From: Amphiscolops sp. MND2022
Taxonomy: Eukaryota
Length of the DNA stretch: 64,000 bases
Assembly (NCBI GenBank): GCA_964187785.1
Contig: OZ076421.1
Location: 8,122,001 to 8,186,000 of the forward strand
Reading direction: 5' to 3'
Part shown: piece by piece, positions 1 to 64,000 of the stretch
Layout of the letters: each line of letters begins with the position of its first letter
Numbering within the stretch: position 1 is the stretch's first letter
The notes under the pieces: model-generated
Databases searched by the model: none
What the model saw: the letters and a program-made list of their open reading frames with translations, nothing else
Told to the model about the DNA's origin: nothing
Program-made: the position numbers and the translations under genes

Positions 1-3000
1 TGCCGTACTCGGTCTTGCTTCATTTTCATTCCCTTCGGTGACGTCATTTGCGTCTCGCGTAATTGTGCTGTCTCGGCTGGTGGCCGTTCCCGGCCTTCTT
101 GCGTTGTGATCAGCGTCTTCATCAATGACGTAATCACGAGTAGTAGTACTAGCGTCGTTGTCTATTTGTAATTCTTCATTCGTGTTATCGTCCCGTCTCG
201 GCCCGAAGACTTGGTAATCAAAGTCTGCTTCCCAAAAGATGGTATATAAATCATCTTGCGGAATGATTATTTCTTCATCTGGTTGCAATTTCTCTTTGGA
301 ATATTTGTCCTCTAAGGGTGTGTTTGGAACAAAATTTTTCAGACGAATCCGGTGTAATATCTGTGTTTTATTTGTATTTAACCGTCTAACAATGTAGTTG
401 TCATTAGGTAATACCTTTTCAATTCTGTAGGGACCGATCGAGCGGTACTCCCTAAAGGGTATTTTTGATCCTTGATTATCTGCTTTGGGTTGCAGAATAA
501 AGCAAAAATCTTGTTCACTAAGGGGAGCTGCCTTGGCCTTCCGGTCATAGTATTCCTTGTATTTCAAGTATGACTGCATGATATTTTGCTTCGTTTTGTC
601 AATGAGAATTTGTGTTCTCTGTTGTAATTCTTCCGCAAATTCCGTAGTAGGCAAGAAATCTTTATTAGGATTATTTCCAAGTTTATGATCTAGGACGTTG
701 TAGGGAATTCGTCCGTGGAAGACCTTACTTGGCTCACAACCAATACTGGAGTGGTAGGTGGTATTGTAATTGAGTACTGCCAGTGGTAGGTATTTATGCC
801 ATTGCCGGCGATATTCCCCTGAGGCCATCTTCAAATTAGTCTTTAAAGAGGCGTGTGTCCTCTCTAGTTTGCCGATTGTTTGCGGGTGTTTAGTCGTTGC
901 ACATCTTAGTGTAATTCCGAGAATTTCGGTTATTTCTGCGATAATTTTTGACGTGAAAGCAGTTCCTTTGTCAGTGATGATTGTTGTCGGCAGATATGTA
1001 TGTTTTGTCATGATGTCAATCAGAACTTTTGCTGTGTTTGAAGCGGTAGCTTCTACTAACGGGTAGGCAAACAGGTATCTTGAGAAAACATCTATCGCTG
1101 TCATCACGGTTTGGTAGCCTCCACTTGTTGGTAGATTTGGTAATAAATCAATTTGCATTGCATCCTCCGGTCCGAGGTCCCGTTCAGGCACGTTGAGCAA
1201 CTCAAGGGTGATTGTGTTGTTTGGAACACGTTTGTCCCTTGCACAAGTTTCACATCCCTCTACCCATTTTTTGACGTGTTTTGCTATACCTGGGTAATAG
1301 TATTTCTGACGAATTTCCTGTAGCATTTTTGATATGCCGGGATGCTTGTGCGCGGTGCCGTGCAATGCGTTTAAAAGTTCTTTCAATAGGTGTTTTGGTA
1401 AGAGAATTTGGTGGTGTTTGATTTGTCCAGTTTCATCATAGTACTGTCGCGTGACTATTTCGTCTTTAAGGACTATTCGGTCCAAATTGTTGAGATAGTG
1501 TTTGTATCGAATGTCCTGTTGGAGAATTTCTTCAGAATATTCTTCGTTCTGTATTTTTGCTTTGAGTTGTTGCAAAGTAGGTTCTTTAGACTGTTCGAGC
1601 AGTATTTGATTCGTTCGGCGCAACTTTTGTGTAAAGTTTGTAATTTCATCAACTATATTTTCAGTTATTGCGTCTATCTGGATTACGACCTCCTGGTCGG
1701 TTGGATTGGTACGGCTTTGTTTTTTGCGTTCCCAAATTTGGGCTTCTGTTTCACCATCATCCTCTGTGAAGAAAATTTGCTCCTCTTCTGATACGCCAGC
1801 TGATTGGACATTTACCTCAATGGGCCGTGTTTCCACATCTTCGCGGATTTTCAGGACTAATTTTTCTTTAGGATCCATTTCCATTCGAGATAAATAGTCC
1901 GCCGCGGTATTGTTTTTGCCAGGAATGTGGGCAATGATAAAATTGAATTGTAAAACGTAGTCACACGCGTTCCATAGCGCTGGAGGTATTATTTTCGTTT
2001 GGAAAAACCTCGTTACCGATTTGTTGTCCGTGAGGATGGTGGTCGGTTTGGGTGTTCCCCAGAATATGTGTCCAAATTCTTTGAATGCATAATATATAGC
2101 TAAGAATTCTTTGGCGTATATGGACATTTTGAGTTGTGATGGGGTGAACGTCTTTGATCCATATGCTATTGGAGCATACGATTTTTTGACAGAAGTGAAT
2201 TTTTGATTTGGGTCGTCTTCGGTAAGTATCGCGTAGCCTGCCGCTGTAAAGCTAGCATCTGTCATCAGGACTAGCTGTTTGTTTGGGAGAGGTTGCTTCA
2301 GGGCCAATTGGCTACATTTGTCAAGATCTCGATTAATTTCGTTGAATTGTTGTACTAGCTCCGTGGTCACGAGTACCTTCTCGTCCTTTTTGAGGAGTTG
2401 GAAGAAGGGGGCTAGTTTCTCAGATAATCTTGGTATATAGTTCCTGTAATAGTTGAGGAAACCAAGGTATCTCTGCAGGGCCTTTTTGGATTTGGGGAAT
2501 TTGGTCTTTTCCAGAAAGGTTGTTATTTGTTCCTTTTGTGGTTTGACTCCTTCGGGAGTAATTGTTCTTCCTAGGAAGTCAATTTCTGTCGCCCCAAAAT
2601 GGCATTTGTGCATTGTTAGCTTAAGGCCTGCGTGTCTGATACATTCGAACGTTGCTTTCAAATTTTTGATGAGATGATCGGCGTCGTTGGCAGCTATGCC
2701 GATGTCATCGACATATTGGGCACATTGATCTGCTTTAAAAACTTTATCAAGGTATTCTCGCATAAAGCTTGAAAATGCTGATAATGCTCTACTAAGGCCC
2801 TGGGCAAGTCTTCTGTAGGCGAAAGTGCGGCTCGCAAAGTTGAACGCAAGCATCTCGATGGACCTTTGGTCCGCCATTGGAAGGCAATGGTACGCCTGTG
2901 AACAGTCAAGTTTACAGAATATTTTTTTTCCTGCCATATGCTGTGCGGCGTCCGTCAATGTGCTAACTGGATGATTGTTGTTTATGTAGTCGTCCGAAAT

Positions 3001-4452
3001 AAGGTTATTGATTTTCCTTAGGTCGACCAAAAGTCTCAGTTTCCCATTCGGCTTCTTCTGTGCGAATATGGGACTGGCATATTTAGAAAATGGCAGTGTA
3101 GTTATGATGCCATATTTGTGTAAAAGGGCCAGTTCGACGAGGATGTCCTCTTTTAAGTTGACTGGGGTGGGTAGACTTTGGCTATATGCGGGCGAATCGT
3201 CCTTGGGGGTTAGTTTGACCGTGAATTCTTCATTCATTCCGATGTCAAATCTGTGTCTGGCGAATATATCATGGTATTCAACTAGGAGCGATTCAATCTT
3301 TTTAATTTCGTGCTGTTGTAGCATCGAGTCCTTCCAGTCAAAGTTGTTAAGAAATTTATGTCGTGACTCCTCATCGTTTTGAGGGTCCAGCTGTTCAGCT
3401 TCTTGTAGATTGCGTAATTCCTGGAGAATTCGTCGTTGGATGGGAGTGTGGGAATCTTCGTCCCCTGGATTCTCTGGGGTTGGAAACCAGTACTGTTCGT
3501 ATTGGTCATTGTTTCTGTTAGCCTTAAGTAGACTACTGACGTAATAGATCGCGTATTCTTCATTTTCGTTGAGAAGATGCCAAGTGGACACCGGGTCTAT
3601 TGGTTTAACGTGTTTCATCTGTTCCGGCGTTAGTACTGAAAAATTCGCTATGTGTAGTCCCTTTTTGAGCTTGTAAGGTTGGTCTGAGAAATTGTTAATA
3701 TGAACGCTGACGTTTCCATTAGTCAACGTGACTATTGCGGCGCAAAATGTGATGTCGCTCTCCTCGTGGAGAAGATCACTGGGTTGTAACACCCCTGTGA
3801 CCGAATTTTCATTATATATCTGAGATTTGATCTCTACTAGAGTACGGTCATTGGGTGGTATTGTAACATCGTCTGGGTTAAGTATAGGTTCCAAGACGTT
3901 TGAATATTTGTGGTCAGCCGTTTTAAGTTGCATAGAGAAATAGGGAAAGTTAAGGATGCCTTGTCGCATGTCCAGGACTGTGTGATTCCTTTGAAGGAAC
4001 ATTAGTCCTATAATGGGGCCGGTCAGTTTTTCCATCACTATAAAGATTTCGTGGAATTCAATGTCTCCAACTTCGAACTTGAGTTCAACAGTGCTCTTTG
4101 GGGTTTCTAATTGACCATTTGCGACCATGATTTGGAATGTTGGCGCAGGTCCCTCTTTGACTATGGATTGAGGCGCTAGTAAGCGTATTTTCCTGAGGTC
4201 TGCTTCTGGTATTGCACTTGACAGAGCTCCAGTGTCGATAAGTCCGTCTATGGTCAATTCCCCAAAGTCCATTGGGAAATATAGCATCCGTTTTTTGTAT
4301 TTAAGTCCGAGGTTCGTTGATAGGGGTATGTATGCCGGTTCTCCCTCTTTGTTTACAAGGACATGTATGGAGGCCGTCTCATCTAGGAGGCCGGATGCGG
4401 CCTGTGTCTCTATTGCATGAGGCTGATCATTGATTGCCTCAAAATTTGGTTG
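1..4452 (-). CDS. pol: E1 Pol (PR-RT-RH-IN), 1484 codons running off the left edge
   Basis: Manual translation gives LIDTGALSS, YASPIFAQKKPNGKLRLLVDLRKIN, AQYVDDIGI, LMTDAS, HGTAHKHPG...CETC, TDKGTAF. The ORF track lists no terminated ORF in this frame, consistent with no stop before position 1. Confidence 0.9.
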
Positions 4453-4875
4453 TCACAGTTCGATGAGTGCCCGGGACAGTGCGTTATCTAGAATCTCAGG
4501 ATCATCTTCATCGTCCGTAGGAGGGTAATCATCGTTTCGGAATTGTAAGTTCTGTTTGTCGTATATGTCATCGTCCCAGTACGGGTCTCTGCCGTACTCA
4601 GGGTCATAGTAGTGAGGGTTATAGTCTTCGACAGTTTGTAAGGGTCGGAATTGGGTTTCAGAGTCTTTCGTGTGGCTATTACGTCGGTATAAGTATGGGT
4701 GGTCACTATTTATGATATATTGAGTTTCAGTATATGCTTCCTCCATCTGCTGCTGCCAGACAGTCGATGGAGTCCCATTGATGTCATTTTGTGATTGCTT
4801 GTAGGTAATGTTAGCAGGGTCTGATATGACGTATTGTCGTATCGACATTCGGTCACATATTTGGAGTCGTGGCAA
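4453..4875 (-). CDS. E1 transframe ORF (Asp/Tyr-rich spacer) in the pol frame, -1 relative to gag, ending at a single TGA
   Basis: ORF track 140 aa. Same frame as pol; entered by a -1 shift at the gag end. Related sequence in E2 (DPDYGCDPY) and E3 (QYTVTDPSN). Confidence 0.75.
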   Translation of the reverse strand: MPRLQICDRMSIRQYVISDPANITYKQSQNDINGTPSTVWQQQMEEAYTETQYIINSDHPYLYRRNSHTKDSETQFRPLQTVEDYNPHYYDPEYGRDPYWDDDIYDKQNLQFRNDDYPPTDDEDDPEILDNALSRALIEL

Positions 4876-4877
4876 AA

Positions 4878-6629
4878 TTAGTTTTTTGAATCAGTCTTTT
4901 TCAAATTGGACTGGTTTGATGTGGATGTGGTGGGCTTTTCGTTTTTGGTACGAGTGCCTTCGTCCTCTGAGGGCTCCGTGTCTTTTGAGGAGTCCTGTCT
5001 ATTTCGTTTTGGACGAAGGTGGGCTCCAGCACCGCGCCAACATTTCTCTGCTGGATGATTGGTTTTGCTGCAGGTGGGACATTCTGGGTAAGTTTGGCGT
5101 TGAGGCTTCTTGCCATTCTTGGCCTCTGATTCTTTCTTCTTTTTCAGTTTTGGGCAATTCTTCCAGAAATGGTCTTCAGCCTTGCAGTATGAGCATTGGT
5201 TATTCTTGTTGGTGTCGATGCCATTGGATAGTAGATTTCGTGCTTTTCCTGACGATGAAGCCATTGTAGCTATTGGCAAGTCATCAGATTCTTCTAATGC
5301 GTTTAATTCGAGTTCTCTTTCTAAATGTGCCACAATCTCCTCGTAGGTCCCGTTTTCCAGTCGGGCCATATTCACCGATCTTTTGAGTTTTGGGGGTAAT
5401 TTAGCATATAAGAGGCTATCGATCATACTCTTGGCGTTCTCCCCGAAGGCTTTCTCGGCACCCTGATTGAGTTCTTCGAGAAAATCGGGTAGTTTCATCG
5501 TGTTGGGATCGAAAATGAGTCTGTGCCACTTGTGCTTGGCTGTGGCTTGGGACTCTGGTTTAACGTACTTGCGGCGAAAAATGACAAGTACGTCTTCCAA
5601 TGTTTGACGGTTTATAGAGTTTATATTTCGGAAGGTTTGCAGGGCCCCTTTTCTGAGCAATGAATGAAAATGATTTATTTTCATTTGTTCAGTCATAGCG
5701 GGTTGCATTTTTATCATTGTATGAAATAAATCTTCAAACAATTCGAATTTCTCTGTTTTGCCGTCAAATGTCATAGGGTTCGTCGTGACTGGTCGAATTG
5801 TCATCGACTGTGGTTTGTTCTGGAGATTTACCAGGACATCTGCCAATCGGTTGATGGGGTCTTGCGACAGTTGGGCTGTAACGGGCTCCGCCACTGGTAG
5901 GGTTGTGTCGAGGGTTGTATCATGCGCGGATTCTTGTCTCTGAAGGTCGGGCTGGGAGTAAATTCGTCCTGTGAGGAATTCAGGAATGTGCTGTTGGGGT
6001 TCGTTAGCTCCTGTCACCATGTAAGGAACAGGGTCCACATGGTCCCTCAGATCGCATGCAGACCTTGAGTCCTTCTTTGTTAATTTCGTATTTGAGCTTT
6101 TCCATACATTTCTCATTCCATCTTCATTTGAGGACATACACGGTCCAGCGCCAGGTTGACTCAAAGGCAAGTTTTCCACCATGTTCTGTATCTCAGGAAT
6201 AATCCTTTCACTTATGGCAGAGCTAATAGCGCTACTGATTTGTGATTGCATTAAATCCATCATTGTTTCCATTTCACGAGACATTCTAGCATTCATTTCT
6301 CCAGACAACATATTAATTGATTCTATTAGTCTACTTTCTCTAACTGGTTCGTTTCTGTTATCAATATCTCTAATCTCATTTTCTTGAGATGAATTTTCCC
6401 TGTTAGGAAATGACCTGAAGTCTTGCGGCCCTTCAGGGACATTAATGAGACTATCTAGCTCTCTTTCTATAGAGTTAGAATTACCTTCGCCTAGCATCAC
6501 GTCCATGTTACCGTAGTCGGACAACATGTCTAACTCTCTCGACCTCCTGTCTTTAGCCTTTTGTTTTCTTGTAGACGGCATTGAAAATATCTTTCCAGGA
6601 GAAAATAAGTAAATTGTTCCTGTGGACAA
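4878..6629 (-). CDS. gag: E1 Gag, 583 aa
   Basis: FDGKTEKFELFEDLF capsid-like segment; zinc knuckles CSYCKAEDHFWKNC and CPTCSKTNHPAEKC. Confidence 0.93.
   Translation of the reverse strand: MSTGTIYLFSPGKIFSMPSTRKQKAKDRRSRELDMLSDYGNMDVMLGEGNSNSIERELDSLINVPEGPQDFRSFPNRENSSQENEIRDIDNRNEPVRESRLIESINMLSGEMNARMSREMETMMDLMQSQISSAISSAISERIIPEIQNMVENLPLSQPGAGPCMSSNEDGMRNVWKSSNTKLTKKDSRSACDLRDHVDPVPYMVTGANEPQQHIPEFLTGRIYSQPDLQRQESAHDTTLDTTLPVAEPVTAQLSQDPINRLADVLVNLQNKPQSMTIRPVTTNPMTFDGKTEKFELFEDLFHTMIKMQPAMTEQMKINHFHSLLRKGALQTFRNINSINRQTLEDVLVIFRRKYVKPESQATAKHKWHRLIFDPNTMKLPDFLEELNQGAEKAFGENAKSMIDSLLYAKLPPKLKRSVNMARLENGTYEEIVAHLERELELNALEESDDLPIATMASSSGKARNLLSNGIDTNKNNQCSYCKAEDHFWKNCPKLKKKKESEAKNGKKPQRQTYPECPTCSKTNHPAEKCWRGAGAHLRPKRNRQDSSKDTEPSEDEGTRTKNEKPTTSTSNQSNLKKTDSKN
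4881..4887 (-). other. -1 ribosomal frameshift heptamer A_AAA_AAC
   Basis: TCA AAA AAC TAA at the gag end; a -1 shift enters the pol frame; same heptamer at the E2 gag end. Confidence 0.8.
6009..6019 (-). other. Primer binding site TGGTGACAGGA
   Basis: Follows ...TTACA directly; identical 11-mer follows the verified E2 5' LTR. Confidence 0.8.
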
Positions 6630-7514
6630 TGTTTGTTGGGTTTACAGTGAATCTTGTACTCTCAGTAAAAAATAACTGAATAACAACCGTATCGTATCAA
6701 TCATTGAAATTGTGGGCTAACTTGGGCATATATATACTCAAGACAGCATGACGTCCGCAATTCTGATGGTCATGCTGCTAAAAATAGCACACAGGCTAAA
6801 AATAGATACATCAGAACTATAAATAGCTACATGACGTCAGCGTGGACCTATATAGGCGGCTAAATCAAAGCGCCTAACAGGGCCACGTTGCATATAGGTC
6901 AAAATGTTCAGATATACAAATTCATGTAAGCAACAGTTTTACATGCAAAATGATTCATGGCGGTCCTACACGGTCTATTGTCGCGAGGAACCATTTAACC
7001 TCATATCATATTAAACAGGGGAAGTAACACTACATATTAACGTTTACATGAGGTTGAACACTCAGTAATACATAACACGTATTTCATTAACATATCAATA
7101 ATAACATCGATTTCATCATATTAACAAATGAGAATACTCATTTAGTCCGCTGGCCGCATAGGGCCTTATTTCTCTAGCAGTAGCACTAGCGACATTTGGA
7201 CAAGTAAGGCCGTTCAGCCATTAAGACAGCATCCGCTTTGTTCTATTTATTTAACAGCAACTCAGTATAGCAACAAAATGCAATTAGTCCGCTTAGGCCA
7301 AGTGACCGTGACGGTCCATTCTGATTAATAAGTGAATGCATTACTACAACTACAAATAAAACAAGATGAGCTATGATTGGCTAATATGCCGTGCGCGGCT
7401 ATGCTAGCTATACTTAACAGGCAAACATTTGAACTCGTTTCCTTTCTGCCTGTCAGTATAGCTTGCTGTCAAACATCAATCATATTACAAATAAAATACA
7501 TAAATTGGTTTACA
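6020..7514 (-). repeat. E1 5' LTR (about 1.5 kb)
   Basis: The PBS-proximal end is CA before TGG. The distal end is inferred from TGTAAACC and could be wrong. Confidence 0.6.
6729..6839 (-). promoter_or_regulatory. Putative LTR promoter: TATATATA (6729-6736) and CRE-like TGACGTCA (6832-6839)
   Basis: Motifs seen about 100-200 nt upstream of the gag ATGs; function inferred. Confidence 0.45.
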
Positions 7515-7680
7515 TGTGTTGCAAATATTAAATGAAATAATGTTCTCAAAGTTATTTATCCTTGTAGTTATAAAGGTAATGTTCCGGGTAGGGCAATTGG
7601 CAGACTGTGGTCTATGGTATAGAGGTTGCCATCGCAGGCGGCCGCCTGCGACAGATGGTTTGATGTTAAAGTTGAAGCCT

Positions 7681-7980
7681 GGACCAGGTACCGGTTAACT
7701 GATTAACCGGTTAATTGAATCCTAGTCGATTAAAAAGTTTCAACCAGTTAGTGCAAAACGAAAAAGTGAATTACAAATGAAAGCTACCAATGCTGGATCA
7801 AGTTTGTAAGCTTTCGGACATGTTTTGATTGAGTTGAAAATTCGCAAAAACTACTTTTTGCACTAAAAGTTCGATTGAATTTAGTTTAGCGATATATCGA
7901 AACCGATTAATGATACTGATAAATCGATTAACCAATTATTTTACACGATTAATCGATTAAGCCAGATTTTCAACTGGTCC
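7681..7980. mobile_element. MITE-like 300-bp element
   Basis: GGACCAG...CTGGTCC termini and subterminal CGATTAA/CGGTTAA palindromic repeats; no TSD found. Confidence 0.35.
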
Positions 7981-8006
7981 ATGGTCTATTTGAACTGCGA
8001 TCAACA

Positions 8007-8567
8007 ATGGATGTAGATTTATTTTCATCCGGGAAAATTCCTCACATTGCAATCTTACTGACCCTTTTACTGTTCACGTTTAGCGTTCATTTGGACTTGA
8101 CCAGACCCTTCTCGGCATACCCTAGTTTACCTAAACCCCTACCGACAGAGATTTCATCGTCCCAAGTTGTTTTTAGAATTAATACAACGTCACTTTTAGG
8201 AGATTCAAAAGGAGCAAATGACTTTCTATCTTTGTGCCACGATTTGATTCAGAATTCAGCAACAGATGAATCGGTAGACAAAGCCATCAACGTGAAAAAC
8301 CACCGATATAGTTATTCCTTACACCATCAGGGGTCAATCTCCAATTCCAATGATTCCTTGGGGTGTGAGAAATATTTCGGGTATCACGGGTATTTCAACA
8401 CGAGAAAGCCAATCAATGACCTGGAAGCAAACTTTTCCATAGCTTTTGGATTTCTCATTTATCATCAGATCGATCAATTCGAACAACTTTTGAGGGCCGT
8501 TTACAGTGCTCAAAACTATTACTGTATTCATGTGGATGATTCGCAACCGAAAGAATTTAAAAAGGCC
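8007..8567 (+). CDS. First coding exon of a beta-1,6-N-acetylglucosaminyltransferase (core-2/I-branching, GT14)
   Basis: N-terminal TM anchor; motif FSIAFGFLIYHQIDQFEQLLRAVYSAQNYYCIHVD; phase-0 GTAAGT donor at 8568. Confidence 0.88.
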
Positions 8568-8879
8568 GTAAGTGAAATTGATTTGTCAAAAATTAAGCTA
8601 GTTTCCTCTCATTACTAATGAAATACAGTGATGACGAAAGGTACAGTTGTCACTCGGCCCTTCAAGAAATAAAACGCGACTGATTTGCGGAGTTATATAA
8701 TTGTATCATTATGAAATTTTAGTCACCATTACATCAAAACTATAAAAGACATTTCACGTCATAAGAAAAAAAAAGCTGTTCAGTTTAACAGAAATACGCC
8801 AATCCAACTCTTCGCGCCATTATTTTTTTCTTTTCTAACTCTGAACTAGTCTAGAGCATGGCGCATATAAAAATAGAAA

Positions 8880-9959
8880 TAAATGATCATGAATGAGGAA
8901 CTGTACAATTTCGATTGCATTGAGACTAGTTGCCTATCATTGTACGGAATAGTAACGTCCTTACGGGTGCTGATATTTTCCATAAAGTTTGTGCATCTAC
9001 GATCCGCAGTTTTCAATTGCATTAAAAAAAAGAAGTTCAGGACATCCTGTCTCATGTCCAAGATAGTATTATTTCGTTGGAGGAATGAAAGCTCAATTAC
9101 CGGACTCGTGAGCTTTTCCTTCACTATAAATACTTCTGGAACTCTATGTAGCTGACCTCAAATTTAGTTCGACAGTGCTCTTTGGATTTTCCAGCTGCCA
9201 AAATCCGGCCCATGTAGTAGAGCTTACAGTTATCGATTAATGGAAGGGATCGTGTACTTGAAATTTCTTGCTGTAGTCTGCTTAACTTAGGGTCCAAGTG
9301 TTGTAAGTAAGTAAAAGTAGTCGTCATCTGCGGCTGATGATGATGTTCCTTTCAGTGATGAATAGTATTTTGTATAGTACACATTAGAAGGGTCAGTAAC
9401 TGTATACTGTCAGACTCGCAGTTTTTCATTTACAAGGAGTCGTGGCAAATCTAGGTTTTTGTGATCTTTTTGTTTGTTTACTATCTGAGTCACCGTGAAT
9501 GGTAGACTCATCATCAGTTTTCGAATCCTCTAGTTTGAGGTTTTTGGTCATGCGGTGAGCTCCTGCCAGGAGTGTGTGCCTTTCCAACGTCGTTCCGCCG
9601 GGTGAATTAGTTTGTCATAAGTGGGCCATTTTGGGTACTCGGGTTTGGTGCACTGCCCATCGTTGTGTTTGCTTTTCTCCTTTCGTTTCAGTTTACTACA
9701 GTCATCTTTGATATGCACCGGTTTATTGCAGTAATTGTAGGTGGTGCCTGGGTCAATACCAAAGAAAAAGAGACCAAAACCCGGACCTGGTGCTGTTAGG
9801 GCTGTGGACAATTTTTTGGACTGGAATGTCGTCACCTTCCTCAAGTCGATTAAACTCCAATTCACATTCTAAATGCGTAACAATCTCATCAAAAGTTACA
9901 TTTTCTAGCCTCGCCATATTGACTGAGCGTTTCAATTTCGGTAATAATTTGGCATAAAG
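8880..9959 (-). pseudogene. Old Gypsy E3: gag C-terminus and PR fragment
   Basis: KRSVNMARLEN..EIVTHLE and FLQRNNTILDMRQ align with E1 Gag and Pol; many disruptions. Confidence 0.85.
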
Positions 9960-10309
9960 TGAGCTGTTAAAGACTTGAGAGATCTGAGATCTCAGTTAGT
10001 TCTTTCATTTGTAGTCTTACGGAGGGAAGACATTTCAACAGATCAGATTCCAATTTCTCTTTTTTTCTGATTATATAACTTCAGTAATTTCATCAATGAT
10101 TACAGGGATTAAATATATTTCTAATCATTCTAAACTGACTATAGTAAAATTAAATAAAAATGATGTTATCACTTAATGTCAGCAATCTAATAGTGAAGTA
10201 TTAACCTCGAAATGAAGTGACATCTGTCTTATTATCTAGTTAGAGAAAGTGGGTGCCTAGGTTATAAAAAACTTTGAAAATACTTGAGGTCATGCATCAT
10301 GGCATCACA
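9960..10309 (-). repeat. E4 3' LTR
   Basis: Homologous to about 24565-24904 (shared gggaagacatttcaacagatcagattcca and gaggtcatgcatcatggcatca). Confidence 0.85.
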
Positions 10310-10686
10310 ATCAACCGGGAATTTTTGAAATTTGTAATTATATATCTGCCTTTTGGAAGTGAGGAGTTCCAAAGTTTTTGTTTCAGATGTTGTCTGCATG
10401 ATTTTTGTTCTGGAAGCGTATTTAAGGAGTCAGAACAACATGTGACGATTTGATGTTTTATGAGACTGACGGTTCAAATTGGTGGAAAAGTTTCAGTTTG
10501 GAATGACTAACAGTTTTTTTCGAGTTATTATTGACAGCTTGTTTTTTACTATTTGGTAATTTTTCGTATCTGCTATCGACTTGTTGAAAAATTTGATGTT
10601 CTTCAACGTGAATTGTTCGAGGTTGAAAACTTTTGAAGTTGAAGAATTATTCTCAACAGTTGGTCAATGAGTTATGAACAAACAAT

Positions 10687-11230
10687 GGCGCGTTTCGAAC
10701 AAAAAGTGAAGAAGTTTTGAAACGTCGACGTTTTAGTTCGAGTTCATTCTCATCAAAAGTCACTAGCGAAGAGGAAACAGGGAATTTGGTTTGCATTGGA
10801 AGTGTTTCAAACTTTAAAATTATTCATGTGTCAAAAATTTTAAGTAAAATTTTTTGGAGTTTTTCATGTACCAGAGGAGGTTTTTTGTACCTTGGGAAGA
10901 GTTTTTGTGATGAAAGAGCTTTTGTGATGATGAAAGAAAACAAATGTGACCAGAGACCAGATGAAGATGTTGACGATAGATGGATAAGTCCAGTTGACCA
11001 TTGGAATGTGACAAGCAGTTGACCAGTAGTGACGAGGAAGTGACGATTGGTTGAAGACTAGTGATGGGTTGAAGGCCAGTGACCAGGAAGTGACGATGGG
11101 TTGAAAACCAGTGACGATGCCGAAGAAGACAGAGATGTAGAGATTGCAACGAAGCAGTGAACTTTGATTGCATTTTTCATCTTGTTGGATTTCGATGAAA
11201 CAAGAGAAGAAAGTGAAAAAATGCAAGTGA
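10687..11230 (+). pseudogene. Decayed acidic ORF antisense to E4, with short internal tandem repeats
   Basis: ORF 10717-11022 plus a continuing acidic stretch (SDDGLKTSDDAEEDRD); repeated gtgacga/ggttgaa units. Confidence 0.3.
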
Positions 11231-11257
11231 AGAAGTGAGTATTTTTAGAACGTCTTT

Positions 11258-11713
11258 TTAATTTTTGTAGAATGGGTGTTTATGTTTGAACTCAATAGGG
11301 TCAATTTGAGATTTGTAATTTTCAATTTTTTGGTGGTACCCAAAATCTTTGAGGACGTTATCAAGCGCGTCCATAGCTTCTGGAAACGCGGCGTGAAAGT
11401 ATGGATCTTTTTGGGTAAATTGAGAGTTTAACACAAAGACAGTGTCAGAAATCGTTTCGAAAACTGCAATTTGGGGTCCTTTAACATGAATGCGATAGTA
11501 TGGTTCAAACGGAATACCTTTTTGACCAAATTGAGAAACATTGTATAGAACTTTGAGGAAGGAACGGCGAGTAAAATGCGAAATTTTATTTTGGTTTGTT
11601 TCCAATGACAATGTGAAGGTCATTGTATGGAAGATGGCGGCTTTAAGTGTTTGAGATTTTGTAGGTGACCTGATAAGTTTTTTTTCTTTAGGTTCCAGAG
11701 AGGAGCCAACCAT
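11258..11713 (-). CDS. E4 accessory ORF, 151 aa, unknown function
   Basis: Open, globular-looking ORF, sense to the element, between env and the 3' LTR. Confidence 0.55.
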   Translation of the reverse strand: MVGSSLEPKEKKLIRSPTKSQTLKAAIFHTMTFTLSLETNQNKISHFTRRSFLKVLYNVSQFGQKGIPFEPYYRIHVKGPQIAVFETISDTVFVLNSQFTQKDPYFHAAFPEAMDALDNVLKDFGYHQKIENYKSQIDPIEFKHKHPFYKN

Positions 11714-11887
11714 AAGTTGAGAGAGTGAAACAGTTTAGCATAGGTTCAAGAAAGAAAAACATAAAAATGTTACTTTTATACATATATGTCACGAGTGTCC
11801 AATAATGTTCCAAAGGAGGCAAAGTTTAAGAAACTTGTATTACCTGAGTGTAGATTTATTGAAGATTAGTCGAGTTAAAAAGAGTAG

Positions 11888-12325
11888 TCATTGAGTCAAG
11901 AGCAGATTGTATTGCTTAAGATGATTATGTATACGTTGTGAATCTAAATCAAGAGATTGTAGGAGTTTATGTGTTCTGTCACGGATGCAGTGTACGAGAT
12001 ATGTGAGAGTGGTGATGAAAGAGTCAGACGGCTTTCGTTTGTATGGGTCTAACAGTTGTGTAATATCGCGAAGAGTACGATTATTAAGTATTGAAGAAAG
12101 TTTTTCAGAAGTATTGCGAATGGGTGATGTATGTTCAATAGGAGGAGGTTTATGTTCAGAATTGTTTTCCGTTTGTACCAAACAGAAAAAGACTTCAGCA
12201 GAAATGAAAAGTAGTTCGTTATAGTCGTGGAATTGTTTTGAAAGAGCAGTATAATCGGATGTATCTTTGTCATCTAACGGAGAAGAAACAACTTGCAACT
12301 GAGAGGAAGGAAGAGTCAGTTTCAT
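11888..12325 (-). CDS. E4 accessory ORF, 145 aa, helical, unknown function
   Basis: ORF track; same strand and A/C/T bias as the element. Confidence 0.5.
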   Translation of the reverse strand: MKLTLPSSQLQVVSSPLDDKDTSDYTALSKQFHDYNELLFISAEVFFCLVQTENNSEHKPPPIEHTSPIRNTSEKLSSILNNRTLRDITQLLDPYKRKPSDSFITTLTYLVHCIRDRTHKLLQSLDLDSQRIHNHLKQYNLLLTQ

Positions 12326-12329
12326 CCGT

Positions 12330-13240
12330 TTTTAAACCGTAGATTGATAGGCGGAGAAATTTAAACTTTAGGGTAAAGATTTTTACACCATTTTCAAGTC
12401 AATATTGTTGGGGAAACACTGTCTTTGAAGCAAAGGATGTAAAGAAATCTTGATTTTTGTAATAGAGCCCGAACGTAAAGTCAGTCGCATGCAAATAGAG
12501 AGAAGTCAATTGTGCTTTAAAAGTGAATGTGTTATGTGAGAGGATTGGTATTAAATGGTCATCGCGGTTTGTAGAAAGTGAAGATTTGGAAAGTAAAAGG
12601 AGAATATTTGGATAGGAGGTAGTGGTGTTCCATGTGAATCATCATGAGGAGGTTGATCTTTGGAGGAGGTGGTGTTATGTTCGGTTTGTTCAACTTTTCG
12701 GAGGCATGGGTGTGTAATTGATCAATAGATTCAAGAAAGAGGAAAGGCGAGTTGTTAAAGAGAGGGTGAGTAGTGAGATCAGAAGAAGATTGTTCTAATT
12801 GTGTTTGAAGATCAAGTTGTGCTGGTGTCATTTTGAAATTATTTTATAAAAGAGCAAAATTTACAATAACGAGTAGCTTTCTCAACTTTTTGCGGTGGAG
12901 GTGCCAAAACACGGACTTTGGGAGTTGAGTTTTGAGGGCAGTTAATAGTTATTGCAATGATGAGAGTTATTTCGCGCGGAGGATGGAGCTCAATTTTTTG
13001 AACATATTTTGAAGTTAAGTTGCGACAAAGAGATTTTTGTTTTTTTTTCAAGTAATCAAGCGTTCTGCACAAAAGTTGATGGCAGAATGACTGAGTTTAA
13101 ACAGATGGTTGGGGAAAATTGCTTTGGAATATCTTTTGACAGGGCTATCAATGTCAGTATTTACAGGAGTGTTATCGATGGGATAACTATCAGGATTTGT
13201 ATTAACAATTGAATAATTTGGTGATGTTGGGTTTTTTACT
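12330..13240 (-). pseudogene. Further decayed E4 accessory ORF(s)
   Basis: ORF pieces 12559-12831 and 12839-13072 plus interrupted frames. Confidence 0.35.
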
Positions 13241-13259
13241 AGTGAAGATGAAAGTTAGA

Positions 13260-15721
13260 TATGTGACTAGTTTGTGATGAAGGAAATGTTTTTGTTTTGG
13301 AAGTGATTTAAATCCTGCCATTTTGTTAGGTATATTTGGACGTTTTGTATAAAAAGGTGGAGATGAAATAACACCAGTGGGATTAGGGGGATGATTTGTT
13401 TGATCATCAGAAATAGAAAAATCATCTAATGGGTTGTCAGGAGGAGGTGATTTAGAAGCTTTAATGGCAAATTTGAGTCTTTTGTGATGAGTATCATTTA
13501 GGTCAATTACCATTTCAGCTGTAAGAATATCAAAGGAACTACGTGCTATAGAACTAAATATAGTAATGTTTTGTTTAAGATTGTAATTAATTTAAAGTGT
13601 TTTTATACAGTTTGATGATGAGAGTGATGGTTGCTTGTATGAATATAAATGTAGAAAAGTATATTCCATATTATGTTAGAATATAACATGGATATCCGAA
13701 TATTGCGATAAAAACTATCAGAAACAAAAGTAGGTGTAAAAAGAGGAGTAAGATTGATAAGTTTATCATATAAACCAATACGGAATGTATTATAAGCATT
13801 TTAATGAGGTGAATTTGCATCATAATCAGGCGTATTGGAAGAAATAGAGAATAACTAAGAGCTTTTCCTAAGAGTTGCAGTGTAGAGTCATGGTGTTTTG
13901 AAATTGAAATTCAATTCCAAAATTGTTCTAATACTGCGTTAGAGTATATTCCAAAATCTTGAGCTGTGAGAGTATTAGGTTCTATTGTAGTATTTATCTG
14001 AGAAGGTGTGAACAGGAGTGGTGGGTTTCTTTTATTAGGTTCTGGTCCTAGAATGCAAAAACCTTGATCATCAGAATCATTATCAAGTTCAATAATATTC
14101 TCAGGGTTTCTTATAACATGCAATGGGAGTAGCATAGTCATAGGTTTGTCTTATATTTTGGTCTACATACATAAGGGTGTCTGCAAATTGTATTGGTATA
14201 CAATCGAAGCACCGATCAAATTTGTACAAAGGGGAGAGAAAGTGTGGCAGTCATAAAGCCAAGCAGTTGAGCCTTCGACATTAAAGAAATTACTACGATT
14301 TCCTGTTGAGAGAAATCCAGCAAGTTGAGGATTTTGTACTGACATTGCAAGTATTGTAAGAAGTTGATTTCGTTCTAATGCACATAATGTATGAAGTGTG
14401 TTCAATTCTTGTACTTTCAATGAATGGAAAACATTGTTTATAGTGTAATCAATTTTTGTATTCATATGTGCGTCATAGTGAACTGTAGCAAAGTTATTTA
14501 AAACATTAAATGCAGAGAATATAAATTTGTTCATAGAATTGTTAAATACAATTTTGCCAGAGATATTTTCGTTAATTTCAGATCGAGGGTTTTGTTGTCC
14601 GTATGCATGTTGAAACCATCTGTATACGTTATAAAAAGGTCAGAGTATTGTGTAGAGTATAGAGGTTCAGGTTTACCAAAAACTGTTTGAGCATTTGGAA
14701 GTACTTCAAAACGTGAAATATTAGGATTGTGTGGGTTTTGGGTGTGTGGAGCATGTACATACGGATATGAGGTTCACACCAGATGTCATATCAGAATTCT
14801 TTGAATGTGAAGAACGTACAAAAGAATCTGTTTCGATCCAGTAGCGATCTTTAATTTCTGTCATTCGTCCAATAAGTCTTGTAATGTAAAGATTAAGCAA
14901 AAATCATCGCTAAACCAAACAAAAGTAAAAAGTTTTAGTGGTTGGTTTACACAAACCATCTGCAAAATAGCATGGAAGGATATGTCAGTCAATAATCATG
15001 ACGTTTCCAGTGTCACCATAGGTCAGTTTTATTTCAGAATTTTTTAATCACCAGCTAGCGAGGTTGACTTCAAATTGATGATGGACAGGAGAGTTGTGAT
15101 AAGGGTTACTGGACGGATCATAAATCCAATCTTTATATGCATGCAAAAAGTGAAGGTGCCTGTGTACATTTTATTTAATTGGTATACAATAAAAGGAGTT
15201 TGATATTGTTCTAACTTCTCTTTGGACTAATGATCTTCCAATAGCGTGCAAAATTTGTTGTAATGTAAATATATCAATATTTTGTTCTTTGTTCGATTAG
15301 GAAGTCTAATAATGTTTTTACATTCAAGAGGGTCAAGTGTAACAGGAAGTGGCATTGGGTTATAACTCTAGACGGTTCTATCAACACGTCGATATTCAAC
15401 GGAGCCTTGGAAACAAATTGTTCATTCCTATTTGGCGTAAGCAACACATTTGAAAGATTTATTTTGTTAAGCTTTTGCTCTAACATAGACTCGGGTTTTA
15501 ACATTAGCGTGTTGTATATTAGAAGGAGCTTCTCTGCATTGTTTGACATTTAACAGATTGAATTGTCTACGATTATGTTGTTTTTTGCAATCATAGTTAA
15601 AAAACCAGAAAGTTTCTAATATTTGGATCGTCTGAGCGTCTGAGGGGAGATAATTTTCTGTATTAGTTGGTGTAATAGGTATAGTGGATGTGAAAGTTAG
15701 AATGAATGAATGTAGTATCAA
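13260..15721 (-). pseudogene. env: Envelope glycoprotein remnant, gB/chuvirus-like class III fusion type
   Basis: Hydrophobic N-terminus; YDCKKQHNRRQFNLLNVKQC; LCALERNQLLTILAMSVQNPQLAGFLSTGNRSNFFNVEGSTAWLYDC; C-terminal TM (FIAIFGYPCYILT.YGIYFSTFIFIQATITLII); Pro-rich tail. Confidence 0.75.
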
Positions 15722-16899
15722 ATTGAAAATTTAGAGCATAGTATGAAAGTTAGAAGGTAGTTGTCAATTTAAGACCTGAGTATGGATTATAAAATACGAT
15801 TCAGCCATATCTTAAAGTTGGAAGTTGGGATCTCTTTCAAATTCACAATGAGTGACTTCGAAAGAAGCAGTAGTTTTATGTTTTATCTTTGAAACTTCAA
15901 ATACTGGAAGGAGTTTAAACCTTTTTGGTTTACACCTTGAAAATTTACTTAAATTTCAAATTTTAGTTCTAAGTTAGAAGTTTGGTGTCTTCTGAGTTCT
16001 GTTTATTTTCTTTTGTTCGATAGTGAATCGTTAGTTGTAATTAAGCGTTCTGTAAGAATTGGGAAGCGTAGATTGTTTTTTGGATCGTATATATTAGTGC
16101 CGTCAACTCGTATTTGATAGTATGCAAAGTTAGGAGGTCGAGAATGTTCTGCAGTGTAATATTCAGGTAGTCTAATATGTGGAGGAAGAGGAGTGGGGAT
16201 CAAAATTCAAAAATTAGATTTCCTGAAAGAAATGCGGTTTGAGCGTCAGTGGAAGGTAATGAACAGTATCCAGGCCAGATGTAAAATATGATTGTGGAAC
16301 ACATTCTGAAGAAGGTGTATAAGATGATAGAAGTTGTGCGTGTTGCCTAGGGAGTCTTGATGCAGAATTGCTTGAAAGAGCAGAAAAATTGAGTGTTGAA
16401 GTGTCGATACTAAGTTTTAGTGTAGGAAGATTTCTTTCTGAGGTTATATCTGTGATGAGGAACAAAAAGTGAATTGGTAGATTCCTGTGATGGTGTATAT
16501 TCAAAAGCGTTGTCCAAGAGGTTTGATAGTAGATGATTTTGTAAAAGGTTTTAGTGGAGGATATTTTTTGAAGTTGTTGTTCTGTTCAATTCTGATGGTA
16601 GATGTAATGATGGTGTATATTCAGTATCAAGGAAGTGTACAAGATTCGGTTGGGGTTGAAGTCTAACAGATTTGATAGATGTAGGTTGTTTATAATATAC
16701 GTATCGGTCAACAAATTCTGGGTTTGGTATATGTACTAAAGTTGATAAGTTGGTGATTGTTGAGATTGAGAACGAGGAGTAATTGGAATTTCAGGAACGA
16801 GTGGTCTACATATATGAGGTGACGATGTAGATGTTATAGAAGATGCATCAGTAAATTGTCATCTTTGTCTTTTGGAAGGAGTTACAGGTGTTACATCAC

Positions 16900-19800
16900 G
16901 AGTTTGAGTAGTAGTGGTGGTTTGAGATTCAGTATTAGAAGAAAGGCATGGAGCAGAAGGAGATGTATCAGAAGAAGAATACAGGATGATAGTTTGGTGA
17001 AATTAAGTTTAAGGTTGACTTTGTTTTTTGTTGAAAACTAAGTTCAGTTAGGGCTACGTCTCTGATGTTTCAGTGTTATCAATTTCCACTTAGCTCAGTG
17101 AGGTGAAAGATTTTCTAAAGTTTTGAAGGCGTCATGAAAAGACGATAATCTTTCTTTGGTTGTTGTCTCAAGTTATAATGAGTTTTAGTATTTCTGTCAA
17201 TTTTGGTTTCAGGTAAAAGAGGTTGATTTTGAGATGGGTGACGTGATTTGTCGAGAGATAACTTGCGGTGATGGGTTTTAATTATAGTTTTGGAAGGTGA
17301 GTTGTCATTCATTTTGGTGAGTGGAATTTTTTGAGAAACGATTAGTATTGAAATTTGGTTTCGAAGATGGTAATATGGGTTTTGACAGTGTAGAGGTAGT
17401 AAAATCAACTTGTGATGACTTTTTGTCAGATAGGGATTCAACAGAACTAAAAGAGACGGAATCACTATTTGCATATTTAATTGGTTTTGGAATGTCATGA
17501 TGAGTTGAGTCTGAAAAGCGCATGAAATTTCGAGAAGAAGGGTACAAAACTGGTTCTTTTGGATAACAAGGGATTAAGTGGTTTCTAAGAACGTGAAGCG
17601 TGGAACCATCTTGTTAAAGAAATTCATATGTAACATCAGTTAATCTTTTACGTATTTTGTATTGTCCAATCCGAAGGCGTTTAGGTTTGTCAGAAAAATG
17701 AACGTGAAAGAAATTACGTTTGGGTTCAGGAGTTCCAAGAGGAAGAGGAAGTGGTTTACCTTCATGATAAATTTTTGTAATGTATGCGTGAGAGTTATTG
17801 TTTCTAGGAGCATGTTCATATACTGTAGAATAAATTTGTAACAACGCGGTTTCTACTGCAAGAAGCTATTGCGGAATAGCTTTGGAAAAAGTTTTGTAAA
17901 AAAATGGGTTTGAATCCGTTTTATTATAATGTGAGTGTTCTGGAAGTTGGGAGCAATATTTTGAGATTCATATTTTTGACGTGTTTCGATTGAGGTTGAG
18001 ATCAAAAGTAAGTAGAATCCTTGGTCGTGTGTGAAAAACAATTTCATGAGGAGAAACATTGAGTTCTGAAAGGGGTTGTGAATTGTGTGCGTGAGCATGC
18101 ATGTGGACTTGAAATGCCCAGTCTTAGGAATGTTGTGGACGAACATACGGAGATGAGTTCCACGAGTTCTGTTCTGTACTTCTACAAGGCCATTTGCCCA
18201 AAGAAAATAGGCTGTTCTAGGAGAATGTTTGATTCCCAAGAGTGTAAAAAAATGTGCCATTTCATTATTTTTGTATTCTGGTCCGCGATCAGTAACAAGG
18301 TAAATAGGTGGACCAAATTTGGTAATCCAGAGATGTAAAAGAGATTTTACTGCAGTTTTAGCGTGATTTGATTTGATTGGAACTGTTACAACAAAATGGT
18401 TGAAAGCGTCAATGATAACGTGACTGTGAGATTTATGTTGTCAAGGAGGATTAATAGGTCCTTTTGTATCCATAGAGATTCTGTAATTAAAAAAGGAGCG
18501 TGTTCTGAGACGCATTGAAAAGGAGCAGTTTGTATTTTTATTTTGAAGTGTTTATTGCGTTGACATTCAAGACAGTTATGTATAAAAATGGATAACCACT
18601 TTTCAAGATAAGGTATATGCCAGTTTTGAGAAAAAGTATGATAAGTGATTTTGTTACCTGTATGGAGGTGTTCATGAAGTTTGTTAAAGACAGTTTTAAA
18701 CATTCGAAAAGGCAGACAGGTTTTATTAGTACTGTGTATTGTATCTGGAGTTGCATTGGGGTGTGTTTCAGAGGAAAATGTATTTTTTGTATAAAAGATA
18801 ATAAGATTGGTAGAATCATCAATCAAAAGTTGTGAAAACCGATTTTAGTTTGCATGTGGGAAAGGAATGCCAGTAATCAAGGGTGTAAGAAATTCAGGTT
18901 TGAAATTCAATACGAGATAGCCAAGAGTACACAGTTCTAAGAACAGGAACTTGAGTTTGTTGTTGTTGTTGAAGTTTTTTGAGATCTAACGTGTAGTCAT
19001 CTGGAAGGAAGAAGCCTTGGAAATAATTCTTGTATTTGAAGAAGGATGTATCATAAAGGGTATGATTTGTGTACAATGTGTAGGAAGTTTAGAATTTGTT
19101 TTACCATCTATTGCCGAGGTTTATTCTGATGTAAAAGTACACTTTGGTTTTTTATTGTAGAAAAATTTTTTTCGTGTAAAGAATTATCAGTAATAAAATT
19201 TGAGTTGGGTTTTGGGATTCTAGAATATATATGGTCTTCTTCGTCGCGTGTATTATCAGTATCATTAAGTAAAAAAGATTGTTGGTGAAATGGTTTATGA
19301 ATCATTTTTAGAAGTGTTTTAAATTTTGTTTGGAAGAGGTGACAGATTTGAAAGAAAATGAGGTTAAAGGTTTAACAATAATATCATTGCCTCTATCATT
19401 TATGCCTATGGAAAAATGGTCTGTACCATAATTGGCGAGTGTTGGATGAGAGGCATGTTTTTGATGTGGTAATACATCTTCATGTTTGATTGAATAATGT
19501 TCGGGTTTGAGTGTTATATCTTGTAGTATTGTAAAGTCAATTTAAGGTGGCCGTTGTTTATGTTTCAATTGGTATTTTGTAATTCAGGTTTTCTAAAAGA
19601 ACGATTTAACATATCGGCAACAGAATATTTTTGCCAGGAGTGTGAATAATTTTAAGTTTAGAGAATTTTGTTAGTTGCAGGTGAGCTCTGTAAAATCGTG
19701 GACTAAGATTCCCTTTTTCTATAAAACAATGTAAAAGAGGTTTATGATCAGTGAAGACGTGTATCGGATGTGGGGATCCAATAATGATGAATTCATAAAG

Positions 19801-20100
19801 TTGGAGAGCAGATACTATACCAAGGAGTTTACAGTCAAGATAGGAGAGTTTTTGTTCTTTTGAATTTAATATACGAGAGTTGTAAGGTATTACTTTCATT
19901 TTATTCTCTTAATTAAGTTGGAAAAGGACAGCAACTAATCCAATAAGTGAAGCGTCTACTGTAATAAAAACTGTGTGTTGTGTATTTGGAATTGTAAGTT
20001 CTGCTTCAGAAACAAGAATGGATTTTAATGTTTGAAAAAGACGTTCCTGTTCATCGGTCCAACTCCAAGATGTGTTTCCATGTAAAAGATCGTAAAATGG
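16900..20100 (-). pseudogene. pol: E4 pol remnant: RT connection, RNase H, integrase, Ser/Thr-rich tail; PR and most of RT missing
   Basis: TVDASLIG, VFTDHKPL, HEHLHTG...CLECQRNK, ANGLVEVQNR. Confidence 0.85.
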
Positions 20101-23100
20101 TTTGTGGTTGAATTGTATTAAGTTTATTTTTTGTATTGGAATGTGAGCGAGATCTAAAAAAATTTAGAATCTCCTAGTCTTGAAGGTGCTCTAAAAGAAG
20201 ATATGTATCTTGTAAAAATGTTATCTCTAGAATATGGGCGTGATCTATATCTGTGAAGAGAGTCACATCTATAAGGTGATTTGTTTGCTGATCTATAAGG
20301 AGAGCGATAAGATCGCGATTCTCTTTTGTAATTATCATTTCGTGAACGAGTGTATTGTGGAGGAGTAGTACTTTTGGCATAACAAAAACGATCTCTGGAT
20401 GTAGAGCGGTATCTGTTCTGTGAGTTGTTGTTTTTATTATAATAATTTATTCGTGATGTACTTTTACATCGATATCGTGTATCATATTGTTTTGTTCTAT
20501 CACAAGAGGGAGAACGTGAGCATTGTACAAATGATTTCTGAGATTTTAAATTAACATTAGCTTCTATTTTGTCTTCGTCATCTCGTTGTTTTTCGAAACA
20601 AGCTGAAATGGAATGGTTTGTTCTGTGACAATAAGAGCAATATTTTTGGTAGGCAGGTTTTGTTTTTGTTATTTGGGTCACGAGGTTGTGTAAACAAAAA
20701 TTATTCTTGTTGTGATGAATCAAGAGTTTGTGTTTGGAATTGTTTTGTAATGTTATTCACTTCAGGGGTAACAACATGTGTTCAAATTTTATCATTTGCT
20801 ATTATACTTTCAGCATCAACGAATGTTACTAGTGTATGAAAAGGAATAGAAGGTTCTAAAATAGTAGTGGATGTGGGTTTCACTTGCCATTTATTAGCAA
20901 AATCTTTGAGTTTTTTTGGAAGTTCTTTTGTGGAAATTTAAATACAATTCAAGTATTTTGTGGAATCATTTTCGTTGCAATAGTCTTTTTCAACTAGTTG
21001 TTGAACTTTAAGTGCAAAATGGCGAACTCCTTCATTGTCCTTTTTAACTAGATTAAGAGTTTCTAGTTGAGCCAAATAGGCGCTTTTCTGAGTGGAAAAT
21101 TTTTGAATAAACGATTGTACAAAAGCGTGCCAACCATGTTTATAGCTGCCGTTTGAACAAATGTACCTTCTGAGAGCTGTACCTGTTAGGGAACATTGTA
21201 TAAATGGGTATAAATACATGGGTGTATAAATTGTATAAATACATTCTTCTTGCGTGTCAAAATCTAAATTCATGGTCAGGTGTAGGTTGTAAACCTAGTG
21301 AAAATGTAATAAGTGCCTCAATAAGTTGTAAATATTCTTCTGATGTATAATTATGATCTGAACCATCAAAGGATTTGATAGGTTCAGAAAATGATGAGAA
21401 TATATGTCGGATTAGAACATGTAGATTGAGGTATTGTAGATGGAGGTACTGGATTGTAGGTAGGTGTTTTTGAGAGGTAGATGGGAATATATGTCGGATG
21501 TGAACATGTAAATTGAGGTATTGTAGATGGAGGTACTGGATTGTAGGTAGTTGGTTTTGAGAGGTTTGGAGGTATGTTTTGTGGGTTTGTAAACGGTGTG
21601 TATGTATATTAATGTGAGGGTTTGTTGTTTGACGTTTGAATTCTGTGTTTTGTGTCATATTTTGTGTTATAATGGATGACTGAGATGTCGAAAAGGGATT
21701 AAAATTGTTTTGTTGATTATTTGCTGTTAAATAGTGTTTTTTTGGGATTTGTGATTGGAAGACTATACGAAAGTGGTTCACTAAGAATGGTTTGTAATGG
21801 TCTAGAGAGATTCCTAGAATTATATGGTTGGGTAATATAATGGATTGAAGAGTTTTAACAGTTGAACCAGGTTGTTTATTTTGTGATTCTGTGTTTTGAG
21901 CTGAAATGTATGATAAAGTTTGTTGATAAAGGTTGTCTTGTTGAAGTAATTGTTTGAAATTGTTCTTCAGGTCGAGCTTGAGTAGAATATTGTGGCGGAC
22001 GAAGAAGTGCATCAACTTTCGAGGTGATGTTTGTTGCGTTTGAAATGGTTGAGCTACATTAGTGTTTGATATGGATAATATGAATGTATTATCTTGATTT
22101 GGGTCATTATTTGAGTTTTGAGTTATGTTTTGTACGGGAATTTGTAATACGTTTGAATCCTTAGTTATTGTAACACTTTGTGAATTATTGGTATTTCCAT
22201 CGGAGAGATCCGAAGCATTTTGTTTTGTAACTGTATCAGAAGTATCTGCTAAGTTCTATAATATAGTTAGGTCTTGTTGTTGATCGTGTGGTATTTTCTC
22301 TTGTCCTGGTGGTTGTTGGTTTTGGAATATGCCTGTATTGTCATCAGGATTAGGCTGTAAAATATTTTGGTTGGTGTCATGTTGTAAAAAATTTTGATCA
22401 TTTTCGTCAAATGAAGTTTCGGAAATGATCTTAGAAGTAGGTATGGTCTGTCGTCTGATGTTCCAGAATGTTCTACTATAAAATTATCATCAAGTGTTAT
22501 TAGTTCAAAATAAGGTGTATTGAATGATGTAATATTTCTATAGTGTAAATGTTTATTTTGATTCCTAATTATGAATGGTAAAAAATCAGTTTCTGTTAAT
22601 ACTTATGGAAAGTTGATATATGCGTTTTGATCTTGTTGTTCCCAAAGTAATTGATAATTGAATCGAAAACATTTTAAAAGAAATTGGGAAGAAAAGTTGA
22701 TTTGTGGGACTGTATCTCCGTTGAGAAAAAAGTTCTGGAAGAATTTGTATTGGAAATGTTTAATTTATAATATATCTTGTTGTAGCCAGTAGTGAGTATT
22801 GTCCTGTCGTTGTATCTTTGTTTCAAGATCTGGTACTTCAAAGTAATCATGTTTTTTTGAGACTTTCCAAGTGAGAAGGGAGATTTGGTGGTAACTCTAA
22901 ATTTTCATTGTGTTCTATAAATTTATCCATGTAAGTAATAAAAACATCTTGAATAGATAGCCTTATACTTTGTGGGTGGATTGTTTTGTAAAAAGTTCCT
23001 GTGTTTATACCATGGACTGGATTAAAAACAATTTGGAAAGGAGTTTGTTTGTGATGGTGTGTTTTCTAGTGTTTTGTATCGAAGCTAATATAGATAAGAG

Positions 23101-23300
23101 TCGCAATGTTCTCTAATCAAAGGAATAGTATGTTTAATATAGGCTTCTGTTTCAAAAGAAAGAGGATTTGTGTACTGAAAGATGATGTTATGTAAAAAAT
23201 GGTATTACATTTTGAGTAAAAGAACGTTTTTGACGTTGATCAGATGATAATAAAAACGGTGTAGGAAGCATTTATCTGATTCATATTGATCTATTCTATA
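20101..23300 (-). pseudogene. gag: E4 gag remnant with CCHC knuckle, Arg/Ser-rich tail and an 87-bp tandem duplication (21401-21574)
   Basis: FDGSDHNYTSEEYLQLIEA; CSYCHRTNHSISAC; RSTSRDR/RSPYRS repeats. Confidence 0.75.
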
Positions 23301-24060
23301 AGTTTATTGATTATTCACAGAAACTTGTTTGCCATAAAGGATATATGTTTTGGAATAACAGGTATTTGGTATTGAATTTAGGATTAAATGTACGTATTTG
23401 TTCTACAAAAATGATTTGAAGAAAAATCACAAGTACTATACAAAGAATTAGTGAGAGTTTGTTAGATATACATGAGATGAGTGTACGAAAGGTATGATAT
23501 ATATCAAGTAGTTCAAAAAGGGGTAGTATTATACTTGTAAGCATAAGGAAGTTCAGAGTTATATATGAAAAAAAAGTAAAATATGAAGTTAGAACTTTGG
23601 TATGAAAGCTACTAAAAATCTGTCAAAGAAAAGAGCAAGACCAACAAGAAGTCCAAAAGAGAACCAAAGACATATAATGAGTTTTACTATATCATCTGCT
23701 GAAGGCATTTACAGAAGTAAGTTTTTTCGTTATAATTGGGTTTGAACTGTATTATAATATAAAAAGATAGTTTTGAAGTGAAATATTTTTGTATGGAGTT
23801 TGAATCAAATATTTGTATGATTTTGGATAGTTTTGTATGATGTTAAATATTTGTATGATATGTGGGAATCCGTGAGATTGGTAAAGATATGTTGAAATTT
23901 GTTTGTAGTAAAGGGTGTGGCAGAGAAGGTTTGTACCCAAATAAGGTTAATTGGGAAAATTTGATTTTGTATTATACGTGTGCTAAATTCAAAGTTGATC
24001 CAAGCGGTTAGAACCAAAGTATTTTTACAAGCAGGAATCGCTGGATAGCACTGTAGAGAG

Positions 24061-24300
24061 ACCAACACGTATCACACTTCTGCGGTTGGAACGCAGAAAA
24101 GAATACCTACACGAATCACTGTTGTAGTGGTTGGAACGGAGAAGAAATTACCAAAACGTATCTCTTTTATGTAGTTGGAACGGAAACATTTAACTACCAA
24201 CACGAATCACACTGTGGTGGTTGGAATGGAGAGAACCTCAACTGACAGGAATTATGTTTAATGATGCAGTAAGAACTATACCAACACGAATAAACGTTGA
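24061..24300. repeat. Four to five degenerate ~45-bp leader repeats (ACCAACACG...GTTGGAA)
   Basis: Units begin near 24061, 24105, 24150, 24195 and 24280 (partial). Confidence 0.75.
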
Positions 24301-24564
24301 AGAAAATTGTTTGTAAGGTGAAGTTAAGATCGGTAGGTGATGAAAAGAGGAAGAGAGACGGTGTGTCGAACAAAGAGATATCTGATGAGGAAGTTGAGAA
24401 AAGATGTACAAGAGGAGTGAAATTGTGGTACCAAAGTAAAAAAGAAGAGAAACTTCGTGATCGCACAACTTGAGATCTTAAAGGTTTGTTTGATGTTTAG
24501 TTTTAGTTCTTTGATGGAGCACATAAGAAGTCTAGAAGTCTTAAGAGAATATCGTCTTGTTTTG

Positions 24565-24904
24565 CTAGCTATTTCTACTTTCACAATTCTCTGAGTTCTC
24601 TGTTAGGTCTTTATATCTTAGTCCTACGCAGGGAAGACATTTCAACAGATCAGATTCCACTTCCTCTTTCTTCTGATTATATAACTTCAGTAATTTCATC
24701 CAAGTATAATTCTAATCATTCTAAAGTGACAATAGTAAGATTAAATATTAATGATGTTATCACCAAATGTCAGCAATCTAATAATGAAGTATTAACTTCG
24801 AAATGAAGTGACATATGTCTTAATATCTAGTTAGAGGAAATGGGTGCCTTTCAAGGTTATGCAAATACTTGAAATTACTTGAGGTCATGCATCATGGCAT
24901 CATA
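24565..24904 (-). repeat. E4 5' LTR
   Basis: Homologous to 9960-10309; inner boundary approximate; PBS not recognisable. Confidence 0.75.
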
Positions 24905-25638
24905 ATAGGGGTCTAGCGATCATCGTCAGGGCGCTTTGGTCAAACGTTTTTTCAGCTCCTTGATTGCGTTCCTGCATGAAGTCTGGCAGCTTCATGATAT
25001 TTGGGTTAATTACCAATTTGTGCCAGTTATGTTTGGTTGTGACCTGTGACTCAGGTTTGACGTAATTTTCTGAAAGACAGCCAAGATATCCTTCAGTGTT
25101 CACCTGTTTGCCGATTTGGTATCACGGAAAACGTGTAACAAATTTTTGCGTAAGTGCGAAAGCAAATGGTTTATTTTCTCGTCTCAGTCATGTCTAGCTG
25201 CATTTTTATCGTCGTATGAAAGCGGTCTTAAAAGAGTTCCTTTTTTTACGGTAAAGCGTCAGTGTGGTGGTGTTGACTCGTCGTACCATCAATAATTGCG
25301 CCGATGATCTGTTGATACTCATACCAACTAATACATCAGCGTTTGAAGGGATCAGTAGGGGAGTTTTTCACTGAGAATTCCGGGCCTGGCAAGTTTGTGT
25401 CCAGAGAACCATTCTCAAGAGAATTTTGGGATTGCATGGGCCGACTTGGCAGGAACTTAGGAATATAAGAGGATGTTGTGACCCCTCTCACCAAGTCGTA
25501 ATCTCTCTCACTAGCATTAGAGTCTAGTGAAGTATCTCTATTGTTGTGATTAGGATTAAAATCTACTTTGTCTAATTTGGGGTGATTTGAAGTGATTTTA
25601 CTAGTAGTTTTCACTCCGATCTTTTTATTCCGGATGAC
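24905..25638 (-). pseudogene. E3 gag N-terminal part, degenerate PBS (about 25480-25492) and LTR fragment
   Basis: YVKPESQVTTKHNWHKL..MKLPDF aligns with E1 Gag; 25561-25638 matches 57275-57355. Confidence 0.75.
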
Positions 25639-27518
25639 TGTCGCGACCCCAGAGGTGTCACGGAATGCAAACAACAAGAGGAACGCCTGAGGAGGGAAGC
25701 GAGGAAATCGACCAGAGTAGGTCAGAAATGCCATAACAAACCTAAAAAGAAAAAACCAACAAACAGCCTAATATTATCTAAATAACATGTAAATGTGCAT
25801 TTACTACCATCGTGCTGTACCTGAAATACATAGATATGTAAATAATAATATAATAATAACAGGCGCAGTATTTGCTCAGTCAATTAACCAGCGCGTTGTT
25901 AATTCGATCAACGCGTTGACTGGGGACTTGCCTCAACGGCAGTAGTAATTTTAAATAATTCAGTCTGTATTGACCAATCAGAAATGAGCGTAGTTGAAGC
26001 TACTAGTGAATTCGGGTTAACGTCCCAGGCAGCAATACCAGTCGACTGAAGCTGGGACGCACGCTCAGTCGCACTGCCTGAATATACTGATGCAACCAAT
26101 CGACGCTAAGTTTTAAATGAAATTTCACGACTTAAAAGAAGTCAAGTACCAAGAGGGTGTCCAATGAACACTTGATGTATTCAATGTTTTTATTGTATTT
26201 AATTCACCTCGTGTTTGAGTCAACCTCCCAGGCAAAGTGCTAAATTTCCTAAGTAAAACGACAGCCAGGGTGGACGACCCAAACATTTGAGTAACATATA
26301 ACATTTGTTATCTCATTCGCGAAGCTGTCCTCTTTAGACGTTTTGATTGATAATATTATAGTGAAATAAACCCCCCAGTGCTAATATTCACCTCACATGC
26401 ATCGTTTAGTTCAATAACAAATGAGTCAACCACCTTGTCAACTGGCCAGACGACCCAAAATGAAACGCGTTGCCTGGCGTTCATCCAGGATTTTAATTGT
26501 TTGTTTCAGCCTAAAACACCGATTAACGGCTATAATTGTCTGATTAAAAGAAAATCAGTGCTGTTAATTTGTAATACCGAAGTATTTTCCTGGTTTGTTT
26601 ATTAGTAAAGTTTGGGAATATTCGAAGTAAATTTCACTTTCCTTTCCCGCTTCAGTAGCTAGATTCTTGAACTTTCAGTGCCAACTTTGGTTCGGCGTCT
26701 TGAATTGGCTGGAAATGAAGAAGGAAGTAACGCGGAATCGGGACTTCGGCAGGAAGTTGATTCCCACTTTTCATTTAAAGTGAGTTGACGCTGAAAGCCG
26801 AGTCCCGAGGACCTAATTTGGATTTTCCTGCCTCGGATTGACGCCGAGCTGAACGAGGTGTGAATTCACGCGCGGGATTTATCCCGCGTGTCTAGCGGAA
26901 AGTATATATACCCGAGGCGGGCTAAGGAGAGGACCAGTTTTATGTTGTGATTTTACGAACCGTTCGCCTGTAATTTTGAATTTTATTTTCATAACGTTCT
27001 TTTACTGACAATTATTGCTCTTTTATTTTGTTTGTCAAAAATCACTGCATGTGTACCATCCGATGTTTGGATACTATTTGTTTCATCAACTGTCCACGCT
27101 TGGAAATAACTTGAAACTATTAATCTTCAGAAAAGACCTAATTCAATTGTTCCAAGCCTGAACACTTTCTTGAAAATGCCTGAAAAGACTCAAAAATGAA
27201 AATTAAGAAGTGATCAAACTACCAGTCAGGAAGAGGTTGAGAGTTACAACCACCCGGATGACGAAAATGTCAGTCTTTCTGAGCAGGTTTTCGAGGATTT
27301 TTCTAGCAAAGTTGAACAACGTTTGTCAAAACGATTGAGAGATACCGAGTTTGGACAAACAGAGATCTTGAAGTTGATTGAGAACCTCACGTCTAAAGTA
27401 GATAGTCTTTCAAATCCTGCCTCTGAACAGTGTAGCTCCGCCTTGCGTTTTGAATTTGACACCGATCCGGTGAATGACTCAGGAAATGAAAATGCTTTTA
27501 GGAACGTCGGTGCCAACA
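25639..27518 (+). repeat. E2 5' LTR (1880 bp)
   Basis: 25677-27518 aligns with 39158-41012; ends CCAACA before the PBS. Confidence 0.92.
26871..26910 (+). promoter_or_regulatory. LTR promoter: 18-bp palindrome CGCGGGATT(T/A)ATCCCGCG followed by TATATATA
   Basis: Seen in all three LTR copies (26871, 40365, 47760); perfect in the latter two. Confidence 0.55.
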
Positions 27519-27529
27519 TGGTGACAGGA
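27519..27529 (+). other. E2 primer binding site TGGTGACAGGA
   Basis: Immediately after the LTR end, which is defined by comparison with the 3' LTR. Confidence 0.88.
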
Positions 27530-28582
27530 TTTTCAGCGAACCAGCAAGAAAACATCCACCAAAGATGATCAAACCTGCCGCCTCCAAACCAGAGGTATCC
27601 TGATGACTTCATCGATGAGCTTCTACAATCGTTGCAAACGGCAACCACCCACAACACAGGAATCCCCAGGCTACCCAAAGCCATGTCCACCACGATGACC
27701 ACATTCGATGGGAAAGCAGACAAATTCGAACTCTTCGAGGACCTCTTTCAAACGAGCCTGAAAGTGTACCCCAACATCGCAGAAGAGGAGAAGATCCACT
27801 ACTTCCACTCCCTCCTCCGGGGCGAAGCCCTACAAACATTCAGAAATATGACTGATGCCACCCGTGAACACCTCAATGACAACCTGGCAGGTTTCCGCCG
27901 CAGATATGTCCGACAACAATCTGTGCCAACGACACGCTGCAAATGGGAAAACCTATCTTTCAATCCGAGCCAACAAACCTTCCCCGACTTCCTAGAGCAG
28001 TACCAGAAGTTGGCCCAGGAAGCGTACGGAGAAGACGCCCCCAAGATTATAGAAACCTTATTCTACGCTAAGATGCCGCCCCACCTCAAGAGGGTCTTAA
28101 ACCAATCCCGACTCGAGACGGAATCCTACGAAACTATGGTACAACACCTCGAGAGGGAAATTGAACTTAACGGTTTGGCAGCGACCGACAGGCCACCAAT
28201 TACAGGGGTAAACAACCTCGCACTAAGCCTACCAAAAACAACAAGAGAAACCTCCCAAAACAACAGGAACATGCTTCGTGTGCGGCAGCCCAGGACATTT
28301 ATTACGAAACTGTCGCAAAACCAACAGTGACAAACGATCCCAGAAAAACCAAAACCCAACTGAAACTACACCATGTAAAACATGCGGAAAAAGGAGCCAT
28401 GAGACCAAAGATTGCTACTCAGCTGCAAACTGGGCAAACCGCCCAACGTTGTTGAAAACACCCAAAACAACACCTCCAAACAATATCCCGATCCCTCAAC
28501 AATCACAAGCTACCCCAATGCAACAGCCGCAATTTGCACAAATGTCTCAACCACCAACTGTTGCGCAATCAACAAACGAATC

Positions 28583-28589
28583 AAAAAAC
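28583..28589 (+). other. -1 frameshift heptamer A_AAA_AAC
   Basis: TCA AAA AAC TTC TAG; the -1 frame reads KKLLEPRL, like E1 KKLILPRL. Confidence 0.75.
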
Positions 28590-28595
28590 TTCTAG

Positions 28596-31500
28596 AGCCA
28601 CGTCTTCGCTTCGGGAACTACTTCGACTACATATATTACACGATATCTGAACCTCCGAAGAACCACGATTCCGAAATGTTTGGAGAGTGTTCCGGTTAAG
28701 CATCTACCGACTGGCAGCGGAGATGGCTCGTCCGGCGCCTCATAAAGTTTAACAAATCCACCCTAGACAAATTAAAATTCCCGGATTGGTACTTAGAATC
28801 CCCCAACTGTATAACTCAACTAGACGCCCTCTCCCTCTCAGTTCCACTCCCGACACCTACATTCATGACCCAGACTACGGTTGTGACCCTTACCACAACC
28901 CCGACTCATACGACCAAGCGACTTTAACATTCAAGGAAACGATTAATGTACCCTTCCACGAATTTGCCAAGAAGACGAACATGAATCTGGACATAACTAA
29001 GAAGAGAACCGAACACAATGGTGATCATCCACCCGTACCACACGCCGACGAACAAGACATGGAGCTACAAGTTATTGTGTCAGCGCCCGCTTACCCTCTT
29101 AAGCCAATCATCAAAACACTTGTCTCCAACATGACCGTAAACAGGTCACCCACAAGAGCTCCGGCACTCACCAACGAAATCAGGGCCTCGATGACATCAT
29201 CACCATCATCTCCTCAAAGTCCAGAACTTCCAACAAAACAACGCTCACATCAAACGGAAACAACAACCACCGCAGTACTAGACACGTACAAAGCCGGGGA
29301 CCCCCCCCCGTAAACCCTATAACCCAAACCAGCGTCGCCTCAACACAAAAAAAAACAAGACGGATCAAACGAGCACTGACTCGTGAGTTTGACAACAACG
29401 CACAGCCCAATACCAAGGAGAATCACGAACACGAAAATCACAAACAGAATGAAGGGTATATGTTGCTACAGCTGGACCCAAACCTACTAACCAGCATCCC
29501 GACTAGCGACAGCCCAGCTGGCGAACAATGCCTACCCGTATTTTCTGCAATCGCCCTCAAGCAGAAGAGACGCATGCTCTTCGCACCGATGGACTTTCAA
29601 CATTTCTCCAGAGACGCGCTCATTGACTCCGGCGCCCTGGTCAACTGAATGCCCGAAAGTGAATTTCAAAACTGAAAAACATGAGCCCCGATAACATTCT
29701 TCAAGAAGCCGATCCTCCACCTTTCAAACTACAGGTCGCAAATGGCGACCTTGAAAGCCCAACCAAGACAATTCAAGTCCAGTTTGAAATTGGTGATTGG
29801 ACGTTCAAGGAAACCTTTATCGTGGCGAACAAGATCACAGACCCTATCCTAGGCCTCTCCTTCCTAAGAAACAATAGCGCCGTATTGGACGCTAGTCAAG
29901 GACTCCTACACTTCCCCCATCTAACTTACGCAATAAACGCCACTCCAGAGGAGCAAACACCAAAACCACACAAGTTGATCATCGCAAACGATCATTGTCA
30001 AAAGCCAAAGACGACGTTGGCTCCAGACCAGTGTATCACAGTTGAAGCCCTGGTCAACATCAAATCAATCGCAGACACTACAGGTGTCATTCACCCGATG
30101 CCAGCATATGCAGAAGACAAACCCATAGTTCTCGCCAGCTCCCTATCCACTGTCCACGACATGAGAGTACCCAATCGACTCACGAATATCTCACCCACTT
30201 CATTCACGATCAAGAAGAACACAGTGGTAGCTGAATTCCATATCACAACGCCCAAAGAGGCCAAGAACATCAAACCTTTATCCACGGCGGCATTAAAGGT
30301 CCTAACCGAAGACGACTCAGAACAAGCACTCGAGTACGTAAACGAACTGCTGAAAACGACGGAAAAACCAGAAACCACCCAACAGTTTTGGTTCCCCACC
30401 CTGAACAACCCGGGCGATCCCTCCACTCACACTCGAGTCCAAAGACGAATCCTCAGAGAAATTGAAGAATTGGAGGAAATCCAAAACCTGAACCCCACAA
30501 ACAGCCCACAAAAAAAACAGAAATTTCTTAAGAAATTCAAGTGGGGAAGACTCTCACCTTGGCGAACAAGATCGGAAAGACATAGAGGACATCCTCGTCG
30601 AATACCACGACATATTCTCCCGACATCGCCTAGACATTGGAGTCAACCACGACTTCAAGATAAAACAGACGCCAAAAAATGACCAGCCCGCATACACGCA
30701 GAGCCTACCCTGCCCAGTAAACCTCAAAGAAGATTTCACAGTGTAGTTAGCCCTGATGCACTATTACGGCATCATAACCACTCTCCCGTTCAACAAATAT
30801 GCTAGCCCCATATTTGCTCAACGAAAGCCAAATGGACGACTTCGACTTGGAAAGATCAACAATCTAATAGCTGACGATTACACGAAGAACAATCACCCAG
30901 TCAGCACCTTCTCCGAGGCGGCACAACACCTCGCCGGAAAGAAGTTATTTTGCAAGCTAGACTGCTCCCAAGCTTATCACGTCTTGCAAATGGCAGACAA
31001 AAAGTCGGTAGAACTACTAGCTTTCAGTTTCGCCAGTCGAACTTTTGCATTCCTGCGGCTCGCACAAGGGCTCAGCAGGTCCCTCTCCTCCTTCGCGAGC
31101 TTCATGAGAGAATATCTCGATCGAGTCATCAAAGCTGACAAATGTGCTCAGTACGTCGACGACATCGGGATTGCCACCCACAACACCGAGGAGCTGGAGA
31201 CCAACCTGCGTGAGGTTTTTCAGTGCGTCCGAGAAGCAGGACTGCGTTTGACAATGGCCAAATGCCAGTTTGGTGCCAAGGAAGTCCAATTCCTTGGACG
31301 AACTGTGTCGCCGGAAAGAATTGCCCCACAAGACCAGAAGATTCAGAATTACCTGCAAAAACTGACCTTCCCGAAAACCAAAAAGGGCCTACAGCGCTAC
31401 ATTGGCTTCATTAATTACTATCGGAATTACATCCCCAGGCTTTCCGAAAAGATAGCCCCGTTTCACGACTTTATCAAAGCCGAAAAACCCATTAAGATCA

Positions 31501-33993
31501 CAAACGAGATCATGAACAGTTTCACCAGCATCAACAAATCCTTGGACAATGCGTGTGGCCTGTGGCTCAAACAACCCATGCCCAACAGACAATACGTACT
31601 CATGACCGACGCCAACGTCAAAAACGCAGGTTACGCCCTAATGATCGAAGAAAACCCAGATGAGAAAATCAACTCAGTCCGGAAAAAATACGCACCTGTG
31701 GCATTCGGTTCAAAGACTTTCTCTCCGTCTCAGATCAAACTGTCCATATATGCGAAAGAATTCCTGGCCATCTACTTCGCCTTCATGGAGTATGGCCACA
31801 TTCGTTGGGAATCAACCAAACCGGTTGTCGTCCTCACGGACAACACATCAGTGACACGCTTTTTCCAGACAAAAATCATTCCACCAGCCTTGTGGAACGT
31901 GTGCAATTTTGTCCTTCAATTCCATTTCACTATTGCTCACGTGCCGGGCAAAATGAACACAGCTGCAGACTTTCTGTCCCGCCTCGACCTTCAGCCAAAA
32001 GACAAGGTCCACCTCACCATAAGGGACGACATACGTACTACACCTATCCAGGTAAACATCCAGTGGTCTGATGTTGCAGAAGAAGAGCAATTCTTCTTCA
32101 TGCCCGATGACGATACGGAAACAGAAGAGCAAATCTGGCGGCGTAAGCTCCGCGCTGGCAAGAAATTCACTTCCAACGTTGACCCTTCCCATTACAAGCG
32201 AAACGACCACCGAAACAACGGACAGTGACCAAAAAGTCACCATATTTCAAACGGAAGTACTAGTAACTCAAACAACCCCTGAAACCACCAGTGAAGATGA
32301 TAGTCCATTGAAAACCATGAAACATCAACAAGACAAAGTCAACGTCTTGAGAAATTATAAACTTCGCTTGCTTAAAGAACCTTACAACGAGCAACTCTTA
32401 GCAAGCGACCCCCTCGCAGCTCGATACATTGCCCAGGACAGCAGAATAATCTTAAGAGATGGACTGTTATACCGGCAGTACTATGATCACACAGGAAAAG
32501 TCAAATTCCTATAGATTCTGCTACCTGAGCACCTAATGGAATCATTCATTCTAGCGCACCATGGACAGGCAGGCAAACACCCCGGGATAGCGAAGGTCAT
32601 ACCACAGTGTCGGGAGAAATACTGCTACCCGGGCATGGCAGCCAGGATAGCTCACCACATCTCCCGATGCACCGAATGTATGCAGAACAAACGAACGGAC
32701 AAACGGTCCATCACGCCACAGATGATCGACACATCCAAAATGGCCCTAGGCCCTGAGGATGCCCTCCAAATGGAAATTGTCCCCTTCGACGAGCCCTACG
32801 GCGGCTATACTGCAATCATCACGGCAATGGACGTTTTCTCATGCTATCTATTTACTTACAATGTAGTCAGAACAGATGCCCCCACAGTAGCCCGAGTTCT
32901 GGTGGACATCATGACCCGCGACGCCTACCTCCCAACCACCGTCATTACAGACGAGGGCACGCAGTTCATGTCTGATGTCATGACTGATGCAACTAGAACC
33001 CTGGGCATACAACTCAGACATGCCACGACTAAACACGCCCAAAGCATTGGAATACTAGAGAGATGCCACGCCTCTCTAAAGGAGTCACTAAAGATCTCAA
33101 CCGGAGAAAGAAGAACAATGTGGCACCAATTTGTAGCTATTGCAACGCTTAACTACAACACGTCGTACCACTCCGCCCTTGGTTGTGAACCGAGCAGGGT
33201 ATTCCATGGGAGGATACCGTACAACGTATTGGACCTGAAGTTTGGCATTCGCAACGCGCTACAAACAACACCGACGACAGCCCCTGGAGAAGACTTACTC
33301 CATTAAACGCAGCAGATAAAGGAAACTGTGAGCAAAAACTTAATGCAATCTTGTATACGATACAAACAGCATTACGACAAAAAAGCAAACGCTCACCCTC
33401 TACACGTCAACGAATACTGCTACGCACTACAGCGGAAAGCGAACACCCTGGGCACAAAAATCCCGTTTAGAGAATACCTCTGGACAGGACCATACATTGT
33501 CGTCAAAGTCCTGCCGAACAACAACTACCTCATACGCAAACTCCAGACAAAGTTCACACAAATCCTTCACAGCATCCGTTTGAAACCTTGCCCAACCGAC
33601 AAACCGCTCCCAGACAAACCAGTCTTACCCAAGGATTATATACCGGACAAGGAAGGAGACGTCTTCCACGACGACCTATTTGCCCAAGCTTGGCAGTCGA
33701 ACACCGAAGATCTTACCCCAATACCCAATACACCTTCCCAGACGGAACCTACCGTAACGATTCCCGAGCCATCCGAGGCTCAATTGACTAGAAGAGATAC
33801 CCGATCACCCGACCCAGAAGCTTTCCACCCAGCACCTAACCCAGATGAACGCCCAAATGACACAGCACCTAGCGTCAGTTCAGATAACCACGACAATGAT
33901 GACACAACCCCAAATTCCCTGAGCAAAAACCATTATAACCTACGAGCAAACCCCCCGTCAAACTGGGAACAAGATTATGCTTATTTATTATAA
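28596..33993 (+). pseudogene. pol: E2 pol (PR-RT-RH-IN), with stops and frameshifts
   Basis: LIDSGALV, CKLDCSQAYH, YVDDIGI, LMTDAN, HHGQAGKHPG...CTEC, TDEGTQF. Confidence 0.93.
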
Positions 33994-34565
33994 TACAATG
34001 AATGTCAACCTATTTTTCATAACAACTGAATGCTCAATTACATGCAAGGATAATCGTTTTACTTAATGACTTACGACTGACTAACTTTCTGTCTACACAC
34101 TCATCTATAGACTCAAGGAAAAACAGAACCGAGGAGTGAACAATCAATTACAGACAATTCCAATCATCGTCTTTTATCACGAGGCATCACATTAAGCCCC
34201 TTCTACTCCTCCTGTTTTTTTTCTCTTTTTTTCAAACGCTTGATTAACCAAGCTTTTTGATTACAACCAAAATGGACACAACGGCCCAGAAGAACTACAA
34301 TCAAAGTAAAATACATCAAATCAAATTATATAAAAATCAAACCAACAGCAACAACCGTTGAATGTTCGACAGTTCAAAGTCCATCTGCAAATTACGACTT
34401 GCCAACACGCTTCTGTGATGACGAAACTTTCGATCTGGGGGTCACCCGCATAGGACTACCACTACTGCGAGCTTCCCTCTTGGCTTGTAAGATACGAGTC
34501 ACGTCACTTGAACGACTCGGGGAAAAAGACAAACAGGGCAACGCACTGGATACTTCAAGCACTGG

Positions 34566-37500
34566 CTAGGACGATCCGCGTCCTAACGAATGAACGGGAG
34601 TGTCTGAGACAATAGCAACAGCTAACACCGCCCGACTCTCGACAGTAGGCTGTGACTTATCTGGAGTAGGACAAGTGGACAAGATGCCCAGCCCAGACTT
34701 GCGCCGCCATTCATTAACCTGCTCCAGGTAATAGGCGTTGAACGTACTTCGCAAACCGCGATACAACTCGCTCCGCGCTCTAGCATACAAGGGCCGCCAC
34801 GAAGCAAAAGAAGCATCCTCGACAAAAGTCCTCCCGTTGGGAAGATTGATCTTCAACTCCTCCAGACAGTTCTTAGTCAACAGTTCTCCAGCACTGAACC
34901 CGCCACAAGACACAAAAGACTGCACTGACACAACCGATGTAGTTAGAATCTTCCCAGGAATCTTCACCCCACTCATGGACATATCCACATCAGGATATTC
35001 AACGGATCGCGGAACCAAAACCAGTTCGGCCAGTCGAATCACGTTCGACAAATTTGGACGGCAGTCCACAACCCCGAACTCCGCAGGAAGTATAGACCAT
35101 TATTAATTGACGAGATAACCTGTCGATTCCGACGACGAAGTTCTACCAACAGTGACTTAAACTCATTGCAGGATCCCTCGCCCTCTGATACGCTGAGCCG
35201 ACCACAATCTTGGAAGCAGTTGATCAAGTTCCGAAACAACTCCACTGTATATATCTCGTCGCCCTGGACCAGCATATCGGGAGAAAAACAACTCAGGCTT
35301 GATAACACTCGTGATTTCGCAAAGGCAGAACTGTTCAACACCTTCAAGAAATCCATAAGGAAACTATGGCACTCTTCAAGAAACGACCGCTTCACTGTAT
35401 ATCCACACCCACCCAACGCAGACATAATTATGGGCTCACTTCTGAGACACTCCGGAGCTGGGACATTTGATCAGGTGTTTAGAGAACGACCGACATACTG
35501 ACTCCAAGCCTCAATCTCTGGCAACTCGGACAACTTCTTCACTTTGCTGAGGAGGCTCCAGTAGAAAAAACAGAATTCAGCATAATTACGCCAGTTGTAG
35601 TCCGACACATCGGTAACAAACTGCTTCTCAAAATTCGCCTGGAAACAAGCCACCAGCACATGAAAGACTCAGCCTGGGCAACACCAGAGAATCAGTCACC
35701 ACAACTCGGCTCAAACAGACCCAACGATACTCTCTTCTAAGAACAGTTTTACGTCAGCTCAATGTTGGACCAATTCCTCCAGAAAGGCACACAATGATGC
35801 AAAGGGCACTTCGAGTTGACGAATGCAGCGACGAAGTTGTGGAAGACCCATCAACCAAGGCTGATGTATAGCTTTTGCCAGACGAAGCATCAAATACTGT
35901 AAGACCGCGAATGGATCCAAACTGCTTGCCCCGACTAGACCCGCATCATGCACATGACCTTTAAATACCTCAGGAGTATACTGTGTAACGAACAACGGCT
36001 CGGGAGACCACTCACTTTGACACCACACGGAGAAGGCATTAAACAGAGTGGCCGAACAACCCTGCAAAGTTACGGGAACATGTTTGGGAGGCAGCAAAGC
36101 AAGCACCCGGGAAAGACACTTGATTTCAGCATCACAAACTCAAGAACCCATTTGCTCCCACAGGACACAAATCTCACGCTTGCCATCAGCAACAGCATAT
36201 CAAACGAAACATCGCCAATTATCTTCGTCTTCCCGGAACAACACACTGAAATAAGACTCCTTGCAGACTGACTGAATGCGACGAAGCACTCGCGGGTACA
36301 AAGTTTGACACAATATCACCAATGTCTCAGTCTTACTGCACGTTGCTTGGGCGAAATTACACTCCACTGGAATAGTAGTCCTGAACTCATTCCACAATCG
36401 ACGCAAGAAACTATGTGAGCCTCCACTTCGTAGAAGCTCAAACAGACTGCCCACCAATGTCGAGGAAGGCACATTAGACTCTACTCCACAAGTGCATCTA
36501 TCTCATCCTCAGCAAACGCATTCTTTTTCGCAAGACCTACAGGAGGAGTCATCTCAATCTCTGCTCTCAACTCAGGAGGAATCGAAGACAAATTTACAGC
36601 ATCAAAGCGCGTCGTATACACCACGTCCTCATGGTCAAGCCGGTAACGCCGATCTTTCAGGAAGTGAGTTTTGCCACTGAAGTGACGGTGAATCTCCGGC
36701 TCTCCACGCGTCAAGAAAGAAATATCTTTGCGACAAATTGCACAATTGAAGCCATTTGGACTGCCATTGGACCGTCAGCTCACAAAAAGACTAGGAATAG
36801 CATGTTCGACTATCACTTTGCGTAAAATGTGTCTTTCAGTCTGCCGTTTTTTCCTCAGCTCATACTTCGCAAACAACTTTGACTTGGTGGTCTCCTCCAC
36901 ATTCAGCTGAGTCTGAGCGCGGTGCATGTGGATGCCCTTGGCCCGCAACAAACGCATGATTTTCTCCATTTCTAAACAAGAATATGTAGCATAGAGGAAG
37001 TAACAACTATGAATAGACACTAACCACTCAAACGTGACAAGTGTCTCAAACCCAACACCATAGTCTTAACGAAAAACACAATACATAGTCGACAGGAAAA
37101 CACAAAAACGAATAAACACCAAAACTTACGACGAGTCAAGGAGCGCGACTCAAGACAACTCTTTGACCTCTCCAACCGCACAGCAGCTTGTCCAAAAGCC
37201 AACACTTGCGAAGAAGACAAGCACACTGCGCCAGGGGGTACCTCTTTGAGCCCAGCTAAAAACAACCATACTACATAACCATATGATCGAAAACCAGTAC
37301 CAACCCCCTCCCAAACTCCAAACAACCAGCGAAATAAAAGCCACGAAAACAAACATTGCAACCAAACATTTTCCCATTCATTGTGCAGCACAGATCGCTC
37401 CAGACCCTCAGCCGGACGCGAGTGTTGAGTCCGTTCACGCTTGGCTGCCACAGATTTGGTAACGGCAACACCCGCACCTTCTCCAGGGACATCGCCAGAG

Positions 37501-38305
37501 GATGACAGAAAACCCACACCAGCAAATTGTCCAACCAAAACTTCGTCGGCACTGGTCAACCCCAGATCAGGACGGCCAACTAAACAAAAAGCAATCAGAC
37601 TAGGCTCAGCGAAACGACATAACCATAACAGACCAAGAATCCCTACTTTCAGTTGTCTCATGATGGGCAGGAGATGAATCACTGGCACAATCACTGGACG
37701 ACTCAGAAGCAGCTCTGCCCCGTTTATCCACACCAGCACTGATTGCTGAACCCAATCGCTTGCTCCGGCGAACCCCAGAGCTACTAGGCGCAGAATTTCC
37801 TGGATGGAAATCAGCATCATTAGAATCATCAGACAGCCCTAAACAAAACAATGAAGTGGATGAATTGACGCGTCTGTATACTAGCATAATAGTGTTAACT
37901 GGCCATAAACACATCGCTGAGCATCTAACCCTGTTGGTCATGCAGATAATCCAATCCGTGTCTGGCTTCACTGTCAGTGGATTGAATTGAACGGGCATCT
38001 TCTGCATCAACAACTTTGTTCGCATCCTCATCAAAACTGTCATCAGAATCAATCTCGCCAAAACCGCGAGGGACTCAACGCGACTGAGCTACAGACTCCG
38101 CGACCTGACCCACTTCATCATTTCCTTCAGCAGCAACAACTAACTGCCTTTCCACATCAAAACTCTCAGCCCCCGAAGTAGCAATCCCACCACTCACTTC
38201 CTTCGCATTAGACTCCACCTCACTCTCCAAGAATTCAATGTTACGCGAACGTAAAACATGTTGAACAGCTTCATCTGTCGAGTTCGACATATTTTCCGCT
38301 TGCAA
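34566..38305 (-). pseudogene. Antisense, intron-containing gene inside E2; hAT-transposase-derived, catalytic residues apparently lost
   Basis: Acidic N-terminus; C2H2/BED-like CAICRKDISFLTRGEPEIHRHFSGKTH; TCSKTET..LYP..YFSVLF..CFVxY; PWL; LSNVIRLAELVLVP (hATC-like); three GT-AG introns restore the frame. Confidence 0.65.
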
Positions 38306-38626
38306 AGCAAGTCTGAAAAGTACTATACCATAACATCAACGGGATTAAAACGAAGACGTGGCGTAAAACCGACGAAACTATTAATATGAAGTATTATTAT
38401 TATGACGTAATTGAAGTCATTCAGTCTGCCAGCTGAAAACTTCCTCAATCACGCGAGCGGCGTGAACAATATACGAGTAAAGGAATTACCAGTTAAACGT
38501 TTCAACTATTCCCAATGCAATTGACAACACAACTACTTTTATTCCACAGCTAACACTTAAATTGCTAGCAGCCTATCATTTCACAAAAATTACTACTATT
38601 CACGCAATTACAATCAAGAAGGAACA

Positions 38627-39251
38627 ATGCAGACACCAGAATTTGATTTATCCAGCGACTGATTTATTCTGGAGCGCGATCAGGATGAATACCTGAAATT
38701 GCCTCAAGCTCAATCTACTCCTACTATCAAACTATCTCCGCAGAGCGGCTCCCCCCCCCAGCCGAAATACATGATCTATATGAGATGATAAAGACTGAAG
38801 AAGAACTTTTGGTTTTACATCATGATACAGCGCCAGTGGCTATTCAATCTACGGCGAACGAAGACGGCCCGACTATTCGACGGTTTACCAGGGACAACCC
38901 TGTGATTCAAGACAGCATGGATATCAGTCCACCCCGAAATTATTACGAGATGGACAGCTGGTTATTCGCTCCGAGTGATGGAACAGTCAGCCCCATTTCG
39001 AGCTATTCTAGCTCAATTGGCTCTTTTTCAGGGAGCGACTGGACGGCTGACTCGTCTTGGTTTTCATACGACTCTTTGGTACAATCCGTTTTCCAACCAC
39101 CTATTTCATCGCCGTTCAGGTCAATTTCTCCACTTTCTCCCATACCAAGCGTCCCTTAGAGGAACGCCTGAGGAGGGAAGCAAGTAAATCGACCAGATAA
39201 GGTCAGAAATGCCATAACAAACCTAAGAAGGAAAACCAACAAACAGCCTAA
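38627..39251 (+). pseudogene. Sense Ser/Pro-rich accessory ORF with basic C-terminus extending into the 3' LTR
   Basis: MQTPEF..., ORF 38785-39159, then EERLRREA..KCHNKPKK in the LTR; two frameshifts. Confidence 0.5.
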
Positions 39252-41012
39252 TATTATCAAATTAACATGTAAATGTCCATTTTTTACCATCGTGCTGTAC
39301 CTGAAATACATAGATATGTAAATAACTATAAAGAAATAACAGGCGCAGTATTTGCTCAGTCAATTAACCAGCGCGCCGACCGAAATTAATTCGATCAACG
39401 CGTTGACTGGGGACTTGCCTCAACGGCAGTAGTAATTTTAAAAAATTCAGTCTGTATTGACCAATCTGAATTGAGCGCACTTGAAGCTACTAGTGAATTC
39501 GAGTTAACGTCTCAGGCAGCAATACCAGTCGACTGAAGCTGGGACGCACGCTCAGTCGCACTGCCTGAATATACTGATGCAACCAATCGACGCTAAGTTT
39601 TAAATGAAAATTCACGACTTAAAAGAAGTCAAATACCAAGAGGGTGTCCAATGAACACTTGATGTATTCAATGTTTTTGATGTATTTAATTCACCTCGTG
39701 TTTGAGTCAACCTCCCAGGCAAAGTGCTAAATTTCCTAAGTAAAACGACAGCCTGGGTGGGCGACCAAAATATTTGAGTAATATATAACATTTGGTTATC
39801 TCATTCGCGAAGCTGTCCTCTTTAGACGTATTGATTGATAATATTATAGTGAAATAAACCCCCCAGTGCTAATATTCACCTCACATGCATCGTTCAGTTC
39901 AAAAACAAATGAGTCAACCACCTTGTCAACTGGCCAGACGACCCAAAATGAAACGCGTTGCCTGGCGTTCATCCAGGATTTTAATTGTTTGTTTCAGCCT
40001 AAAACACCGATTAACGGCTATAAATGTCAGATTAAAAGAAAATCAGTGCTGTTAATTTGTAATACCGAAGTATTTTCCTGGTTTGTTTATTAGTAAAGTT
40101 TGGGAATATTCGAAGTAAATTTCACTTTCCTTTCCCACTTCAGTAGCTAGATTCTTGAACTTTCAGTGCCAACTTTGGTTCGGCGTCTTGGATTGGCGGG
40201 AAATGAAGAAGGAAGTAACGCGGAATCGGGACTTCGGCAGGAAGTTGATTCCCACATTTCATTTAAAGTGAGTTGACGCTGAAAGCCGAGTCCCGAGGAA
40301 GCGGACCTAATTTGGATTTTCCTGCCTCGGGTTGACGCCGAGCTGAACGAGGTGTGAATTCACGCGCGGGATTAATCCCGCGTGTCTAGCGGAAAGTATA
40401 TATACCTGAGGCGGGTTAAGGAGAGGACCAGTTTTATTTTGTGATTTTACGAACCGTTCGCCTGTAATTTTGATCATTGTTTTCATAACGTTATTTTAAT
40501 GACAATTCTTGCTCTTTTAAATTGTTTGTCAATAATCACTGCATTTGTACCGTCCGAAGTTTGGATTCTATTTGTTTAATCAACTGTCCCCACTTGGGAA
40601 TAACTTGAAACTATTAATCTTCAGAAAAGACCTAATTCAATTGTTCCAAGCCTCTCACACTTTCTTGAAAATGCCTGAAAAGACACAAAAAAGGAAATTA
40701 AGAAGTGATCAAACTACCAGTCAGGAAGAGGTTGGAATTACAACCACCCGGATGACGAAAATGTCACTCTTACTGAGCAGGATTTCGATGATATTTCTAG
40801 CAAAGTTGAAAAACGTTTGTCAAAACGATTGAGAGATACCGAGTTCGGACAAAGAGAGATCTTGAAGTTCATTGAGAACCTCACGTCTAAAGTAGATAGT
40901 CTTTCAAACCCTGCCTCTGAACAGTGTAGTTCCGCCTTGCGTTTTGACTTTGACACCGATCCGGTGAATGACTCAGGAAATGAAAATGCTATTAGGAACG
41001 TCGGTACCAACA
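39158..41012 (+). repeat. E2 3' LTR, lacking the first 38 bp and the PPT
   Basis: Alignment to the 5' LTR starts at AGAGGAACGCC. Confidence 0.9.
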
Positions 41013-41081
41013 ATGACCTTTGGTGCAACTAATCAGCTATCCAATTTCAATTCCTCCCATTCATTTCAACACTCATAAACT

Positions 41082-44000
41082 CCCTCTAAAATTGCTGGGT
41101 CGGTGTGTGAGAAACAAAGTTGTTAAAATAACAATGGATTTCAAAATAACTTGGTCGAAATACAATGCTAAGGCTTTGAGATTCATTCATGAACAAATAC
41201 GGATCGGCGTTTGAGCCTGCAACGGTTCAGTGAACACAAAATGGCAGCTATAATAAAGTAATTACATGAACTTTAGCACCGATTATGCAATGTTTATCGA
41301 TAGTGCGTACAATTAAATGTCGATCAAATTGATTATTTCAGAACAAAAAGTCAGCTGTCAATCAATATGACATGTCAGTCATTTTTACAAGTCAAATAAA
41401 TTCAGAGGGCAAAAGTTTTGTGTTTTTGTTTTATGGTTATCCAAAAATGCGAATCGGTTCGCCCGAACCGTCTTTTGGCGGGTTCGAAAACTCATCTATA
41501 ACGAGAAGGTCATTGTTCATACCGAAGGCATTGGTATTTAAACTAGGTGAAACACGATTTTCATATTTTGATGACAAACAATATTCAACATTCTCCGCCC
41601 CGGAAAGTGTCGGCTCAAACAAAGGTACAAATTTTATCAGGGGTATCGTATAGGTTCGAAATTTCGAAGTCAAAATTGCGGATCGTGCAATCCCGTCTGA
41701 ACTATAATTTAGCCAGTCGATTCACGCAGTAGGGTAATGGCCTCTGGGATTGGACGCTTCAACTATCCAGACAAGATCGCCTGGGTTCAGGGCTCTGCTG
41801 CGATTAAGTAGGAGAATGTACTCTTTAAACCACCGGAACTAAATTGCATTAGCGTAGAATTGTGCCCGCGCGTACTGTTTCCGATGGTTGAAGTCAATTG
41901 CGAAGGTAGTTCAGTCGACAGAAGAGGAAATAATTGGGCGTCAAGGCATCTGTGTCATTTGGATCAGAGCTCACTGAGGTTATTGGTCGTGCGTTCAAAG
42001 TCTGTTCGACCAAACAGAAGACGGTCAGGAGGATTTCATCGATGAAACGACGGTCGCCAAGGATGGCGTAGAAGACCCGTTTACAACTGAGGACTAAACG
42101 CTGCCACGATCCCCTTGGTGATGTGTACCAGGGGGTTAAATTTCCAAGTAATTTTTTGTGAACCAGAAGTTCGGGTGCTTGCTCATTCCATTTTCTAATG
42201 TTCCCGACGAAATTCGTACCGTTGTCTGACCAAAATACGGACGGTGTTCCGCGGCGCGCGGCAAATCTGAGTATTCCCATGACACACGAATTGGTGTCTA
42301 GAGAAGGGACGACTTCTAGGTGTACGGCTTGGGTCGTCAAGCACGTGAAATAGAAACCCCATCGCTTCTCGCTAGATCGGCGTACTGTCAAGAAAAGCGG
42401 GCCAAAATAATCCACACCTGTCATTGTAAAAGGTGGCTTTTGGAACAAAAGTCGCTCTTTCGGAAGGTCTGCCATCATAGGAGATAACGTCTCAGCTTTT
42501 TTACGACGACACACCAGACAGGAACTTTCAGTTTTACGCAGGGTGTTCCTCATTTTGTGAACGCATAGTGTTGTTGGACTTGAACCCGCATGACGTCCAC
42601 ACCTGGGGTGTAATGCAAATCATGCAGGAGTAACCAATAGAGTAACAAATGGACAAGCCTGTGTCGACCGTCTACAATGATTGGATGCTTGACATCGTAA
42701 GTGATTTCGCTCAGACGTTTGACACGACCAGTGGATCGCATTAGGCAGTTAGCACTAATGAACGGTGAATAGGCTATAAACACGGCTTTTCGGTTGGAGA
42801 TGTTTTCCAACAAGGAAATTTTTCACTTCAAGGTGGAACCGTTCACGTTGTGCCATTGACAATAACTTTGATTTAGCGAGAGAAAGTTCGGAATAGTCAA
42901 CAATCCTTCTGTTGGGAGTTCGGAAGTGACTATGTTTTGGGATGACGCGCAGAACATAAACCATAGTGCGCTGTAGTTTCTTGTAAGAACTGAAGTTCTC
43001 GCATTGGATTATTTTCGGCGAACTTTCGGCTATCTCGGTGGAAGGTAAAGCGATTTCCTCGCCACCGCTTTTCAGATCGTTGAGAACAGCGTTTTCAGGT
43101 TTGAAGAGCCAATCACATGACCGCAACAATGCAGACCCCAAAAGCCATCTGCTAGAATTGAGGGCTTCAGCGGAGAGGCCTCTAGTCCCAGCGTCGGCGG
43201 GGTTGACGGAGGAGCTAACATAATTCAACTGGTCTAAGGTTGTCAGTTCTAAAAGTTCACAAACTCTGTTCGCAATGAAAATGGGTTGCTTTTCAGTAGA
43301 TTGCAACCATTGCAAAACCGTGGTACCATCAGACCAAAGAAAAGTGTTATCGATCGGATGGGTGAGAGCTTGGTGAATTTTTGCACACAACCTAGGAGTG
43401 CAGCTTGCAGTTCCAATTTAGGGACTGTCAACGACTTCATGGGAGCTACATGGGCTTACCCGGTGACAAACGACAAAAAAGGATTTCCGTTGGTGGCTAC
43501 ACGCGGCCTTCCCAGTAAAAAAGCAAGGCGACAGCGCTGAAGAACTCCTGTGAGTTGTCCCCAAATACGTGCAATTCAATTTGATCAACAACAACGGGAA
43601 AATAGCTACGGGGATTGTCATTTCGCTTAGACGCGGTAACTCGTTTATCCACTCAGTAATCCACTCAGAGTAATGTTCTGGGCTGTGTCAGTTGAGAATT
43701 GGTCATCCCATTGTTGACCAGAAACGCGCCAAAGCTGCGACAAGCCCAATGGTGTCAAAAACAGCAGCAAGTAGGCTTAGCACAGCTCGCTGTGTTAGAG
43801 TGGAGGGGACGTCTTCATTTATTCCTCGACTGACGACGAGGCTGTCACTTGAATGATCCCACTTCAGCCCAAGCACGTGGGAGGAAGTGCCCAAATGTCT
43901 GAGATATTTTTGGTTTGTTCCGTGTCTGGAGATAACTCGCTCGCATTCAGTTCAGCAGTAAGTGCCGGATCATTACTTGCAAACTTGAGTTTGAAGCCTC

Positions 44001-46964
44001 CTTTGGCAAGCACCTCAACTAGATCTTTCGACCGCTTTAGGGCTAGTTCAGGAGTGGGGAGTGAATCCAAGTAGTCGCCCATGTAAAATTTGAGTGTCAC
44101 AGCACGAGCTGCGTCATTAAAAGACACTGCATTATCGGCGGTGGTTCTCTGTAGCGCATGGTTTGCGCACGTGGGGGAGGCTTTTGCCCCAGTTATGTGT
44201 CGCACATATTGGTAAACCACAATGTCGTCGTTGGGGTCATCCCGCCACAAAAATCGAATGAATGGCTGATCTTGTTCCAAAACACCGACTTGAAGGAACA
44301 TCATGATGCCTTTGATATCAGCGGAAACGGCAAATCTATGCTCGCGAAAACGGAGTAGGGTATGCATTAAGTTTTGTAGCAGGTCGGGTCTTGTGAGGAG
44401 AGAGTTGTTCAGCGATGATTTCTGAAACTTGGCTGCGCCATTGAGAACGCGTCTCACTTTTGCAGGTTTATTGGGATTCACCACAAGATGGTGAGGAAGG
44501 TATCATTCACGTCGTGATCTTTTCGTGCGATCGTACGGAGGTACTTCAATGATGTAGCCGTTCGCGACGTCGGAAGAAATTGTCTCACGGTATCTATCGT
44601 TCAATACGGGGTCTTTTTCAAGCGACTTTAGTTGAACGAAAGCGGCATAATAGTTGTCCTGTAGGGCGTCATCATTAGCCCAAAGCAATCCCACTTGGTA
44701 GCGAGTACCGTCGTGGTACGTTGTGTCCTTCAGGATTTCCAGCGCTCGTTTGTCGGCAGTCGAACGCGGATCCACATGTTTGTTTCATCGCACCGAAAGA
44801 CTCGATGTCATACCAAGCGCAAAGCTGAGCCGGAAGTGAGTCGGGATTGGTATTCGCTTTGAAGCATGTGGCTATCAGACCGGAACTGGTTGGTAGAGGA
44901 CCGCTCAAGACCCATCCTAGAGGTAGAACGACTGCGACGGGGGAGTTTTTCAAATCGGACTCGAAATACTCCATCGGTCGGATAGCTTGAAACGCATCCT
45001 TTCGCGAATAAAACTCCACATCAGAGTAGCTGTATTTTTTGCCTTTTAACAGTGCAAAGTGTGGGTAAATGGATTGGACAGACGCAATATCGATGGCATC
45101 TGAGCCAGCGTTGATGTTGTCTTTCAGGTAGGGAGACAGTTAATAGGTCTCTCGTGATCCGTCGAGACTCGACAAATTCAGCTCTACCATTTCAGTATTA
45201 ACAACTTCTTGGGAGTTGATACCCTTTACTGTCGAACAAATGGGTCGGCCTTCGAGTTTCAGATCCTGGGCGTGCTTCCGTGTCATCCACGAATGACTAC
45301 ACGCCGAATCGCAGAGTGCCTCCGCTGTTTGTGAACCATTGGAGCTGGATAGATTCACTTTGACTATCTCCAGTGGTCTCTTCACATCGGACTTGGACGC
45401 AAGGGTGACTGAAGTCAGAGAAAAAATGCAGTCATGAGGATTTTGGGTGGATGATTCACTGGAGTTGTTCAAGCTCTGGCTCTGTTCAACGGGTTTTGTT
45501 CGGCTCGGGAAAATGCGTTCGGCTGCTTGTAAAAGAGTATTATGACTACTTGCGCATCCTTCCTTCGTACACTTACGTGGATTCGGACATTGGCGGAAAC
45601 TATGCTCGTCGTTTAGGTATTAAAAGCACAGTTTGTGTTGAGCAATTATTTTTGCTCTCTGCGTCGGTTTTTTTCTTTGAAGACTGCTTACCGCCATACT
45701 GGATGACGTCCTATGTAAGCGATACAAGGCTTGAACGTTTTGATAGGGACACTGTTCTTGACGGACTTTGTGTCTCTCGATGACTCGACATCGGAAGAAA
45801 ATTCCATCCAGATTTTTGGCTTATTTAGACAAGCTCGAAACCTACCACCTTGGGTCCACCTTGAGCAGACGCGTCCCTGCTTGCTGTTTTCTGGGTGGCT
45901 TGCATCCTGTCGTGGGCCTCTGACGTTTCTTGGAGCCAAGTTTTGAAATTGAGAAGTGTTGATCAATACAAGTTCCGCTTAACTGTGTGTAAAGACCACC
46001 CCACTCTCATATTAGGCGGCAATTTACTATTTGCTTGGTTCAAAAGTGAAGCACTGCAGAGGTCGGATTCGTAAGACAGTGACTGAAACACATTGACAAG
46101 GCTACTGATTGTGTAAGCGTAGCCTATGATACTTTTAGAACTATGCATCTTTACAGCAGGGTACGTTTCGAGCTTGTCTAAATAAGCCCCCACAACAGCT
46201 TGTGGCTGACAGAATTTTTTCTCCAATGTTTTCAATGCTTCAGTGTACATAGCGCCGCAGTATGTGAAGTTTGCGATGGCTGTTTTCGATATTCCAGTTA
46301 CCAAGGTTTCGAGATATGTTAACTTCACATCTTGACTCAATCGAGTCGAATCTACAGCGGAACGAAATTGTCCATACCACTCATGCCAGTTCAGTGGGTT
46401 TCCGTCATACGTATCCAATTTCCACTCAGGGAGAGGATCTTTCCTGCTTATTGTGAGCAGTTCTGCTTGGTCTTTTATTGTCATCTTGGTATTCAACCCT
46501 AGCTGGCTGATTTGCAAACTTTGCGGCTGTACACATGGCTAGAAATTCACAAGGTTTGCCTTCGTTCCCGCTCCAGTGTTTGATGAGCCAGGTAATGTAG
46601 GATACACAGTACCGATCTGGGTTACAGGGACGTATGTTGTTGCTCTCGTAGGTGCTATTGTCAGTACGATACATATGCCGCAAAAGTGGAGTTTATCATC
46701 AAGTGTAAAGTGTATTTTCCGTAAAACGAGAGCGAACCGTATTCTAGTCAAACAGTGCATAGTGTAAAGTTCACTAGTGTACAGTGTACAGTGCATAGTG
46801 TACAGTCCAAGTCACACCGTGTAACGAGCAAAAAAAGTAACGCGTGTTTGAAACAGTGACGCGTTTTTTTTGGCTGTTAATCGAACTAGCAAGATCTTGC
46901 TAGTTCGTTGCGGCATATGTATCGTAATTGTTGAAGCCGCTGCGATTGTAACTGGTTTCTGTGT
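41082..46964 (-). mobile_element. BEL/Pao element, 5'-truncated duplicate copy (3' LTR 41082-41590, PPT 41591-41601)
   Basis: LPEWKLDTYDGNPLNW (Gag), LCDSACSHSW (PR), SADIKG/FYMGDYLDS (RT), VPKLELQAA (RH), TGVDYFGP/SDNGTNFVG (IN); PPT GGGGCGGAGAA before TGTTG. Confidence 0.92.
46667..46924. mobile_element. 258-bp MITE in BEL gag
   Basis: Perfect 17-bp TIR CGATACATATGCCGCAA; TA on both flanks. Confidence 0.85.
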
Positions 46965-46967
46965 GCA

Positions 46968-48406
46968 ACTGATGCAACCAATCGACGCTAAGTTTTAAAT
47001 GAAAATTCACGACTTAAAAGAAGTCAAATACCAAGAGGGTGTCCAATGAACACTTGATGTATTCAATGTTTTTGATGTATTTAATTCACCTCGTGTTTGA
47101 GTCAACCTCCCAGGCAAAGTGCTAAATTTCCTAAGTAAAACGACAGCCTGGGTGGGCGACCAAAATATTTGAGTAATATATAACATTTGGTTATCTCATT
47201 CGCGAAGCTGTCCTCTTTAGACGTTTTGATTGATAATATTATAGTGAAATAAACCCCCCAGTGCTAATATTCACCTCACATGCATCGTTTAGTTCAATAA
47301 CAAATGAGTCAACCACCTTGTCAACTGGCCAGACGACCCAAAATGAAACGCGTTGCCTGGCGTTCATCCAGGATTTTAATTGTTTGTTTCAGCCTAAAAC
47401 ACCGATTAACGGCTATAATTGTCTGATTAAAAGAAAATCAGTGCTGTTAATTTGTAATACCGAAGTATTTTCCTGGTTTGTTTATTAGTAAAGTTTGGGA
47501 ATATTCGAAGTAAATTTCACTTTCCTTTCCCACTTCAGTAGCTAGATTCTTGAACTTTCAGTGCCAACTTTGGTTCGGCGTCTTGAATTGGCGGGAAATG
47601 AAGAAGGAAGTAACGCGGAATCGGGACTTCGGCAGGAAGTTGATTCCCACATTTCATTTAAAGTGAGTTGACGCTGAAAGCCGAGTCCCGAGGAAGCGGA
47701 CCTAATTTGGATTTTCCTGCCTCGGATTGATGCCGAGCTGAACGAGGTGTGAATTCACGCGCGGGATTAATCCCGCGTGTCTAGCGGAAAGTATATATAC
47801 CTTTGGCGGGTTAAGGAGAGGACCAGTTTTATTTTGTGATTTTACGAACCGTTCGCCTGTAATTTTGATCATTGTTTTCATAACGTTATTTTTATGACAA
47901 TTCTTGCTCTTTTAAATTGTTTGTCAATAATCACTGCATTTGTACCGTCCGAAGTTTGGATACTATTTGTTTAATCAACTGTCCCCACTTGGGAATAACT
48001 TGAAACTATTAATCTTCAGAAAAGACCTAATTCAATTGTTCCAAGCCTGAACACTTTCTTGAAAATGCCTGAAAAGACTCAAAAAAGGAAATTAAGAAGT
48101 GATCAAACTACCAGTCAGGAAGAGGTTGGAATTACAACCACCCGGATGACGAAAATGTCACTCTTACTGAGCAGGATTTCGATGATATTTCTAGCAAAGT
48201 TGAAAAACGTTTGTCAAAACGATTGAGAGATACCGAATTCGGACAAAGAGAGATCTTGAAGTTCATTGAGAACCTCACGTCTAAAGTAGATAGTCTTTCA
48301 AACCCTGCCTCTGAACAGTGTAGTTCCGCCTTGCGTTTTGACTTTGACACCGATCCGGTGAATGACTCAGGAAATGAAAATGCTATTAGGAACGTCGGTA
48401 CCAACA
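46968..48406 (+). repeat. Partial duplicate of the E2 3' LTR
   Basis: Matches 39573-41012 and is followed by the same ATGAC flank. Confidence 0.92.
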
Positions 48407-49099
48407 ATGACCTTTGGTGCATTTAATCAGCTATCCAATTTCAATTCCTCCCATTCATTTCAAAACTCATAAACTCCCTCTAAAATTGCTGGGTCGGTGT
48501 GTGAGAAACAAAGTTGTTAAAATAACAATGGATTTCAAAATAACTTGGTCGAAATACAATGCTAAAGCTTTGAGATTCATTCATGAACAAATACGGATCG
48601 GCGTTTGAGCCTGCAACGGTTCAGTGAACACAAAATGGCAGCTATAATAAAGTAATTACATGAACTTTAGCACCGATTATGCAATGTTTATCAATAGTGC
48701 GTACAATTAAATGTCGATCAAATTGATTATTTCAGAACAAAAAGTCAGCTGTCAATCAATATGACATGTCAGTCATTTTTACATGTCAAATAAATTCAGA
48801 GGGCAAAAGTTTTGTGTTTTTGTTTTATGGTTATTCAAAAATGCGAATCGGTTCGCCCGAACCGTCTTTTGGCGGGTTCGAAAACTCATCTATAACGAGA
48901 AGGTCATTGTTCATACCGAAGGCATTGGTATTTAAACTAGGTGAAACACGATTTTCATATTTTGATGACAAACAATATTCAACATTCTCCGCCCCGGAAA
49001 GTGTCGGCTCAAACAAAGGTACAAGTTTTATCAGGGGTCTCGTATAGGTTCGAAATTCGAAGTCAAAATTGCGGATCGTGCAATCCCGTCTGAACCATA

Positions 49100-52000
49100 A
49101 TTTAGCCAGTCGATTCGCGCAGTAGGGTAATGGCCTCTGGGATTGGACGCTTCAACTATCCAGACAAGATCGCCTGGGTTCAGGGCTCTGCTGCGATTAA
49201 GTAGGAGAATGTACTCTTTAAACCACCGGAACTAAATTGCATTAGCGTAGAATTGTGCCCGCGCGTACTGTTTCCGATGGTTGAAGTCTATTGCGAAGGT
49301 AGTTCAGTCGACAGAAGAGGAAATAATTGGGCGTCAAGGCATCTGTGTCATTTGGATCAGAGCTCACTGAGGTTATTGGTCGTGCGTTCAAAGTCTGTTC
49401 GACCAAACAGAAGACGGTCAGGAGGATTTCATCGATGAAACGACGGTCGCCAAGGATGGCGTAGAAGACCCGTTTACAACTGAGGACTAAACGCTGCCAC
49501 GATCCCCTTGGTGATGTGTACCAGGGGGTTAAATTTCCAAGTAATTTTTTGTGAACCAGAAGTTCGGGTGCTTGCTCATTCCATTTTCTAATGTTCCCGA
49601 CGAAATTCGTACCGTTGTCTGACCAAAATACGGACGGTGTTCCGCGGCGCGCGGCAAATCTGAGTATTCCCATGACACACGAATTGGTGTCTAGAGAAGG
49701 GACGACTTCTAGGTGTACGGCTTGGGTCGTCAAGCACGTGAAATAGAAACCCCATCGCTTCTCGCTAGATCGGCGTACTGTCAAGAAAAGCGGGCCAAAA
49801 TAATCCACACCTGTCATTGTAAAAGGTGGCTTTTGGAACAAAAGTCGCTCTTTCGGAAGGTCTGCCATCATAGGAGATAACGTCTCAGCTTTTTTACGAC
49901 GACACACCAGACAGGAACTTTCAGTTTTACGCAGGGTGTTCCTCATTTTGTGAACGCATAGTGTTGTTGGACTTGAACCCGCATGACGTCCACACCTGCG
50001 GTGTAATGCAAATCATGCAGGAGTAACCAATAGAGTAACAAATTGACAAGCCTGTGTCGACCGTCTACAATGATTGGATGCTTGACATCGTAAGTGATTT
50101 CGCTCAGACGTTTGACACGACCAGTGGATCGCATTAGGCAGTTAGCACTAATGAACGGTGAATAGGCTATAAACACGGCTTTTCGGTTGGAGATGTTATC
50201 CAACAAGGAAATTTTTCACTTCAAGGTGGAACCGTTCACGTTGTGCCATTAACAATAACTTTGATTTAGCGAGAGAAAGTTCGGAATAGTCAACAATCCT
50301 TCTGTTGGGAGTTCGGAAGTGACTATGTTTTGGGATGACGCGCAGAACATAAACCATAGTGCGCTGTAGTTTCTTGTAAGAACTGAAGTTCTCGCATTGG
50401 ATTATTTTCGGCGAACTTTCGGCTATCTCGGTGGAAGGTAAAGCGATTTCCTCGCCACCCCTTTTCAGATCGTTGAGAACAGCGTTGTCAGGTTTGAAGA
50501 GCCAATCACATGACCGCAACAATGCAGGCCCCAAATGCCATCTGCTAGAATTGAGGGCTTCAGCGGAGAGGCCTCTAGTCCCAGCGTCGGCGGGGTTGAC
50601 GGAGGAGCTAACATAATTCAACTGGTCTAAGGTTGTCAGTTCTAAAATTTCACAAACTCTGTTCGCAATGAAAATGGGTTGCTTTTCAGTAGATTGCAAC
50701 CATTGCAAAACCGTGATACCATCAGACCAAAGAAAAGTGTTATCGATCGGATGGGTGAGAGCTTGGTGAATTTTTGCTACAACCTAGGAGTGCAGCTTGC
50801 AGTTCCAATTTAGGGACTGTCAACGACTTCATGGGAGCTACATGGGCTTACCCGGTGACAAACGACAAAAACGGATTTCCGTTGGTAGCTACACGCGGCC
50901 TTCCCAGTAAAAAAGCAAGGCGACAGCGCTGAAGAACTCCTGTGAGTTGTCCGCAAATACGTGCAATTCAATTTGATCAACAACAACGGGAAAATAGCTA
51001 CGGGGATTGTCATTTCGCTTAGACGCGGTAACTCGTTTATCCACTCAGTAATCCACTCAGAGTAATATTCTGGGCTGTGTCAGTTGAGAATTGGTCATCC
51101 CATTGTTGACCAGAAACGCGCCAAAGCTGCGACAAGCCCAATGGTGTCAAAAACAGCAGCAAGTAGGCTTAGCACAGCTCGCTGTGTTAGAGTGGAGGGG
51201 ACGTCTTCATTTATTCCTCGACTGACGACGAGGCTGTCACTTGAATGATCCCACTTCAGCCCAAGCACGTGGGAGGAAGTGCCCAAATGTCTGAGATATT
51301 TTTGGTTTGTTCCGTGTCTGGAGATAACTCGCTCGCATTCAGTTCAGCAGTAAGTGCCGGAACATTACTTGCAAACTTGGTGAGTTTGAAGCCTCCTTTG
51401 GCAAGCACCTCAACTAGATCCTTCGACCGCTTTAGGGCTAGTTCAGGAGTGGGGAGTGAATCCAAGTAGTCGCCCATGTAAAATTTGAGTGTCACAGCAC
51501 GAACTGCGTCATTAAAAGACACTGCATTATCGGCGGTGGTTCTCTGTAGCGCATGGTTTGCGCACGTGGGGGAGTCTTTTGCCCCAGTTATGTGTCGCAC
51601 ATATTGGTAAACCACAATTTCGTCGTTGGGGTCATCCCGCCACAAAAATCGAATGGATGGCTGATCTTGTTCCAAAACACCGACTTGAAGGAACATCATG
51701 ATGCCTTTGATATCAGCGGAAACGGCAAATCTATGCTCGCGAAAACGGAGTAGGGTATGCATTAAGTTTTGTAGCAGGTCGGGTCTTGTGAGGAGAGAGT
51801 TGTTCAGCGATGATTTCTGAAACTTGGCTGCACCATTGAGAACGCGTCTCACTTTTGCAGGTTTATTGGGATTCACCACAAGATGGTGAGGAAGGTATCA
51901 TTCACGTCGTGATCTTTTCGTGCGATCGTACGGAGGTACTTCAATGATGTAGCCGTTCGCGACGTCGGAAGAAATTGTCTCACGGTATCTATCATTCAAT

Positions 52001-55000
52001 ACGGGGTCTTTTTCAAGCGACTTTAGTTGAACGAAAGCGGCATAATAGTTGTCCTGTAGGGCGTCATCATTAGCCCAAAGCAATCCCACTTGGTAGCGAG
52101 TACCGTCGTGGTACGTTGTGTCCTTCAGGATTTCCAGCGCTCGTTTGTCGGCAGTCGAACGCGGATCCACATGTTTCATCGCACCGAAAGACTCGATGTC
52201 ATACCAAGCGCGAAGCTGAGCCGGAAGTGAGTCGGGATTGGTATTCGCTTTGAAGCATGTGGCTATCAGACCGGAACTGGTTGGTAGAGGACCGCTCAAG
52301 ACCCATCCTAGAGGTAGAACGACTGCGACGGGGGAGTTTTTCAAATCGGACTCGAAATACTCCATCGGTCGGATAGCTTGAAACGCATCCTTTCGCGAAT
52401 AAAACTCCACATCAGAGTAGCTGTATTTTTTGGCTTTTAACGGTGCAAAGTGTGGGTAAATGGATTGGACAGACGCAATATCGATGGCATCTGAGCCAGC
52501 GTTGATGTTGTCTTTCAGGTAGGGAGACAGTTAATAGGTCTCTCGTGATCCGTCGAGACTCGACAAATTCAGCTCCACCATTTCAGTATTAACAACTTCT
52601 TGGGAGTTGATACCCTTTACTGTCGAACAAATGGGTCGGCCTTCGAGTTTCAGATCCTGGGCGTGCTTCCGTGTCATCCACGAATGACTACACGCCAAAT
52701 CGCAGCAGAGTGCCCCCGCTGTTTGTGAACCATTGGAGCTGGATAGATTCACTTTGACTATCTCCAGTGGTCCCTTCACATCGGACTTGGACGCAAGGGT
52801 GACTGAAGTCAGAGAAAAAATGCAGTCATGAGGATTTTGGGTGGATGATTCACTGGAGTTGTTCAAGCTCTGGCTCTGTTCAACGGGTTTTGTTCGGCTC
52901 GGGAAAATGCGTTCGGCTGCTTGTAAAAGAGTATTATGACTACTTGCGCATCCTTCCTTCGTACACTTACGTGGATTCGGACATTGGCGGAAACTATGCT
53001 CGTCGTTTAGGTATAAAAAGCACAGTTTGTGTTGAGCAATTATTTTTGCTCTCTGCGTTGGTTTTTTTCTTTGAAGACTGCTTACCGCCATACTGGATGA
53101 CGTCCTATGTAAGCGATACAAGGCTTGAACGTTTTGATAGGGACACTGTTCTTGACGGACTTTGTGTCTCTCGATGACTCGACATCGGAAGAAAATTCCA
53201 TCCAGATTTTTGGCTTGGGTCCACTTTGAGCAGACGCGTCCCTGCTTGCTGTTTTCTGGGTGGCTTGCATCCTGTCGTGGGCCTCTGACGTTTCTTGGAG
53301 CCAAGTTTTGAAATTGAGAAGTGTTGATCAAAACAAGTTCCGCTTAACAGTGAGTAAAGACCACCCCACTCTCATATTAGGCGGCAATTTACTATTTGCT
53401 TGGTTCAAAAGTGAAGCACTGCAGAGGTCGGATTCGTAAGACAGTGACTGAAACACATTGACAAGGCTACTGATTGTGTAAGCGTAGCCTATGATACTTT
53501 CAGAACTATGCATCTTTACAGCAGGGTAGGTTTCGAGCTTGTCTAAATAAGCCCCCACAACAGCTTGTGGCTGACAGAATTTTTTCTCCAATGTTTTCAA
53601 TGCTTCAGTGTACATAGCGCCGCATTATGTGAAGTTTGCGAAGGCTGTTTTCGATATTCCAGTTACCAAGGTTTCGAGATATGTTAACTTCACATCTTGA
53701 CTCAATCGAGTCGAATCTACAGCGGAACGAAGTTGTCCATACCACTCATGCCAGTTCAGTGGGTTTCCGTCATACGTATCCAATTTCCACTCCGGGAGAG
53801 GATCTTTCCTGCTTATTGTGAGCAGTTCTGCTTGGTCTTTTATTGTCATCTTGGTATTCAACCCTAGCTGGCAGATTTGCAAACTTTGCGGCTGTACACA
53901 TGGCTAGAAATTCACAAGGTTTGCCATCGTTCCCGCTCCAGTGTTTGATGAGCCAAGTAATGTAGGATACACAGTACCGCTCTGGGTTACAGGGACGTAT
54001 GTTGTTGCTATCGTAGGTGCAATTGTCAGTACGATACATATGCCGCAAAAGTGGAGTTTATCATCAAGTGTAAAGTGTATTTTCCGTAAAACGAGAGCGA
54101 ACCGTATTCTAGTCAAACAGTGCATAGTGCAAAGTTCACTAGTGTACAGTGTACAGTGCATAGTGTACAGTCCAAGTCACACCGTGTAACGAGCAAAAAA
54201 AGTAACGCGTGTTTGAAACAGTGACGCGTTTTTTTTGGCTGTTAATCGAACTAGCAAGATCTTGCTAGTTCGTTGCGGCATATATATCGTAATTGTTGAA
54301 GCCGCTGCGATTGTAACTGGTTTCTGTGTTAGCGCGGTTTGCTGTGCTGTCGAGAAGTTCCAAGACGACAGATTAGGGGTATAGTTGACTATTGGAGTTT
54401 TAGGTGGCAGTGCGCTGAGTGTTCCATTCGTATTCAACGCAATAAGGGGTGTCCGTGGAACTACCTGCGCAATCGGTGTTATACCGGCATGATTCACAAT
54501 TGATTGTACCTGATGAACAATGTTCCGCGTAAGAGCTATCGAGATCAGTTGCGCTTCGATGCCATTTGGTTGGGTCAAGGAAGTAGCAGTCATGTTAACA
54601 AGTGGTGGCGTTGTTGGCGGCAAATTTAAGGAAACCGGATTCGTTTGACCATCAGCAGACAATTGCGGAGATTGGTTTTTAATCGGAGGGTTGTTCATGA
54701 GTGGAGCTTGAGGCTGATAGAAATGTGATGTTCCGGCAACATATAGGGTGTCGAATTTATTGGGGAAGTTCTCGAGCTCTGCTGTTGTTACATGAATGTT
54801 AAGATCAGCTGTGGAAGTGTTAATAACCCAGTTATTGATTCGGTCTAGGTCTCGGGTTTCACTGAAAGCCAAATCAGGGTCAACCAGAATCTCACTGACT
54901 TCCGAAGCGTCTTCCTGGAGCTCAGCCTCATCCAGGTTGCTTCGGCTAACATCTGTCTATTGCTCTCCTCCAACTCTAAAAGCACCAAGCGTTTCTTCGT

Positions 55001-55537
55001 TTTTTTCAGAGGCAAGGCAGCTTCGTTTTTTCTCTCAATCTCCTCTCGTCGCATTTTCGCCAGAAGCAACTCCTTCTTCCGTTGACTGGAAGTTTTTGAC
55101 TAGTTCGTCGCTACTGTGCTTGATTTCTTGGAAACACTTGACTGAGCTTTTGACGTAGTAGACTTAGGTTTTTGTTACGATGAATGGAGGTTTCCGGAGG
55201 TTTCCTCAACAGCAGGTTCCTCGTCGAGAGAATCAATCTAATGGCGGGCTATGCTCAAAAATCTATCATTATTAGAAGTCAGCCCTCTGAGCCATGTTTC
55301 AAGCTCCGCTTTCACCGTGTCGGACTCATTTAATTTCCTCGCGAGATGTCAAAGCTCCCTATTTCTGGAGACAGCGGCAGTTAGTTGCTCCTCACAAGTG
55401 GAAACAAGTCATTCGACTTTTACTCTCCCGCATTTCTTTTGGACGGATTCTTCAATCCCTTTTTGAGCTCCTTCCAATTCGACTTGGAATTTAAATCTAG
55501 CCTGGCATAATTTAGTGGCTTTAGCTTCCAAAGACAT
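49100..55537 (-). pseudogene. BEL gag-pol polyprotein remnant
   Basis: Same motifs as copy 1 plus the coiled-coil N-terminus (LLLAKMRREEIERKNE) and Cys/His knuckles (KLCF..NDEHSFRQCPNPRKCTKEGC..SHNTLL). Confidence 0.88.
54032..54289. mobile_element. Second copy of the 258-bp MITE
   Basis: Same TIR (one mismatch) and TA flanks. Confidence 0.85.
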
Positions 55538-56806
55538 TATTGAATCTTTAGATGGGTAAATTGGGTGGGAATGATTGTTCTACTTCACGGAACAATCTTA
55601 AGCGCTCAAGTGCTTCGCCTATAACCCAGGAGTAAACCGAGGTCACCGGCTCAACACAAAGAACGCGACAAAGATTATAAGTACGGCGAAAAAGTACTTT
55701 CGGGAAAGTTGGAGCAGTCCGGGGGCGGAAATACGTGAAAGATAACGTTTAGAAAATTTATCGGTGAAAGAAAAGTACACGCAATATATCTGAAAAAAAA
55801 CGTAAGTCGGGTGCTCCCCCCATAACCAACGAGTGTACCTCAGACACAAGGGACACGGAAAACACTTTTCTCAGCCACGACGCTTAAGTTTTCACTGTAC
55901 ATCAACACCAAGAACAAAGACTTCAATTCTGAATCAGGCCGCTGCTGCAGTGAGGAGTATTCCCGTTGCAAAGTTTTATTACGCACTTTGCGTTTGGAAA
56001 GAAAATTCGAAACGTTCAATGAAAAAACTGTGATTTTCAATGTTCGAAAGATATCAGGGACATCCTTACGACGGCAGTACACCACAGCTCTCAAACGTTT
56101 TTGATAATGTGAAAGAATTTTCAAATGTTCAGGAACACCATAGCGGTCTTTTTCTGTTACTTGAGTGTTTGCTCAAAGAGTTATTCAACACATCATGACA
56201 TAAAATAAAATTTTCCGCGTTTGAAGCAATTATTCAACAGGAATTGAATATTTTTCCTTTTATTGAAGGCCATTGGGTTACAACTCAACCCAGGTACAGT
56301 TAAAACACGCTCGTGATTCGTTACGAGTGTTTTTTGGCACAGTTTCTATTGCGTGATGGAGCGAGCCAACTCCTAAGATGAACACCATCAACTTCTATTC
56401 GAGCCGGCGATAGGTATGGCTAGGACTTTCAATTAAACTTGAGTTCAAGAGATTAGTCCTTTGTCCTCTGAACAAAAACAACGAATATACACATTAGCAA
56501 CGTGGATTAGAAAAGGGACAAGGGATAAAGTTTTTGAAGTATTGGATTTTGTTTTTCAATCAAAAAGTTTCAAAGTTTGATTTCATTTAGCAACCCTTAG
56601 TGTACTCAGCTGAACATGGGTTGTTGTAGCTGTGGGTTCAACCGTGCACATGAAGAGCTCTGTTGATCTGATGCAAACTTCGGAAATGACAGTCCGAAGT
56701 TAGGTCGTGAGATGTTGACGGTTGAGGAGTCACTTCCACGTCGAAAATGTTGGGTGGGACATAATCAGTTCGGGATGGTAGCTGATCCCGAGTCGGGACT
56801 TCAAAA

Positions 56807-57274
56807 TGTTTCCTCTAAGTCTGCCGGGTCGGTGAGTGAGAGACAATGTTGTTAAAATAAAAATAAATTTCGAAATAACTTGGTCGAAATACAATGCTCA
56901 CGCTTTGAGATTCATTCATGAACAAACACGGATAGGCGTTTGAGCCTGCAACGGTTCAGTGAACACAAAATGGCAGCTTTAATATAGTAAGTACATGAAG
57001 TTTAGCACCTTTAGCACCGATTATGCAATGTTTATCAATAGTGCGTACAATTAAATGTCAGTCATTTTTACATGTCAAATAAATTCAGAGGGCAAACGTT
57101 TTGCGTTTATGTTTTATGGTTAATCAAAAGTGAGAATCGGTTCGCCCGAACCGTTCTTTGGCGGGTTCGAAAACTCATCGGTAACGTGAAGGTCAACGTT
57201 TGTACCGTAAGGCTTTGGTATTTTAGTTAGGTGAAACACAATTCTCATTTTTTGTTGACAAACAATAGTCAACA
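56807..57274 (-). repeat. BEL 5' LTR
   Basis: Aligns with 41082-41590 and 48476-48984. Confidence 0.8.
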
Positions 57275-57830
57275 GTCAATTTTGTCTATTGGGGCGAATT
57301 GAAGTGGTTTAGTTGTAGTTTTCACTCCGATCTTCCTTTTTTATTCCGGATGACGACCTTTGGTGCAACTATTTAGATATCCAATTTCATTTCCTCCCAT
57401 TCTTTTGAACACTGATATACTCCCATGCAACTCTGGGACTATTTCTCAGTGATTGCAGAATTAATGGTAGCTAGTATTTGAGAATTTAGTTCCATTCTTT
57501 ATCTCTTTTAATTTTCTAGGCATTTGGGAATTCAATCCCTCTTTTATTGCCCTGACTGTTTCTACAGTTACTCCACTATTCCCTCTACTAATGCTGCTCA
57601 ACAGTGACTTAAAATTGGGTAACAGTACTGTCTTGTAATTCCACTGACACTGAGTCAGTTTCTGCTATTGCAACCTCTGGTTCATCTACAAATGCTTCTT
57701 CGGTGAAAATTATTAGCATCACATCTTCCAAGTCAGACATTACGTCAGACTGTCTAGAGTGTTTTTCGTTTGCTTTCTGACTTCTTGTTGAAGGCATAAC
57801 AAAGAATCGTACGGTTTCCAAATTCAATTG
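57275..57830 (-). pseudogene. E3 LTR remnant encoding a Gag N-terminus
   Basis: MPSTRSQKANEKHSRQSDVMSD matches E1 MPSTRKQKAKDRRSRELDMLSD; NSQILATINSAITEK matches QSQISSAISSAISER. Confidence 0.75.
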
Positions 57831-57889
57831 GACTAGATCGATTAACAGAACAATATGATAATTGAGAGTATACGTATGGTTGTAGGAGT

Positions 57890-57925
57890 TGAATGAATGA
57901 ATGAATGGATGAAAGAATGAAGGAA
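57890..57925. repeat. Degenerate (GAAT)n microsatellite next to the gap
   Basis: gaatgaatgaatgaatggatgaaagaatgaagg. Confidence 0.8.
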
Positions 57926-58064
57926 NNNNNNNNNNNNNNNNNNNNNNNNNNNNNNNNNNNNNNNNNNNNNNNNNNNNNNNNNNNNNNNNNNNNNNNNNNN
58001 NNNNNNNNNNNNNNNNNNNNNNNNNNNNNNNNNNNNNNNNNNNNNNNNNNNNNNNNNNNNNNNN
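57926..58064. other. Assembly gap (139 N)
   Basis: Run of N. Confidence 1.
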
Positions 58065-58106
58065 ACCAATCTTTAATTAGGAGGGTTAATGTTACATATA
58101 CTGTAT

Positions 58107-61100
58107 AGAGCGTCCCTCCCTACATCTCCTTTGAAACTTGTGAGTGAAACTTTCATTATGAAAAACTTTGCTTTGTTCATTTTCAATTCACTTTTTTCCT
58201 CTTTTTGGACTAGAACACAGTACCAGATGAACGCATTTTCTGTTCTACTTGAAGTAACGCTGCTTATTGTTCAATTTCAACAAATTTACAGCCTCATTAT
58301 CTAACATAGCTATTAGAGGTACTCGTTTACATGTAAACTTTGATAAAAATACAAATTCGTAAAATATACTACAGTACAAAATGAACTTCCTTGACTAAAA
58401 ATAAATGTTTTGGTGTACTGCTGCAGTCCACTTGACTTCCGGTCCCAAATGCAATTATATCTGTAATACTCCAGGTGGAAGCGTAGAGTTGTCATCTGAT
58501 GGACTGATTTGATGATTCGATAGCAGTTGCCAACAGCATGCGGCAGCTTGCGATAAGGATCCACATAAAAATTTTGTTCACACGATCGTTCTCTGTGAAG
58601 TTATGCATTCCTGATTTTGAAATCAAAGCACAATTTTTCGAGTCACAGAAAACAATATGTATGTACAAGCTTTGAACGATCGCTTAGTACGGTGGAAAGA
58701 GGTGGATAAACCTGCTACAATAGGGATATCTTACGTGGATGTCCCCCATCCACCACAATTTCATTTTCCCTCCACGGAGTCGTGCCCCGTAGGAGGAGGT
58801 CCCGCCCCAAGGAGGCTCTCCGACAAGTCCCTGACTCCCATTGCGGTCAGTAACGGGAATTTTGCGTTCAAACTTTGTTCTATCAACACCATCGCTTAAA
58901 CACCATACCACAACAATAAATAATAACCATATCCAAACAATATCAGGTATTCGGCAAAATCCTCATTTAGCTCATAAGCTGGGGCTCCACAGGCCCAGGT
59001 TTGTAATACAGGCAAAAATGCCCGTTTTTTACAAAAGTGCAATCAACATATTAAGTAGAATTTTGCGAAAACAGTAAAATCAGCCTCAAATGAGTAATTC
59101 TAGCACCTGTTAAAAGAGTCTTCTTGCTCTTTCTGTCTGATTTCGTCTTAGATCCAAAATGGTTGAAACAGCGAAAAGAGGAATCACATGGCCAATCGTA
59201 CGTCAAAATCTGAAACAAAATTATTTTCCACCAGTTTCTGAGTTTTTTCATTTCAGGCTGTTAGTGAGAGCGCAATGCATCAGAGGGTGCCGTTAATTTG
59301 ATTTGAACATAATTACAGTCAAAATGAATGAAAAATATTTTGAATTGAGGAAAAACAATTCAATAGAAGTGAAGTTATTTTTCAGTTCTGGAAATAACTT
59401 TACCATTAGGCTAATTTGAAGAAAATGTAAAATTCTCTTGAAAGTTTTGATAGTGGTGTGGGGAGGGGGATGTCGCAACCCAGGAGTTGCGTGGGACCCG
59501 GTGTGCAACAATAATTGAAGGAAAACAGAGCGTCCCTCCCTACATCTCCTTTGAAACTTGTGAGTGAAACTTTCATTATGAAAAACTTTGCTTTGTTCAT
59601 TTTCAATTCACTTTTTTCCTCTTTTTGGACTAGAACACAGTACCAGATGAACGCATTTTCTGTTCTACTTGAAGTAACGCTGCTTATTGTTCAATTTCAA
59701 CAAATTTACAGCCTCATTATCTAACATAGCTATTAGAGGTACTCGTTTACATGTAAACTTTGATAAAAATACAAATTCGTAAAATATACTACAGTACAAA
59801 ATGAACTTCCTTGACTAAAAATAAATGTTTTGGTGTACTGCTGCAGTCCACTTGACTTCCGGTCCCAAATGCAATTATATCTGTAATACTCCAGGTGGAA
59901 GCGTAGAGTTGTCATCTGATGGACTGATTTGATGATTCGATAGCAGTTGCCAACAGCATGCGGCAGCTTGCGATAAGGATCCACATAAAAATTTTGTTCA
60001 CACGATCGTTCTCTGTGAAGTTACGCATTCCTGATTTCGAAATCAAAAGCATAATTTTTCGAGTCACAGAAAACAATATGTATGTACAAGCTTTGAACGA
60101 TCGCTTAGTACGGTGGAAAGAGGTGGATAAACCTGCTACAATAGGGATATCTTACGTGGATGTCCCCCATCAACCGCAATTCCATTTTCCCTCCACGGAG
60201 TCGTGCCCCGTAGGAGGAGGTCCCGCCCCAAGGAGGCTCTCCGACAAGTCCCTGACTCCCATTGCGGTCAGTAACGGGAATTTTGCGTTCAAACTTTGTT
60301 CTATCAACACCATCGCTTAAACACCATACCACAACAATAAATAATAACCATATCCAAACAATATCAGTTATTCGGCAAAATCCTCATTTAGCTCATACGC
60401 TGGGGCTCCACAGGCCCAGGTTTGTAATACAGGCAAAAATGCCCGTTTTTTACAAAAGTGCAATCAACATATTAAGTAGAATTTTGCGAAAACAGTAAAA
60501 TCAGCCTCAAATGAGTAATTCTAGCACCTGCTAAAAGAGTCTTCTTGCTCTTTCCGTCTGAATTCGTCTTAGATCCAAAATGGTCGAAACAGCGAAAAGA
60601 GGAATCACATGGCCAACGGTACGTCAAAATCTGAAACAAAATTATTTTCCACCAGTTTCTGAGTTTTTTCATTTCAGGCTGTTAGTGAGAGCGCAATGCA
60701 TCAGAGGGTGCCGTTAATTTGATTTGAACATAATTAGAGTCAAAATGTGTGAAAAATGTTTTGAATTGAGGAAAAACAATTCAATAGAAGTGAAGTTATT
60801 TTTCAGTTCTGGAAATAACTTTACCATTAGGCTAATTTGAAGAAAATGTAAAATTCTCTTGAAAGTTTTGGTAGTGGTGTGGGGAGGGGGATGTCGCAAC
60901 CCAGGAGTTGCGTGGGACCCGGTGTGCAACAATAATTGAAGGAAAACAGAGCGTCCCTCCCTACATCTCCTTTGAAACTTGTGAGTGAAACTTTCATTAT
61001 GAAAAACTTTGCTTTGTTCATTTTCAATTCACTTTTTTCCTCTTTTTGGACTAGAACACAGTACCAGATGAACGCATTTTCTGTTCTACTTGAAGTAACG

Positions 61101-63874
61101 CTGCTTATTGTTCAATTTCAACAAATTTACAGCCTCATTATCTAACATAGCTATTAGAGGTACTCGTTTACATGTAAACTTTGATAAAAATACAAATTCG
61201 TAAAATATACTACAGTACAAAATGAACTTCCTTGACTAAAAATAAATGTTTTGGTGTACTGCTGCAGTCCACTTGACTTCCGGTCCCAAATGCAATTATA
61301 TCTGTAATACTCCAGGTGGAAGCGTAGAGTTGTCATCTGATGGACTGATTTGATGATTCGATAGCAGTTGCCAACAGCATGCGGCAGCTTGCGATAAGGA
61401 TCCACATAAAAATTTTGTTCACACGATCGTTCTCTGTGAAGTTACGCATTCCTGATTTCGAAATCAAAAGCATAATTTTTCGAGTCACAGAAAACAATAT
61501 GTATGTACAAGCTTTGAACGATCGCTTAGTACGGTGGAAAGAGGTGGATAAACCTGCTACAATAGGGATATCTTACGTGGATGTCCCCCATCAACCGCAA
61601 TTCCATTTTCCCTCCACGGAGTCGTGCCCCGTAGGAGGAGGTCCCGCCCCAAGGAGGCTCTCCGACAAGTCCCTGACTCCCATTGCGGTCAGTAACGGGA
61701 ATTTTGCGTTCAAACTTTGTTCTATCAACACCATCGCTTAAACACCATACCACAACAATAAATAATAACCATATCCAAACAATATCAGTTATTCGGCAAA
61801 ATCCTCATTTAGCTCATACGCTGGGGCTCCACAGGCCCAGGTTTGTAATACAGGCAAAAATGCCCGTTTTTTACAAAAGTGCAATCAACATATTAAGTAG
61901 AATTTTGCGAAAACAGTAAAATCAGCCTCAAATGAGTAATTCTAGCACCTGTTAAAAGAGTCTTCTTGCTCTTTCTGTCTGATTTCGTCTTAGATCCAAA
62001 ATGGTTGAAACAGCGAAAAGAGGAATCACATGGCCAATGGTACGTCAAAATCTGAAACAAAATTATTTTCCACCAGTTTCTGAGTTTTTTCATTTCAGGC
62101 TGTTAGTGAGAGCGCAATGCATCAGAGGGTGCCGTTAATTTGATTTGAACATAATTACAGTCAAAATGAATGAAAAATATTTTGAATTGAGGAAAAACAA
62201 TTCAATAGAAGTGAAGTTATTTTTCAGTTCTGGAAATAACTTTACCATTAGGCTAATTTGAAGAAAATGTAAAATTCTCTTGAAAGTTTTGATAGTGGTG
62301 TGGGGAGGGGGATGTCGCAACCCAGGAGTTGCGTGGGACCCGGTGTGCAACAATAATTGAAGGAAAACAGAGCGTCCCTCCCTACATCTCCTTTGAAACT
62401 TGTGAGTGAAACTTTCATTATGAAAAACTTTGCTTTGTTCATTTTCAATTCACTTTTTTCCTCTTTTTGGACTAGAACACAGTACCAGATGAACGCATTT
62501 TCTGTTCTACTTGAAGTAACGCTGCTTATTGTTCAATTTCAACAAATTTACAGCCTCATTATCTAACATAGCTATTAGAGGTACTCGTTTACATGTAAAC
62601 TTTGATAAAAATACAAATTCGTAAAATATACTACAGTACAAAATGAACTTCCTTGACTAAAAATAAATGTTTTGGTGTACTGCTGCAGTCCACTTGACTT
62701 CCGGTCCCAAATGCAATTATATCTGTAATACTCCAGGTGGAAGCGTAGAGTTGTCATCTGATGGACTGATTTGATGATTCGATAGCAGTTGCCAACAGCA
62801 TGCGGCAGCTTGCGATAAGGATCCACATAAAAATTTTGTTCACACGATCGTTCTCTGTGAAGTTATGCATTCCTGATTTTGAAATCAAAAGCATAATTTT
62901 TCGAGTCACAGAAAACAATATGTATGTACAAGCTTTGAACGATCGCTTAGTACGGTGGAAAGAGGTGGATAAACCTGCTACAATAGGGATATCTTACGTG
63001 GATGTCCCCCATCCACCACAATTCCATTTTCCCTCCACGGAGTCGTGCCCCGTAGGAGGAGGTCCCGCCCCAAGGAGGCTCTCCGACAAGTCCCTGACTC
63101 CCATTGCGGTCAGTAACGGGAATTTTCCGTTCAAACTTTGTTCTATCAACACCATCGCTTAAACACCATACCACAACAATAAATAATAACCATATCCAAA
63201 CAATATCAGTTATTCGGCAAAATCCTCATTTAGCTCATAAGCTGGGGCTCCACAGGCCCAGGTTTGTAATACAGGCAAAAATGCCCGTTTTTTACAAAAG
63301 TGCAATCAACATATTAAGTAGAATTTTGCGAAAACAGTAAAATCAGCCTCGAATGAGTAATTCTAGCACCTGTTAAAAGAGTCTTCTTGCTCTTTCCGTC
63401 TGATTTTGTCTTAGATCCAAAATGGTTGAAACAGCGAAAAGAGGAATCACATGGCCAATGGTACGTCAAAATCTGAAACAAAATTATTTTCCACCAGTTT
63501 CTGAGTTTTTTCATTTCAGGCTGTTAGTGAGAGCGCAATGCATCAGAGGGTGCCGTTAATTTGATTTGAACATAATTACAGTCAAAATGTGTGAAAAATA
63601 TTTTGAATTGAGGAAAAACAATTCAATAGAAATGAAGTTATTTTTCAGTTCTGGAAATAACTTTACCATTAGGCTAATTTGAGGAAAATGTAAAATTCCC
63701 TTGAAATTTTTGATAGTGGTGTGGGGAGGGGGATGTCGCAACCCAGGAGTTGCGTGGGACCCGGTGTGCAACAATAACTGAAGGAAAACAGAGCGTCCCT
63801 CCCTATATCTCCTTTGAAAACTGTGAGTGAAACTTTCATTATGAAAAACTTTGCTTTGTTCTTTTTCAATTCAC
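58107..63874. repeat. Tandem array of a 1421-bp unit, four copies plus about 85 bp
   Basis: ORF coordinates recur at 1420-1421-bp spacing; few substitutions between units. Confidence 0.95.
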
Positions 63875-64000
63875 CTTGGAGGTCATGTAGATGATTTGTG
63901 TAAATTAAATTGAAAAAAGTCTAGTTTTACGGACTGTTGAGAACTTATAGTTGCATAAAACCCAGGCCAGAGTAGAAAAACACGTGCTAATGAGCAATAT

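Follow-up and report, generated by a model that had tools for sequence, protein, structure and literature searches.

A decayed Ty3/gypsy copy carries a dead envelope gene

The window, a stretch of 64,000 nucleotides of contig OZ076421.1 from Amphiscolops sp. MND2022, contains an LTR element of 14.9 kb on the minus strand. Comparison with relatives that retain open frames in the same genome led to the assignment of the following features, given in the 5′ to 3′ order of the element:

24590..24904 (about), minus strand: 5′ LTR, aligned part; its primer-binding site and inner end have decayed; agrees with the 3′ LTR in 274 of 309 columns
20102..23186, minus strand: gag part of gag-pol, broken, with N-terminal domain, capsid and CCHC knuckle; pieces of 32–77% identity by tblastn against a relative's gag-pol
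20102..20127, minus strand: junction of an internal deletion in which protease and RT were lost (~690 codons); residues 1027 and 1714 of the relative abut
19317..20127, minus strand: RNase H and start of the bridge that follows it, broken; PF17917, E 4e-12; 69–77% identity to the relative
17118..19040, minus strand: end of the bridge and integrase, broken; PF00665, E 3e-12, and PF17921, E 2e-8
15753..16987, minus strand: remnant of ORFX, an accessory frame without an AUG that lies between integrase and env; 31–69% identity to the relative's ORFX
13111..15808, minus strand: env pseudogene, placed in the PF24664 (chuvirus/gB-like) family via its relatives; from tblastn of an open-frame relative
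14229..14639, minus strand: longest stop-free env piece, with the CxLER...NP..AG helix; 68–78% identity to most own-genome matches
11862..12831, minus strand: remnant of ORF4 with an internal deletion (a ~447-aa protein in relatives); pieces of 41–74% identity to the relative
11291..11662, minus strand: remnant of ORF5 (a 150-aa protein in one subfamily, A); 59% identity, E 2e-42
9960..10309, minus strand: 3′ LTR, TG...CA, with the same termini as young copies

The env pseudogene lies between the LTRs, 3′ of the RNase H and integrase remnants. An open-frame relative covers 15808 to 13111 in tblastn pieces of 31–63% identity (combined E 0.0), and nearly all of this interval had been marked in an initial annotation (13260–15721) as a gB/chuvirus-type envelope gene. 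The three features on which that annotation was built are all present on the minus strand, in different frames: a YDC motif (15595–15536), the CxLER...NP..AG helix CALERNQLLTILAMSVQNPQLAG (14384–14316) and a C-terminal TM-like hydrophobic stretch (~13667–13608). The YDC motif itself stands, with the form YDC-x8-F-x-LL-x-V-x2-C; its spacer is eight residues and not the six to seven that had been described.

Relative to five open-frame relatives, to which it is 75–77% identical at the DNA level, the window env contains 12–13 in-frame stops and 26–31 frame-breaking indels. Pfam searches returned no match for any of its three frames (with X at stops) or for the stop-free piece. The gene is too broken to be scored alone, and its family assignment therefore comes through its relatives. 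The interval 13111–15808 thus holds an inactivated env within an old Ty3/gypsy copy that has lost part of its sequence.

The age of the copy is evident from its LTRs: of 309 aligned columns, 35 are mismatched (83% identity by blastn with gaps). This divergence of ~11%, compared to 0–1.7% in young copies, identifies the window copy as an older member of its family. The element is flanked by AAAG and ATAG, which match at three of four bases and are probably a decayed 4-bp target duplication. The gag remnant has a PF03732 match under cut-off (E 0.0019), and all three accessory frames found in relatives have left remnants here. The sequence before the 3′ LTR contains no polypurine tract either in the window copy (10310–10325) or in young copies of subfamilies A and B, and both subfamilies have a short CCCGGT-containing motif in its place; plus-strand priming in these subfamilies thus looks atypical.

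Several other features of the window were recorded. Two other, mutually related Gypsy elements (65% DNA identity over 1.6 kb) lie at 1–6641 on the minus strand and ~27500–33300 on the plus strand, the first with a long open pol and a weak dUTPase match under cut-off (PF00692, E 0.00055). Between two retroelements, an exon-like frame at 7953–8618 (plus strand) encodes part of a host core-2/I-branching glycosyltransferase (PF02485, E 2e-8). A 7.4-kb unit is tandemly duplicated at 39573–54329 (98% identity) and contains a weak integrase trace, while an array of a 1,421-bp unit, with four copies plus a partial fifth at ~99% identity, occupies 58107–63877 directly after an N run. The host mitochondrial code is table 5, which by standard codes points to a bilaterian invertebrate and rules out cnidarians, ctenophores, sponges, tunicates, echinoderms and flatworms; the appearance of the neighbouring retroelement proteins may hint at an acoel.

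Related copies with open envelope genes multiplied recently

The initial annotation had proposed a search for intact copies, and open env frames of ~900 aa indeed exist in the same genome. The stop-free env piece yielded 6,143 first-look candidates, and 36 of 150 scored matches have open frames of at least 905 aa. These copies fall into three subfamilies (A, B and C), between which env is 54–60% identical. An exact env motif of 18–19 nt was located at 1,168 places for A, 43 for B and 352 for C, with none for reversed controls; env-bearing places number at least this many, although duplicated haplotigs may be among those counted. In total, the three subfamilies comprise over 1,500 env copies. 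In a quick IQ-TREE search with 34 rows, A, B and C form one clade (SH-aLRT 100) far from all other homologues, and the stop-free window piece, whose row fills 16% of the columns, nests in subfamily A (SH-aLRT 100).

We fetched 14 copies chosen for an open env (8 A, 3 B and 3 C). LTR pairs were found for five of the eight A copies (98.3–99.75% identical, one pair partial) and all three B copies (98.8–100% identical), and for none of the remaining three A copies or the three C copies within the fetched stretches. The young LTRs are ~400 bp in A and ~340 bp in B, with 4-bp target duplications, and full elements measure 17.9 kb (A) and 18.8 kb (B) from LTR to LTR. Dozens of own-genome copies encode env proteins that are 97–99% identical. 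LTR identities of 98.3–100% in sister copies mean that the family is more than a fossil: it multiplied recently.

Some structural details differ among copies. In subfamily B, the target duplications (3/3) imply LTR termini of TG...TA instead of TG...CA, and in one subfamily A copy, a segment made up of ORFX and the 5′ half of env is tandemly duplicated within the element. Outside the genome, no related locus was confirmed in viral contigs or metagenomes, and none was found in phages.

The backbone is Ty3/gypsy

The relatives' gag-pol occupies one frame that contains gag (PF03732, with a CCHC knuckle), a protease motif, an RT with YIDD, RNase H and an integrase with an SH3 tail, and is matched by PF17917, PF17919, PF17921, PF24626 and PF03732. 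It is unbroken in one of the 14 fetched copies. The best PDB matches for RT-RNase H are Ty3 enzymes (E 9e-35 and 3e-34), ahead of those of caulimoviruses and foamy viruses; this assignment is read from the relatives, as RT is deleted in the window copy. Judged by these domain matches, pol is Ty3/gypsy, as the initial annotation of a Gypsy element had it.

A different reading would make the element a member of BEL/Pao (Anakin/Tas-like), in which chuvirus-like env is known (PMC7642597) and which has the RT-RNase H-integrase order in common with Ty3/gypsy, or would make env a separate insertion into the element. We consider this reading largely refuted already and very improbable, given that gag-pol matches Ty3/gypsy models and Ty3 itself and no BEL/Pao Pfam model even at E 1, and that env is found at the same place in the 3′ stretches of all 14 fetched copies, across three subfamilies. 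Troyka was also considered and ruled out, since its CG termini and 3-bp duplications, as described in PMC12440569, contrast with the TG termini and 4-bp duplications observed here.

Two segments of gag-pol have neither a Pfam nor a PDB match. The bridge between RNase H and integrase, at ~330 aa, is long enough for an extra domain. A conserved insert of ~130 aa between protease and RT, present in all three subfamilies, presumably resembles a dead dUTPase-like domain, judging by eye. The primer-binding site matches 11–12 nt of the 3′ ends of host tRNA-Met(CAT)/Val(TAC). The host genes for these two tRNAs have a common 3′ acceptor end (five of ten loci called by ARAGORN), so either could prime.

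The envelope protein is a probable class III fusogen

Both open own-genome env frames that were searched score above cut-off against PF24664 (Monjiviricetes_fusion), with E values of 2e-21 and 3e-25. This model, which we take to represent chuvirus-type G, is matched at or above cut-off by 18 of 18 env relatives and is also matched by 61 of 82 aligned env homologues, with coverage mainly of the central 200–240 residues. None of the 82 matches a herpes gB model at E 0.01. An env profile retrieved 2,967 representatives at E 0.001 among 1.84 billion, which shows the env family to be broad. Fourteen ectodomain cysteines are kept in 87–100% of the rows that cover them. By hydropathy, all three subfamilies have a C-terminal TM-like stretch of 19 residues (1.4–1.7) and a weaker N-terminal stretch, a hydrophobic 13-mer (1.6–2.4). 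Searches of the PDB by single env sequence and by profile recovered no solved chain of gB, GP64 or G with the threshold relaxed to E 10.

Chuvirus-type glycoproteins have been described as gB-like (PMC13524379, PMC7642597). The combination of PF24664 matches, cysteines and hydropathy pattern suggests that env likely folds as a class III (HSV gB/chuvirus-like) fusogen.

The main competing assignment is an F-type envelope (baculovirus F/paramyxovirus-like) or another fold, with a misleading PF24664 match. Monjiviricetes also includes F-bearing viruses, and the class III assignment is made from sequence, both of which leave some weight with this reading. We nevertheless regard it as improbable: at E 0.01, no baculovirus F, paramyxovirus F or gypsy env model is matched by any of the 82 alignment members, the furin-type motif R-x-K/R-R occurs in one of eight copies, and hydropathy gives no sign of an internal hydrophobic stretch like a fusion peptide. 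Profile comparison thus returned PF24664 and neither a gB nor an F model, and the preference of the initial annotation for class III over an F-type envelope is supported at the level of profiles and motifs.

Four 3′ frames are under purifying selection

The gene order in relatives is gag-protease-RT-RNase H-integrase, then ORFX, env, ORF4 and ORF5. Pairwise Nei-Gojobori estimates, from copies picked for open env frames, gave env dN/dS values of 0.08–0.10 within A (three pairs) and 0.15 within B and within C, with a value of 0.08 for integrase within A; in comparisons between subfamilies, dS approaches saturation. All four 3′ frames are under purifying selection.

ORFX is open for 387–422 codons in four of eight A copies, 477 in all three B copies and more than 470 in two of three C copies. 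No ATG is present in these open A and B copies or in one of the C copies, and the other C copy has a single internal one. ORFX is 35–42% identical across subfamilies, with dN/dS of 0.11–0.43, and its C-terminal domain has 38 synonymous versus 7 non-synonymous codon changes. No splice acceptor stood out for ORFX (one weak site in five copies), and contigs of three sequencing runs contained no usable splice joint. The env ATG lies 1–2 bases after the ORFX stop codon in subfamilies B and C, an arrangement that would allow stop-restart coupling. The two frames overlap by 56 nt in subfamily A.

ORF4 (~447 aa) is whole in six of eight A, two of three B and one of three C copies and is 30–47% identical across subfamilies, with dN/dS of 0.07–0.29 in comparisons that give a finite dS. 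ORF5 is 150 aa long in A, differs between subfamilies and has 68 synonymous versus 28 non-synonymous changes in one pair.

Searches with the three accessory proteins gave no match in Pfam or the PDB and no convincing one in Atlas. The best PDB hit for ORF4 has an E of 0.16 and its Atlas search gave no usable match; its homologues, among the best 120 of 234 and of 566, are unnamed ENA proteins only (34–96% identity). The ORFX C-terminal domain has no PDB match by sequence or profile, and Atlas places this part near DUF5696 clusters (0.90–0.92) with low recognition (1724), a weak lead.

Comparison with known elements

The initial annotation implied that a gB-type envelope beside a gypsy pol would be a surprise. 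This pairing has already been documented: across metazoans, HSV/gB-type env is reported to occur beside gypsy pol roughly as often as F-type env does (PMC13524379). The combination of gB-type env and Ty3/gypsy pol is thus a known one.

The closest counterparts are the HSV/gB-type 'ancient errantiviruses' (Chary & Hayashi, eLife 2026, PMC13524379). As described there, these are alike in their Ty3/gypsy pol, GAG-POL-ENV order, LTRs with a tRNA primer site, multicopy state and chuvirus/gB-related env with conserved cysteines and a furin site that is not conserved. The elements identified here are longer, at 17.9–18.8 kb versus at most 12.6 kb in the first part of supplementary file 1 of that study, and have three extra selected ORFs, whereas the text of that study contains no accessory or splicing terms. 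They further differ in having over 1,500 env copies, in a ~330-aa RNase H-integrase bridge without a match, and in a primer 10-mer absent from the table in that article. The ancient group is described with a 'mini' domain after RNase H, the position that the bridge occupies here. Xenacoelomorpha is not among the groups listed in the survey (PMC13524379).

The same kind of envelope is found in Anakin, a mosquito element with a chuvirus glycoprotein (Dezordi et al. 2020, PMC7642597), which was modelled on type B glycoprotein trimers; its backbone is described as BEL/Pao, in contrast to the Ty3/gypsy backbone observed here. Additional ORFs, whether placed between pol and env or 3′ of env, also have precedents, in bdelloid ORF3 elements (PMC5408684) and Burro (PMC6431247), and Cer1 with its spliced CERV (PMC10309623) provides one for a spliced accessory regulator. 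By Pfam, none of the cargo families named in those articles is matched by the accessory proteins of the present elements, and the env type differs from those reported for Burro (PMC6431247) and the bdelloid elements (PMC5408684).

In the open-licence literature, we found no account of this family, no five-gene layout with a gB-type env (for PMC13524379, the comparison covers its text and part of its tables) and no description of an acoel LTR retrotransposon env. The accessory genes, size and copy number are what is distinctive relative to the known kind.

A proposed life cycle

These observations lead us to a reading that we hold with considerable confidence: the window contains a dead env in an old Ty3/gypsy copy, while younger copies keep a selected ~900-residue likely class III fusogen, likely for particle entry into neighbouring or germ-line cells. 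Following Ty3/gypsy biology, the young elements would undergo tRNA-primed reverse transcription in Gag particles and integrate with a 4-bp duplication. Env would be translated from a subgenomic or spliced RNA and secreted, with the C-terminal helix as its anchor, and would assemble into trimers. As a trimeric fusogen, it could then pass particles from cell to cell within the animal, as in Drosophila errantiviruses, with soma-to-germ-line transfer as the most plausible route. By analogy with Cer1 CERV (PMC10309623), the AUG-less ORFX would most likely be a 3′ exon of a spliced RNA, and the accessory proteins, which likely aid replication or spread, may regulate expression or counteract host defence. 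The window copy is incapable of these replication and spread steps.

Retention of the ectodomain, the 14 cysteines and the TM in three deep subfamilies, at dN/dS values like those of integrase, fits a fusogen in use, and we infer from selection on env that the family may derive from the once-infectious virus proposed in the initial annotation. It is conceivable, if rather unlikely, that the gB-like protein no longer serves infection and instead functions in intracellular budding, syncytial spread or a block to re-entry by related particles, with the family moving only in germ cells. Selection on env shows that it has a function without telling which, and receptor-blocking roles have been proposed for chuvirus-like glycoproteins (PMC7642597); the same retention of the full fusogen-like architecture argues against such a role.

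More tentatively, the family could represent a complex invertebrate endogenous retrovirus, a possibility that we consider less likely than not. On this account, it would be an 18–19 kb, five-gene and still-multiplying lineage of gB-type errantiviruses that radiated to over 1,500 env copies, its host belonging to an animal group outside the sampling of the published survey. ORFX would act as a regulator made by splicing, comparable to Cer1 CERV or retroviral Rev, and ORF4 and ORF5 would be new accessory families.

The envelope type itself adds one further case to a published pattern. The spread of gB-type errantiviruses is stated to be unknown outside Drosophila in the text of PMC13524379. With three recently multiplied, env-keeping subfamilies in one genome, the question of spread becomes observable by expression and microscopy alone. 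The three selected accessory genes belong to no known family, and if they prove to be regulators or defence antagonists, they would amount to retrovirus-like complexity arising in a Ty3/gypsy lineage.

Follow-up and report, generated by a model that had tools for sequence, protein, structure and literature searches.

An antisense gene with probable introns and a predicted hAT-transposase fold in a Ty3/gypsy retrotransposon family of Amphiscolops sp.

The window analysed here, a stretch of 64,000 nt from contig OZ076421.1, contains a Ty3/gypsy LTR retrotransposon (25639-41012) with the 5-bp target duplication ATGAC on both sides (Table 1). Its gag is followed by a pol whose Pfam domains run PR-RT-RH-IN, the order typical of Ty3/gypsy elements, and its LTRs are 94.5% identical across 1857 nt. 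The 11-mer TGGTGACAGGA, which resembles a primer-binding site, directly follows the 5' LTR in 9/9 complete relatives as well, and all nine show 5-bp target duplications when read by eye. A sense ORF near the 3' LTR (ORF4) found no match in Pfam and has pN<pS in 10/10 pairs. Between pol and the 3' LTR lies a five-exon gene on the minus strand. Its window copy is decayed, as exon 1 carries one in-frame stop (38077-38075) and the last exon is split into 9 stop-bounded pieces; young copies have a natural open frame of ~830-870 aa there.

Table 1. Features of the retrotransposon and its antisense gene in the window (splice-site counts from the scored copies)
Feature	Position	Strand	Remarks
5' LTR	25639..27518	+	TG...CA; ATGAC upstream at 25634-25638
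Primer-binding-site-like TGGTGACAGGA	27519..27529	+	immediately 3' of 5' LTR
gag	27569..28595	+	capsid-like, zf-CCHC; broken; Pfam
pol	28753..33993	+	PR-RT-RH-IN; broken in window copy; Pfam
Exon 5	34392..36971	-	C2H2-type zinc finger and predicted hAT-transposase fold
Intron 4	36972..37129	-	158 nt, phase 1; GT 38/40, AG 39/40
Exon 4	37130..37255	-	126 nt; 126 or 129 nt except in one scored copy
Intron 3	37256..37366	-	111 nt, phase 1; GT 38/40, AG 39/40
Exon 3	37367..37579	-	213 nt; copy alignment
Intron 2	37580..37646	-	67 nt, phase 1; GT 39/40, in-phase AG 38/39
Exon 2	37647..37838	-	192 nt; copy alignment
Intron 1	37839..37929	-	91 nt, phase 1; GT 40/40, AG 39/40
Exon 1	37930..38290	-	361 nt, from ATG 38290; acidic, low-complexity
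Acceptor-like TTTTCAG	38313..38319	-	conserved; ~20 nt upstream of ATG
Conserved non-coding block	38350..38490	.	between divergent antisense gene and ORF4
Block motifs	38435-38422; 38410-38403; 38368-38358		CAGCTGGCAGACTG; TTACGTCA; TTTTACGCCAC
ORF4	38627..39159	+	~210 aa in intact copies; pN<pS
3' LTR	39158..41012	+	initial ~38 nt absent in window copy; ATGAC downstream at 41013-41017

The initial annotation had proposed introns 1, 2 and 4 as minus-strand GT-AG introns that join the flanking ORF pieces in frame (QQ/GLSDD, TE/IGRPD, TR/QMEKI), and we find their positions, lengths and junctions to be correct, with every junction in phase 1. Of a further intron it had recognised the acceptor (37256), which stands, while the donor it considered uncertain can now be placed by alignment at 37366; this donor is GT in 38/39 other scored copies (deleted in the remaining one) and non-canonical in the window copy only. 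Splice sites were scored in 40 genomic copies of ~48-100% protein identity, the internally duplicated copy L066 being excluded from the counts. Across these 40, GT and AG are almost invariant at the eight sites and, as had been suggested for a check, far more conserved than other GT and AG dinucleotides within the same introns. Frame-breaking lengths, too, are concentrated in the introns as anticipated: exon lengths are frame-compatible in 130/141 cases and intron lengths a multiple of three in 43/144, or, when distinct lengths are counted, in 26/36 and 21/69, respectively (Fisher p 7e-5, with copies that are not independent of each other). With GT..AG ends, a T-rich 3' tract and a fixed codon phase, the introns look like those of the U2 type.

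The ending TTGTTTAG, which the initial annotation had described as common to its three introns, does occur in all three, and in the entire window the minus strand has no other occurrence, the plus strand none at all; for 34000-38500 a first-order Markov model gave a mean of 0.25 and reached a count of 3 in 3/1000 runs. The 8-mer itself, however, is unconserved among copies. Since their introns end in TTTTAG, TTATAG, TTTCAG or TTGCAG, TTGTTTAG is, judged by alignment, an ordinary T-rich 3' splice site. Upstream of the ATG, the conserved TTTTCAG suggests an intron in the 5'-UTR, a donor for which was not found, and downstream of the gene a search for a conserved AATAAA yielded none (6/18 copies plus the window).

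Because JC-corrected dN/dS between subfamilies was saturated in 77/78 pairs (0.11 in the sole unsaturated one), we resorted to pN and pS. In the last exon pN (0.11-0.42) is below pS (0.71-0.81) in 45/45 pairs, and by this comparison the exon is under purifying selection; moreover, 40/52 matches to P0001 are without stop. An env gene on the plus strand of the last-exon region was considered and rejected, given that each plus-strand frame across this exon has 8-43 stops. Homologue searches returned no record resembling a spliced full-length product. Overall, the copy alignments leave us in little doubt that the conserved antisense gene is a real spliced gene.

Loci for this comparison were selected by presence of the antisense gene rather than by element. 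Pol lies on the strand opposite to the gene in 38/40 and in a further 20/20 loci, and the remaining 2/40 are LTR-bounded, pol-less derivatives that retain the gene. All 60 fetched copies sit inside gypsy elements, none (0/60) is free-standing, and position and orientation of the gene are fixed in three lineages. Hence, within gene-selected loci, it has the hallmark of an aORF-3R, i.e. a conserved antisense ORF between pol and the 3' LTR. Of the traits expected of a mobile hAT element, free-standing copies were not seen at the 60 loci, nor were 8-bp duplications seen, and terminal inverted repeats were not found among the 5 longest inverted repeats listed per region. The nine complete elements, whose LTRs are 99.3-100% identical, all retain the gene, which argues that its introns survive reverse transcription, as the initial annotation had claimed.

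Three further introns, absent from the window lineage, are common to two sister lineages; their donors and one acceptor are canonical in 20/20 distant copies, and a third lineage has them at corresponding positions. The antisense gene likely has four to seven or more introns across the family, and the window lineage likely lost the three in question, albeit a quick integrase tree (8/62 rows omitted for short matches) has its midpoint root between the groups and does not fix the direction of intron change. Three pairs of elements are 95-98% identical in pol and 97% identical downstream of the gene, the gene itself being merely 70-77% identical, and these alignments show that backbones 98% identical have exchanged the whole gene as a cassette. 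The upstream border of the cassette lies at one conserved motif, while downstream borders vary by ~150 nt. A conserved-block motif is present in 39/40 copies, and the block (38350-38490) is a candidate for both a bidirectional promoter and the upstream border of the exchanged cassette. A sigma-70 promoter scan was disregarded as not applicable to a eukaryote.

Conservation is higher in intron 1 than in the exon preceding it. It contains a hairpin-like inverted repeat with the self-complementary apex TGGCCA (37905-37900), for which AGGCCT and TGATCA, both self-complementary, are found in other copies, and the palindrome GACGCGTC (37874-37867). Among 61 loci the latter 8-mer was located in 57 and is self-complementary in 56 of them, its forms being GACGCGTC, AACGCGTT and GGCGCGCC. 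By alignment, the palindromes are thus kept through double substitutions, and such retention of a self-complementary motif via compensatory change is a trait of genomic-RNA dimerisation signals (DIS/PAL type). Single folds of intron 1 gave similar hairpins in most cases, with z below -2 in 1/20 and single-strand z-scores that favour neither strand; RNAalifold found no consensus structure on an alignment that was mis-gapped at the apex. This added constraint on intron 1, together with the extra introns of sister lineages, the cassette exchange and the hAT origin considered below, goes beyond the initial annotation.

What the gene may encode emerges from structure prediction. Hermes chains fill the top ten rows of a Foldseek search against the PDB (E 2e-5 to 8e-4), and in VIA the comparison with Hermes gave Z 12.8-13.6 and rmsd 5.0-5.7 over ~400 aligned residues, Hermes being the only chain with Z>=8 among 48,161; the match is to one predicted model (pTM 0.66), with 9-12% identity and a TM of ~0.3-0.35 of the query. 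This model has an RNase H core with a large helical insertion, i.e. the Hermes fold, as expected of hAT transposases. Neighbours in the ESM Atlas belong to hAT, DUF4371 and FAM200 families (0.89-0.93), and a viral-library search (E<=0.001) had a hAT protein as its single match. An N-terminal zinc finger has its ligands (C84, C87, H104, H110) preserved in 26-28 of 28-29 rows, and Pfam did not match this finger to zf-BED. Nor did Pfam find Dimer_Tnp_hAT or any other match in the antisense pieces and homologues; PDB sequence searches gave no meaningful match, and querying the Atlas with one distant copy's RNase H exon led to unnamed clusters and no hAT family. A profile of alignment A1 did not match 16 hAT ORFs from 13 loci of the same genome and profile-profile comparison (hhalign, A1 versus A3) detected no similarity (probability 0.2%), so no donor family was found. 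With catalytic positions placed from secondary structure and a motif rather than by superposition, the DDE triad appears incomplete: within the RNase H core, strands 1 and 4 are not followed by any conserved D/E, and two catalytic aspartates are apparently lost in the model, while an acidic residue at 680 (30/31 rows, Ser at +4) may represent the third residue of the triad. On this structural footing, we consider a hAT origin of the antisense protein very probable.

A conserved spliced gene with a predicted non-cutting hAT fold suggests that one transposon likely tamed another as a helper. The scenario we somewhat favour is that of an independently transcribed, spliced, hAT-derived gene of the Ty3/gypsy family, which has lost its cutting residues and acts, by binding DNA, to activate its own element or to counter its silencing. 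In such a scenario, an intron-bearing hAT transposon would have landed in reverse orientation in an ancestor, in the interval separating pol from the 3' LTR, and its ends and catalytic aspartates would have been lost. What the spliceosome reads is the sense genomic RNA, where antisense introns appear as CT..AC; that they read so would explain the persistence through retrotransposition that is apparent from the sequence pattern. Transcription may be driven either from the 3' LTR or from the block that the gene would share with divergent ORF4. Exchange of the whole gene between backbones, evident from the alignments, may have come about by template switching between co-packaged genomes, and the three 3' introns may have been lost together in the window lineage, a joint loss to be expected if cDNA from spliced mRNA recombined back. 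In the weakest step, a nuclear DNA-binding regulator would be made up of an acidic N-terminus, a zinc finger and a dead hAT core. Transposases, according to a passage of bioRxiv 10.64898/2026.08.24.746577, act as sequence-specific activators, and their dead derivatives become transcription factors. That the antisense protein regulates its own element is a tentative proposal, to which we give slightly less than even chances. An even bolder version, with a class II transposase domesticated by a class I element, seems unlikely to us. In it, an ancient gypsy lineage would rely on a catalytically dead hAT protein, made from the spliced antisense gene, for recognising and de-silencing its own copies; the gene would pass among backbones in the form of interchangeable specificity cassettes, and intron 1 would double as a dimerisation or packaging signal of the genomic RNA, the opposite strand, which would lock the cassette in.

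Alternatively, with gene and origin unchanged, the protein may serve integration as a chromatin tether, in nuclear entry or by protecting cDNA ends. hAT cores bind DNA ends, and Hermes-DNA entries are among the structural matches. The gene has basic NLS-like stretches, and nuclear import has been proposed for plant antisense ORFs (PMC7264820). Yet near-identical pol pairs carry genes 62-77% alike; a protein working closely with integrase would not be expected to be exchanged independently of it in this way, and pol-less derivatives retain the gene, too. A role in integration appears improbable to us. Less probable still is a counter-defence or exclusion factor whose diverged cassettes would be kept by conflict with host small-RNA silencing or between subfamilies. 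It would fit with near-identical backbones carrying numerous types so deeply diverged that synonymous sites are saturated, as would the many host contacts predicted for accessory TE proteins in a passage of PMC13547354, but purifying selection is all that is seen (in pairwise rather than site-level comparison) and template switching alone can yield exchange at flanking conserved blocks. Such conflict overlaps with the activator or anti-silencing role that we favour. As for an independent, active hAT transposon that targets this retrotransposon, and whose introns would be those of a nested DNA element, the predicted fold, sharp cassette borders and possible third acidic residue could be invoked. 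However, with the 5 longest inverted repeats listed for each of 6 regions, none of the pairs encloses the gene, free-standing copies are absent from the 60 loci, position and orientation do not change between the three lineages, the first two aspartates are missing and downstream borders vary, all of which makes it very improbable, and it was already disfavoured. Least credible is that the 5' part is conserved for the sake of signals in the element's RNA or DNA (for packaging, dimerisation or antisense RNA) instead of a coding spliced gene, as this fits the conservation and palindromes of intron 1 but leaves codon-wise exon lengths, GT/AG at eight sites, the 830-870 aa frame and pN<pS unexplained; for intron 1 it may, by its sequence, be additionally true.

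Among known systems, aORF-3R genes (maize Grande GENE23, rice RIRE2, Silene Retand ORF4, bean PvRetro13 ORF2, Botrytis Boty) are alike in being antisense, lying in the interval that separates pol from the 3' LTR, conserved and present in most copies (PMC7264820; PMC4093653). Grande gene23 has its own upstream promoter and Retand ORF4 a Transposase_28 domain, and the word 'intron' is absent from the main text of both papers (PMC7264820; PMC4093653). The 2020 review reports no similarity supporting an origin from nested TEs and calls for a search for spliced antisense transcripts (PMC7264820). Unlike these cases, the present family has four to seven or more likely introns, a predicted full-length hAT fold and cassette exchange, and at E<=0.1 no Pfam family indicated homology to the plant or fungal proteins (Transposase_28, SMC-like). 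HBZ of HTLV-1 is a small bZIP factor that is driven by the 3' LTR and overlaps sense genes. As depicted in a passage of PMC1459196 it is likewise a spliced antisense coding gene within an LTR retroelement, whereas ours is a large multi-exon predicted transposase derivative in its own cassette. With Hermes and domesticated hAT proteins (DUF4371, FAM200, ZBED5, GTF2IRD2 type) the antisense protein shares the predicted RNase H core, helical insertion and N-terminal zinc finger; it differs in having no sequence match, two catalytic aspartates apparently lost and no terminal inverted repeats and, compared with the domesticated ones, in being carried by another transposon rather than the host genome. 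From his3AI-type indicators the intron is removed on retrotransposition. In these, a passage of PMC5454406 explains, the gene is opposite to the element transcript and the strand decides the fate of the intron; they are the mirror case, for their intron lies on the element transcript and the present ones are on the other strand and retained. VANC and TnpA, in the excerpted account of bioRxiv 10.64898/2026.08.24.746577, are accessory sequence-specific activators of their own families, the DNA-binding domain of TnpA deriving from a transposase; for the present gene an activator role is a proposal, and the elements that encode VANC and TnpA are DNA transposons of plants.

Where the antisense accessory genes of LTR retrotransposons come from and what they do are questions stated to be open, and this family offers a tangible example in the form of a multi-intron gene that has a predicted DNA-transposase fold and is kept under purifying selection in many young copies. 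It also amounts to a natural experiment on how introns evolve within a retroelement, since they are retained on the protected strand, their loss is likely 3'-biased and many copies are dated, and its swapped cassettes make specificity directly testable.

The antisense gene between pol and the 3' LTR is modelled with five exons and four introns. Three of these had been proposed on the minus strand in the initial annotation, and each is found there with its GT donor, its end in TTGTTTAG and the junction peptide as given, all in phase 1. For a fourth, the proposed acceptor at 37256 stands, while the donor, then called uncertain, is now placed at 37366; across the 39 other copies scored, this donor of intron 3 is canonical in 38 and deleted in one, and it is altered in the window copy only. 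On the window's minus strand TTGTTTAG occurs at exactly these three intron ends, and a Markov null for 34000-38500 reached three in 3 of 1000 runs. With LTRs 94.5% identical, a stop in exon 1 and a last exon split into nine pieces, the window copy is a decayed family member.

Positions of the antisense gene, its host element and other features of the window
Feature	Position	Strand	Size or content
Ty3/gypsy element	25639-41012	+	two LTRs, duplication ATGAC, primer-site-like 11-mer, gag, pol
gag frame	27200-27568	+	open >100 codons upstream, inside LTR end; ATG overlaps border of LTR and primer site
Exon 1	from ATG 38290	-	361 nt
Exons 2, 3, 4		-	192, 213, 126 nt
Last exon	36971 to about 34392	-	
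Introns 1, 2	37929-37839, 37646-37580	-	
Introns 3, 4	37366-37256, 37129-36972	-	
ORF4	38627-39159	+	~210 aa, S/P-rich, before 3' LTR
Left-edge gypsy element	1-7653 (locus L116:1932-10000)	-	LTRs 98.9% identical, long open pol
Low-GC stretch	10000-24500		strong G skew; numerous ORF pieces (100-330 aa) on minus strand
Repeat bounding low-GC stretch	9983-10311 / 24590-24906		
Tandem duplication	39573-54329		7.4 kb, 98.4%; takes in most of 3' LTR and flanking minus-strand element (DUF1759, weak integrase match)
Run of N	57926-58064		139 nt
Tandem array	58107-63877		~4 copies of a 1421-bp unit at 99% identity

Among 40 copies (the window copy and 39 others, the rearranged locus L066 being left out), GT is kept at donors 1 to 4 in 40, 39, 38 and 38 and AG at acceptors 1, 3 and 4 in 39 each, against a median conservation of 0.29 for non-splice GT (n=69) and 0.21 for non-splice AG (n=72) within the introns. 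The poorly aligned acceptor 2 gives 21 AG, 5 other and 14 gaps by alignment column; by local search, an in-phase, stop-free, T-rich AG is present in 38/39 copies, that of one frameshifted copy being a non-homologous site. Lengths that break the frame concentrate in the introns, exon lengths being frame-compatible in 130/141 cases and intron lengths divisible by three in 43/144, with p-values of this length test only indicative since the copies are related and not independent. The last exon shows pN of 0.11-0.42 vs pS of 0.71-0.81 (45 pairs), and the plus strand opposite it is closed in every frame. Site conservation and length variation fall as the initial annotation anticipated, and its reading of an antisense spliced gene is supported by these comparisons; its observation is confirmed, and the case turns out to hold more than it described. 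The gene of L066 is internally duplicated in tandem, and in locus L046 a stretch of DNA running from exon 2 into exon 4 has been deleted, with no precise intron loss.

The host element has the pol order PR-RT-RH-IN. Its genome (a eukaryotic assembly of 1.07 Gb) gave at least 123 matches by DNA and, in five protein searches counted separately and not merged, at least 52, 54, 79, 95 and 97 scored matches. In 60 loci of 10 kb, picked to span subfamilies, pol adjoins the antisense gene on the opposite strand in 38/40 and 20/20; the remaining two (L047, L056) are LTR-bounded and have lost pol, retaining the antisense gene, ORF4 and part of gag. All nine complete elements fetched (15.7-16.6 kb) have 5-bp duplications and LTRs 99.3-100% identical; they have transposed recently and still hold the intron-bearing gene, in keeping with the earlier proposal that the introns survive reverse transcription. 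What would shield the introns is their strand, which is not the one that the spliceosome meets in genomic RNA. ORF4 has pN<pS in 10/10 pairs and no Pfam match; most of the distant copies have a sense ORF of similar size at its position. Two related pol proteins (P0315, P0323) carry a precomputed Pfam match to PF00692 (dUTPase).

The gene's product has no match in Pfam or PDB sequence searches. An AlphaFold2 model of a natural open frame (P0001; 38-row alignment, mean pLDDT 74.6, pTM 0.66) ranks Hermes hAT transposase chains first among structure matches, Hermes being the sole chain of 48,161 at Z>=8 (Z 12.8, rmsd 5.3, 399 aligned; next chain 7.3). A viral library and the ESM Atlas also point to hAT; when the Atlas was queried again with a single exon, it gave no such pointer. 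Zinc ligands are conserved. hATs carry two aspartates where RNase H strands 1 and 4 end; no conserved acid was found at these positions here, and the third catalytic residue may be a D/E at 680. On the predicted fold, the protein probably works like, and descends from, a hAT transposase. No similarity in sequence ties it to the free hATs of this genome that were compared, no inverted repeats frame it among the longest listed for each region, and none of the 60 loci is a free-standing copy outside gypsy elements, so the gene does not qualify as an active hAT transposon, despite its Hermes-like fold.

The gene is also exchanged between elements. In three pairs of a far subfamily, pol is 95-98%, the downstream part ~97% and the antisense gene 70-77% identical; in two further pairs pol is 98% and the gene 62-65% identical. 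Of 12 pairs examined, picked partly for showing this pattern, 7 have a sliding identity that falls right behind pol and rises again shortly before the ATG, and in six finely mapped pairs the upstream border is a motif equivalent to window 38368-38353. The gene, together with its introns, moves as one unit from backbone to backbone.

We envisage that a hAT gene was captured, inactivated and then retained in an accessory role. A conserved block that it shares with the divergent ORF4 likely drives it; this block contains TGACGT-type motifs (repeated four times in one distant copy). In locus L099 (7643-7853), the interval separating the antisense ATG from the sense ORF has a 28-nt unit four times over with a TGACGTCA-type core, and several ATTGG (CCAAT) boxes nearby. 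As to function, our tentative preference is for a DNA-binding activator or anti-silencing factor. The grounds are an acidic N-terminus, a zinc finger, the dead core, the lack of a tie to integrase type and the parallel with transposase-derived regulators (bioRxiv 10.64898/2026.08.24.746577). That the protein is instead an integration helper seems unlikely, and a conflict factor slightly more so; an active nested transposon is very improbable.

Antisense ORFs at the same element position are known from plants and one fungus (PMC7264820, PMC4093653), the main texts of which do not contain the word 'intron'; the former, a review, there calls their origin unknown. A spliced antisense gene of a retrovirus is represented by HBZ, in the account of PMC1459196. 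A gypsy-borne, hAT-derived spliced antisense gene is not described in the sections covered of PMC9289625, PMC6431247, PMC12477816, PMC5408684 and PMC13547354, nor does one appear among the papers listed by literature searches (mostly open-access main texts), and prior annotation, for instance in Repbase/Dfam, is possible. Elsewhere in the window, the low-GC stretch is possibly another large element.

Intron 1 is conserved better than the preceding exon. It contains an 8-mer that was located in 57 of 61 copies examined and is self-complementary in 56 of these, taking three forms linked by double substitutions, and an upstream inverted repeat has the apex TGGCCA (32 copies and the window), AGGCCT (9) or TGATCA (7), more rarely TGGCCG (6), AAGCCT (1) or a deletion (1). 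Folding energies are mostly unremarkable, and folding gave neither a consensus structure nor a preferred strand. Palindromes are implicated in RNA dimerisation of Ty1 and retroviruses (PMC5454406); a role in RNA dimerisation or packaging is a fair possibility for intron 1, and one as a DNA binding site somewhat less likely.

A distant lineage, with 23-37% protein identity, has three further introns (phases 0, 0, 1) that interrupt the long last exon, all three donors and the first acceptor being canonical in 20/20 copies; GT..AG-bounded segments, judged by eye, are also present in its 5' part. The left-edge element carries, just beyond the window, a still more distant relative with a long, unbroken 5' exon and introns at the same three places plus one more. 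At the first site (window 36320) flanking residues are collinear with zero indel, and the second and third match to within about one residue. Each group forms one side of a well-supported branch in an integrase tree that leaves the root unfixed; the left element's protein, 21-33% identical to both other lineages, weakly places it outside. Given these matching introns and that placement, the three adjacent 3' introns were likely lost jointly in the window's lineage. Recombination with cDNA of spliced mRNA is an established model that predicts loss of adjacent 3' introns, and joint 3' loss is the pattern expected from it. Such cDNA-mediated loss, if true, would point indirectly to expression in the germline.
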